Positions 1 through 64,000 of a stretch of DNA of 64,000 bases are shown here, piece by piece. The DNA is from Bugula neritina (taxonomy: Eukaryota; Animalia; Bryozoa): the NCBI GenBank assembly GCA_964035545.1, contig OZ037768.1, positions 12,409,675 through 12,473,674 on the forward strand, given 5' to 3'. Position 1 is the first letter of the stretch, and every line of letters starts with the position of its first letter. The notes beneath the pieces are model-generated. The model saw only the letters and a program-made list of their open reading frames with translations. It was not told the DNA's origin and searched no databases. The position numbers and the translations under genes are program-made.

Positions 1-875
1 GAATTTAGATAAAGATGAACCACGATTACAGTAGTTTTTTTTTACCTACTATTTTGCTTTGGGCAAAGTGATACAGCCAATTTAGTAAAGATCTAGGCAT
101 AAAGTTAAGATATCAGCTGATGGTGTGTTTGATATTTTGAAGTGGTATTCAAATCCAATAGAGTTCCTTCAATCAGATTGTAAAACAAATATATCTGAGT
201 TTATACATGACAGTATTGTCACTTTTAGTATGTTGCCGAGCTAGTGAATCTGAAATAGAGGTTGACAGTGAGGAACTATCTAATGATTACAGTGATATCA
301 GTAGTAGTCAAATACATACACCCTCTTCTCTAGACAATGAAGACCCATCTTCGGTAAGCACACACTAAACTTAAAGGGTTAGGAGTAACTGTAGAACTAC
401 ACTGCAATTACTTTCACTTTCACATTTAGTTTTAAATTGAGAAGACTTGAAGTTCCTGGTGGACTATTTTAGAAATGGTGCTTTACTTTTTTGTTTCATC
501 ACTACTTTAAGAAACCTGTATAGCTATACAAATAGTGTTTGTTTATTATGTAACAATAAGAGTTAAAGTAGTGAGTAGTGTAGATAGTGTACTGCTTCTG
601 CTGCAGCAAAAATTTGATGTGAATGCTGAGGTTAGGGGTTTGGGGAAATAAACATGTGATCACTTCATTCCCAAAGCATTCAAAACTATTTGTTTCCATG
701 ACTAAGGTAACAATTTAGTGTATTCAGCGCGTCCACCTGAGAACAACCGTTGGCTGCGTATGTTGATTAGGACTGGTAAAAGCCAGTCTACTCAGATTTA
801 CTTTCAATTGTTGCAGAATTTACTCCTAAATTATTTTGAGTTACATGTAGACACAGTGCATACTGGTGCTTGTAG

Positions 876-1076
876 AATGGAATGACACCTCTCCATGTCA
901 GCATTGAAAACAATCAACAGGCAGTAACTAGGATGTTACTGAAAAAAGGCGCAAAGCCTGAACTCAAAAATGATGATGGACATACAGCTCTGCACCTAGC
1001 TGCTCAGCATGGTCAAGCTGCAATAGTTTTACTTCTGCTGGAGAAATATGGTGTCTCCCCTGACAGCAGGGCTAAG
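876..1076 (+). CDS. Ankyrin-repeat exon (2 repeats)
   Basis: tgtag|aat...aag|gtgag; 201 bp, phase 0; GMTPLH and GHTALHLAAQHG motifs. Confidence 0.9.
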
Positions 1077-1384
1077 GTGAGAGTTATTCTGCTAAACTTG
1101 AGATAGCTCAGCAAAATTATGAACATTTTGGAGTCTGTTTGATCAATGTATGTTAGCTTCATTTTTTATGATTGAAAATTACCTACATTGTAAATGGCCA
1201 TGTTAATGTTCTGCTTACTGTTGAACTACATAACCTATAAAAAGAATTGTTATATTTTCTCGAATCTAGAAACTCTCATCATAATGTTAGTAAGAGTGCT
1301 GACATCTTGTTAATTATATTCTTTATTCTAATCTCTGATGATTCATAAAGTCTACTGAACGGTTACTAGTAATTGTGTTTACAG

Positions 1385-1582
1385 AATTGCTACACGCCTC
1401 TACATTATGCTGTGAAAAAAGGAGACATCGATACCGTCTGTGCTCTGATTGAATATGGCGCAAGAGTAAGCGCAGAGTCGAAAGATGGGCTCACCCCCCT
1501 ACATGTTGGGGCTAGGGATGGACTCAGTGATATTGTATCGATGCTGTTGGAAAATGGTGCTAGTCCCAACTGCTATACCAAA
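1385..1582 (+). CDS. Ankyrin-repeat exon (2 repeats)
   Basis: acag|aat...aaa|gtaagt; 198 bp = 66 codons, the classical two-repeat ankyrin exon; YTPLH and GLTPLH motifs. Confidence 0.9.
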
Positions 1583-3374
1583 GTAAGTCTACATTTTCCG
1601 AACAGCTAGCGATGTTACAGTTACTTTTTATGATCAACTGCCAGTGCGGCAGCATACTATCTCAACATTTGCTGTTTCAAGTTTCTTTATTCAAACTTCC
1701 ATTACTTTTTTATTCAACAAATATCTATTTTATAAGTGATTAATAGTTGATTAGTTTTTATTTATAAATTATTTAAATCAAGGTCCTGAATCTGCGTCAA
1801 AGAGGAAGTTAACTTTTATTTTAAATCAGCTCGTAAGTAGAGAAACTACAAATATAAAAAAAGATAACTCCAAGTTACTAAAATAATGTGACAACACAAA
1901 CTGTGCCCTTAATGTTACAACTGCAACTGTTATACCAACTGATTATTATCATGAACTATGACCCTTATCATGGAGTGGAAAACATAAAATTGAAAGCTTT
2001 TCTTATTAAATATTATTTGAGTATTGAATATTGAATATTTGATTTAGTTCTTACTGCTATGGTATATTTTAGGACGGATTAACCCCAATGCACCTGTGCA
2101 GGCAAAAAAACCATACTCTCACAGCAGAGATTCTGTTGAAGTATGGTGCTAGTCTCCCCACAACTTCTAAAGCTGAGAGACATAGTAGTCAGGTGAATAT
2201 GGTAAAATCTCTGTCAAAACATGAAGCAGAAGTAGACATTGCCCTTAGATCATCTGTTAATAAATCATCTACAGTTTGATATTAGAATCATAACATTGTA
2301 GTATTCAATATTGCAACTTATATTGGACGTTAAACATATTTAATTGTGTGTTAATTTTGTGTTCACATTGACTTAGTCTGACATTTAAATTTGTGTCAGC
2401 AAAACATTGCTACAGCATCTTCCGGGCCATTAGTCAATGAGTTGATCAAACCATTTCTAAACTTTGTCTCACAAGCTGATTGCACATGTGAGGAAATTAG
2501 TAGTCAATCTGGCTCTGTCTAGCGTTTATCTGGATCACAGTCTATTTCTAAGTCACGAGCTGAACGTGCATCATTTTACTCGTTTTGATATAAGCGTTTT
2601 CCCAATGCATGTCAGTTCTGTTTTTGGTCAATTATTGATTTATTGAGTCAGCTAAATAGTAAATATAACGTCAATAAAATTTACAGATGCTGGCTGAGAT
2701 TAAATAGAGCTTTAAAATATTTGGAGTAACTTACTAGAAATTGGTCATGTTTCGCTAAGCATTGAGATATACAAGTCGTTAATTTTGTGTGAATCAGTGT
2801 AATTGCCAAATGAATGATAAACTTTCAATTATTCTGTTTATTTAAGACCTTTTATAGTTACTGGCTTTTTAGTTAGGCACTCTTCACTTGATAAATTGGT
2901 CACAGCATTATGAATATTGAATTAGTATATTTGGAGTGTATTATATCAGTATTATATATATTATAAACCCCTATTGAAGTGTCTATCTATGAAAATGTAC
3001 ATTTAGTGTCATTGTACAATAGCAATGCAATAATTTCTTTGTAGGTGTATGGTATGCAGAGCGTTGAGACAAAACCTCGAACAGCAAAAATCAGGCGGGC
3101 TTTACGTAGCATCGCCTCTGCTGGTAAGGATCTGATTATTAACTTACCAATTACTTTGTTTCATACTGGCAATTATTTGCAGAATTAAATTGTTAAGAAT
3201 TTTTCGAATCGAATATTACTAATTTATGGTTTTGCATAATGGTAAAACCCATAGCTAATTTTACTTTATTGTTAAAGGCCTAGTGAGTTCCAAGCAATAA
3301 TTTAGCCATCAATTTATGTAAATATATATCAGTTTTTTATGAACACGCAGCGACTCACACGCAAGCACATACAA

Positions 3375-3751
<377 letters not shown>

Positions 3752-4358
3752 CATACTAGTAGTTTATTCTAATCATTTTAGGCTTCAAATGCAAGAGTGT
3801 ATTTACTCTAAAAAAGAGAAAAACTGGTAAGAGGGCCCACAGCACACTTCATTCTCAGGAGGATTTACACTCTGACAATTCAATGAAAAGTAAAAACCCT
3901 GGAGTCACTAAGTACGTTTAGTATATAATGTACCCAACTATATGTGAACCAAGTTGATCTATTTTTTCTATATATCACATAGACAAGAAATGCTATGGGC
4001 ATGTTTCTCATTCTTTGGCTGTAAGTAGTTCAAAATCGGTTTATGAAAGACATTTTGTAAATTTGTTATATAAAATCAGTTTTTTTTTCTTTATTTGTAG
4101 GGAGAAGCTCAAATTGAAAAGGTAATGGTAACTAACTTGGAAGAATTGTTGCAGTTGAAACTGTTGCTAAACATTACTCAGCTCTATTGGGTTTGTTTTA
4201 ATAATTACAGTGGAAGCTTTTCTATATATATAAGAAAACTGCTACTGCAATAACAAGACACACCCACACACACAAACACGCACACACGGAACACATAAAT
4301 TAACTACCAGCTACTTCATTATTAACTGCGTTGACATTGTATATGCATCTCACTTTAG

Positions 4359-5178
4359 ATTCCGTATCAGTTTCCTGGTGGACGCCAGAGGAGGAGTCTT
4401 CCAGGGATGCCGAGAGAAAGTGCATTTTACCATCCCACCTGGTGTGGCAACCGGACCAATGAGAATTGTGTGCCGTCTCCTTGAGAAAGGAGTGATGCCC
4501 TCTTTTAATAACGATGAAACACTCACATCCCCCATTCTCTCTCTAGAACCTGCTTGTGCGACCTTTATTGGGTAATTTTTATTCACACCCTTGTCATTGA
4601 GTTTAGTGGGAAAAACTGAAAATCTTTATGTTATTTTTATTATCTTTTTCATGTTTCCATTAAACCTTATTACATCTTTATTCAGCACTTGTGTTTTTTC
4701 TTTTCAGCCCTGTCATAATAGATGTTGCTGCTGGTCAAGATGAACAGGAAACCATTGTCATCGCAAGTGATGATGGTGCAACATGGCAGGAACATAAGCA
4801 GACAGTGAATGACAGCCTTTGTGGTATGTAGTATTAAATAGTAAATTTTTTAAGAACTTCTTTGATATCTTTTGAAGCTGATAGTAACATGCAATATGAT
4901 CAGAAATGTGAAACTAGCTTATGCTTACACTTTAAATACTAGCATCATTGATATATCGTCCCTCTTTATATAAAAATATTAGGATTGTAAACTTGTATCA
5001 AAGCATAGCAAGAAAACTTTAATACATAACTAATCTGATATATGTTATGTGCTCTTTAGACGTTGAGACTTTGGACAGAATAGTAGAAAAGAATATGACG
5101 AGAATTGTTACAGCGAGGCTGCGCCGATATTTTGCTTTCGTCTCAAAAGCGAAAAGGGAAAATACTTCTGACTTCTGA
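4359..5178 (+). CDS. Ankyrin ZU5A domain exons (4359-4571, 4708-4823, 5060-5178)
   Basis: FLVDARGG..IPPG..PMRIVCRL..SPILSLEP..FIG|PVII..SDDGxTWQEH..RIVT..YFAFVS follows the ankyrin spectrin-binding ZU5 consensus (FMVDARGG..IPP..PTRITCRL..PVIVEIPH..SENG..WKEH..RIIT..YFAVVS). Confidence 0.88.
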
Positions 5179-6645
5179 AGTTTTAAAAGTATTATGTGAA
5201 GATTATATAGAAAACTATATAAAAGACATTATTATCATTAACTCATTAACTGCTATATATAAATATTTATTATGTTGCATTGAAAAAGAATAAGTTCTTA
5301 GCTCTCAAACTACTTTTGTGATTTAAAATGAAGTGTGCTTCATTCAATGCTTTGGGCCTCGATACGTTGTCTAGTCATCAAGTTGTTATTTTGATTCTTA
5401 TTCTCCAACATAAAGGGGAACTTCAAAACATATTTGACTACGAATTTGGCATCAAACAAACTAAAATCTTTGGTTTTAATACTAATTTCAATTGTTTTAC
5501 TAATGTTTACTTCTAAATACTTGTTGAGTGTATACTGCTTGCTCTGACATTTTACCTATATTCACCTATATTTGTCTATTTAAAGCACTTTTGTGTAATT
5601 ATATACATTTTCTTGCGTAATCACACATAATCACATAGTATAATATAGAGCAGCAATAGTGTGTAATAGTCTGTGCAATATATCTGAGGGTAAAATTATT
5701 TTCCTCATTCAATACACACCTATAAAGTTTACACCAAAACATACTTTGTTGTTGATTAATGTTTCCACATAAATCCCTGGTGCATGTAATGTTGATAAGC
5801 ATAGTCAACCACACTGATTATACATTTTACCACAAGTTAGTGAGGGATGAAAACGAATATTATAAAAACTTGCCAACTAGCCACAACGGTCATAGGGGTA
5901 CAAAAGCCGTCCAAATTGTGAGAGAACTCATTGACTTAGAGTTGTGATTTTTTTCATAAAAAGGTATTGACATAATTATTCAGCCATTGTAGTTTCAACA
6001 CTTGCGGAACATACATGTAGAAAAGGCGAGTGAAAAACTGTTTTTACCTACTTTTTGCAATTTTTTTTTAGATGTAGTTAAAGCTTTATAACTGTTTACA
6101 CTCAAAGGCAACAAGCCTAGATTTTACTGATATTGTTGCCATGTCTTGTCTCTACATCGCTTAACAAGTATAACAGCAAACTTTAAAATAAATTTTCTTT
6201 GAGGCACATTTATTTTCCATTTGGCCACATGAGGCACAATTGCACCCTGATCACTGTTATTAGTTTGTTTGCCCACAAAGTTCGTTGAAATGTTACTAAA
6301 GTCTATAGATATAGCCATTTTTAACCGTTTTGTAAAATATCAAAGACATCATGGTAAGACTGCAAAACTACAAGGTGAAGCTCCCGTAATATATACATCT
6401 GGTGAGGTTAGAGATTTGCCATTTTATGCATAATACAAAACACTCTGCTGTTGCTACTAGTAGATAATCATGATATTCACTATATATTATATCATTGAAG
6501 GAATATACATGTATTTCACTAAAATAAATTGTGGTTTGCTCATTTGCTCCGCCCTCTCCATTCCGTACTCCAGTCACTTAAACCGAAGCCATGCGCCTTA
6601 GCTACAGTTCATAGAAAAAAGTCCATTGGAATTTTGTAGTATATG

Positions 6646-6974
6646 TGTAGTGGCGAGCGAAGCGTACTAATCATACACGAACACCATAACCAATCGTGTT
6701 GAAGCACGTGACTACCCTCTGCGGAGCAGGACGCTTCCAGACAGTTTTATATAGCTAGTTAGTTCAGAGTAGTACACGAATAGAGATAGTAGGTTAAGTA
6801 GACTTGTGAGAGTATTGTGGATGTTAAATGTATTCTTTATGTTTCTTGTATGTATATAATTAAATATAGTCTTTTATCACGTATCTTCTGTGAAGTTCTT
6901 GGAACCTTCATCTAAAGAGAACACAGTTGCACACAGGATCCACCCTAAATATTATAATTGGCAAAATTACAACA
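6646..6974 (+). mobile_element. Probable solo LTR
   Basis: TGTAG...ACAACA ends, about 330 bp, internal TATA-like and poly(A)-like motifs. TSD is degenerate (tatg/cata here, tatg/tatt in the duplicate). Confidence 0.5.
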
Positions 6975-7944
6975 CATAATACTAAAGTTTTTTTTTGATG
7001 AAGTTTCCTCTGAAGTGAAAATAAAAAACATTTTCAGTTTATAAACAGTAATGATAATGGCGTACTGTACAACCGATTGATGTGCGTTTGATTTAGCCTT
7101 CCTCTGCTATCAGTGATGGCACAAACTGTACAGCTAAAACATGAATTTTGCTGTAGATCTGAAAGAATATTTTTATTTATTTGTAATTATAAATAAATAT
7201 AGATCAGATGGAACAAATTTGCAAAGTTGCAATATATTTGTTGTTCCCCACCCAGTGGCCAATTGTACCCTGGTACCGGGGCACAATCGTCATGAAAATT
7301 TCATTATTCTGAAAGTTGTGAGAGAGATAGAAACAACAAACTGATACCTGTAATAGACAACAGATGCAGCATTAGGACTACAGATTATTGAACTAGTAAC
7401 TTGAAAAACAGATGAATGAGAGGAAAAATTCCAAAATTCTACCCTTTGTGCCCCCCTCCCCCAGTCACCCTTATATAATAAAATATTATGTTGGTGAATA
7501 ACGTTATGGCCAGCGGAAGTATAACATCCTGTATCCCCTGCTAAACATGACGCGATAGTTTATGCCCGGGAACAGCAACTCCAAGTCATGCCTACCCCAC
7601 TCATAGTCATGTCGTCTTTACATAGAACGACCCGCCAACTAATATGGATAACAAACAAATAGAGTATAGGTCGACCAATCAGAGTCGAGCTCTTGTATAT
7701 AACCAACACCTTCCTGCGCCCACGAGGGAAAGTACTACATGGGGCACAAATGAATGCCATAATACAGTTTGACCATAATACATGCAGTTGCTTGACACTG
7801 ACACATGAGCGTGGCTCCAAGTAAGCATAGGAACAAGGGGGGGGGGGCATAGCACAACATGCCTGGAGACTAAGCATTGCAACAATCTCTCCCAGTGACA
7901 TTCTGCACTGTTTATTACAATTTCTTATGCTCATTTCGTTATAT

Positions 7945-8407
<463 letters not shown>

Positions 8408-9049
8408 GAGTGGCTGCCCAAGTATAAAGGACAAACCCTGAGCTAGCCCACGCTGTTATTCAGCAGCTTCTTTTAATACTGTGCTCTTTTCTTTACTTGA
8501 TGTGACTTTTTCATAATGTAGTTTTTCTTACTTGTATTATTCTTGCTACCTGTCACAAATATTGCAGCATACCCTGATAGCTGACACACACGCACACAGG
8601 CACATAACCCTACGTGATTAGATCATCTTAATAACCCACACGTAGTTAGTTACCCTCATAAATTTGCAACAATACATCATGTACTAGTTTCTAGCTCCGA
8701 TCACTGCTTGTATTTAGTGGCTCACAATTTACTCACTGTCAACAAAGCTTATTTTAAAGAAAATTCAAGTGGGTTTGAAAATAGTTGCTAATATAAACAT
8801 TTTGACCAGTAACTGCTTGCACTGTGCAGGGACTTAAAGATTCAAATACTTGATTTTAATTCCAGTTTAATGACTTTACTTTGAAATACTTTGAAAACAA
8901 ATCTATTCTAACATTTAAAATATTATTATGGAAAAACAGCAAATTTGCATCAATTTTTTACAAAACTGAGATGTTTGCTACTGAGTCCTATTATATTATA
9001 TTGATCGAAGCTAGAAAAATAGTAGATTCAAACAATTTCTAAATTGGAT

Positions 9050-9220
9050 CTAGAATACCATTGTTGTATGACATCATCTTTATTTGTGTACATTCTTACA
9101 GAAAGCATTATTGTCATGAAGCTATGTTGAGTGTTGATACACGTATACTGCAAGGATTATATTAGGATTATTCAGAGACTTTTGGACTTCAATCATCAGT
9201 TAGGGTAAGGTTTGCATGAA
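9050..9220 (+). repeat. Diverged paralog of the region upstream of the ankyrin gene (20440-20645; also 29130-29300)
   Basis: ataccattgttgtatgacatca...ggattattcag...gggtaag is shared by all three sites and has an exon-like AG...GT structure. Confidence 0.7.
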
Positions 9221-9739
9221 ATAAATACTCAATAAATTAGAAGTAATTATAGAACGAGTTTTAGTAATTGGAAAATTTGGAACATTCACTGAAGAAAACG
9301 AAACAGCAAATGCAAGTAGCTGTTTTCCAACCTCAATGTGAATGTGAATATAAGTTCAACAAAGTAGATTTACATGTAACGAGAGATGTTTGGGAGTAGC
9401 AAACCTCATCTGGAAGAATATAGTCATTAGAGAGCTGAGTGTTACGAATCTCAGTCTTATACAAACTACCGGCTTGACCATCACCAGCCAGTTGGATGGA
9501 ATGTTTTGGATTAATACTAAAGAGAAACTGGTCTTCATATAATAAGTGATAGTACTATATCCATACTGAGATAACAAATAGTGTCTATAATGTAATACAA
9601 TAACTGCAAGTACTCAAATAGCTCAACATTATTGCAAGAAACATGATCTATGCTTCAAATTTGTGGGAGCATGGAATCTGGCCATGCAATTTTGGAAAAC
9701 TTACCAATTTTCTATCTATCTTCATGCTAAAAAAACTTA

Positions 9740-10531
9740 AGATTTCCTTCTGCTTCATATTTTGGAAGAAAATTGATCATATTAAGTTGACCACTATGTC
9801 TGTCAGCTGAAGAACAAACCCGTTCTGGCAGTTGAGGAAAGACTAGCACCATACTTTAACAGGATCTCTGCTATGAGAACATGGTTTTTCTGTACGCACA
9901 TGTGCATTGGGGTTAATCCGTCCTAAAATGTACCATGATGACTTTATAACAGATAATGTAAGGGCTAAATCTCCTTCTGCTTCATGTTTTGAAAGAAAGT
10001 CGACCATATTAAGTTGACCACTATGTCTGTCAGCTGAAGAAAAATCGGTTCTGGCAGTTGAGGATAGACTAGCACCATACTTCAACAGGATCTCTGCTAT
10101 GAGAACATGGTTTTTCTGCATGCACAGGTGCATTGAGGTTAATCCATCCTAAAATGTACTATAGCAGTGGTATATTAACCAAACTTCTGCTTCAATTTTT
10201 AACAAAGGTTTTACAATAATTATTTACCTGACCACTATGTCTGTCAGCTGAAGAACAACAGGCTCTGGAAGTTGAGGAAAGACTAGCACCATACTTTAAC
10301 AGGATCTCTTCTACAAAGATGTGATCTTTTTCCATACTTAGATGCATTGGTGTTACTCCATTCTAATGGAGGGCCTGAAAAGTCAAATACTAAACTTATA
10401 CTTAGTAATTCCAAGATTTTTGTTTCTATATAAATTGTCAAAGTTGACATTCTTCTGACAATCAGCTGTGCTGTAAACAGCCGGAATGGTCTTTTTCTTT
10501 TTCAGTGTGAAAACACTCTTGTACTTCAAGC
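9740..10531 (-). pseudogene. Inverted cluster of paralogous ankyrin-gene exons
   Basis: Minus strand. A 130-bp exon 10531-10402 (GLKYKSVFTLKKKK..LGIT) is paralogous to the 130-bp exon 3782-3911. It is followed by three tandem copies of the 2073-type exon starting at 10362, 10148 and 9922 (NGVTPMHL / DGLTSMHL / DGLTPMHM..ILLKYGASL), each with its own AG acceptor. Confidence 0.8.
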
Positions 10532-11639
10532 CTAAATGAATATAATATACTCTTTAACTTATATTACATTGAAAACACAACATTATTTTCCATTAGGCTG
10601 ATTGCTAGAACCATTAATCTGACTTAAACTTTTGATAAATTGACAAATTTTGCATGTCTTTACGTTTGCATTGTCCAAGTTCAACTTCACTTACTTTTGG
10701 GTTCGCTTTGATATGGGAAACACATTTGACTTTGTAGAAATATTTGCATTTTAATGTTGTAAAGCAATTTACTCAGCAGCAATTTAGCAAACAACGATAA
10801 TTTTATTCCTGTTTTTAAGATACAATAGCTAACCTTAGCTATTCCAAGATGATGTTAATTGTCTATTGAAATTACTTGCTGTAAAGTTATATACATCTGG
10901 TTATCTATAATTTATTTATACAGCAGCATAGCGTTTCTTTTCCGCTTTACAATATTTATGGATGAACTGTTTTTTGTCGTTCAATAAAATGTACACCAAA
11001 TCAACCTTTCCTGCTCATTGACATTTCTACATAAATGACTTTTGTATGTATTGTTGATGGGTACAGTGAACCACACTAATTATATTCAATACCAAACACC
11101 AGTCATGGATAAGCATGATTATAGAAAATTCTAAAACAGCTATTATAGTGACAAAAATGTCTGAAATTGAAAATGTCAGTCTAATTTCTCAAACAAAATC
11201 AATAATTGAAAACAAATAGTTTGTGCTTTCAAAACTGATAAAAAATCAATCTTTCAGTTTGTGTAGCAGAGTTAATATAATTATCAAAAGATATCTGCTT
11301 GACAAATCTTGATTTGATAAATTATTTATGATTCTCTAAGTGTGATGGCACCACTCAGTATTTATGCACATAGGTAAAGGTGACGTATTTTTAGGAGTTA
11401 TTATTCCAAGGAATATAATTATAAAGTTGTTGTGTTAAACATATAATGACAATCTATTTAATTACATTATATTCATAACAACGTAATAATAATATTAGCA
11501 TACAGTGTGCTTAAGCACCTGTTGTATTTACATTGGATTTTAAACTTAAAAACCAGAGTAACATTTATTAATAACAATTATCTCAATTAAATGTAGCTGG
11601 AAAATGTCTACTAAAGTTATGCACAACTGATTGTAGCTG

Positions 11640-12180
11640 CCAGCTGCATTGGAAAGATATGATCGTTGTACTTAAGAGTCTCTATTGAAACTTTTTATAG
11701 AGGAGAAATGTAAATCATGTTCATTCTGCTAAAAAACAGAAGTTGAACGAAAAAATGGATCACTGCTACCACCTCCTGTACCAGCATAACTATCTCACAA
11801 AATAGATGTTGATTAGTTTTCTTTGAATGTAAAAAATCTTGTGTTATTAGTATAATTATGTAGTATTATTGTAATATGCTTTATTGAGCATTAAACATGT
11901 CAGAAGAGAAAGAGTGAGTGACAATACGTGTCTAAAATATTGGCTTTTTTCCTATAAAGCCTGTATATATGAAGATACAGGAGTAGAAAATTTGCCTAAA
12001 ATTTAATAGCTGGTTGTTTAATGACTCAACAGTGATACAAGGAGTTGCATTATTGTGGATTTGTTGACAGAGGTGTTTAGCGGCTATAGAAAGCCTGAGG
12101 TGATATTATCTGATAATCGAGTACATTCTACTCATATAGTATTTCTAAGAGACATCTCTCAGTTGAATTAAATTAATACA
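11640..12180 (+). pseudogene. Highly decayed LTR-retrotransposon integrase fragment
   Basis: Fragments IEEKCKSCSFC, LLPPPVPA..HKIDVD and IVDLLTEVFSGYRKPEVILSDNRVH resemble the CxxC, first-D and FxxxGxPExIxSDNG motifs of Gypsy integrase; many stops. Confidence 0.5.
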
Positions 12181-12462
12181 AGGTGAAATCCTATGATCTA
12201 AATTTGGTAAGCAAAAGGTTGGGTGAAATAAAAAGCAAAGTTAATGTAAGTGCAAATCCTTTAGTTCTTAAAAACAGTAACTCAAAGAAAAATCACTGAC
12301 AGATAAATGACACTCAGGTAGGAATGCTGGTGCTGCTAATTTTACACCAAACAATCAATACATGAGAGCAGTCCATCCAGTAAGGCTTAAGAATTGATTG
12401 TCATACCTGACCCCTGCTGAGGTCGTAACTTGATTGAGCATGTATGGCATAAGGCTTGCACT

Positions 12463-12606
12463 GGTGTTTGGCAAAAATGGAACAGGTAAAAATGGCACAG
12501 GCAATGACGACAAAGGTAATCGTTTGAATTTGAGAATAGGGTTTTGGGTTTGATTTTTGAGGTTAGAGGTTTAAGGTTTCAGGTTGGAAGTCTAGGGTTT
12601 AAAGTT
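12463..12606 (+). repeat. Repeat fragment with degenerate TTAGGG-like units
   Basis: ggcaaaaatggaacaggtaaaaatggcacagg followed by taggg/ttgggt/ggttagagg/taaggttt/tagggttt units. Confidence 0.4.
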
Positions 12607-13127
12607 TCATCACTGTTTATGTCTGTGAGTATTCCAATGTTTTGTAATTGTTATTGTAATTGTTTGTGGATAAACAGATATTGAGATAAGGAAGTTTGGA
12701 CTAGTTTCGAGTGGTAGGTAATCTTTAATCAGTTTTAAACCATAAGCCAAAGGATGTACTACTATATTAGCATAAGCAATGCTTAGACACAAAAGATTAT
12801 ATAACGGAGTACATGTAGAGAAAACTTAAATCCATCAATATTGTGCCTGAGGAGTGCAGAAGAGGCATGAAACTATTAGTAGCACAATAAATCAACATCT
12901 AATTAAACTTGCTCTTTTCTCAATTATATATACATATTTTTTGTATTGATACTATTTCCGATATAATAAACTTATAATATATTCATTATATCGACTATAA
13001 ATTTGTTTCACGTAATGCCTACGCTTATCAGGTCGTTGTGGTGTATGGTTGAGTGATTTTGTTTAGAAATTTACATTGTTTGTGTATTTCTACGCTGGGA
13101 TGTCTTAACTAGCGTCTGTTAAATGCG

Positions 13128-13545
13128 CAAACAAAAACTTACTTTTATGTTTGCGCATGCTGGAAAGCCCTTTTGCGTTTGCTAAGGGAGGATAACTCCG
13201 ACTGTTTCAAAATTACATATTTCTCATAGCGATGATTGGCTGGAGTCATTGCCATGTCTTGCCACAGTTGCTTGGTATATCAAGTCTTTGTATAAGCATT
13301 TACATACAGAAAAAGCCAGCATAACTCAGCAGACACATCTGGAATTTAAAAAAACAACACAAAATTCAGCCTGAAATAGAATATTTCAAAAATTTGGTAA
13401 TCGTACTCGAATTTATCCGATAGATGTAACTTATGTAGCTACAAGAAATAATTTATGTAATTCTAAAGCAACCGGAGTAATCCTCCCTCAGCAAACGCAA
13501 AAAGCATTCCAGCACGTGCAAACATAAACGTAAATTTTTGCTTTC
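13128..13545. repeat. Imperfect inverted repeat of about 100 bp (MITE/foldback-like)
   Basis: 13128-13232 (tttatgtttgcgcatgctggaaagcccttttgcgtttgctaagggaggataactccg) is the reverse complement of 13436-13545 (cggagtaatcctccctcagcaaacgcaaaaagcattccagcacgtgcaaacataaa). Confidence 0.75.
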
Positions 13546-13549
13546 AAGT

Positions 13550-14285
13550 CAAACTGATTATTAAATAATTATAGTGACTGTTAGCAATTCTCATTCTGCA
13601 ACCCTTGCGTAGTTATATTGATACTGTAAATGTAATTGCTATCTCTATAGGTATGTGTGACTGGTAAGTTACTACTTAGTAATTAGTTTTCTACTAGACT
13701 AAAACTATGTCGTCGTCTAAGGGTACTCCAACTCTACAGTTACACTCTGACTCTACAGTCTACTCTCAGTCTCAGTCTCACCCTCAGTCTCTAGTACTGG
13801 TACGATAGTACTACTGGTACTACTACTACTACTACTAGTACTAGTACTATTATCACTAGCAGTAGTAGTGGTAGTTGTAGTACTGCTGCTGTTACTGCTA
13901 TTACTAATACTACTAGTACTACGTCTACGACTACTGCTACTCCTGTTACTGATAATAGTAATACTAATACTAATACTAATAGTAATAGTAATACTAATAT
14001 AATAATAACACTACTACTACAAGTAGTAGTGCTAGTAGTACTGTTAGAATACTAGTGCCACTGTTAGTGTTACACTTACTGTTACTGTTAGTGTTGCAGC
14101 TACGACTACTACTTCTAATGGTATTACTACTAGTAATGATACTACTGATATAATATTAATATTATAATTACTACTAACCAACTAAGCTTTAAATTTAATT
14201 CTACCATTTATTTGTAAGCAATTTATTTTTTGAAAATTGTGATTTTCTTTATTGTTTAAAAATATAATTAGCAGTCAGGTAAACG
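13550..14285 (+). repeat. Dispersed repeat with internal (ACT/AGT/AAT)n low-complexity core
   Basis: Flanks acccttgcgtagtt..gtaaatgtaattgct..ttttctactagactaa and ctactaac.aacta..aaat.taattctac are shared with 38950-39785. Confidence 0.75.
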
Positions 14286-14406
14286 TGTAATCTAAAACGA
14301 AATTACACTTTTGCATAGTGATTCTTGGGTAGCATGTGCTGCACATTGACAGCTGGAAACACATTTACATTAGATTATATATTTTAGCTAGTAACAAAAC
14401 ATTGCA

Positions 14407-17400
14407 TAGTCTAGAAGTAACCTCCAATTATCTTTCACTCATTACACTCCGAGGGGTGGCCACGCAATTTTTTTAGAAATGGAGAGTTTTAAGGGTCCTA
14501 ATTAATCTGTGAAAACGCTAAACTGTTCTGTGCACCCAGTTAGCCACAAAAGCGCTTCAAACTTTCAAAAGGAATCAGGAGTTGTCTTCTCTTAACATTT
14601 TTGTGAATCGGCTAAATATCTTGGAACTATTAAAGCTAATTTATTTTATATAAGCAAAATAATTTTGCTGATAATTATAGATACTTTTTTTCACTTTGCT
14701 GTTATAAAACCTCCAAATTTCTCTGTTCGCTCAGTTAGTCACAAAAGCGCTTTAAACTTTTGCAGGAGTTGTTTTCCCACAACTTTGTCCAAATCCATTA
14801 AATATTATCTTGAAATTATTAAAGCTAGTTTATTATATATACAAGCAAAAACTTTTGCAGATAATCATAGACATGTTTTTCACCTCTCTGAGTTTCATTC
14901 TAGTGATTTTCTTGTGAAAACATCTGAAAAAATAAGGACTAAATGGACGAAAACAAGCAAAGGAATGGGTTTTTTAGTTATAAGGCAACTATTCTTATTG
15001 AACAGCTATAAAAAAGCCGAATTATAGGTAAATCTGTGTCTGATAATGATTTTCTTCATGTTTTTTATTATAATAACTACTTTTACAAAAAAGTAATGAG
15101 AAACATGAGCAGGTTGGTCTGGACTAATATAAGATAATATTTTAAATGTGTATGATTGAGCTTTCCCAATAAATTTAAGCTGAACTATATATACATAACC
15201 AATTTGGTTTTTAAAACAATGCTATTGGTTAAAATGCATATTTTTATACAATCTTAGTATAATGACTCTAGAGTCAATTTAGCTCAGTTATAGTTACAGA
15301 AGAAATACCCTAAAGCTTTCCTATAATTTAAAATATATATGGTTATATTTAAGCCACCCATTAGAAAAATGATCTTGGGTTGCCTTATTCAAAGATCATA
15401 GGCATGTAATTTTTTCATGTGTGCCATTTGTCACAAAAATAATAATTTCTTATCAGCAAATAAAACAAGCTGCGTTTTGCTGCATTTTTGTGTGAAACAT
15501 GGAGTAAAAATACTTTAGAGAACGATATTGTTATTATAGTTGTTGCATACCAAAAAAGTGCATTCAGCTAGAATTTTTCAAACATGGTAGAATTCCTAAG
15601 AAAAAAGAACCCAAATGCTTACAATTAGATCATGAGGAAGCATGTACACAAACTTTGTTACATGCAAAATATCTTATGAACATCATAAGCCCAAATGTAA
15701 TAATCAAATCTCAAGACACTGAAGTTTTCATTTTAAGTCTCGCTATTTGCAAGACATTACCTTCTTACCAATTATATTTTTTCACGGGTGTGGTAATCAT
15801 GGTGTCATCCTAGATAGAGGCTAGGCTAAATTTCCTACTTAGACACTAATTATTTATTTTGGTAAAATGTATTTTTATGTGCAATTTATTTTAATATTAT
15901 TGAAATATATGTATATATTAAAATAAACTTGAATCAATTGCTTTTTGTTTAGCACATAAATAAATTCCTTTGATCTACATTAACTTATTAATTTTGTATA
16001 TTTTATACATCTTGCATGTTGTTTGAAAAGATATTTTGTTAATAAGTATCCATTAAAGATAGTGTCTATTATTAATGTATTACTACTTCTTGTCTCACAC
16101 AAATTCGTAAAAATAATAGAATATTATTCTAGATAATTCATGTTAGCTACTATAATATAGCTATTAGCATATTAGCTATTTAGCAATCAATACAACAGTG
16201 ATATAGGTAAAATTAATATATATAATAACAAAATAAAAATAGGGAGGAAACCATAATCATATTAGGTATTTGGAAGTCAACATTGCAGCAAATAAATCCG
16301 GACTGCAGTTGTGTGCAGCACTTACTAGATTTCATGCTTTAACAGGTTGTGATTCGACCATAGTGCTTTTTATGAAAAAGGATGGCGCACAGCCTACTCT
16401 CTTTTGAGAAAATATCTAGAATGTATGGTAGGCTTTGAACACCTTTGGAAGTATTTCAAGCTGCCAGCCATTACAGCGGCTGAAGTAGAACAATTTGTCT
16501 ATAAACTTTATGGAGCAGGAAATTTAAATATAGATGATGTCCGTTACACTGTATTTTGTTCACCGTCTAAAATAACTCAATACAGTTTGCCTCCAACAAA
16601 AGATGAATTAAGTTTGCACGCAAAAAGAGCAAGTTATCAGGCAGCCATTTGGAGAAGGGTGACAACAGCCTATATTGATGCACCACCCCAGAACATCACG
16701 GAAGGATTGTTGAGAATCATGGCAGGATAAATATAAAGTGGATGATTCAAGCTTTCGAACCTGAAAATGTGTGTTGCAAAGTTTAAACTGCTCCTATAAG
16801 ACCGGCTGCAACATATCAAGATGTGGATGTCAGAAGCTCCAAATGCAGTGCATGCACTGATGTTTGTCAATGTAAGGATTGTCTGAAAAGAAGGACTATA
16901 TTGGGGAAGAAGAAGCTGATGAGACTGAAGGCGGTGACAAGGATGGCGAGAATACTTTTTCATAATAAAGCACTATTTTTAGACATTTGTTATATATTTT
17001 GCTACTACCAATTTGATTTTGATCATCTCTCATGCTTCTGTTTCTCTAAATAATTTTACAGAATCTTGTTGATTTTTGCAGATGTTTAACAGCTATACTG
17101 ACAGACTATAGCAAATGATTCACTTGGGCTGTGCTCAAAAGATTTCAATATTTATTCATTTCAACATTTATTTTGTGCTATAATTTTATAAATATAGTTT
17201 TTTCATACATCAGCATGACTTTGTTTTTATTTTTGTATAAATAACTTGGTCATACAATTATTCTGCATGCTTATGCCGCATGCAATATGTCGATTCATAA
17301 CAAACATATATGTTTATATACACAACTTGGTTTTCATTTGAGGTAGTGTCTTGCAGTCTTTAAATTCAATATCAGCATAGAATTCTAAGTATGAGGCAAT

Positions 17401-17674
17401 TATTTTTGGTATTTCAGCAAATATTTTTTCTTCAACATAGCTTGGTAAAATTGGATACTATTTTGCACAATCCACATTTCTTTTTATCACCCATCCAAGA
17501 TGCCGAATTGTTTTTTGCAATATCTTGAGTTTGGGTAAAGATAGAATTCTAGAGTTTGTAGATTCAGAATCAGCACAAAATTTTGATCTAAAAACAACTT
17601 TTTTTGAGTGGCCACCTAGTAAAGTGTAATAAGTCAATTTTTTGAGCACTTTTTGGGAGGTTACTTCTAGACTA
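14407..17674 (+). mobile_element. Academ-like (AcademX) DNA transposon, internally deleted relic
   Basis: Perfect 19-bp TIR TAGTCTAGAAGTAACCTCC (14407-14425 / 17656-17674) with further subterminal matches (attacact..ggtggccac). Termini are TAG..CTA. Internal XPG-like and Cys-rich coding remnants. No clear TSD. Confidence 0.75.
15620..16890 (+). pseudogene. Academ transposase C-terminal XPG/PIN-like nuclease and Cys-rich zinc finger remnants
   Basis: Fragments DHEEACTQTLLHAK, IIKSQDTEVFIL..YFFTGV, FHALTGCDST, EQFVYKLYG..LPPTKDELSLHAKRASYQAAIWRR and CTDVCQCKDC; several frameshifts. Confidence 0.7.
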
Positions 17675-17849
17675 ATAGTCATTATAAAACAAATAGAATT
17701 CATGCTAAGTAAATTTAAGCAACATTTATATTTCTAACAATTATAAAAAGTATCCAGTGCCACTCTATTGTAATGTATCCAGAATGATCATTTCAGAAGT
17801 TTTATTCAGCCTATGTGTTGTTCTTTGGGGAAGTATTTGACATTAGTGA

Positions 17850-18531
17850 AGAAAGCCTGACTTCTGCTGATGTAGAGGACAACTCTGTGACATGTGCCAT
17901 CTGCACAAAGAAAGGGATAGAGAAAGTACCAGCAGTGACCTACTGTACTGTGTGCAGTGAACTATTTTGTAGAAAACACGATGAGGTAATTCCTTCCCAT
18001 AACTCTTTGTTAAATCAGTTGATGACTGTTTATTTTGTTGTTTCTCAGCTTTTCCATGTGATGGGCACACTTGCTATAAATTCACTTTATTGTGAAATGC
18101 TTTTATGGGCAAATGGAGGAGAATGTAGGGCCAAATCTTTTACTTGAGTTTCCTGATATCTTTATTATTTATACATTTTTACATATCAATTACTATTTAC
18201 ATTCAATTATTTGAAAAAATGTAATTAATTACAACCAATTACAATTACAAATTGCAATTACTCCAACCCTGGAATATGGTTTGGTTAGCATGTGATTAAA
18301 ATATATTAAAACAATATGTAGGCGCGTGTATGTTTTCTTTCAATTTCTGGATATATATATAATATATTTAGGCTATAGTGAAGCTGTTATAATGTAGGTA
18401 GACAGATATCTATGCTAGAAGAGGCAACTGTTAGGAGTGATAGTAGATCATTTGATCTCAATGTGTATAAAGATATGTTGATTGTACCCAGATCTGATGA
18501 GAAAAAAGTTCTATTTTACCAAATCAACTAA
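17850..18531 (+). pseudogene. B-box (TRIM-like) gene relic: B-box exon plus a terminal exon
   Basis: About 17850-17985 reads CAICTKKGIEKVPAVTYCTVCSELFCRKHDE|gt (B-box pattern). 18398-18531 reads RQISMLEEATVRSDSRSFDLNVYKDMLIVPRSDEKKVLFYQIN* (beta-propeller-like last blade). The two exon phases are incompatible. Confidence 0.65.
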
Positions 18532-21021
18532 ACAGGTATTATGTATATAGTAGGAGTTATGTCCCTCCTATGACATTTTGTAAGCTAATGCAGTCCATGC
18601 TTCAGACTTGTCTGTTATATTATATCAGGTAGGGACAACTTCAGAACTTTTCGATTCCCAAAATTCAAACACCAAAATAAGACTATGTGGAAATGTTGAA
18701 AGACCTGTCAAAGTGATAGCATAGGCTAATACTATTTTGACCAATAAAATTTGTCAATTCATTTACTGTGACATCACACACCAGAACTAGTTCAGCTTTT
18801 CTCTGCTTCCATTTTTGTCCAATTCAACTTAACTTTTTTGTCAGGTATGTTTATCCTGCCAAACTCATTTCTTATCTTTCAGTTTATTCCCCAAGCCTTA
18901 GTTTATATTACTGGTTACGATATCTCATAAGCAACTAGTAATCATGAAACAATATTCTACTGTTTAGAATAATATTTTTTCATCTAAAGTTGTCTCCTCA
19001 CTTCTTTTATTTTTCATTATAGGACAGTAGGCTGAGTAGAATAAGAAGTAGTTTCTACAGAAGACACATCTAGTTGTTTTGTTGACAAAGTGACAAGTGA
19101 AAAGACAGCTGATTGGGCAGTTCTTCTAACCTAGTAACACTGGTTGGTTATGTACATTACCATCTCATTCATACATTTGTTATTATATAATTGTTGATAA
19201 TATTATCCATCAAACAGTACTGATGACTCTGTAGTAGCAGTTATTGTACATATTATCTACCTTATAAGACTGAATATTCCATACTACTTGCTTTCTATTG
19301 ACGAGTAAAAGCAGTTCATCATATATAGTATATACCTTTCAAGACTAATTTATAGTTTACTCTATATTACTTCTAGTAGTATACTGTCAGCATGTTTTAG
19401 CACTTACAAATCAATGTCAACATTAGTAATGTGACATGTTGGCACTAGGCAAGCAGCCTGGTTTTCTTTTGGTATTTTTGAGAATATGAAAAGGTTGACC
19501 ATTAGTGATAAACCTAAATCACCGATAACATATTACGTCACCCTTCACTCCTTTTATATTTACTAAATTATTATTGATATACTGTATTCTTGTTAAAAAT
19601 ATTGCATTTGAGAATCGATCTATTCACATCAGACTGTGAATCTGAAAACTAATATAACATGACTGATTTTTCAGGTTTTCATTTAAAAACAGCAAAGCAA
19701 TGAGTAACAATTTCTCTGCACTACATGGGGTACATTAATGGCCTGCAAATCTGATGAGGCTACTGAAATATAAAGTATCTTTCTGACTAGCCAGTGCAGT
19801 CTGACATAAGTTTGAAGTTGGTTTATAGAATTCCATTTCATTAGAGGTTCATAAGAGCAGTCAATATAGTAGAGAGGAGACAATTCTCTCACACAGGTTA
19901 TTCAAATAATGGTAGGGGGAGGGGGGGGGTGAAATGGTCATAGGTGTACAAAAAGATAACTCTCTCACAAGTTATTGAATTGTAGCTCTGATCAGTTTTC
20001 ATATATTATGTATGTTATATCACAGTAATAGAATTTTGTTAAGTTCATTGATATTAGTTCGTTTATAATTACATTTACCATTAGAAATTTAGCACTATTA
20101 TAATTTACTCAAGTTGCAGACGGCCTCACATGCTCCAACAGATAAGTAAATAGGAAAACATGCTGAACATAGTACTGCTTTCTCAATTGTTCTTATATTA
20201 GGTTTTTAAAAAACTACAGTGAAAAAGTTATTTAAAAATTCATATACTTAAATCCAATTGTCCTGCAGGTACCAAATTTATATGAATTTCAATAATTTGT
20301 TATTAGGAATTAAATTAAATACAAACTGTCTACTACTTTGTAAAATATGGAGAACCCGTAATTGTTGCATATAAGTCCTAATAATAAGATATTAAAGTTA
20401 ATGTAATAGTAAATTTAAATATTTGCTAAATTTAAATTGGGATACCATTGTTGTATGACATCACAATCATAATACTACCCACAACAAAAACTGCTTACAT
20501 CATAATTATTAGTCTACATTTCTATAGAAGGTATTATTGTCTTAATATTATGTTGAATGTTAATATGCTTATACTGCGAAAATGATATTAGAATTATTCA
20601 GAAGCTTTCGGGCCTCAATTACCAATTTGGGTAAGTTTTACATGAAAAGCTAAATAATTTGCAAACTTGTCTAACAATAAATATATGCTAGTCACTTGGG
20701 TTTAGCTGATTTTGTTCCAATATAAATATATTGGTGAGTTACATGTATGTACACTCTTATAGTAGCTGCATCCTCAATCTGGTGAATATAGTCCCATTAG
20801 AATTTAGATGAACCATGATTACAGTAGTCTTTTTTGACCTACTATTTTGTTTTGGGCGAAGTGATACAGCCAATTTAGTAAAGATCTAGTCATAAAGATA
20901 TGCTATCGGCTAATGGTGTATTTGATATTTTGAAGTAGTATTCAAATCCAATAGAGTTCCTTCAATCAGATTGTAAAATGAATATATCTGAGTTTATACA
21001 TGACAGTATTGTCACTTTTAG

Positions 21022-24000
21022 TATGTTGCCGAGCTAGTGAATCTGAAATAGAGGTTGACAGTGAGGAACTATCTATTGATCAGAGTGAGATCAGTAGTAG
21101 TCAACTACATACACCCTCTTCTCTGGACAATGAAGACCCATCTTCAGTAAGCACACACTCAACTTAAAGAGTTAGGAGTAACTGTAGAATTACACTGCAA
21201 TGACTTTCACTTTCACATTTAGTTTTAGTTTTTTAATTGAGAAGACTTGAAGTTCCTGGTTGACTATTTTGAAAATGGTGATTTACTTTTCTGTTTCATC
21301 ACTACTTTAAGAAACCTGTATAGCTATACAAATAGTGTTTATTATGTAACAACAAGAGTGGAAGTAGTGAATAGTGTAGATAGAGTACTGCTTCTGTTGC
21401 AGCATGAATTTAATGTGAATGCTGAGGCTAGAGATAACTATTCCCTGCTGCATGTAGCAGCAAAACAAGGAAATGAAAAAGTGATCACTTCATTTCCAAA
21501 GCATTCAAAACTATTTGATTCCACGACTAAGGTAACAATTTAGTGTATTCAGTGCCTTCACCTGAGAACAACCGTTGGCTGTGTATGTTGGTTCGGACTG
21601 ATAAAAACCAGTCTACCCAAACCTACTTTTAATTGTTGCAGAATTTACTCCTAATATATTTTGAGTTACATGTAGACACAGTGCATGCTGGTGCTTGTAG
21701 AATGGAATGACACCTCTCCATGTCAGCATTGAAAACAATCAACAAGCAGTAACTTGGATGTTACTAAAAAAAGGCGCAAAGCCTGAACTCAAAAATGATG
21801 ATGGACATACAGCTCTGCACCTAGCTGCTCAGCATGGTCAAGCTGCAATAGTTTTACTTCTGCTGGAGAAATATGGTGTCTCCCCTGACAGCAGGGCTAA
21901 GGTGAGAATTATTCTGCTAAACTTGAGATAGCTCAGCAAAATTATGAACATTTTGGAGTCTGTTTGATCAATGTATGTTAGCTTCATTACTTTTTATGAT
22001 TAAAAATTACCTACATTGTAAATGGCCATGTTAATGTTCTGCTTATTGTTGAACTACATAACCTATAAAAAGAATTGTTATATTTTCTCGAATCTAGAAA
22101 CCCTCATCATAATGTTAGTAAGAGTGCTGACATCTTGTTAATTATATTCTTTATTCTAATCTCTGATGATTCATAAAGTCTACTGAACGGTTACTAGTAA
22201 TTGTGTTTACAGAATTGCTACACGCCTCTACATTATGCTGTGAAAAAAGGAGACATCGATACCGTCTGTGCTCGGATTGAATATGGCGCAAGAGTAAGCG
22301 CAGAGTCGGAAGATGGGTACACCCCCCTACACATTGCTGTTAGGGATGGACACAGTGATATTGTATCGATGCTGTTGGAAAATGGTGCTAGTCCCAACTG
22401 TTATACCAAAGTAAGTCTACCTTTTCCGAACAGCTAGAGATGTTACAGTTACTTTTTGTGATCAACTGCCAGTGCGGCAGCATACTATCTCAACATTTGC
22501 TGTTCTAAGTTTCTTTATTCAAACTTCCATTACTTTTTTATTCAGCAGATATCTATTTTATAAGTGATTAATAGTTGATTAGTTTTCATTTATAAATTAT
22601 TTGAATCAAAGTCCTGAATATGTCAAAGAGGAAGTTAACTTTTATTTTAAATCAGCTCGTAAGTAGAGAAGCTACAAATCTAAGAAAATTAACTCCAAGT
22701 TACCAAAATAATGTGACAACACAAACTGTGCCCTTAATGTTACAACTGCAACTGTTATACCAACTGATTGTTATCATGAACTATGACCCTTATCATGAAG
22801 TGGAAAACATAAAATTGAAAGCTTTTCTTATTAAATATTATTTGAGTATTGATTATTGAATATTTGATTGAGTTGCTACTGCTATGGTATATTTTAGGAC
22901 GGATTAACCCCAATGCACCTGTGCAGGCAGGAAAACCATGCTCTCACAGCAGAGATTCTCTTTAAGTATGGTGCTAGTCTCCCTACAACTTCTAAAGCTG
23001 AGAGACATAGTGGTCAGGTAAATATTGTAAAATCTCTGTCACAACATGAAGCAGAAGTAGACATTGCCCTTACATTATCTGTTATAACATCATCTACAGT
23101 TTGATATTAGAATCATAACATTGTAGTATTCAATATTGCAACTTATATTGGACTAAACATATTTGATTGTGTGTTAATTTTGTGTTCGCATTGACTTAGT
23201 CTGACATTTGATTTTGTGTCAGCAAAACATTGCTACAGCATCTTCTGGGCCATTAGTCAATGAGTTGATCAAACCATTTCTAAACTTTGTCTCACAAGCT
23301 GATTGCACATGTGAGGAAATTAGTAGTCAATCTGGCTCTGTCTAGCGTTTATCTGAATCACAGTCTATTTCTAAGTCACGAGCTAAAAGTGCATCATTTT
23401 ACTCGTTTTGATATAAACGTTTTCCCAATGCATGTCAGTTCTGTTTTTGGTCAATTATTGATTTATTGAGTCAGCTAACTAGTAAATATAACATCAATGA
23501 AATTTACGGATGCTGACTGAGATTAGATAGAGCTTTAAAATTTTTGGAGTAACTTACTAGAAATTGGTCATGTTTCGCTAAGCATTGAGACATACCAATT
23601 GTTAATTTTGTGTGAATCAGGGTAACTGCCAAAAGAATGATAAATTTTCAATTATTCGGTTTATTTAAGACCTTTTATAGTTACTGGTTTTTTAGTTAGG
23701 CACTCTTCACTTAATAAATTGGTCACAGCATTATGAATGTTGAATTAGTATATTTGGAGTGCATTATATCATTATATATATTATAAACGCCTATTGAAGT
23801 GTCTATCTATGAAAATGTATATTTAGTGTGATTGTACAATAGCAATGCAATAATTTCCTTGTAGGTGTATGGTATGCAGAGCGTTGAGACAAAACCTCGA
23901 ACAGCAAAAATCAGGCGGGCTTTACGTAGCATCGCCTCTGCTGGTAAGGATCTGATTATTAACTCACCAATTACTTTGTCTCATACTGGCAATCATTTGC

Positions 24001-25986
24001 AAAATTAAATTGTTAAGATTTTTTCGAATCGAAAATTACTAATTTATGGTTTTGCATAATGGTAAAACCCATAGCTAATTTTACTTTATTGTTAGAGGCC
24101 TAGTGAGTTCCAAGCAATAATTTAGCCATCAATGTATGTAAATATATATCAGTTCTTTACGAACACGCAGCGACTCACACGCAAGCACATACGAACATGC
24201 ACACACCCACAAACACCCACACGCACCCATACTAGTAGTTTATTCTATTCATTTTAGGCCTCAAATGCAAGAGTGTTTTTACTCTGAAAAAGAGAAAAAC
24301 TTGTAAGAGGGCCCACAGCACACTTCATTCTCAGGAGGATTTACACTCTGACAATTCAATGAAAAGTAAAAACTCTGGAGTCACTAAGTACGTTTAGTAT
24401 ATAATGTACCCAACTATATGTGAACCAAATTGATCTATTTTTTCTAAATATCACATGGACAAGAAATGCTATGGGCATGTTTCTCATTCTTTGGCTGTAC
24501 GTAGTTCAAAAGCGGTTTATGAAAGACATTTTGTAAATTTGTTATATAAAATCAGTTTTTTTTCATTTGTAGTGAGAAGCTCAAATTGAAAAGGTAATGG
24601 TAACTAACTTGGAAGAATTGTTGCCGTTAAAACTGTTGCTAAACATTACTCAGTTCTATTGGGTTTGTTTTAGTAATTACAGTAGAAGCTTTTCTATATA
24701 TATATAAGAAGACTGCTACTGCAATAACAACACACACCCACACAAACACGCACACATGCACACATAAATTAACTACCAGCTACTTCATTATTAACTGCGT
24801 TGACATGGTATATGCATCTCACTTTAGATTCCGTATCAGTTTCCTGGTGGATGCCAGAGGAGGAGTCTTCCAGGGATGCCGAGAGAAAGTCCATTTTACC
24901 ATCCCACCTGGTGTGGCAACCGGACCAATGAGAATTGTGTGCCGTCTCCTTGAGAAAGGAGTGATGCCCTCTCTCCATAACGATGAATTACTCATCTTCC
25001 CCATTCTCTCTCTAGAACCTGCTTGTGCCACCTTTATCGGGTAATTTTTATTCACACACTTGTCATTGAGTTTAGTGGGAGAAACTGAAAATCTTAATTT
25101 CATTTTTATTACCTTTTTCATGTTTTCATTAAACCTTATTACATCTTTGTTCAAACACAGCACATGTAGAGAGTATAACTGTTTTCTAAAAATGGCACCT
25201 GTGTTTTTCCTTTACAGCCCTGTCATAATAGATGTTGCTGCTAGTCAAGATGAACAGGAAACCATTGTCATCGCAAGTGATGATGGTGTAACATGGCAGG
25301 AACATAAGCAGACAGTGAATGACAGCCTTTGTGGTATGTAGTATTAAATAGTAAACTTTGTTATCAACTTTATCTTTTGCCAATTTTGAGCTGTCAACAC
25401 CCTAGGATTCATCAGTATTGAAAAGTTGTTATTTTTACAAGCAGTGTAAAGTTACCAGGTATAGAAACAGGTTGTTATAGCATGTCACATGCTGGTATTT
25501 ATACAAATTTATACAAACTGTCTAGCATATCTCCAGACTTTAATACCTTCAGAAGTGTATAAACAATCTCAACTGTTCATTGCCTTAAAATACTTCCTTC
25601 TTCTAGTTAATGCAGCTGGCTATGGGTATAGCCACTATATTCATTGAGCAGTCTTTTTTAAGAACATCTCTGATATCTTTTGAAGCTAATAGTAACATGC
25701 AATATGATCAGAAATGTGAAACTAGCTTCTGCTTACACTTCAAATAGTAGCATTATTGATATATCGTCCCTCTTTATATAAAAATATTAGGATTGTAAAC
25801 TTGTATCAAAGCATAGCAAGAAAACTTTAATACATAACTAATCTGATATATGTTATGTGCTCTTTAGATGTTGAGACTTTGGACAGAATAGTAGAAAAGA
25901 ATATGACAAGAATTGTTACAGCGAAGCTGCGCCGATATTTTGCTTTCGTCTCAAAAGCGAAAAGGGAAAATACTTCTGACTTCTGA
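21022..25986 (+). CDS. Truncated ankyrin-like gene (ANK repeats + ZU5A), copy 2; apparently open
   Basis: Exons: 21022-21146, ?-21531 (..NAEARDNYSLLHVAAKQGNEKVI..), 21701-21901, 22213-22410, 22898-23017, 23865-23943, 24258-24387, 24573-24593, 24828-25040, 25218-25333, 25868-25986 (TGA). Canonical GT-AG sites and compatible phases. The start codon and the acceptor of the second exon were not identified. Confidence 0.8.
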
Positions 25987-27439
25987 AGTTTTAAAAGTAT
26001 TATGTGAAGATTATATAGAAAACTATATAAAAGACATTATTATTATTAACTGCTATATATAAATATTTATTATGTTGCATTGGAAAAAAATAAGTTCTTA
26101 GCTCTCAAACTACTTTTGTGATTTAAAATCAAGTGTACTTTATTCAATGCTTTGGGCCTCGATACTTTGTCTAGTCATCAAGTTGTTGTTTTGATTCTCA
26201 TTCTCCAACATAAAGGGGAACTTCAAAACATATTTGGCTACGAAATTAGCATCAAACAAAATAAAATCTTTGGTTTTGATACTAATTTCAAGTGTTTTAC
26301 TAATGTTTATTTCTAAATACTTGTTGAGGGTATACTGCTTGCTCTAATATCTTACTTATATTCACCTATATTGTCTATTTAAAGCACTTTTGTGTAATTG
26401 TATGCATTTTCTTGCGTAATCACACATAATCACATATGTATAATATAGAGCAGCAATAGTGTGTAATAGTCTGTGCAATATATCTGAGGGTAAAATTATT
26501 TTCCTCATTCAATACACACATATAAAGTGTACACCAAAACATACTTTGTTGTTGATTAAGTATTCCACATAAATCCCTGGTGCATGTAATGTTGATAAAC
26601 ATAGTCAACCACACTGATTATACATTTTACCACAAGTTAGTGAGGGATGAAAACGAATATTATAAAAACTTGCCAACCAGCCACAACGGTTATAGGGGTA
26701 CAAAAGCTGTCCAAATTGTGAGAGAACTCATTGACTTAGAGTTGTGATTTTTTTCATAAAAAGGTATTCACATAATTATTCAGCCATTGTAGTTTCAACA
26801 CTTGCAGAACATACATGTTGAAAAGGCGAGTGAAAAACTGTTTTTACCTACTTTTTGCATTTTTTTTTGGATGTAGTTAAAGCTTTATAACTGTTTACAC
26901 TCAAAGGCAACAAGCCTAGATTTTACTGATATTGTTGCCCTATCTTGTCTCTACATCGCTTAACAAGTGTAACAGCAAACTTTAAAATAAATTTTCTTTG
27001 AGGCACATTTATTTTCCATTTGGCCACATGAGGCACAATTGCACTCTGATCACTGTTATTAGTTTGTTTGCCCAAAAGGTTCGTTGAAATGTTACTAAAG
27101 TCTATAGATATAGCCATTTTTAACCGTTTTGTAAAATATCAAAGACATCATGGTGAGACTGCAAAACTACAAGGTGAAGCTCCTGTAATATATACATCTG
27201 GTGAGGTTAGAGCTTTGCCATTTTATGCATAACACAAAACACTCTGCTGTTGCTACTAGTAGATAGTCATGATATTCACTATATATTATATCATTGAAGG
27301 AATATACATGTATTTCACTAAAATAAATTGTGGTTTGCTCATTTGCTCCCCCCCCCTTCCGTACTCCAGCCACAAATTGAAGCCATGCGCCTTAGCTACA
27401 GTTCATAGAAAAAAGTCCATTGGAATTTTGTAATATATG

Positions 27440-27768
27440 TGTAGTGGCCAGCGAAGCGTACAAATCATACACGTGCACCATAACCAATCGTGTTGAAGCA
27501 CGTGACTACCCCCTGTGGAGCAGAACGCTTCCAGACAGTTTTATATAGCTAGTTATTTCAGAGTAGTACAAGAATAGAGATAGTAGGTTAAGTAGACTTG
27601 TGAGAGTATTGTGGATGTTAAATGTATTTTTTATGTTAGTTGTACGTATATAATTAAATATAGTCTTTTATCACGTATCTTCTGTGAAGTTCTTAGGACG
27701 TTCATCTAATTAAAACACAGTTGCACACAGGATCTACCCCAAATATTATAATTGGCAAAATTATAACA
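27440..27768 (+). mobile_element. Probable solo LTR (duplicate of 6646-6974)
   Basis: TGTAG..ATAACA ends; flanks tatg/tatt. Present in both copies, so it predates the duplication. Confidence 0.5.
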
Positions 27769-28346
27769 TATTTTACTAAAGTTTTTTCTGATGAAATTCC
27801 CTCTGAAGTGAAAATAAAAAACATTTTCAGTTTATAAACAGTAATGATAATGGCGTACCGTAGAACCGAGTGATGTGCGTTTGATTTAGCCTTCCTCTGC
27901 TATCAGTGATGGCACAAACTGTACAGCTAAAACATGATATTTTCTGTAGATCTGAAATAATATTTTTATTTATTTGTAATATTAAATAAATATAGATCAG
28001 ATAGAACAAAATTTGCAAAGTTTCAATATATTTGTTGTGCCCCACCCAGTGGCCCATTGTACCCTGGTACCGGGGCACAATTGTCATGAAAATTTAACTA
28101 TTTTGAAAGTTGTGAGAGAGATAGAAACAACAAACTGATACCTGTAATAGACAACAGATGCAGCATTAAGACTAGAGATTATTGAACTAGTAACTTGAAA
28201 AACAGACGAATGAGAGCAAAAACTTTAAAGTTCTACCCTTTGTGCCCCCCCCCTCCCCCAGTCACCCCTATATTATAATATTATGTTGGTGAATAACGTT
28301 ATGGCCAGCGGAAGTATAACATCCTGTATCCCCTGCTAAACACAAC

Positions 28347-28491
<145 letters not shown>

Positions 28492-29819
28492 GAGTGGCTG
28501 CCCAAGTGTTTAAAGGACAAACCCTGAGCTAGCCCACACTGTTATTCAGTAGCTTCTTTTAATACCGTACTCTTTTCTTTACTTGATGTAACTTTTGCAA
28601 AATGTAGTTTTTCTTACTTGTATTATTCTTGCTATCTGTCACCAATATTGCAGCATACCACTGATAGCTGACACAGGCACACAGGCACATAACCCTACGT
28701 GATTAGATCATCTTAATAACCCACATGTAGTTAGTTATCCTCATAAATTTGCAACGTTACATCATGTACTAGTTTCTAGCTCTGATCACTGCTTGTATTT
28801 AGTAGCTCACAATTTACTCACTGTCAACAAAGCTCATTTGAAAAAAATTCAAGTGGGTTTGAAAATAGTTGCTAATAAACATTATGACCAGTAACTGCTT
28901 GCACTGTGCAGAGACTTGAAGATTCAAATACTTGATTTTAATTCCAGTTTAATGACTTTACTTTGAAATACTTTGAAAACAAATCTGTTCTAACGTTTAA
29001 AATATTATGGAAAAACAGCAAATTTGCATCAATGTTTTACAAAACTAAAATGTTTGCTACTGAGTCCTATTATATTATATTGATCGAAGCTAGAGAAATA
29101 GTAGATTCAAACAACTTCTAAATTGGATCTAGAATACCATTGTTGTATGACATCATCTTTATTTGTGTACATTCTTACAGAAAGCATTATTGTCATGAAG
29201 CTATGTTGAGTGTTAATATACTTATACTGCAAGAGTTATATTAGGATTATTCAGAGACTTTTGGACTTCAATCATCAGTTTGGGTAAAGTTTGCATGAAA
29301 TAAATACTCAATAAATTAGAAGTAATTATAGAACGAGTTTTAGTAATTGGAAAATTTGGAACATTCACTGAAGAAAACAGAACAACAAATGCAAGTAACA
29401 TTTTCCAACCTCAATGTGAATGTGAATATAAGTTCAACCAAGTAGATTTACATGTAACGAGAGATGTTTGGGAGTAGCAAGCCTCATCTGGAAGAATATA
29501 GCCATCAGAGAGCCAAGTATTACAAATCTCAGTCTTATACAAACTACCGGCTTGACCATCACCAGCCAGCTGGATGGAATATTTTAGATTATTACTAAAG
29601 AGAAACTGGTTTTCATATAATAGGTGATGGTCCTATATTCATACTGAGACAACAGATAGCATCTATAATGTGATGGAATAACTGCAAGTACGCACATAAC
29701 TCAACGTTATTGCAAGAAACATGCTCTATGCTTCAAATTTGTGGGAGCATGGAATCGGGCCATGCAAACTTGGAAAACTTACCAATTTTTTATCTATCTT
29801 CATGCTAAAAAAACTTAAA

Positions 29820-30371
29820 ATTTCCTTCTGCTTTATATTTTGGAAGAAAATTGATCATATTAAGTTGACCGCAATGTCTGTCAGCTGAAGAGCAACCGGT
29901 TCTAGCAGTTGAGGAGAGACTAGCACCATACTTTGACAGAATCTCTGCTATGAGAGCATGGTTTTTTTGCATGCACAAGTGCATTGGGGTTATTCATTCC
30001 TAAAATGTATTATAGCAGTGGTATATTAACCAAACTTCTGCTTCAATTTTTGACAAACATTTTACAATGTTTACCTGACCACTATGTCTGTCAGCTGAAG
30101 AAAAACCGGCTCTGGAAGTTGAACAAAGACTAGCACCATACTTCAAGAGGATCTCTTCTACAAGGATGCGATCTTCTTCCATACTTAGATGCATTGGTGT
30201 TACTCCATTCTAATGGAGGGCCTGAAAAGTCAAATACTAAACCTATACTTAGTAATTCCAGGGTTTTTGTTTCCATGTAAATTGTCAAAGTTGACATTCT
30301 TCTGACAATCAGTTGTGCTGTAAACAGCCAGAATGGTCTTTTTCTTTTTCAGTGTGAAAACACTTATGTAC
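29820..30371 (-). pseudogene. Inverted ankyrin exon cluster, copy 2 (two units; upstream exon truncated)
   Basis: Units start at 30209 (NGVTPMHLSMEEDRIL..) and 29999 (begins GAA TGA, a stop). The paralog of exon 10531-10402 is cut at 30371. Confidence 0.75.
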
Positions 30372-30753
30372 AGAATGGTATATATTAGGAGTGTTGACAT
30401 TAGGAAATCTTATGGAGTCATATGGGCGCCATTATGCCGAGATTGGTACCGCGAGTTTATATAAGTTATAAAGGAAAAATTTTGTCACTTTAGTTATTTT
30501 ATTTTTTTTCTATTTCATGTGTACATTTTTTTTAGTTTTGTTTATTGGTAAAGTTTTTAAACACATTTTGAAGCACATAAAATTAAAATAAAAATTGAAA
30601 CTCAATCATGCACGCATATACAAAGCTATAAAGTTTAAGGTTCGCTGTGATTACATTGTGAATAATGCTTGCAATAACCATTTTACACAAAATACGTGAC
30701 AGTTGCTATAAATGTCAGACTAGTAAATTGGATGCAAGTAGACATGTTAATAT

Positions 30754-31174
30754 TGTAGTTAATTTCACAATTCACTATATTATGTAAGGGTCGACTTAAA
30801 CAAAGCCACTACACCAGGTTGTTTAGGCTATGATAAGTTTATTATTTACACGATACAAGAAGTTCTAATTACTGCTAAACACGAATAGAAACGATTATAT
30901 AATAAGTGAGCATTTATACACAACTACTCTAAATGAAGTCCCAAGCTGCTCTGCCCTGCTAGCTACTCAGCGCGCTTCCACTACGAGTAGCTAGCTCCAC
31001 CTGCTATTAATTAGTGTGTCAGTCCTGATTGGTTGTTACTGGTGGTGCCACTGTTGGCTATAGCTACAAGTCGCAAGAGGTCGATGTAGTCGATCTCCAC
31101 CATAGCATACAATATAGAGTCGACCCTTTCGATATAATAACTAGCAATAAATTGCACCACTAAAATCCATTACA
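30754..31174 (-). repeat. 3' LTR of element A
   Basis: Homologous to 32805-33175 and to 38805-38839. Confidence 0.85.
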
Positions 31175-31184
31175 CTCTCCACAC

Positions 31185-31575
31185 CTATCGAAAGGTACAC
31201 TCTGTGTTGTTTCAGAAATGGCATGCCCAAGATGGCATCCTCCTTGAGTTGACTGACGATGAAGGTCTCACTGATCGTCTGATCACGGACTCTACCAGTC
31301 AACTAGATTACCCCATAGAAAGGAATACACGACCCGTCCGCCAACGTGCCGTGCTCCCCTTCATATGGTTCTAGGCTAGCCCTGTCCCTGGCACTGAGAG
31401 TGTCGAATAGACGTCGACTCAGTAGATTTGTGGTGCACCCAGTATCCAACAGGAATGTGACAGCTTTGCCAGCAAGTTTGCCGGAGAGGAAATAGCTGCT
31501 TCCATATGGCTGGGCACTCACTGAGCGATTTGTCTCTTGAGGCGACACCTCATGTGCATGGAGTTGGGGATGCAC
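31185..31575 (-). pseudogene. Retropepsin aspartic protease of element A
   Basis: GSSYFLSGKLAGKAVTFLLDTGCTTNLLS...FYGVI*LTGRVRDQTISETFIVSQLKEDAILGMPFL; one internal stop; runs directly into the PPT/LTR. Confidence 0.88.
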
Positions 31576-31857
31576 CTGTGCTTTTCGGTTGCAAGGGGGT
31601 CATCGACGTTGCATGGGCGGGCAGGGTACGTCTCGGTCTCGCTCACACACGGGCGGCCGAGTGAATTCTCGGACTGATGCTTGTGTGGGCAACCGAGGAA
31701 AATCCCTGTTGTGCTCCCACTCGTCGTTCACTCGCTCATCAAGCAAACCTTCAAAGCGGTTTTTGAGTGCCCAAGCCGGAGGTTTTGGTGGGCCTTGCGG
31801 CCTACTCACCCTCCTTGGGGTTTGGGCCTTGGCCTCTGCCTTGAGGGGTTTAACTGG

Positions 31858-31901
31858 GGCCCACGGTCGGCGGAAGTTACCGTGGGCCGTCGCTGTTTAA
31901 C
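31858..31901 (-). promoter_or_regulatory. Putative -1 ribosomal frameshift signal of element A
   Basis: G TTA AAC in the gag frame, a 6-nt spacer, then a perfect 10-bp stem GGCCCACGGT / ACCGTGGGCC. Confidence 0.7.
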
Positions 31902-32749
31902 CGCCTCCCACTGCCGCGGGGGCAACTTCGTATGAAGTGCCCACCACTACCACAGCCCCAGCATACGGGGCCGCGCCTGTCGTCGACAGCTACCGACGAC
32001 CTCCTGGGTCACTCGGCTGTCGCCTGCTGGCGCAGTTGCCTGATCTCGGCTAGCAGTTCTTGAATCAAGCTCGTGGTCAAGCTAGTAGATTCGTCTGCTG
32101 CTGCCGCTGCGACCTGTACAGCTGTCTTCGCCGGCGACGTCGACACGTCGTCTGCCCCGACCTGCTGTACTGTCGCACCAGGTCGACTCGCACTGTCGGC
32201 TTGGAAATAGGCATTCCCAAGCCTTAGAGCTCTCTCCATAGTCTCAACTTCGGCCACCAGCAGATGCTGTTTCAGACCGAGGTTGTTAATAGACTGGAGG
32301 AATGCATCCAGTGCTAGGCTCTGTCGACTGTCGGCAGGCAAGTCGCTGTAAGCAACTTGTGCCAGTCGTTCGACTGCGGTAGCATGCTCTCGCAGATTGG
32401 TCTTAGGATTTCTCCTAAGACTCTGCAGTTGCACGCGAGCATCTCGAGCGGTTAATCCAAACCGAGCTCGTAGTGCTTCAAATATGTCACCGACATTCTG
32501 GCTTACCCCATAGGGTTTAGCCGGCCCTGTCAGACATAACCGCAGCTGGATCAGAGTAACCCTATTCGGCCATCCGCAGATGTCCGCCACATCACTAAAC
32601 TCAGTGATGAATTGCTCCACATCTTCTTCCCCTGAGAAGATGGGAGCCCGCAAGTGGTACCTGTCCATAGGCAGCGCTGGGCCGCCTATGTGATCCTCCT
32701 CTATTGCTGCTGGCTCCTGTCTAGGTGCGTCGACGACTTCGTCGGCCAT
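31877..32749 (-). pseudogene. Gag of element A with CCHC zinc knuckle
   Basis: MADEVV..LRAPIFSGEEDVEQFITEF..; the TGA at 32009 (likely CGA>TGA) is followed in frame by CWGCGSGGHFIRSC and RRLNSDGPR*. Confidence 0.88.
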
Positions 32750-32784
32750 CTTACTCCCTGGCCAGGAGCATTTGTAGTAAGTGG

Positions 32785-32803
32785 AATCCCACCGCTGCCA
32801 CCA
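32785..32803 (-). promoter_or_regulatory. Primer-binding site (tRNA-Leu) of element A
   Basis: TGGTGGCAGCGGTGGGATT, 1 nt inside the 5' LTR; complementary to the ..AATCCCACCGCTGCCACCA 3' end typical of tRNA-Leu(AAG/TAG). Confidence 0.8.
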
Positions 32804-33264
32804 CTGTAGTGAATTTTGCCAGTTCACTATTATTATGTGTGGGTCAACTTAAACAAAGCCACTGCACCAGGTTGTTTACGCTAAGATAACTTTATTATTT
32901 ACACAAATACAAGAAGGTTATTTACTGCTAGCATGAATAGAAAACGATTACAAAATTAGTGAGCTTTAATACACAACTACTCTAAATGAAATCCCAAGCT
33001 GCTCTGCCGGCTAGCTACTCAGCGCACTGCAACTACGAGTAGCTAGCTTCACCTGCTATTAATTAGAGTGTCAGTCCTGATTGGTCGTTACTAATGGTGC
33101 CACTGCTGACCATAGTTACAATCCGACGTAGTCGAACTCCACTATAGTATACAATGTAGCGTTGACCCTTTCGATGCTAATTAACGCCATAACCATAAGC
33201 GTAACGCTATCGTCTTCTACTGAGCACACTAACTGTCTATTCTGCGTACGGTTGTTAATTCTAT

Positions 33265-33616
33265 TGTAGTGAGTCATGCAAGTACAAATACGGGAATTGC
33301 CTTCGCTCCATTCTGGGAATACTAAGACCCTTATGTAGCAACCAATTAGCAGCACCGGAAAATATGCTTCCGACTCACGTGACACTTCCCGGGTTATTAA
33401 CAATTGATCACGTTGTTGTAAGCGGAGGCTTGAAGTAGAAGCATGTGTTAGTAGTTGACTGATGTATAGGATAATTTGATGTGATGTTTACTTTATGCTT
33501 TATTGTGGATAATAAATATAATTACTCGACAGCTACCCTAGTAATTGCTAGCAGAATAACCAAATAACTATACGCAAGTAGATAACTCACGCACAGTATT
33601 TGCACAAATTACTACA
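33265..33616 (+). repeat. 5' LTR of element B
   Basis: TGTAGT..ACTACA; direct repeat of 38281-38632. Confidence 0.95.
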
Positions 33617-33617
33617 G

Positions 33618-33635
33618 TGGTGGCAGCAGTGGGAT
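33618..33635 (+). promoter_or_regulatory. Primer-binding site (tRNA-Leu) of element B
   Basis: TGGTGGCAGCAGTGGGAT immediately after the 5' LTR; one mismatch to element A's PBS. Confidence 0.8.
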
Positions 33636-33651
33636 CTTGTGTATAGCAGTC

Positions 33652-34603
33652 ATGGCAGAAGACGGCACGGAGCTACTCATTCCACTGAATAAAGGTGAGA
33701 GAGATAATGTTGATATACCTGTAGAACCAGTGGTGTTAGAAGAAGAAGTGAGAATTCCTAGAGAGCATGGTGAAGACAGATACCGGCTGAAGGCGCCCAC
33801 CTTCACAGGCGAAGAAGCAGTGGAGCAGTTTATCCAAGAATTCCAAGATGTGATGGAGATTGCACAGTGGCCGCCAAGGGTGGCGTTGCTCAAGCTCAGG
33901 ATGGCGCTGACAGACACGGCTAAGCCGTACGGAGCGGGACCTGACATAGACGGAATCTTTGCTTCTCTGCGGGCCCCGCTTTGGCATCTCCCTCATAGAT
34001 GCGTGGGCTCGTCTACAAAGGCTGCGGCGTGATCCTCACACGTCACTACAAGAGCACGCTGCCACGGTGTACCCACTAGCGCAGATCGCGTTCCGCGATC
34101 TGCCTCCAGTACACCGTGAGAGGTATACTTATGATGCCTTCGTGCAGTCCATCAACGACTTGGGGCTCCACCATCAATTCCAAGCGAGGGGAGTCACCAC
34201 GGTCGAAGATGCACTTGCGGTGGGAGAAGCCTACCTCATGGCGACTCATATGCACCGCAACCGCGTGGCCTCCCGCCAGGTGACCACGGAGCACACTACT
34301 GCTCGTACCGAACCAAACGCGGAACCCTCCGCGGTGGCTAATGTGAACCAGATGTCACTAGCATTAAAAGTCGCACAGATGACTGACATACTAGATAAAC
34401 TGGTCGCCACATTAGCTCCCCCAAGCCAGGTAGATACCGCCCGTGAGCCTTGCGGGCCGCAGGTACAATCACCAGGCATGGGGCACAACTTCTGCTGGGG
34501 ATGCGGAAGGCCAGGACATTTCCGGAGGAACTGCCCTCAACTCCAACAAGGGTTAAACTACCACGGCCCGCAGATGTTCCCACCTCCTGCGGGCCGTCTG
34601 TAA
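33652..34603 (+). CDS. Gag of element B (one 1-bp frameshift near 33975)
   Basis: MAEDG..LKAPTFTGEEAVEQFIQEF..ASLRA / RFGISLIDA..CWGCGRPGHFRRNCP; homologous to element A gag; extra C in gggccccgc. Confidence 0.88.
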
Positions 34604-34616
34604 ATCACCCAGGGAG
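34552..34616 (+). promoter_or_regulatory. Putative -1 frameshift signal of element B (slippery site + hairpin/pseudoknot)
   Basis: G TTA AAC at 34552-34558; stem ACGGCCCGCAG (34563-73) / CTGCGGGCCGT (34587-97); loop UUCCC could pair with GGGAG at 34612-16. The protease ORF lies in the -1 frame. Confidence 0.75.
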
Positions 34617-35916
34617 GCCCGCACATCTGCCGCTCCGCTGGGCGCCGCGCGGAGATGCTGTGAAGTGGCGACCCCCGCGGCAAGTAGGCTCCAGCCACTC
34701 GCCGCCTGGGTCCTCTACGCCACTCCAACACCAACACGGAGCCGGCAGACGGTTGACCTCAGAGCCTGCGAGGGAAACGGTACAGGCGCCGCAAGGCGTA
34801 CCGCCCCAACCTCGGCAGCTGGTCAATAGTCGTCGCCAACCGTGGACCCCTCGACCCACAGCGAGGGAGGTGCAACCACGGCACACACAGCTGCAGCCAC
34901 ACGGAAGTAGCTACTTCCTGCCAGGAAAGCTAGCCGGCAAGCCTGCCAACTTCCTCCTGGACTCAGGCTGCACCACCAACCTCCTTAGCCGTCAATTCTT
35001 TGACACCCTCAGCGCTAAGGTCAAGGACGGGTTGGCACCGTATGAGGGGGATCATGGCACCCTGGCAGACGGGTCGTGCATTCCCTTCTACGGCATTATT
35101 GAGCTAACTGGTTACGTCCGTAACCAGGCCATCCAAGAGACGTTTATCGTCGGGCAGCTCAACGAGGACGCTATCCTCGGGATGCCATTCTTACAACGAC
35201 ACGGATGTCGCATCGATTTCAGTAAATCTGCGATGATCATGGGCGACAGGGAGCTCGCTTGTGTCGATAAGTTTGGTCGTCCTCTAGCGGGAGCAGTGCA
35301 GGTAGTACGGAGCTGTACTATACCAGGCCACTCCCGGGTTACCGCCCGCTGCAAAGTAGACGGTGGCCAAACCTCTAAGTTGGGAGTTGTCGAAAGTACG
35401 CACTCAAGAATCCAACTTGCCCATAGCTTTAGCCGGCTTACGGGACAAGGAGAGATCTCAGTGCAGTGCGTCAACCCCTCCTCAGAGACAGTAGACCTAT
35501 CACCCAGGTCCATGCTGGGCCGCTTCCATCCTGTCCAGGAGGAAGCCATTGGGCCGTCGTCGGGAGCTACGACGGAAGGTTCTCAGCAGAGCCCGTCTCA
35601 AGGGTGGAGGACCGTCCCAACCCACACCTCCCATCCTCCAGGGACGGGTGGCTACACAGGCAACGGGAAGCGCCAGGCTATGGCTAGGTTGCCACATGGG
35701 TACAGTGAGGCGCTCCGCTACACAGACCGCGACGCCCGCCTAAATAGAGCAGGCTGTCGTGAGGTACCAAGGGCGGCGAAGACCGCCCCTGCTCAGCAAC
35801 TCCAACAGAGGGCTGACACGCCCCCGGAGGCTGTCCAGAGCCTCGCGCCAAACCTGTATGGGCTGGTAACGTTAGGGAGCTGCCGAAGCTCCAGGAAAGC
35901 CTTCCTGGGGTGGTAG
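34552..35916 (+). CDS. Protease-containing pol remnant of element B
   Basis: FLLDSGCTTNLLS and DAILGMPFL, followed by the post-protease region and a decayed pre-RT segment; no YxDD motif. Confidence 0.85.
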   Translation, partial: VKLPRPADVPTSCGPSVNHPGRPAHLPLRWAPRGDAVKWRPPRQVGSSHSPPGSSTPLQHQHGAGRRLTSEPARETVQAPQGVPPQPRQLVNSRRQPWTPRPTAREVQPRHTQLQPHGSSYFLPGKLAGKPANFLLDSGCTTNLLSRQFFDTLSAKVKDGLAPYEGDHGTLADGSCIPFYGIIELTGYVRNQAIQETFIVGQLNEDAILGMPFLQRHGCRIDFSKSAMIMGDRELACVDKFGRPLAGAVQVVRSCTIPGHSRVTARCKVDGGQTSKLGVVESTHSRIQLAHSFSRLTGQGEISVQCVNPSSETVDLSPRSMLGRFHPVQEEAIGPSSGATTEGSQQSPSQGWRTVPTHTSHPPGTGGYTGNGKRQAMARLPHGYSEALRYTDRDARLNRAGCREVPRAAKTAPAQQLQQRADTPPEAVQSLAPNLYGLVTLGSCRSSRKAFLGW

Positions 35917-36659
35917 TCGACATGTACCGAGCGAAACAGGAAGGGGGACGACCCAGTAGTAAACAACGGCAACAGGGATGCGCCGAATTACGGCTGTACT
36001 GTCAACGTTGGAACTCTCTGCGGGTCGGGCCAGATGGTCTGCTGACCATGACCTTGGCCGCCAACAGCAGACAGCCAGCCAGGAAGAGGGTCGTCTGCCC
36101 AGCTGCCATCCGCCGGGAGTTGATACAAGACACCCACGAGAAGACTCACGGAGGAGTCCAAGGGGTGGTCACCAAGCTACAACTCCGGTGGTACTGGCCC
36201 AACATGGAGCGGGATATCCGGCGCAGAGTGAGACGGTGCGAAGTCTGCCAGACCAACAAGCATAGCCGTCTCCCTGGTAAAGCGGGGCGGCAGACGCATT
36301 GTGCGAGGAGGTCTTGGCAAGCGGAGACTGTCGTCCTGGCCGGAAACACCTCCATGACACCTCAGGAAGACTTGGCGAGGCGAGAAAGGCCACTTCCGTC
36401 CTTGAAAGTGCGCCCACCGCCCCCAACGTCAAGCCTGCCATCACCACCACTTCCGGGACCAGAAACGGGTCCGGAAGTGCAAAAACCCCCCGTGGGAGGG
36501 GCTCCGCAAGGAGATACCAACGTAGGAACAACCGTCACAAACAGGCTGGAAAAACCACCCGTGAGACATAACAATCCACGGGTGAGCACACCGCCTCCCA
36601 CAGTGACGACGCCTCCAGGACCACACACTAGGCAACTTCCAGCGTGTCTCAGAGACTGA
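35910..36659 (+). pseudogene. Integrase HHCC zinc-binding remnant of element B (DDE core deleted)
   Basis: RVVCPAAIRRELIQDTHEKTHGGVQ..RWYWPNMERDIRRRVRRCEVCQ, then decayed SWQAETVVLAG and a Pro-rich tail. Confidence 0.8.
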
Positions 36660-36919
36660 GTACGTGACCGCGGTATAAGCGGCAGTAACGAAAGTCTAGA
36701 GAGGCCTCGCATGGGAAAACAGGCAAAGAGACGTGGAAGTTGTGAACACCACGGAAATCTCAACTTTTGCTTCGGCGGAATCTCACACGAGATTCATCCG
36801 CTGGAAGTGAAAAGCTCTAGTCACGTTTCACAACTACGCTGTCCGGTCTTTTCCTACGTTGATGCAGTCAAGAGTAGACGTGCCACTAAACAGTAATCAT
36901 TTACCGCTCTCATTCCAAA

Positions 36920-37977
36920 ATGTCTTACTATTCTGGATCGAAGGGTGAGTTAATTATGTTTTTGGTACGATAACTAGACTGCATCAGTCAGCTTTAGCTA
37001 CACTAGCTAGCGAGCTGGAGATTTGATAATGATAAACAGTGGTGGGAATACACGTCGACTTTGATTTTAAATAATCTGCCATAGCGAGTGTGTTCTCCAT
37101 CAACTATTCATTAGCCTGAATCTCACGAGTGTAACTGAACAGAGTACCGGTCAGGCTGTACACGCCGACGGTACCTCAGTGTATAATCTTTAACACTGCT
37201 ACTCTTTCAGATCACACTCGAGTGACCACCTCCCGGTCACGGGACCAGCCAACCTCTCTGCCTATGGAAGAAGAACCTGTAATGGAGAATGGCTTACCTG
37301 TGGTGCTTCGTCGACGACACCGCTGGGTGTCACCCACGACGGAAAGGAGAATTGAGGAAGCCTGGGGACCCAGTAGACCCCACCGGACCTGCCAGGTCTG
37401 CTTCGAGGAGTGCCCGTCACACCGCTCCCTGCGTCTGCATGTAGACGCCCATTTTCTACTCCACTTCTGCCCATGCGGGTTCCACGATGTATACCCGTAT
37501 CCTGTGATAGTCCATAAGCTGAGCTGCTTCGCCGGAGAGAACCATACTGTTGATGAGGACAGTTTCCCCCAATACCTGGACGCCATCAAGCCAGTCATCA
37601 AGAAGGCTATCACCCTGGCTGCACTAACGTCAGGGTTCCAAGTACTGCTGTTATCCGCCCGCCATAAGTCCCCTATGGTTCAGGGCCCGTCTCCTACCCC
37701 CGTCAACCCTAGCAACACCCCCGAATTAGAAGGAACAACAATACCCCCTCTAACAGAGACTACTACAACCCCGCCAAGGCCTAGCCAGCTGGCTAATGTA
37801 GAAGAGCGGCTTGTAAAACTACAAGCCGAGTTTACACAACTGGCCCCTGACCTGCTGGATACGACGATAGGTCTATACCAGCTGAAGGACTCAGTGGGGC
37901 GACTGAAGAGGCGGCTACGTGCCCGACAGGCTCGACACAGAGCACGCTCGCTACAAGAGTCAGAGTCCACCCAATGA
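36920..37977 (+). CDS. Predicted spliced accessory gene of element B: C2H2-type zinc fingers plus C-terminal coiled coil (263 aa)
   Basis: Exon 1 36920-36944 (aaaATG..AAG G|gtgagt), intron 36945-37210 (..ctctttcag), exon 2 37211-37977 in frame. Motifs CQVC-x12-HVDAH and CPCG..HKLSC; heptads LANVEERLVKLQAEF..LKDSVGRLKRRL. Confidence 0.7.
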
Positions 37978-38280
37978 GTATGCCTGAGGTAGGCACCTTT
38001 CGTTGAGCTATATTTCGTCTGGAAAGTGACGAGTGCTCCGATATTGGCCCGCGTGCTGGTAAGCACCCTCTCTCTTTATAGCTGACTAGATGTGTGTGTT
38101 CGATCACCCTGTTTACTTCTGTATATAAATGTTGTCGTACTCAACTATTTCTCTTCTCCCTTTTTGTGGGTTTACTTATGTATGTTTTTCTTTTTTGGAT
38201 TATTGTATTGTTTTTCTTTATGTGTTTTTTTTTATTGTGTTATCAGAAAGTAGGGCTTTCTGCTGGGGGGGGGGGGGCGG

Positions 38281-38632
38281 TGTAGTGAGTCATGCAAGTA
38301 CAAATACGGGAATCGCCCTCTCTCCATTCTGGGAATACTAAGACCCTTATGTAGCAACCAATTAGCAGCACCGAAAGATATGCTTCCGACTCACGTGACA
38401 CTTCCCGGGTTATTAACAATTGATCACGTTGTTGTAAGCGGAGGCTTGAAGTAGAAGCATGTGTTAGTAGTTGACTGATGTATAGGATAATTTGATGTGA
38501 TGTTTACTTTATGCTTTATTGTGGATAATAAATATAATTACTCGACAGCTACCCTAGTAATTGCTAGCAGAATAACCAAATAACTATACGCAAGTAGATA
38601 ACTCACGCACAGTAATTGCACAAATTACTACA
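38281..38632 (+). repeat. 3' LTR of element B
   Basis: Direct repeat of 33265-33616, followed by TSD CTAT. Confidence 0.95.
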
Positions 38633-38949
38633 CTATTTAACTAGTCCTGCCTTGTTTAACTGCGTGCATTAGTAGCTAGCAATAATTGTCCAGCCAAGTA
38701 CAAGAGAGATTGTACGCATTCCAATTGTCAGCTATTACGATAATTGATCTTTAATACTTATAGCCATTATGCCAAGCGTATAGAGAGCAAGCCACGAGAG
38801 TTATCCTTTCGATAATAACATAATCTAAAATCCATTACAATACTTCCACTGCAACGGGAAAAGTTAAAAAGCGGAAGCAGTTTTAATAATAGATTCGCAC
38901 CAACTAATTCGTCCATGCTTTGAAAATATAAAATGAAAGACTGCAAGTC

Positions 38950-39785
38950 GCACTGATTATTACTGCTCTTAGTAATTTCTATTACCCTTGCGTAGTTAAC
39001 TCGACAAAGTAAATGTAATTGCTAGCTCTATTAGGATGTATAACTGTTTAGGTACTAATTAGTAAATAATTTTCTACTAGACTAAGAGTAACACTAGCAG
39101 TAGTACTACGTCTACTACTACTAGTAACTACTACTACTTACTAGTACTACTACTAGTGACTACTACTAGTGACTAGTGCTAGTAGTAGTAGGTTAGTGCT
39201 AGAGAGTGAGAGTGAACTGTAGAGTACCTCTACTCAGTACAGGTACTACTGGTTGGGCCTGTAGAACTAGACGGGTACTCTACAGAGTAAAGTCTACTCT
39301 CAGTCTCTAGACCTAGTAGATGAATACTCTATTGTCTATTATCACTCTGCCTCACTAGTAGTAGTACTAGTATTACTAGTACCATTACTACTACTAGTAG
39401 TAGTACTACTGCTACTGTCCCTGTTACTGCTACTACTAATACTAGCACTACTATTACTACTGCTACCACTAATGCTACTATTAATGCTACTGCTACTACT
39501 AATACTACTGCAGTAGCAGTAGTAGTTGTAGTACGACTATTACTGCTACTATTGCTACTACTAATGCTAATATTATTACTACTAATACTAGTAATACCAC
39601 TAGTACTAATACTAGTAATACCACTAGTACTACTACTAGTAATACTACTACTAGTACTATTAGGAATAGTAATAATGTTACTACTAACTAACTAGGCATT
39701 AAATATAATTCTACAATTTTTAAGTAACTTCTTTTTCTCAAATTTTGATTATTAGATATAAATATAATTGGTAGTCCTGTAATGA
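38950..39785 (+). repeat. Dispersed repeat with (ACT/AGT)n core (same family as 13550-14285)
   Basis: Shared unique flanks and a trinucleotide low-complexity interior. Confidence 0.75.
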
Positions 39786-41256
39786 AGTACCATTGCATGG
39801 TGATAATAATTTTGATATGTTGTGATAATTGTTGAAGACTTGAACTAATAGTATTATAGTGATATCAATAGTAGTCTTTGTGAACTCCTCAACCTAAATT
39901 ACTTAAAACCAGCGTAAAAATAAATGAAAAGAAAAAGAATTAAAAGTATTAGTCACACTACGTATAAGCGTAAATCTATAGCCATCGGCCTTTAATACAG
40001 GGGCCGTATTAAACATATGAAATTTTATATGAATATCATATTCATTGTATGTTTACACTTGTCCTATCAATACTCATAATGAGTGTATTGACACTTCACA
40101 ATAAAAAAATAAAACTTATAAAGAAAAACTGCTCTTTCAAAGAGTTAACAGTAAAAATATTGGCAATGCTCATACTGGCACCTTATCAACGTTATCTATT
40201 TTAATTTCTGTAGTCAAACCTAAAATTTTCGACAACAGTTTTTTTCAGTTTTATTAGACTTTGCCCACATTAAAACATTTCGCACCCATTAAAGGATGTA
40301 CCTTTGGTGATTTTTACACTTTTAAGTTATTGTTTGTTTATTTTCTTTTAACTCTGACCTAATTCTGCCTATGTATCCCTTAAAATAGCAAACCATCTTC
40401 GGTTTTCCTATGCTATTATCATATACTGAGCAATTGCTGTCTTTAAGTAACTCTCAGCAATTGTATTTATTGTCATGTACTAAGCAATTATTGTTTTAGT
40501 CAATTATATATTTTATTTAAACTTTAATTTATTTAGGTGCTCAACAGAAATATTTATGTTATGTAATGTATAGCAAGTTGTCCTAGGCCTTAGTCTTAAG
40601 CATATATTACTTATTAAAGAGTTGTGTATGTAAAGTTGTGAAAAGCATTGTCCTAAATTCATTAGGTAAAAACTCTTTTGATTTAGATATTAACAAAATT
40701 AATCGCAGCCTCTGTATATTCAGGTGGCCTGGTTGTTATTGGACTATTATAAGTATACTGCTACGTAATAATCAAATGAGAGGGGCTCACAACGGGCATT
40801 CCTTATTTAAGTTGAAGTTAATAAGTTGTACCTTGTGAAAATGTAGAACAAAATTTAGAAAATATTTTTTCTAGAAAATTATTCACAAGTCAGAAGGAAA
40901 GATTTTACAATTAAATGTTAAAATTAACATGAATAGTGGTCAAGTCAAATGGTATAGAATAGTTCAGGAGCCAATAAACTTATAAACATGAAGCTTTCAC
41001 ATGAATAGCTAAAGCTCTATTTAACTATTTTTAGGTAAGTTATCTAGTCACTAAAGTCATAATGAAATAGCAATATATCTAAAAGTGGTTATCATTTTCT
41101 TTGAGTATATTTCTGTAATTGGCTGATTAAGTTGCCACAAGTCAAAAATTGTGACGAGTGGCTTTTACCATGCAAGGCAACTTAGTAAAATTTCAACTCG
41201 ACCAAATTCAATTTCTGACTGAAAGTCATAAATGAAAATTTTGTTTATTCTCACAG

Positions 41257-41435
41257 CAAAAGTTTTCTGTGTGTAAAGACACCTTCAACTGCTGCTTCCT
41301 AGAATGAAAAAGATCGAAAGCCGCGTTTCTTTATCACGTTGCTCAAACCTTTAATTGCCCCTGCCGTGAAGCTTCTCCACTCGCAGCTCATATTGATGGG
41401 AATATGGAGCTTTATAGGTATAAAGCAGCTGGAAG
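41257..41435 (+). pseudogene. KDZ (Kyakuja-Dileera-Zisupton)-type transposase exon
   Basis: cag|..QKFSVCKDTFNCCFLE*KRSK..TFNCPCREASPLAAHIDGNMELYRYKAAG|gtaag resembles the F.EW..CPAC..VDGN.KLYR motif. A GIEYLGCR fragment lies near 41682. Confidence 0.55.
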
Positions 41436-42677
41436 GTAAGATTCTCTCAGGTAGCACAATTTTTATACTATCTTATTTATGTGCATGTAATATTGAATAG
41501 GTAATAGTATGCTTTACTTACCTGTTGATTCTAGGCCCATCAGTTTTAGCATCAGAAAGGTAAAGCTGGTGATTGTTGACTTTTTATATTATATATGTAT
41601 TACCTTCTATGTTAGCTTTTCAATCTTGATTGAACTGAATTTACTGTTAACTTTTGCTGGTGTATTCCCAATAACAGTGGCGGAATTGAATATCTTGGGT
41701 GCAGATCATGTGAAATTGCATGAGTATTCAGGTAGTTATAGTCGTCAATTTTTATGTTTTAAAGAAAACCTACTGTGATTTCTGTCTGTTTATAATGTGT
41801 GTGCAATTTTTTGCATTGCTAAATTAAATATTTAGTATATTCATGTTTAGTTCCATCATTTTTTGCCATAGCTATGTTAATTCCTTTGTCATGAATACTA
41901 TTGAGCTGCTGCCAATTGTATCATATTATGGGTTGTAGTACAGACGGCAGCTTCACTGAAAGAGGACCACAGGGACACAATCTCAACCCGACTTTGCAAG
42001 AATTTGTTGACTCATACTCTTTCTACTTTTTTGGTGCAAATCATGAGGTTGTATCTAAATGTTGGCTTAATTTCAGTGAAGATAATAAATGATTATATTT
42101 TTATAATTGTATCATGTGTTAAAAAATAACTTGTAATATCTTACAGTGGTTAAAGTGGAGAATATATGAGGTATTATTTTTTTTGTGGTATATATCAGAG
42201 AGTTTTTTTGTTATCACAATACAGCACCTTTATTATTTGGCAACAGAATTTATTTCATAACTCAAAGTGCTTGCATGTGATAACACCATACTCCTTATTT
42301 GCAGACAACCAATGATGATAATGATGATGATGATTTACAGCTAATCTGTTCTGATTCGTCTGATGAAAACTAAGAATTTGTTGTGTTAGCTTTCTTGTAA
42401 GAATGATTATCTTTCTAGCCATTTGCTTTAAATTCACAATTAATTCTCACTTCAAGTTTTACCCATTGTTGTTAAACTCTTGTCAACTCATCTCAATTTG
42501 CCGATTTTCTCTTTTTTGGTAACTCTTTAATAACATTCATTTACAAAACAGTTAACTCAATCAATAATTTTCATCTTTATAGCTCGTGTCTTTCTTATTC
42601 ATTTTCCACGCTTTTATATCTCATCTGACAGTATCTATCCACCAATGTTTTGACCTCCTTATTGTTCGTTAGTTTAG

Positions 42678-43958
42678 GAAGCCTGCCTTCCTCTGATGTA
42701 GAAGACAACTTCGTGTTATGTGACATCTGCACAAAGAAAGGGATAGAGAAAGTATACCAGCAGTGACCTACTGCACTGTGTGCAGTAAACTATTCTGTAG
42801 AAAATATGATGAGGTAATTCCTTTCCCATAACTCTTTTTTATTAGTTGATAACTATTTATTTTGTTGTTTCTCAGCTTTTCCATTAGTTATCACAATTAC
42901 TATACATATTCACTTTATTGTGAAATGTTTTTATCAGCAAAGAGAAGAGTATGTAGAGCCACATTTTTTGTTTGAGTTTCTTGATATTGCTATTACAATT
43001 ACAATTACATTTTTATACATCAATTACTAATTACATTCAATTACTTCAACAAATGTAATTAATTACAACCAATAGCAATTACAAAATACAAATTTCACCC
43101 CAACCCTGGAATATAGTGTGGTTAGCACTTGACTAAAATATATTAAAATAATATGTAAGCACGTGTATGTTTTCCTTCTAATTATGGATATATATATTAT
43201 ATTTAAGCTATTGCCTATAGTGAACCTGTTATAATGTAGGTAGACAGATATCTATGCTAGAAGGTGCAACTGTTAGAAGTGATAGATCATTTGATTTCCA
43301 TGTGTATAAAGACATTTATTCTACCAACTCAACAGAACAGGTATTTTGTATATAATAGGAGTTATGTCCTTCCTATGACATTTTGTAAGCTGATGCAGTC
43401 CATGCTTCAGACTTGTCCGTTATATTATATCAAGTAGGGACAATTTCAGAACTTCCCGATTCTTAAAATTCAAAGCCATAGCAAGACTATGTGGAAATGT
43501 TGGAAAAACTGTCAAAGTGATAGCATAAGCTAACACTGTTTTGACCAATAGAATTTGTCAATTCATTTGCTGTGACATCACACACAAGAAATAGTTTAGC
43601 TTTTCTCTGCTTTCATTTTTGTCTAATTCAATTTAACCTTTTTGTCAGGTATGTTTATCCTGCCAAACTCATTCCTTTTCTTTCAGTTTATTCCCCAAGC
43701 CTTGGTTTATATTACTGGTTACGATATCTCATAAGCAACTAATAATCATGATACAGTATTCTAATGTTTTGAATAATATTTATACTTTCATAATAGGAAA
43801 GTAGGCTGATGTGGAATAAAAAGAAGTTTCTGCAGCAGATGCATCTAGTTGGTTTGCTGACAAAGTGACATGTGAAAAGACAGCTGATTGGTCAGTTCTT
43901 CTGACCAAGTGACACTGGTTGGTTATGTACATTGCCATCTCATTCATACATTTGTTAT
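42678..43958 (+). repeat. Diverged duplicate of 17850-19185 including the B-box relic (frameshifted)
   Basis: CDICTKKGIEKV/PAVTYCTVCSKLFCRKYDE|gt with a 2-bp insertion (agtataccag). Downstream intron, terminal exon and UTR-like sequence are colinear with 18000-19185. Confidence 0.85.
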
Positions 43959-44293
43959 TGTAGAATTATCCAGGGCATAATTCCACAGTATCTGCATCTC
44001 AGACATGACTTATGTACCAATCCGAGATACATTACATCAAAAATAAATGTTGTCTATCGGCATAAATTTTGCAGTAGCCAATCATAGTACTATAACAGGG
44101 CAGTCTCAGTGTAGTATCTTGACTATCGGCATAATTATAATAGCCCATAATTGAAAATGAAGTTGGAAGCTTTCCAAATACCTCCCACATATAATAGCAT
44201 TCATGCTAGTCCCTAAAACTAAATAAACATTACGGTAGACCAATAATTATAAAAGCTCTACTCATTTGTAACTGGAGGATTTGTAACACTACA
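43959..44293. mobile_element. Possible solo LTR
   Basis: TGTAG..CTACA inverted ends, flanks ttat/ttac. Starts exactly where similarity to 19185 stops. Confidence 0.45.
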
Positions 44294-44716
44294 TTACTAA
44301 ATTTCTTGCATTGGAGGTGCTTAGGCTGTGTTGCCATAGTGATATGTAGTTATTGGGGCTTTGTATAAAATTAAACTTGATAATTATTAGGATCAAAGTA
44401 TTATTGCTGTAGCTTCAACTACTGAACTTTGGAGCCATTATCTCGATTCTTTGTCAGGAATGGGTGGATAATTTCATGCAATAATGAGTTTTAGCTTTAT
44501 ACTTTCATTGATAGCAACACTGAACTAAAAATTTAATATCTTTTCAAGTTCATTGGGTAGCAGATTATCTGCTAAACTTTATGCAGATATTGAATAAATA
44601 ATGTTTGATAGTTATGTTATATTGTTAGGTTCCCAAGCATATTTAAAAAGTCACAATTATTGCTTCGACCATAGGTCAAAAAATTACCAAAAGAAAGGGC
44701 AAACAACTCCAAAAGA

Positions 44717-46273
44717 TTGTTCTTACAGAAGCAAGTTAATTCAGCTAAACTGAATACTCTAACTGATCAACATTTCCATCTATTGAAATTGAAGAAAAGT
44801 CTCCGAGCACCAACTAGATTCCAACCTTCCCCTAATAGATTTCAGGGACCTCAACAACATCAAAATAGATTCCAGCAGGCACACCAATACAACCAACAAC
44901 ACAATGGAGGAGAATTTGACGTGGACGGGAGACCTGTCTGTACTGCTTGTGGTCAAAGAGGACACCATCACTACACATGCCGCAACAGACCTGAGCAGCC
45001 AAGGGAGCCCAGGGACAGAGTGGTACGGTTCATAGATGAACATAACCTCAACACAGGCAACACAGCTCTTCGCTCTGCCCAAATCAATGACATACCAACA
45101 ATCACCAGTGTTGTGAGGCCGAAGCCAACAATGATAGATGACTTTCCAGAAAGTACATGTAACTTCCTTTCTGATGTGTTTGATGACCCGGAATTCTCCA
45201 TCATGGAGTTGTTTGCTGAAAAAACTGTGTGTGTGATAAAAGCCAGTGGTGACAAGGTAATCAAATGCAGGATCAACAACCCTGATGCTAAGCTGCCTCA
45301 ACGGATGACAGAAGATGCTGCCGGATATGACCTATACAGTTCTGAGGAAAAACAAATACAGCCAGGAAGAATTATGGCAATTGACACCGGAATTTCCCTT
45401 GAACTTCCAGAAGGATGTTATGGCCGGACTACTTCAAGATCAGAACTAGCCCTCTCAAAGTCAGTCATATGTATAGGAAGAGTGATTGACAGAGACTACC
45501 GTGGGAATGTCAAGGTGATGATAATGAATGTTGGGGAAAGCAACGTCAACATACATAGACATGATAGAATAGCTCAGCTGATATGTAAAAGAAACATCAC
45601 ACCAGAAATCCAAGAAGTAACTAATCTCACTCTTACCCCAAGAGGAACCCAAGGGTTTGGATCAGCTGGAGTTGAAACACCCAGCAACCAACAATATGAA
45701 GACACCCGAGTGGTTCAGACAGTAACTTTGGAGACAGCACAAGTTGATGACATCATATACTCCATATCTGGATGGCACCAAGATACTGGAGCTGAAAAAG
45801 GAGGATATGACTATGGCAGAAGAGAAGGATACAGAAGGGATGACAATTCAAGGAGGTACCCCAACAACAGGAATACAAGGGGCAGGAGCAATCTGACCTC
45901 CTCTAGTTGGATACCAATTATCGTCAGGCTAACGATAACCATCTCCTTTTTGCTCTCAAAAGTTCAAGGCCATCCTGAGAAGCCAATGTTATGTAGCACC
46001 GCTAACAACAGAAGATTCCAACCGGCACTGATACTGAGTCTACCAAAAAGAATTGACTGCCCAAAACCCGCAAGCCCATCAAGAAAGGTAACTCCTCTGA
46101 CTGTACAGCTCTACAAACCAAAGCCTCTGGTACTACAGGAAAAGGCTTTCCTCTGCTCCAGAAGAGAAACAACAATCCAAACAAAAACTTCTACTTCTTT
46201 GGAGATGAACGACTACACAAGAAACAGGAACGGTACTTCCCGACATCATCTGCACAGTGCACAGAGAGGATAG
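44717..46273 (+). CDS. Gag C-terminus (CCHC knuckle 44939-44980) - dUTPase - Env N-terminus polyprotein fragment
   Basis: GRPVCTACGQRGHHHYTC; dUTPase motifs; hydrophobic SSWIPIIVRLTITISFLLSKVQG (45902-45970) followed by a Cys-containing ectodomain. Confidence 0.85.
   Translation: MFLQKQVNSAKLNTLTDQHFHLLKLKKSLRAPTRFQPSPNRFQGPQQHQNRFQQAHQYNQQHNGGEFDVDGRPVCTACGQRGHHHYTCRNRPEQPREPRDRVVRFIDEHNLNTGNTALRSAQINDIPTITSVVRPKPTMIDDFPESTCNFLSDVFDDPEFSIMELFAEKTVCVIKASGDKVIKCRINNPDAKLPQRMTEDAAGYDLYSSEEKQIQPGRIMAIDTGISLELPEGCYGRTTSRSELALSKSVICIGRVIDRDYRGNVKVMIMNVGESNVNIHRHDRIAQLICKRNITPEIQEVTNLTLTPRGTQGFGSAGVETPSNQQYEDTRVVQTVTLETAQVDDIIYSISGWHQDTGAEKGGYDYGRREGYRRDDNSRRYPNNRNTRGRSNLTSSSWIPIIVRLTITISFLLSKVQGHPEKPMLCSTANNRRFQPALILSLPKRIDCPKPASPSRKVTPLTVQLYKPKPLVLQEKAFLCSRRETTIQTKTSTSLEMNDYTRNRNGTSRHHLHSAQRG
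45257..45670 (+). CDS. Trimeric dUTPase domain
   Basis: All five motifs in order: AAGYDL, GRTTSRSEL, RVIDRDYRGNVKV, DRIAQL, RGTQGFGSAG. Confidence 0.92.
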
Positions 46274-47655
46274 AGAAATGGACTGTCGATGGGACTAAAC
46301 TAAAAGACATTAATGGAGTCATCTCTACCCACCATTCAGTTGAGCCAACCTACAAGTGGTGCTGCCACTGGTATGAAAGAGTAGTTGTCAACTATCAACT
46401 AACCCCAGGCTACATATACCTCCACAGAGACACTAAAAAAATGCAGACTACACTAGGATTAGCGTCACATTGCAAGTTCGAAGACTTCAATTGCTTGTTG
46501 CCAGGAAATGGTTTCCTAAGATGGAAAGAAAATATTACTGATGAGTGCCTATTTACTAAATCTATTTCAATTGAAGGAGAAAAGCGTGGACCCTACTTCC
46601 TACCCAATCAAAAGGATATGGCCTTAACATTTCTTGACAGTAAATGGCGAAGAACTCAAGTGTGCCCTAATACCAGACCAGAATTAAAGCTAATCAAAAC
46701 CGATCAAGGAATCTATATTGACAACTTAACAACTATCCAAAATGTCTGGATTACTCCACCGTGGTACATCAGTGAAACGTTGACAGGAGTCAGTATCAAC
46801 GAGTACATAGGAGGTGTGATCAACACTATAGCCTCAGCTTTGTCTCGTGACATACAAAAAACAGCAGCGGATACCTTTCGGCAAGGGATACAAGCTTTGT
46901 GTCAACATGAACAGTTAGCCTATACAACAATGTCAAAACTCTTCACATCTAATCCAACTCCTGTAATAAGGCACCTACTCAAAGAAGACTACATAGTTGC
47001 AAAGACAATTTCAGTCAATGACATAGCTATCTACAGCTGTAGCCCGTTGAACACAGATGAATACAAAATCACAAGACATGACGCACTTGAAGAAGGAACC
47101 TGCTACACATATATACCTATGGAGGTGTTCCCCGACACCAACGCTAGTCACCAACTATTCATGAACCCAACAACCAATATCATTACAAGTTCCTCACCAA
47201 TACGTTCTTGTAATCACCAGGAATACACACACTTCAGTCTGAACAACACCCTTAACAAATTCTTCCCTTTCAACAACACCATCAATAACATTACTAAAGA
47301 AGAAAGCAACATCTTGAGACAGATATTCTATCACAATGTGTCCTATGTACACAGGAAGCTCATAATCTTCAAAGAACATGTAAACCTATTTCCTATCTCC
47401 GATTTGAAGACAGGCTCAATCTTCCTGAATGACTTTGTGGAAACAATACAGCGGAAAAGACAACAGCTCTGAAGTATTGGTATCCTTACAGAATCCGGAA
47501 AAACTGATAGCAAGCTACCCTTCAAAGTTGGTGAAATGAGTTTCTTTCAATGGCTACAGTCAGGAGCACTTGAATTCATGACAATATGGAACATAGTGTG
47601 CAATATCTATGTCACAATCCTTTTCACACACAGCCTAATCAAGATATTATACTAC
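45902..47655 (+). CDS. Envelope glycoprotein, class III fusogen-like (herpes gB/chuvirus G-type); one frameshift (about 46185) and one stop (47470)
   Basis: Signal peptide; AFLCS; aromatic loops FYFFGD and YKWCCHW; SHCKFEDFNC; LCQ..SNPTPVIRHLLKEDYIVAK..IYSC; CYTYIP; FMNPTTNIITSSS..C; many N-x-S/T sequons; TM-like ALEFMTIWNIVCNIYVTILFTHSLIKIL. Confidence 0.7.
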
Positions 47656-47659
47656 TGAT

Positions 47660-49112
47660 ATGCTACAACTGAACCCTCTGAACTGAAACTAGTAGTTCCT
47701 GTGGGAATGCGCCAAAATGTCATCCAAGCCTTCCACAGTGACCTTTCAAGTAGACACAGAGGAATCAACCAGACAGTCTCGGCAATCAAAAGATACTTCT
47801 TTTGAAAGTCACTATCTCAGGATGTTGATGTCTTTATCAAGGACTGCCAGACATGCTCAATGGTAAAAAGACCGCCAAGGAGACTTGTCCCTGAGCTCAG
47901 GCGTCTCCCAATCCAAGGACCATTTTCAACATGGTACATAGATTGTCTACAAGCCCTGAAAACAACAACGCAAGGTAATAAACATGTGTTAGTTTGTGTA
48001 GAAGCTGTCACCAGATATACTGTCACTGCTGCCCTGAAAGACTTGACTGCCAAGACTGTAGCATATGCTTTGTTCTCACACCTGTTTGCTATTCACTCTT
48101 ACCCTAAAAGAATCCACACAGACAATGCTACATACTTCCACGCTGACTTTATGAAGGAGAAACTGACAGACACTAGACACACCTTCACACTCAGCTACAA
48201 CTCATCTGCCAATGGCTACGCGGAAAAGGCAATCCAAGTCATACAGAGAGCCCTACGATGTTACACTTCAACTGACCAGACCAATTGGGACTTTTATTTA
48301 CCTGCCGTCACATTTGCAAAGAATACTTCTGTCTGCCGATCAAACTCATCATTTGCTGATACACCTTTCTTCCTCTATTTCGGACGAGATCCACGAGTCC
48401 CAACACTGAATGAGCTCGGCGATGCATCCCCCTTGGATATCAACAGCACATCAACAACAACGGATACATTTGAAGAACACATGTTCATACAGCTACATGA
48501 GGCAATACAACGTTGCTACAGAATCCATGACGAACAACATAAGAGATACAAGGCATACTATGACCGGAAAGCTACCGAAATACCCTTGAAGGTTGGAGAC
48601 AGAGTGTATATCACAAAGCCGAATCTTGGCAGAAATAAAAGCCGTGCACTTACACCAGGATACGTTGGCCCACTCCAAGTGATAGACCTGACCCCTACCA
48701 CAGCTCTAGTCATACCTGTGTTAACCCCCCTAAATAATAATGGATCATGGGTTGCTATCAAAAAACTGAAGCTTGTCGGGCAGAACTACACTCCTACCTA
48801 TGCGGACCACCAGGCAGCAATGGAATTCAAAAAAAGCTCAGAAGAAAGCGATGGCATAGAAGATGATGTATATGCTGAAACTATTGATGGCAAAAGTAAT
48901 GATGTTATACCTGAACGGCAACAGAAGATCTACTATGCAACATAGACGCACCCCTGGAACCCGCAGCCTTCAATTCAGAAACTCAAGATGATATGGTAAA
49001 CCAACCACCACCAAGAACTGAAGAGTATCTCCAACAGCCAACAACATCATATAATCTCCGCAGACAACCAAAATCAAAACGCCGGAGTGATTTTGAATAT
49101 GACCAGGAATAA
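47660..49112 (+). CDS. Gypsy-type integrase (HHCC, DDE core, GPY/F-like module; tail frameshifted)
   Basis: LVVP..FHSDLSSRHRG..RYFF*..CQTC; WYID, HTDNATYF, NGYAE; YVGPLQV; SYNLRR tail in another frame ending at 49112. Main ORF 47860-48945. Confidence 0.9.
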
Positions 49113-49159
49113 CCAGCTCATTATTTATTAATGTTATGAATAACTATATTTAATCTTAC

Positions 49160-49161
<2 letters not shown>

Positions 49162-49204
<43 letters not shown>
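49162..49204. repeat. (TA)n microsatellite
   Basis: TA run. Similar runs at 50088-50162 and 50776-50851 separate the accessory ORFs. Confidence 0.9.
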
Positions 49205-49207
<3 letters not shown>

Positions 49208-49473
49208 CCCCTCGGGGACTGCCTCCTCATTCATCAATGCCAATATTATAAGTATAATCGAAATTATGGTGCTGAAGAAACTATAAAAACAGTAAATTCA
49301 GTGCTTTTAGCAACCAAAATAGTTTAACTTGTTCAGTAATTTAATAACGCTTGTGCTTCAGAACTGCCTTAAACTGTGAAACAAACAAGAAAAGGGAAGT
49401 AGTGAATAAGGTATTTTGGTAGATTCTTATACTAATTATTATATTTAAATCAAATTTCAAATTATTTTATAAG

Positions 49474-49872
49474 TTGAGTGAAATACAGTCCACTACAGCT
49501 GCGAAAAGACAGGAATCTGAGGAAAAAGGAGACAAATACTATCTAGAACTGGAAGCGCAACATGAACAAATGAAGGCCATAATTGAAAAGTTAAGGAAGG
49601 AGAATATGGAGATCAAAGACTTACTGCTAATAATTGAATATCGCCTGAACTCACTGGAGAGGAACTCAAGAAGTATAGTGCTACCAATGCAGCCAATTAG
49701 AGATGGAACTATCGTCCAACCCATCAAGAGGCATCCAAAGAATACAACAGGTGTAATCTCAGAGCAACATGATGAACCTCAACGCCCTAATGATAGAGCA
49801 GAGTCCATACAATTTGTCACACGGTGGATCACTGGGATGACTGAGTATCTAAGGATGAACTCTAGATGGTGA
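49474..49872 (+). CDS. Coiled-coil ORF/exon, probable accessory gene of element C
   Basis: 132 codons after an AG; heptads LELEAQHEQMKAIIEKLRKENMEIKDLLLIIEYRLNSLE; same A-rich strand bias as element C. Confidence 0.5.
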   Translation: MSEIQSTTAAKRQESEEKGDKYYLELEAQHEQMKAIIEKLRKENMEIKDLLLIIEYRLNSLERNSRSIVLPMQPIRDGTIVQPIKRHPKNTTGVISEQHDEPQRPNDRAESIQFVTRWITGMTEYLRMNSRW

Positions 49873-50083
49873 ACATACGGCCCACCACAAAGTGAAGCAC
49901 AACATCCTACCAAGTGTGGCAAAATTTAATTCATTTCCTAGCATTTGCGCGAGTAAGGAACCAAGAAAGAAACAATGTCTAGAAATCTACTTAACTAATT
50001 TACAACTTTCAGTGCTTACTATCCATCATCCCTGATATAACACTATTCTATCTACACATAAACATAATCAACACACAGTCACC

Positions 50084-50164
<81 letters not shown>

Positions 50165-50257
50165 CAGGAATATTATATCACCCAAATAATTGTGGTACAT
50201 AGATATTGCTTATTCATATAAATCTACATATATGTATATATATAGACTGCTACCCAA

Positions 50258-50695
50258 ATGGACAGATTGATGATTGTTGACGAATTCAATGGCAAACCTA
50301 AGTCCAGAAGTCCGATCAGTGGAAGGACAACTCCCTCGGCCGATAAATCAGATTTAGATAGCAGAATTAAAGACCTAGAGATGGGGGTACAAAAAAGGGA
50401 GACTAAGATTGATGAGCTAAGGCAACAATTAGAAGAAGAGAAGGAAAAGACCGGTAGATGGAGAGATAGAGCTTTGAAATTTAGCAGAAATGGAGATCCT
50501 ATCAAAGCTATAGAAGAGATGAAAAGGAAGTTGAGCACACAAAATGATGAAATGGAGAGTCTAAGAAGAAAATATCGGAAGCTGGAGGAGAAGCAGATGA
50601 AAGAAGAAAACAACACTATGTTGGTGAAGTGGATAATTGCTCTAAAACAAGAACTGGCAGACAACAATCGTCAGAATTACTCTCCTCTAAGTTAA
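50258..50695 (+). CDS. Coiled-coil protein (145 aa), probable accessory gene of element C
   Basis: ATG-initiated open ORF with long E/K/R heptads LDSRIKDLEMGVQKRETKIDELRQQLEEEK..IEEMKRKLSTQNDEMESLRRKYRKLEE. Confidence 0.55.
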   Translation: MDRLMIVDEFNGKPKSRSPISGRTTPSADKSDLDSRIKDLEMGVQKRETKIDELRQQLEEEKEKTGRWRDRALKFSRNGDPIKAIEEMKRKLSTQNDEMESLRRKYRKLEEKQMKEENNTMLVKWIIALKQELADNNRQNYSPLS

Positions 50696-50771
50696 CTGGT
50701 TTCACTCACCCTAAGTTGATATGGGAACATTTGATTGAGTATTTAGAATATAAACACTTAATCCTAACGAC

Positions 50772-50857
<86 letters not shown>

Positions 50858-53800
50858 GGTATATATTACATACTACCTGCTACTGCCCTTACTAATTGGT
50901 TTGGAATGATACACTCATTTATATACTTATTATTAATACTACACTTTACTTAATACATTATATGGTAGACTTTACAATTGCCCATTGTTGCTCCAGACTA
51001 AGTTGAAGCATTAAAGTTACCTATAGCCTCTTTTTCACAAATTTGACAAATTACAAGACGTAAAAATCCATAAGATCTTAATACTTGAGAAACTAATATC
51101 TGGAAGCAGAATAATAATTACTCAAATCTTAGTACTTGGAAATAACAAATACATAAATATTAAACCTATCCCTACTCGAATTACTTACAACTACTTAACC
51201 CTCCGAATCATACATAGTATAGAATGCACATGTCTTAATAATTTTGTTAAAATATCAGGTTTATTTCACAGTATCATGGGGTGTATTTGTCTATTTACGT
51301 GCTACCTGCTTCAATAAGTTCTATTGCTCAGTCAAGTAAAAGAAGTGATTCTAGAAGATTGATTCAATAGTCTTGGGACATGACGTTAAACTGCAACCAT
51401 TGTATTATTTTATTAAAAAAAATATAATTTCACAGTATCGTAATTTTCACCAGTTTACCCAAATATTTATAAAATTATTAAAAAATCTTGTTTCTGAAAG
51501 GAATTGTACATAGTGACCATTCACATGTCAAGTTTACATTTTTGCTAGAGAATAATTTATAATTATTTTTTTTAAACAACCTGGACATACAATTGTACTG
51601 CTGATACCACGCAACTTTGCAAATAGGCAGTTAAAGCTGAGCATTATTCTTTATTTTGAAGGCATGACCATGTTACACTTTAGCTAATGGTAACCATTTG
51701 ACACTAAAACCAGTACAAAAGGTGGGATTGCATACACTTTCGACACCTAATGCTTATTGGGTAAATATTTATTATGTCAATCCTTGTACACATAATCAGG
51801 CCTTTCCATAGCCTGCATGGATGTGGGATCTTACGAGATCCAATGTCAAATGTGCGCTGTAGACATCCAACAGCATCTTGCCAACCTAAGTAATATACCT
51901 TAACCTCAGTTTGCCTATCGAGTTGTTGTGTAATTAGCATCACATGTCTGGCCAATTTAATTCTTTCGAGAATCCTGGTAATAAACCATGATCATTAATT
52001 TCAGTTAACTGTATACAGTTTATTTTTGATTACAGCTGTTATGTAAAGGTTGACAGAACTGGATATACATGTAATATTCCTTTTCAATAATTCTTAAATA
52101 CTTTTGTTAGCTTTAAAATCTTAACAAAAATCAATGCGACAAAATCTTAATTAAATTCAATAACTGAGTGGAGCTATTTGTCAGGTGGATGATAATATTT
52201 AGGCAGGCCCTATTGCTGTGATGATTGACCGATTAATCCAAGTATCTGTAATTCCTATACTAATACTTATACCTAAACCCACACATAAAAGTTAGAAATC
52301 AGAGTAAAGGAATTAGCTTGACAATCATTAGTTAACTTAAATAAATTTTCAAAATTTTCTAGCTCAAAATTCAAATTTGAAATTTGTAACATTGACAATG
52401 ATTATTTTTATAATGTTGTGATTATGGGCATAGTTAAAGTCTATGACTACTAGTACTTAAGAAAAATTATTACTCAACATAATCACAATGATGGTGTAAC
52501 TGTAAGCTAAACCTAAGTCCTAAGGCTAAAGCATTGAAGATTCCTGATAGAACAACTTGCTCATTGCTGACTAGTAATACAAATTATGCTATTATTGTTA
52601 AATAGACAATAATAGTAATATGTTACAATCTAGAAACTACAAGTACAACTAATGCTATGATTCAATTTAATTTTAATTAAATTTAAATATTTCTGCCTTA
52701 CCTTGAATTTGACAGTTGATAATGATATTGTTAACAGTTATGTTTCAGTTTGACTTAAGCATAAAAGTACTACGAATAAGATCTGATAACCTGAATGATG
52801 ATGGTAATAGTTATAGCTGATGGTGCTAAAATTGAAAAATAGTTTTATCGCGGACGAAGTCTAGAGGTATACTCCCACTAAACTATGAAGTAAATGATGA
52901 TTGAGCTGACGATAGTATGGTGATTGGACTAATAAGAGAGCACCGTGGAATGCGATGCAGAAACAAGTGAGCTTAAGACACATTTGATTGGCCACTCTTT
53001 TGTCATCCTTATAAATTAAAAGGGAGAATAACTCCTTAGATATTAGGGATTCAGCTGATTTCTCATTGGATATTAACGTATATTTGTCAAATATTACTAT
53101 TTAACCACTCACTAATTTAGTTATTGGTAGCTGGTTTGTAAGATTACTGAATGATTCTGGTTTGAGTTTGAGTTATTGAATCTGAATATCAGTGTGGGTA
53201 TGAATATGGGTATCATAATTGCCACCAATCAAATTATAGTCAAGATACTTTTATTTCAGCCTGATTTAATTTCATTTTTTTGAAAAGCTTTATTTATGTT
53301 TGCAGTACTAGTTGTACTAATGGTTGATATTTTACTAGAGTATAATTCATCGGGATTTTCATCGATATAAGATTGACAATAAAGGCTGCAATAATTACAG
53401 TTTCATGAGCTCATTTGTGATTATATTTATGATTTAAGTTGTGGTGTAAGTTATTATAAGTTTCTCTTATTCTCAGTTATAGTCATAATTTATTTATAAA
53501 TTATAGCTATAGGTAGCAGTTTGAAACTGAATAGCACGAATTGTATTCCGCTAATATATATGTTTTTAAAAAAACTTATTAATATAAAAAACAAATTGAA
53601 GTATGACATTAGCAGTTCTAAGCATAGTATTAACAGTCATAAAAGATATAGCATTGTGTGTTGATTCAATTTTATACTTTGGAATGGGCATATCATAATG
53701 ATAGTCAGCCAGGCAATCGTCTTATGCTATAACTCAAATACGTTTTCTGCCGAGAACGGAATCCCCGGATCTGAATTTCTAAGAGGCGTAAGAGCTCTAG

Positions 53801-54054
53801 CTACTGGCCTCTGTGCTCAACGCCTGAAATAATATTATAATTATAGACAACGATTGTCATAGACTATTATTATTATTTGAACTTACTGATTACTAATTAA
53901 TTACTTGAGTATAGAATAATTTAGATAGCATATAACTATACAGTTACTTTGAAGCTTTTCCCTTGCCCAATTCGATTTACAGGACAAGGTTTCATTTTAC
54001 CTACCTTGGAGTTGCCCTCGTACTTTCCCTCAGACTCTTGAGGGCACTTCTTAT

Positions 54055-54480
54055 GTGAACAATTGTAAAAGTGCAATGACACAAGAAAATTTGGATTTCG
54101 GTGCAGAAAATCTGTCTAAATTGCTGATGCAAGATCACGCTTTCGAAATTATGAGAAATGGAGAATATGGCAGTCAATGGTTAATAATTGCAATAGCTCA
54201 TCTTTTAGGAATAAATATACAAATTATATACCCTGTTCAAACACCACCACGATATATGAACTGTCTTCTAAGGCTCAATGAAAATAGTGATGACAAAATC
54301 ATTCTCAGTTGGACTACTGCTGGTAGATATGTTGAAGACGAGAATAGTTTAGTTCCAGATCATTTTGTTGTGTGCACAGCAATGACCAGATCTCCGCAAC
54401 ATCCTATGCCTATAAACATACAAGAAAAAGCAGATGCTGAAGTAAAGTTCAAAAATTATGGCCAATTCACTAGAATGTAA
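54055..54480 (+). pseudogene. Vertnin/OTU-like cysteine protease domain fragment of a MULE
   Basis: NGEYGSQWLIIAIAHLLGINIQIIYP..MNCLLR..IILSWT..VPDHFVVC resembles the C-terminal half of vertnin-type OTU folds. The upstream catalytic GDGNC appears decayed (TGQG near 53980). Confidence 0.55.
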
Positions 54481-54744
54481 GTTTTGGAAGATAAATTATT
54501 TCTGTATTTAGATTGTAACTGTTAATCTTTGTAAGGTTGATTGGTTTATTATATAGCATACTACTGAAATGCCATATTGTAACATGAAACATGACACAAT
54601 TGTAATAGTAACATACCTAAAATGCATATGATTTCTAGACATACAACATAACGATATTGATATAATCAATATTGCCTGTGGTCAAAATAATTAAGAATTA
54701 TCTGAAAGTTGAAATAAAAATAAATATATTTTTATTATTTTCAG

Positions 54745-56790
54745 GTCATGTCATCAAAATGTACCAGCACTGCACACTGACACACTGATAATCACTGAAC
54801 ATGCCATAGAGCTAACCAACAGACTAATAGAAGGCACTATCACTTTCGAGCAAGTAGGGACCCAAAAAAGATTAAATGGCATTATTTGTAGCGCTATATA
54901 TGTAGTAAATGCTGATATTTACTAAATGAGAAGAGAATGGAAAACACATCATGTCAACCAGAAGAAACGGCTTTGTTTGCAAAGGTAATAAGGGGTTGAA
55001 GAAAACGGAAATAACTTTTAAGAAAAGAGATGGAAGCTGTTTGGATTTATTAATTATTCAATATAGGTTTGACAACGCATCTGAAAATAAAGTAATTGTC
55101 AAACCCCATGGAAACTTTAAAAAGTCAGTTCTTTTCTTTCCAAGTGACAGAGCATTGCTGCAAGAGCTAAAGGAAAAATCATCAGGCCTACATAGCAACG
55201 AAAACCCAGTGGCAATATACAACAATCTGCCATAAGTAAAACACTGCATACAGTAGGAACAATAGGGGCAGTGCCAAGAGATGTAAAACAAATAAAAAAT
55301 TTTAGGAACAAAAAATAAGCAGATCCAGTGGAGTCACTTTACGCATTGTATTTTGCGCAAAAGTCACATGATCAATTTATCCAACAAATTAGTTTTGATG
55401 ATGGAAATTTTACAGTTATTATATTATATACAAAAAAGCAAACCTAAGAATGCCACTTTACCTAGACACTACATTTAATCTAACGAACATGTACACGGTG
55501 ATACTTACGTTGAGAGATGAGCGATTTGCTGGATCCCCAATAACAATTGGACCAATGATGCTGACTCAGAAAATGGATAGTGGTAGCTACACTGTGTTCT
55601 TCCAACATGTCATCAGAAAGTTGCTAAAGCTACAACATAGGCAATTGGTATTTGTAACTGATGGTGAAAAAGCAATACTAAAGGCTCTTCAAATATTTCC
55701 CAAAAGACATGCATTTCGGCGTTTTTCACATGTGTACGATAACATCCAAAGAAAGCTAACTAAATTATGCATACCAGCTAGCATAAAAAAGGTTTTTTTA
55801 TACGACATTAGTCAAAAATTGAGTGGTCAGACGGAGAGTAAAATGAAAGAAGAGAGAAAAAACACCACTGAAAACTGGCAGAATATTAGTCGAAACAAAT
55901 GCTACCAAGGTGTTTGCAAATTTATACACTATTTCGACGAATAAATCTGGAATTCCCTTATCGTAAATTCCAACAAAAAAATTCAAGGATATAATTTCAC
56001 ACCATCAACTTTTGTTACAACAAATGCCTCTGAGTCGTGTAATGCAATGATCAAAAGATGTGTTCAAGGAAAAAAATTAACAGTGTCTAACCTTTGTATC
56101 AGCCTAAAAAAAATGGTTGATAGAATGTCTGAGGAAATCAAAAAAGGAATATCTGGAATATCGAAAAAATTTATCTAATTGGATACTTGAAAAGGCATAA
56201 AATTAGATCCAATTAGAGCAATTAATAATAAAAAGGATATAGAAATTTCGCACTTAAATGAAGTGATGAATTTGCTAATGAGTAAAGCTAGTAATGCAAA
56301 AGTTGTACAAGTTAGGAACAGTGAAGATCATGTTTCAAAACTTGACAATTCACCACAATATGAAACTATAAAATCAAGGCACAACTCTCAACGATGCTGC
56401 ACCTGTGAAACCTACAAAAATTTGATGACCTACGCACATGTAGTGGCTGGTGCACAGCATGTTGGAGAAGGAAATTATTCCTCTATTAACTTGACACCCA
56501 AATCAAAGCTAAAAAACATTCTCGACAAATATGGAGGAAGAAAAAGAAATGAAAAGCCAAGGAAGAGGCGTGGAACACAAAGAGATAGCAATTAGTCCGA
56601 AGAGGGTATTTTCCGAAGCTAATCTGAAAATGTATATAGTAGTATAACCGTAAAAAATATTAGCAAAGTGCAAGGATCTAGTGAAAATTCAGCTCTCACA
56701 ACTGCGAACAAATTAAACTCTACTAATTTAGAATTCCTAGTAATTAGAAAAAGTAGGCGCATAACAAACTGCTTTGGCTGTTAACGAGAT
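54745..56790 (+). pseudogene. Mutator/MULE DDE transposase with SWIM finger, degenerate
   Basis: PHGNFKK, PRDVKQIKNFR, LYLDTTFNL, GPMML, FVTDGEKAI, FSHVYDN, TTNASESCNAMIK, CCTC..YAHVVA; multiple frameshifts and stops; TIRs not found. Confidence 0.8.
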
Positions 56791-57712
56791 TTTAATTTAT
56801 TTGACAGTTTTGTTATTAAACAAAAACACAACTTTTTTCATTTTGACAAAATGTGCATTATAAAATCAAAAATCTGTAGATGTATTTTTTTCAACACCGT
56901 GGTAGCAGATTGGCCGGCAGAGTGGATTGGATCGTAGCAATGTAAAGTCATGTATAAATCACTCTCTGTTATGTAATAGTGTACGTTAGTTTTAATATCT
57001 TTTATTTGCTGTATAATTTGTAATAAATAAATTATATTCTATTCGTGAAAAACCTGGTGAAGTGGCTTTGAATAAGTAGACCCACTAATTGTTGTGAATC
57101 ATACATTCACAACAATATTACGTCTTTGTATAAGCATTACCATTTAATGGACAGTAGGAAGGTTGTTCACAGCTACAATGTGTGTCGTTTAGTTTAGTAG
57201 TGGTAGTAGAGATGTGTGCAGTCTTAACTTTGTGCTGGTTCGAGCCATCAATACCTAACATTTTTCATGTTGGGCATGCATGAATAATTAATTTTTGTGG
57301 TCTTCCTCTTGAAAAATTTACTTAGTCGGTTGGATGGTGGAAAGCATTTGTTAATGATTTGAAGAAATGTTTTCCTATATTTTGGTTTTTACTGTTGAAC
57401 TAAAAAGTGGGTTGTACCACAATATTTTTCTATTTTTATTATTTTTTTTTTGATTTAGGTGTTGGATTACTTTTTAATTTATAGTCATATCCACTGTTTG
57501 ATGGTGCTTCTTGCTATGGTTGTATGGTGGTTTTAAACTCCTCCTCATTGGAGGATAGTAGGCTAAGCCTTGGGCCACACTGTGCGTATTTTCGCGTGCG
57601 AGTTCGCATGAGAAGAAATACGCAGCGGTAGCGACATGCCACACACGACGTTACGCAGGAAAATGCGAAAATTAACTAGCCAATTGCTTTTGCTTTCAAC
57701 GTTACTGCTCGC

Positions 57713-59894
57713 ATGCTCTCCTTGTTTCTATGGCTACACATGCTGATGCTGCCTTGCAAAATGACAATCGATTCGAGCAGATTGCTTTTATTTAAAAAAA
57801 GATCATTATTTCTAAAAAAGAAAGTATTGCTTGCTGAAAAAGTTAAACAAAAATACTGGGTTCATCCAATTAATATAAAGAGGGATAAACTTGGGCTTCA
57901 CAGTACGCTTGTTGATGAGCTTCGACACCAAAATGCCGAGTCCAGACATAAAAACTATTTTAGAATGTCTGCATATAAATTTGACTTTTTATTAAGATTG
58001 ATTGCGCCAAGTCTTACTAAGCAAAACACAAATATGCGTCAAGCAATTGAACCCTCCTTAAAGCTAGCCACCACATTGCACCATCTTGCTGAAGGTAGTA
58101 GTCACAGAAATATAGCCACTCACTACCGGCTTGGAAGATCAACTGTAGCTGGTATAATTTATACTACATGTGACGCTATTTATGATGCCTTGCAGCCATC
58201 CTTTTTAGCAGTACCAACCGGGAAAGAAGAGTGGAAAAAAATAGCCCAGGGGTTTGTGCTTATTAGTACTATATGCTACTGTATTAGAATTGATAACTTG
58301 ATTTGTACAAATTCTTGAATAAATTACTATACTGTGAAATTCATTTACAATATTTCCTTCAACTTTGTTTTAAGATTTGAAGAAAGATGGAATTTTTCTC
58401 AACTGTATTGGTGCTGTTGATGGAAAGCACTGTACAATACAGAAACCAAAGAACACGGGCTCAACTTATTATAATTATAAACAGAGACTATCCACTATTC
58501 TATTAGCTGTATGCAGCAGCAATTACGATTTTTTAATGATTGATGTTGGTGCGAGTGGAAGCAACAATGACGCTGGAGTTTGGGCGCAATCAAAATTTTC
58601 CCAAGGATTAGAGAATGGTAAAAAATAGCTCTGCTTACCAGTATTTAACTTTTTAACATCTAATAAATGTATTATATTTTGACTAGCAATTATATGCTTA
58701 TTATCACCATTTTCTTTAGGCACTATCGACTTACCAGAACCATCAGTATTATCTGATTCTTCAACCCTATTCCCTTATACCCTTGTTGGGGATGAAGCTT
58801 TTCCTCTCAAGTCATATTTGATGAGACCTTATCCAGGTCGTAGTATCAGCAATGAAAGCCAAAGAATATTCAATTATAGACTTAGCAGGGCAAGAAGAGT
58901 CATTGAAAATACGTTTGGTAAGTTTGGTAAGTCTAGTGTTTGAGTGGCATAGCTGGTTGGCAAACTGTCACAAATTCTGAGTGTACATATATCTATAGAC
59001 TTACCGGGTTTTTCCTGATGATTATACACGAATGTTCATGAATATTCTAGACTGATCAAAGAGATGGGTCATTGTTCATTGTTATTGTTTTCATTAGTCA
59101 TGTTAACTACTGCCCAGCAATGTAAACAAGGTGTTGCGCAATAATTGCGAAATAACCATGGAAATTCCAATGTTTTGTTTTGTTTTGATTTTCTATAAAT
59201 AGTATTGGCATGTGGGGAATGTTTTCTACTAGAATCTTCTGTACTGGAATGCTTGAGAATATTCTAGAGCTTCTTGTTCACTATAAATACTGAGGCAGTT
59301 GTGTTTACAGTTCAGTTCATTCTCGGAGTTCATTTTTATAAATCCATCTGTGCATATCTTACTATAGAGAAATAAAGTCTACTTATACAACTCTATTTAC
59401 TCTCAACTGGGTTAGCAAGCTGTATGCTACTTGTCTCTATACTTCTGACTACCAAACTTTTCGAACTCGTCACACTGCTACCAACAGTTTTGTGACACAA
59501 ACTATTTCTTTGCATGCATCAGTTGCAATCTTTATAACTTTGCATGTATTCTATTTAGGGATACTAACTCAGCGCTGGAGAATACTGTTTAGGCCTATCA
59601 TTGCTGATGCTTCAAAAGCAACAAAATTAGTGAGAACTGCATGTGTTTTGCACAACTTTCTAAGAAAAGTTGATGATGAAATTTATTGCCCACCTGGGAT
59701 ATGCTGACCAAGTGAGTCATGATGGGAGTATCAAATTAGGATTTTGGCGTGCAGCACGACAACCGACTTTTGGATTGTATCTTCGAAATAGAGGTGCCAC
59801 AGTAGCAGCTAGCGAACTCAGAGACAAGGTGACTTTATATTTTTGTAACGAAGGAAAAGTAGCTTGGCAAGATAATCATATTAACAAAAGGTAA
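57713..59894 (+). pseudogene. HARBI1-like DDE nuclease, 4 exons (..58251, 58375-58617, 58720-58917, 59559-59894), two 1-bp frameshifts
   Basis: WVHP, YFRMS, MRQAIEP..LATTLHHLAEG, NCIGAVDGKH, DVGASGSNNDAG, GDEAFPL..LMRPYPG, FNYRLSRARRVIENTFG, CVLHNFL. Frameshifts in the T run (about 58395) and the G run (about 59697). Confidence 0.9.
58966..59497 (+). mobile_element. Solo LTR in Harbinger intron 3
   Basis: TGTCACAAA...TTTGTGACA ends, perfect 5-bp TSD CAAAC, TATAAATA at about 59282 and AATAAA at about 59371. Confidence 0.9.
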
Positions 59895-60759
59895 AAATAA
59901 AGCTGGACAGAAAAACCACTCAAACTTGTACGATGCTGCAAAAACTGTATTTATATATGTATATGTATAGGTATATGTATATGTATATATGTATATATAA
60001 GCTGCTAGTAGTAAAATATGTTACAAAAAATAAATCCAACCTGACTAGTTCAAAATATTATATGTAGATTTCTATGCTTCAAAATTCTAGTAAAATCTAT
60101 GTAGTTGATATAAGCCATTTTACTTAAACATCGTAGGCATCCAGGTTATTTTGATAAAATCAATTACTGTTAATTAAAAGATCATACTTTTTTAGTTGCA
60201 TTCACAAAATATATACAAAAAATCTCAACTCAATATACCAGAAAAAATGAATTAAAATATATGTGTTAATAGCACTGAGATTGACGTGACCGTGGCGCAT
60301 GAAAAATCTGAAAGAAGAGTTGTCTTCTATTTTTCTATATTAATATATAGAGCTTGTCGTGAAAATGAAGATTTTTTAAAAAAAATATTGTGATCCTCTG
60401 GTAACTTCCTGAATTTAGAAAATTAACTCATATATTTCTTTTCATGTGGACAACAGCTCACTTTTTTTTAAATTTATTTTGAAGCTCTTTTCGTAAAAAA
60501 TAATCAAAAGTAAAAAATCCAAAATTTTTACAAATTGGTTCGGGGCTTGACGTGAAAGGCATTTGGACGAAGATGTCAAGGTCACCATTAATAAATTTAT
60601 TTTATCACAATTCACAATACTGCACAGAAAGTTAATGAAGTGGGCTGAAAATTAGGTTGCTAGCATATTCATATTGATATGCATTATATTGATTGTTACA
60701 GTATTATTTTTTAAATGTGTTTTGTTATCAGTTATGTTTAACTTCTTTATAGAGCTGCT

Positions 60760-61400
60760 GTTAGACTAAGACTAAGAGTAAGACATAATATTAGCAACAA
60801 TGAATGATTCAATGATAATATTAATAATTAATATCACTTTAATATTAAATTAAAATTATTATTAAATTGAAATTCACGGTGACGTATCACTATCACTATG
60901 AGTATGAGTATCGTACAAATTAATTATGAGTATGAGTATTACTATGACATTAACTCAATCAGTGATTGACTATTAGTATTACTATGAATATGACTGTGCA
61001 TAACTCAATCACAATGAGAATATCAATATGAATATGGCTTCTAATTCTTGTAACTTTTGACTATCACTATGATGATGCTGATAGTGATAATCACTGCCAG
61101 CCCAAGTCTCATACTCATAGTGATACTATTACTATTGTCTATTAGTATTAATAACTAGTATTACTATTAGTACAACTACTAGTACTGTACTAGTATTACT
61201 CATAGTTCTGATAATGATGGAGATAATAGTTTTAAAAGTTCTACTTCTACTTTTATAGTAACTGTGAGCTAGATTGTATATGTTGAACTCTACTCATTTT
61301 TTACTACTAATGCTAATACTAATAGTAATAGTAATACTAATAATAATTATAGTTGTTATAATGATAGTAATACTAATAGTAATAATAACTATTTCAATTT
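60760..61400. repeat. Low-complexity (ACT/AGT/AAT)n-rich repeat
   Basis: tagactaagactaagagta start shared with the 39075 region; mixed trinucleotide and hexamer runs. Confidence 0.55.
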
Positions 61401-62102
61401 GATAATTTATGTTTTACAACAGCATTATCGCTTATCAATTACATTGGTTCATAATATGATTATTTTAATTTTGCTTTGTGTGTTTTTTCATGTTGTAAAT
61501 TTAAGTTCGTATGGTTATTTAATGAACTAGAGAACTAGCCAAATGTTATGTACCGATTGCAATAATTTACTATAAACTCAGTGAAATTTAAAACCTAATT
61601 GATATTACTATGACATTGATTGTACAGAGGTAGCTAAAATATACATTAAATTACCAATAATTTTAACTCGCCAATACACTATGAGTAGAACAGTCAAATG
61701 CAATGATAGAAAATTAATTAGTCATAGCAGCCCGTTGCTTGAGGAACATTGAGCTACAGGTCTAAAATGATTTAGTTTTGTGATCCCTTATATAACAAAA
61801 TAATTTTTTTTAAACTGGTTTAATACTTTTATTATAAACACGCTTATCAAAGTAACATGTTTTTGATGTATATTCTATTAAAAAAGCAATCACATCAGGT
61901 TTTCAATTTGTATGTTGTACAAAGTTTATTATGGTGACAAGTTACTAAATTATATGGTTCAGCTTTGTAAAGTAAAGCTGATAAAATAAATACAATTATG
62001 TGATTGTTTTACTGCTATATATTAAATTTAAATGAGTTGAATAATATCCTAGTGCATTGAATTAGATATTTTTTTTAGCTTTGGTACACCTGTTTGTTAT
62101 AG

Positions 62103-62700
62103 GCTAACATTCCACCAATAGAAGAATGGTGCAAGTAGAAGAAATTTCAGGTGCAGAAAGCTAAGGAGCAGTCAGAATGCTGCCAGAGTTGTGAAGAGGC
62201 ACTTGAAAAAGCTGAATTTCAATAATGACATGAAATTCGTAACAGATCACCCTGGTGTAATTGAACTGACATGGCCAGCAGAGTTCTCGAAGTCACATAC
62301 AACAGCTATTTACATCATCATGGTTAGCTTAAATGTAATTCCTATATCAGTCTCTAATATATAGTTTGATATCTGCTGTAAATTCGCTTAAGGAGCATAC
62401 ACATAACCAAAACTGAGTTACACTATAGTATTTGTTCTTGAATATATTTACCAAGATAAGTAGATTTGCTAATTCATTAACAGTAAAATTATAATGATAC
62501 AACAATTTTTCTTTTAGATGATTCAATCAATAACACAAGACACTACAACATGGTTTTGCAGTTATAGAGTATTAATTTTCTGGCTCTTTCCAAATCTTCA
62601 TAGAAGGCAAAGAAAACCACCGTCAGCTTGCCTTTATAACTGAGTGCACGCGTCTTCCACCTACAGATGATGGTTAACAATTTGCTGGTGTGGAACTTTC
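62103..62700 (+). pseudogene. P2X7 intracellular (ballast)-like Cys-rich protein relic, 2 exons
   Basis: Exon 1: EEWCK*..SECCQSCEE..VTDHPG..RVLEVTY. Exon 2: FCSYRVLIFWLFPNLHRRQRKPPSACL..PPTDDG*QFAG. These follow the WCxC..ExxCC..ITxHPG..AYR..W..LG..R..PSC..FP..Y.GF pattern. Confidence 0.55.
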
Positions 62701-64000
62701 TAATTTTGTTTACAATGAAGATAGATTATAGGACATTATTCTTTATGTAAAGATTGTCAAGTTTTGTTATAATTAAGAACAGTTTTAGTTTCAATAAATC
62801 AGTTCAACATTATGGACATCATTGCACAAACATTTTAATCTTTACTATCTACAAAGGTATCTGATGGACTACTTAAAAATACAAAACTATGCTCCAGATA
62901 CACAATGCACTGACCAGCAAAGTTAAAATGAGTTGGAGATGTAAAACATAATATCTTGTTCAAGGCTTTTCCCTGCTGTTGGAACCTTCTACTTCAGAAC
63001 ACTGAATTGAACAAACATATGTAGATATATGAAACTTTGCAAAAAATAATAATGTGAAATTAGTTGCTAAGTATCACATTGCTAATAAATACAGCATTGT
63101 GTAATGTTTTATTTAATTTTTTTTTGAGCCATTGGATCTATAGGCCCGCATAGTATTTACTATATTATAACTAATAAATTGCAGACACATTATGTCAGAC
63201 CAGTTTCCATTTAAATAGAATAGTGTAGGCTATCAAATTTGTAGAAGTAAAAAACCGCATTCATATTTAGTAAAATACTTGCCTTTTTTTTCATGATGCC
63301 TCTACTGCTAAAAAGAGAAGTTTTTATCAATACAGCTCCATCAATCTGTATCCTGATGAAGCTAGTAGTTTAGGAACATTTGTGGGGGGGGGGAGTGTAG
63401 GCTGAGCTGCAGTATAGGAAAAACCCCAACATATGTAATCTATTCAGCACATTATATGTATATTTATTCAAAAAAGGATTTAGAAAATGCTTTATGAAGA
63501 GATGAACAAAGTAAAAATTAATGCTGGTGAAAGTAATATTATTACACCCATTAGAATTACTAGCAGCTATAGCATTAACATTATGTATTTTCATAAAAAT
63601 GTGTCTAATTTATGCTACAAAGTTATTACTGCCAAAGGTTACAAAATTTACCAGTCACATTCATGCAGCTGGCGGAGAATAACTAACTTTCACTTGCAAT
63701 AAATATTATATAATATATTGATAATTATTGGAATCATAATTATATTTATTGTTATGATCATTATGATTATAATTATTTAATATTATCTTTATGTTTGTAT
63801 TTAAAGTTGTTCCTTAAATTAAAAGTTGTTTAAGTTTTATAAATTTATTATAATTATATTTCTGTATAAGTATTAGTATAATTAAATTATTATAATTTAT
63901 ATTTTATTATTTATATTTATTTCACTTTTTATTTCAAGACCAGCAGTTCAAATTGAAATTAATACTTGTGTCGTTTGCTTTATATTATAACTTACAAGTA

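What the first reader, a model, noticed from the sequence alone, without database searches (positions are those of the whole stretch)
44800..49112. Retroelement with Gag - dUTPase - Env - integrase order in essentially one reading frame
Seen: the CCHC knuckle, a complete dUTPase and the Env signal peptide are in one ORF. After a single 1-bp slip in an A run (about 46185), the ectodomain, TM segment and integrase all share one frame, broken only by three TGA codons explicable as CGA/TGG mutations (47470, 47656, 47803). Established: retroviruses and errantiviruses place env after pol as a separate ORF. Here Env lies upstream of pol-derived sequence inside a polyprotein, which implies signal-peptidase release and return of downstream domains to the cytosol after the TM, as in RNA-virus polyproteins. 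PR, RT and RNase H are missing, probably through an in-frame deletion at ..LIKILYY... This is the best candidate in the window for an undescribed enveloped endogenous virus lineage.
Basis: partly seen in the sequence, partly recalled or inferred. Interest (0 to 1): 0.85.

Follow-up and report, generated by a model that had tools for sequence, protein, structure and literature searches.

The report
Deleted bryozoan Gag-Env-Pol errantivirus with dUTPase
This is a broken copy of a virus-like jumping gene, likely from a bryozoan (moss animal), whose herpes-gB-like envelope gene lies ahead of the integrase in a layout already published; this copy has lost about 2.6 kb that likely held its copying enzymes, and only the dUTPase placed between Gag and Env appears unreported.

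Summary
The window holds a Gag zinc knuckle, a whole dUTPase, a gB-like (class III) Env and a Ty3/gypsy integrase in that order. A sibling contig has 2,641 other bases between the Env membrane segment and the integrase, so this copy lost a net 879 codons, the size of PR-RT-RH in relatives. Env-before-Pol is the family's true order: of 150 Env relatives, 14 also carry RT or integrase, and all 14 have Env first. The closest named proteins are from Bugula neritina (91% and 88%). GAG-ENV-POL errantiviruses with HSV/gB-type Env are published for Bryozoa, Nematoda and Platyhelminthes (PMC13524379), and in-frame env between gag and pol for planarian Burro (PMC6431247). Two published bryozoan Envs are close (about 49% by hand count to Cpal_errantivirus_7). 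What remains new is minor: a dUTPase between nucleocapsid and the Env signal, shared by sibling copies and absent from 28 of 28 relatives spanning Gag to Env. This scan noted the same layout before in other genomes.

The parts
44801..44980 (+). 3' remnant of gag ending in one CCHC zinc knuckle (44939-44980); capsid part and start codon absent
   Evidence: (zf-CCHC_3 E 0.047, weak); element begins at 44801 where high-copy repeat contigs leave the window
45287..45670 (+). dUTPase, all five motifs recognisable, some conserved glycines changed in this copy
   Evidence: PF00692 E 5.1e-32; 23 solved dUTPase sequences at E<=1e-20, best 2okb_A 1.6e-32; present in sibling contigs
45899..45955 (+). internal signal-like hydrophobic stretch ahead of Env
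   Evidence: Kyte-Doolittle 19-residue mean 1.54, weak; aligns with the same stretch of P0100, 38% over 106 aa; no SignalP run
45956..47568 (+). class III (HSV gB / mononegavirus G-like) Env ectodomain, with a frameshift at about 46184-46191 and a stop at 47470
   Evidence: PF24664 E 3.9e-8; model pLDDT 76, pTM 0.47; Foldseek: herpesvirus gB in PDB, best E 4.1e-6, TM 0.30; mononega/chu-like glycoproteins and gB in BFVD, best E 1.1e-11
47569..47625 (+). Env membrane-spanning segment
   Evidence: hydropathy 1.57; 44% identity to P0110 over 97 aa up to and into it
47657..47662 (+). deletion joint: a sibling has 2,641 other bases in place of 4; net loss 2,637 bases = 879 codons; the stop at 47656 is formed here
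   Evidence: X13 record 2, 6,007 nt, joins 47241-47657 to 47662-48146; X4, X8, X14 contigs also break at 47662, X4 and X14 at 47657; arithmetic
47662..48945 (+). Ty3/gypsy integrase: HHCC zinc finger, D-D-E core, GPY/F-like motif; stop at 47803
   Evidence: 18 relatives found, 17 with RT, RNase H and integrase domains on record
48915..49112 (+). overlapping 65-codon frame, probably the integrase tail beyond a further frameshift
   Evidence: role inferred
49423..49872 (+). short coiled-coil-like ORF in the element's 3' region, function not found
   Evidence: tied to the element by overlapping sibling contigs
50246..50695 (+). second short coiled-coil ORF in the 3' region, function not found
   Evidence: sibling joints 47295->50600 and 48871->50616 link it to env and integrase

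Best explanation
This is a 5'-truncated, internally deleted and now non-coding copy of a Ty3/gypsy element of the GAG-ENV-POL errantivirus type, likely bryozoan, whose intact form likely read Gag-dUTPase-Env-PR-RT-RNase H-integrase as one membrane-crossing polyprotein. Shown: the domain order in the window, the 2,637-base net loss between Env and integrase, and Env-before-Pol in single-ORF relatives. Inferred: that the lost stretch is PR-RT-RH and was one open frame. Inferred working of the intact form: Gag and dUTPase are made in the cytosol; the internal signal threads Env into the ER and is cut by signal peptidase; the Env membrane segment stops transfer, so Pol returns to the cytosol, tethered until the element's protease frees it. 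The gB-like trimer would fuse particles with neighbouring or germline cells. A dUTPase on the Gag side would be packaged at Gag stoichiometry and keep uracil out of the new DNA in cells with little host dUTPase. This copy can do none of this: no start, no capsid, no RT, a frameshift and three stops.
For: Sibling contig bridging Env to integrase with 2,641 other bases; 879 codons exactly; membrane segment to zinc finger 902 codons in the sibling versus 787-1,236 in six single-ORF relatives where that stretch holds RT and RNase H, with a protease detected in five. 14 of 150 Env relatives carry RT or integrase, all 14 with Env first; 4 run Gag to integrase in one protein. Bugula neritina proteins 91% and 88% identical. 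Published bryozoan errantiviruses all have HSV/gB Env and GAG-ENV-POL order; Env domain I-II about 49% identical (88 of 181, counted by hand) to Cpal_errantivirus_7 against a bryozoan median of 28.1%. gB-like fold. dUTPase tied to the Env start in a sibling 87% alike (X1 record 2, 45635-46067) and present in 82-92% alike contigs of three other runs.
Against: The 2,641 bases were not read, so PR-RT-RH and an unbroken Env-Pol frame are inferred from length. The bridge rests on one contig of one run, although three other runs break at the same base on the integrase side. No LTR or primer site was found. The integrase tree did not place this integrase (long branch, quick tree) and did not group it with the sampled Env-Pol polyproteins. 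Hydrophobic stretches are weak (1.54, 1.57). Model TM-scores to gB are only about 0.3. No test of cleavage, fusion or dUTPase activity exists here. P0001, the best full-length Env relative, runs 230 residues past its membrane segment with no Pfam hit.
Confidence: 0.88

Rival explanations
1. Same family and order, but Pol is a separate frame reached by frameshift, read-through or splicing after Env, so only Gag-dUTPase-Env is the main polyprotein and Pol is made in smaller amounts.
For: The eLife paper speaks of ORFs and allowed gaps up to 2,000 nt between ENV and POL. 14 of 150 relatives end as Gag-Env without a protease match, and P0001 ends 230 residues after its membrane segment.
Against: The net loss is an exact multiple of three, which a single frameshift would not give; four relatives run Gag to integrase in one protein. 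Many short relatives come from short contigs.
Confidence: 0.12
2. The locus is a chimera: a gag-dUTPase-env piece of one element joined by chance to the integrase of another with the usual gag-pol-env order.
For: The joint has 4 bases found on neither side of the sibling; the integrase does not group with sampled Env-Pol integrases.
Against: One sibling contig holds both sides in the same order and strand, at 91% and 95% identity; none of 14 relatives has Env after RT or integrase; sibling joints tie env, integrase and the 3' ORFs into one unit.
Confidence: 0.03
3. The element is an undescribed lineage of its own, apart from the published GAG-ENV-POL errantiviruses, defined by dUTPase, extra length and 3' accessory ORFs.
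For: Integrase at most 29% identical to any protein held; dUTPase in 0 of 150 Env relatives; 'dUTPase' has 0 hits in the eLife main text and 'dUT' 0 in its seven supplementary files.
Against: Its Env is about twice as close to two already listed bryozoan errantiviruses as these are to the other bryozoan ones, and the paper placed both by RT and integrase in a clade with nematode GAG-ENV-POL elements.
Confidence: 0.07

Closest known systems
Bryozoan GAG-ENV-POL errantiviruses with HSV/gB-type Env, above all Bsto_errantivirus_2 (Bugulina stolonifera) and Cpal_errantivirus_7 (Cryptosula pallasiana); Chary and Hayashi, eLife, PMC13524379 (authors' names)
   Same: Env before Pol; gB-type Env between a signal and a membrane segment; Env domain I-II aligns to Cpal_errantivirus_7 without gaps at about 49% (hand count); Ty3/gypsy integrase; no LTR found there either.
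   Different: The paper names no dUTPase; Bugula neritina was not among the rows found by 'Bugul'; this copy is deleted and dead. Whether those two elements hold a dUTPase is untested: their listed regions are about 3 kb longer (17.7-17.8 kb against 14.4-14.9 kb for the other eight).
Burro/GYPSM1 giant gypsy elements of planarians (Arkhipova and Yushenova 2019, PMC6431247; passages read; authors recalled)
   Same: env in frame between gag and pol in one polyprotein, with hits to mononegavirus glycoproteins; a dUTPase-like domain in the same polyprotein; accessory ORFs.
   Different: Burro's dUTPase lies between PR and RT, here between the knuckle and the Env signal; Burro carries BIR, BCL2, MATH, ankyrin and SUMO-like domains not seen in what is left here.
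Non-canonical nematode endogenous retroviruses (Sacco et al. 2022, J Gen Virol 103:1739; not held, seen only as cited in PMC13524379)
   Same: env and pol flipped in a metavirus with a captured RNA-virus glycoprotein; P0109 from Caenorhabditis tropicalis shows Gag-Env-PR-RT-RH-IN in one protein.
   Different: Other host phylum; distant Env; no dUTPase in P0109.
dUTPase-bearing LTR retrotransposons of bdelloid rotifers (Juno, Vesta, TelKA; PMC5408684) and fungi (PMC2864245); passages read
   Same: Ty3/gypsy elements with a captured dUTPase; in Postia its place varies between families.
   Different: Rotifer dUTPase lies between PR and RT and the rotifer env is a paramyxovirus-like ORF3; neither paper's passages describe a dUTPase between Gag and Env.

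Membership tests
GAG-ENV-POL HSV/gB-type errantivirus (Ty3/gypsy) | Env lies between Gag and Pol | tested here: met
   window order and sibling bridge Env to integrase
GAG-ENV-POL HSV/gB-type errantivirus (Ty3/gypsy) | Env of the HSV gB / class III type, flanked by signal and membrane segment | tested here: met
   hydrophobic stretches weak, TM-scores about 0.3
GAG-ENV-POL HSV/gB-type errantivirus (Ty3/gypsy) | Ty3/gypsy integrase last in Pol (HHCC, DDE, GPY/F-like) | tested here: met
GAG-ENV-POL HSV/gB-type errantivirus (Ty3/gypsy) | RT and RNase H that classify with Ty3/gypsy | not testable with these tools
   deleted in this copy; the sibling's 2,641 bases could not be fetched; length fits
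GAG-ENV-POL HSV/gB-type errantivirus (Ty3/gypsy) | Capsid-type Gag | tested here: inconclusive
   only the knuckle is left; element cut at 44801
GAG-ENV-POL HSV/gB-type errantivirus (Ty3/gypsy) | LTR pair and primer-binding site | tested here: inconclusive
   no repeat pair around the element, but the 5' end is missing, so a pair cannot be seen
Bryozoan C2b Env group of PMC13524379 | Env sequence and cysteine pattern of domains I-II | tested here: met
   compared by eye with the ten rows of the supplement: the seven cysteines of this stretch line up with those of Cpal_errantivirus_7; disulfide pairing itself not checked
Burro-like giant elements | dUTPase between PR and RT and apoptosis/ubiquitin-related extra domains | tested here: inconclusive
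   the dUTPase seen lies between Gag and Env; the parts that would hold the other domains are missing
Retroviridae or insect errantiviruses | env as a separate ORF after pol, class I fusogen | tested here: not met
   Env precedes integrase and is gB-like

The most novel reading that the evidence does not exclude
A long bryozoan sub-lineage of GAG-ENV-POL errantiviruses (this family with Bsto_errantivirus_2 and Cpal_errantivirus_7) has put a dUTPase on the Gag side of the Env signal, so that it is packaged at capsid stoichiometry, and carries 3' coiled-coil accessory genes: a complex, cell-to-cell infectious retroelement of colonial animals, built to copy itself in resting cells of other zooids.
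Probability: 0.25. Interest if true: 0.5.

Novelty: new variant of a known kind. Interest (0 to 1): 0.27.

Why it matters
The layout is known, so this locus opens no new class. It adds a Bugula-type family to the bryozoan GAG-ENV-POL elements and one trait not found in the papers searched: a dUTPase between nucleocapsid and Env. [quoted passage not shown] How a polyprotein with Env in the middle is cut and how it balances Gag, Env and Pol was not addressed in the passages read; a deleted copy cannot test it.

Tried and rejected
No whole genome is held for this window. Word-based protein searches with the Env ectodomain found nothing at near or longer lengths; the full HMMER search found 180, of which the best 150 were listed and used. 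Scans for related DNA: metagenome contigs gave 1 weak 20-residue match (L001, not pursued), viral contigs none; scans with alignments could not run for want of a conserved stretch. No RNA holder is on record; contigs cannot show expression. The integrase tree (26 rows, quick method, careful search unfinished) left the window's row on a long branch: no placement. Atlas look-alikes for the two 3' ORFs were below the recognition mark and uninformative. Troyka (PMC12440569; abstract, introduction and start of methods read) was considered and dropped: nothing read there concerns Env before Pol, and termini cannot be tested. Sacco et al. 2022 is not held. Literature absence of a Gag-dUTPase-Env layout rests; most subscription papers, Repbase entries and the eLife figures were not visible, and supplement cells over 400 characters are cut. 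Rejected: point-mutation origin of the stop at 47656; chimera of two elements; 44675-44800 as gag (it belongs to a high-copy repeat).
Full report
Observation. The window has an ORF at 44675-46273 and a second frame at 46057-48945 with TGA stops at 47470, 47656 and 47803. Pfam finds a weak zinc knuckle and a whole dUTPase (E 5.1e-32) in the first, and a Monjiviricetes-type fusion glycoprotein (E 3.9e-8), an integrase zinc finger and an integrase core in the second. The knuckle reads CX2CX4HX4C at 44939-44980; the integrase has its HHCC, D-D-E and a GPY/F-like motif (motif names from established knowledge). Hydropathy gives one weak peak in each frame, 45899-45955 and 47569-47625. The Env start in the first ORF aligns with P0100 (38% over 106 aa), which fixes the frameshift in the A run at about 46184-46191. 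No protease, RT or RNase H is found. Contigs of run X1, which holds 95% of the sampled words and may be the window's own sample, match 46100-47619 and 47713-48226 without a difference, so the frameshift and the stops at 47470 and 47803 are not base-calling slips of the assembly.

Limits of the element. In three runs, contigs of a high-copy repeat leave the window at 44800/44801: the element starts there, cut inside gag, with no capsid and no start codon (first ATG at 45131). At the other end, joints in sibling contigs (46067 to 51359, 47295 to 50600, 48871 to 50616, 49970 to 50237) and overlapping pieces show that it runs past 51359 and includes two short coiled-coil-like ORFs at 49423-49872 and 50246-50695, for which neither Pfam nor the Atlas gave a usable name. 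No LTR pair flanks it; with the 5' end gone none is expected.

The Env-integrase joint. Laying four runs on 47150-48150 settled the main question. Record 2 of run X13, 6,007 bases, matches 47241-47657 (37 differences) and 47662-48146 (23 differences) on one strand, with 2,641 other bases in place of the window's 4. Contigs of X4, X8 and X14 also begin to match at 47662 with unlike sequence before it, and X4 and X14 contigs stop matching at 47657. The net loss is 2,637 bases, 879 codons. From membrane segment to zinc finger the sibling spans 902 codons; six single-ORF relatives span 787-1,236 residues there, holding RT and RNase H in all six and a detected protease in five. The stop at 47656 is a product of the joint. 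Siblings in X4 and X13 have no stop at 47470; for 47803 the listed rows say nothing (68 rows not shown). I could not read the 2,641 bases, and no listed X1 piece crosses the joint.

Relatives. Word-based searches missed the Env, but HMMER over 1.84 billion representatives found 180 relatives, 150 listed. Of 30 chosen for length or rank and scanned with Pfam, P0042, P0093, P0102 and P0109 hold Gag, Env, RT, RNase H and integrase in one protein. A local scan of all 150 found 14 with RT or integrase, all 14 with Env first, and 28 that span Gag to Env; none of the 150 matched the dUTPase. The two closest pieces (91% and 88%) are neighbouring Bugula neritina proteins, KAF6019076.1 and KAF6019077.1; P0109 is from Caenorhabditis tropicalis. 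The host is therefore probably Bugula or a near relative (inference). A model of 46186-47469 (pLDDT 76, pTM 0.47) matches herpesvirus gB throughout the listed PDB rows (best E 4.1e-6, TM about 0.3) and mononegavirus, chuvirus-like and herpes glycoproteins in BFVD (best E 1.1e-11): a class III fusogen. It has 11 cysteines, 7 N-glycosylation sequons and no furin-type site in this stretch. The integrase's relatives are Ty3/gypsy Pol proteins at 24-29%; a quick tree left it unplaced.

The dUTPase. It matches trimeric dUTPases well (best 2okb_A, E 1.6e-32), with changes at conserved glycines that fit decay of this copy. It is a family trait, not a one-off: contigs of X4, X8 and X14 match it at 82-92%, one X8 contig runs from 45164 to 45813, and an 87% alike X1 contig runs from its last motif through the signal into Env. 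P0100 and P0006, close Env relatives with 155-250 residues ahead of the signal or Env start, show no dUTPase there, so it is not universal even in this Env subgroup.

How it worked. Shown: order, deletion, single-protein relatives. Inferred: one polyprotein in which Gag and dUTPase stay in the cytosol, an internal signal sends Env into the ER and is cut by signal peptidase, the membrane segment stops transfer, and PR-RT-RH-IN fold in the cytosol and are freed by the protease. Relatives show the same pair of hydrophobic stretches around Env. Equal amounts of Gag, Env and Pol would follow unless splicing or recoding intervenes. The dUTPase would ride with Gag into particles and protect reverse transcription from uracil. 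None of this was tested, and this copy is dead.

What is known. PMC13524379 (passages, parts 1 of sections 5 and 6, and look-ups in all seven supplementary files; figures not visible) states that errantiviruses of Nematoda, Bryozoa and Platyhelminthes carry only HSV/gB-type Env in GAG-ENV-POL order, following Sacco et al. 2022. It lists ten bryozoan elements. Two, Bsto_errantivirus_2 and Cpal_errantivirus_7, have Env rows plainly close to this one; by hand count 88 of 181 positions match Cpal_errantivirus_7, against a bryozoan median of 28.1%. Both sit in RT clade R with nematode elements, lack a found LTR, and are listed with regions about 3 kb longer than the other eight. [quoted passage not shown] 'dUTPase' has no hit in the eLife text or supplements, and searches (listings only, apart from the papers named) showed no Gag-dUTPase-Env layout; subscription papers and Repbase were not visible. 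Three notes of this scan report the same layout in other genomes; none matched this sequence.

Verdict. Real feature, known kind. A deleted, truncated member of the bryozoan GAG-ENV-POL errantiviruses (confidence 0.88), with a dUTPase in a place I did not find reported. New variant of a known kind; interest 0.27.

Noticed in passing
window 13-10524 and 20806-30371: A tandem duplication of about 10 kb at a spacing of about 20.8 kb, 91-95% identical; real duplication or two haplotypes assembled in a row.
   Followed up: no
window 33265-38632: A GC-rich LTR element with LTRs 98% identical (33265-33616, 38281-38632) holding gag knuckle, protease and integrase zinc finger but no RT match in the ORFs scanned: a young, probably non-autonomous gypsy copy. 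A related gag-like ORF lies on the minus strand at 32009-32848.
   Followed up: partly
window 53953-55944: A weak OTU-like protease ORF (E 0.028) next to a MULE transposase fragment (E 4.1e-6): probably a decayed Mutator-type element with a protease passenger.
   Followed up: no
window 57680-58318: ORF that reads like the start of a Harbinger-type transposase (recalled resemblance); no Pfam hit at 0.01.
   Followed up: no
window 42669-43967 and 17843-19192: Two 83% identical copies of a high-copy repeat; more high-depth repeats fill 44005-44800 up to the cut 5' end of the element.
   Followed up: no
proteins P0042, P0096, P0116, P0128, P0016, P0049: Several Env-first polyproteins carry two protease-like domains after Env, and P0016 and P0049 carry protease domains before Env, which may bear on how these polyproteins are cut on the cytosolic side.
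   Followed up: no
run X14, record 10 (window 46028-47295 joined to 50600): A different internally deleted family copy, lacking the Env end and integrase, has the highest contig depth (about 430) over env in a run guessed to be RNA; the same loose end is in DNA run X13. Deleted derivatives seem common in this family.
   Followed up: no
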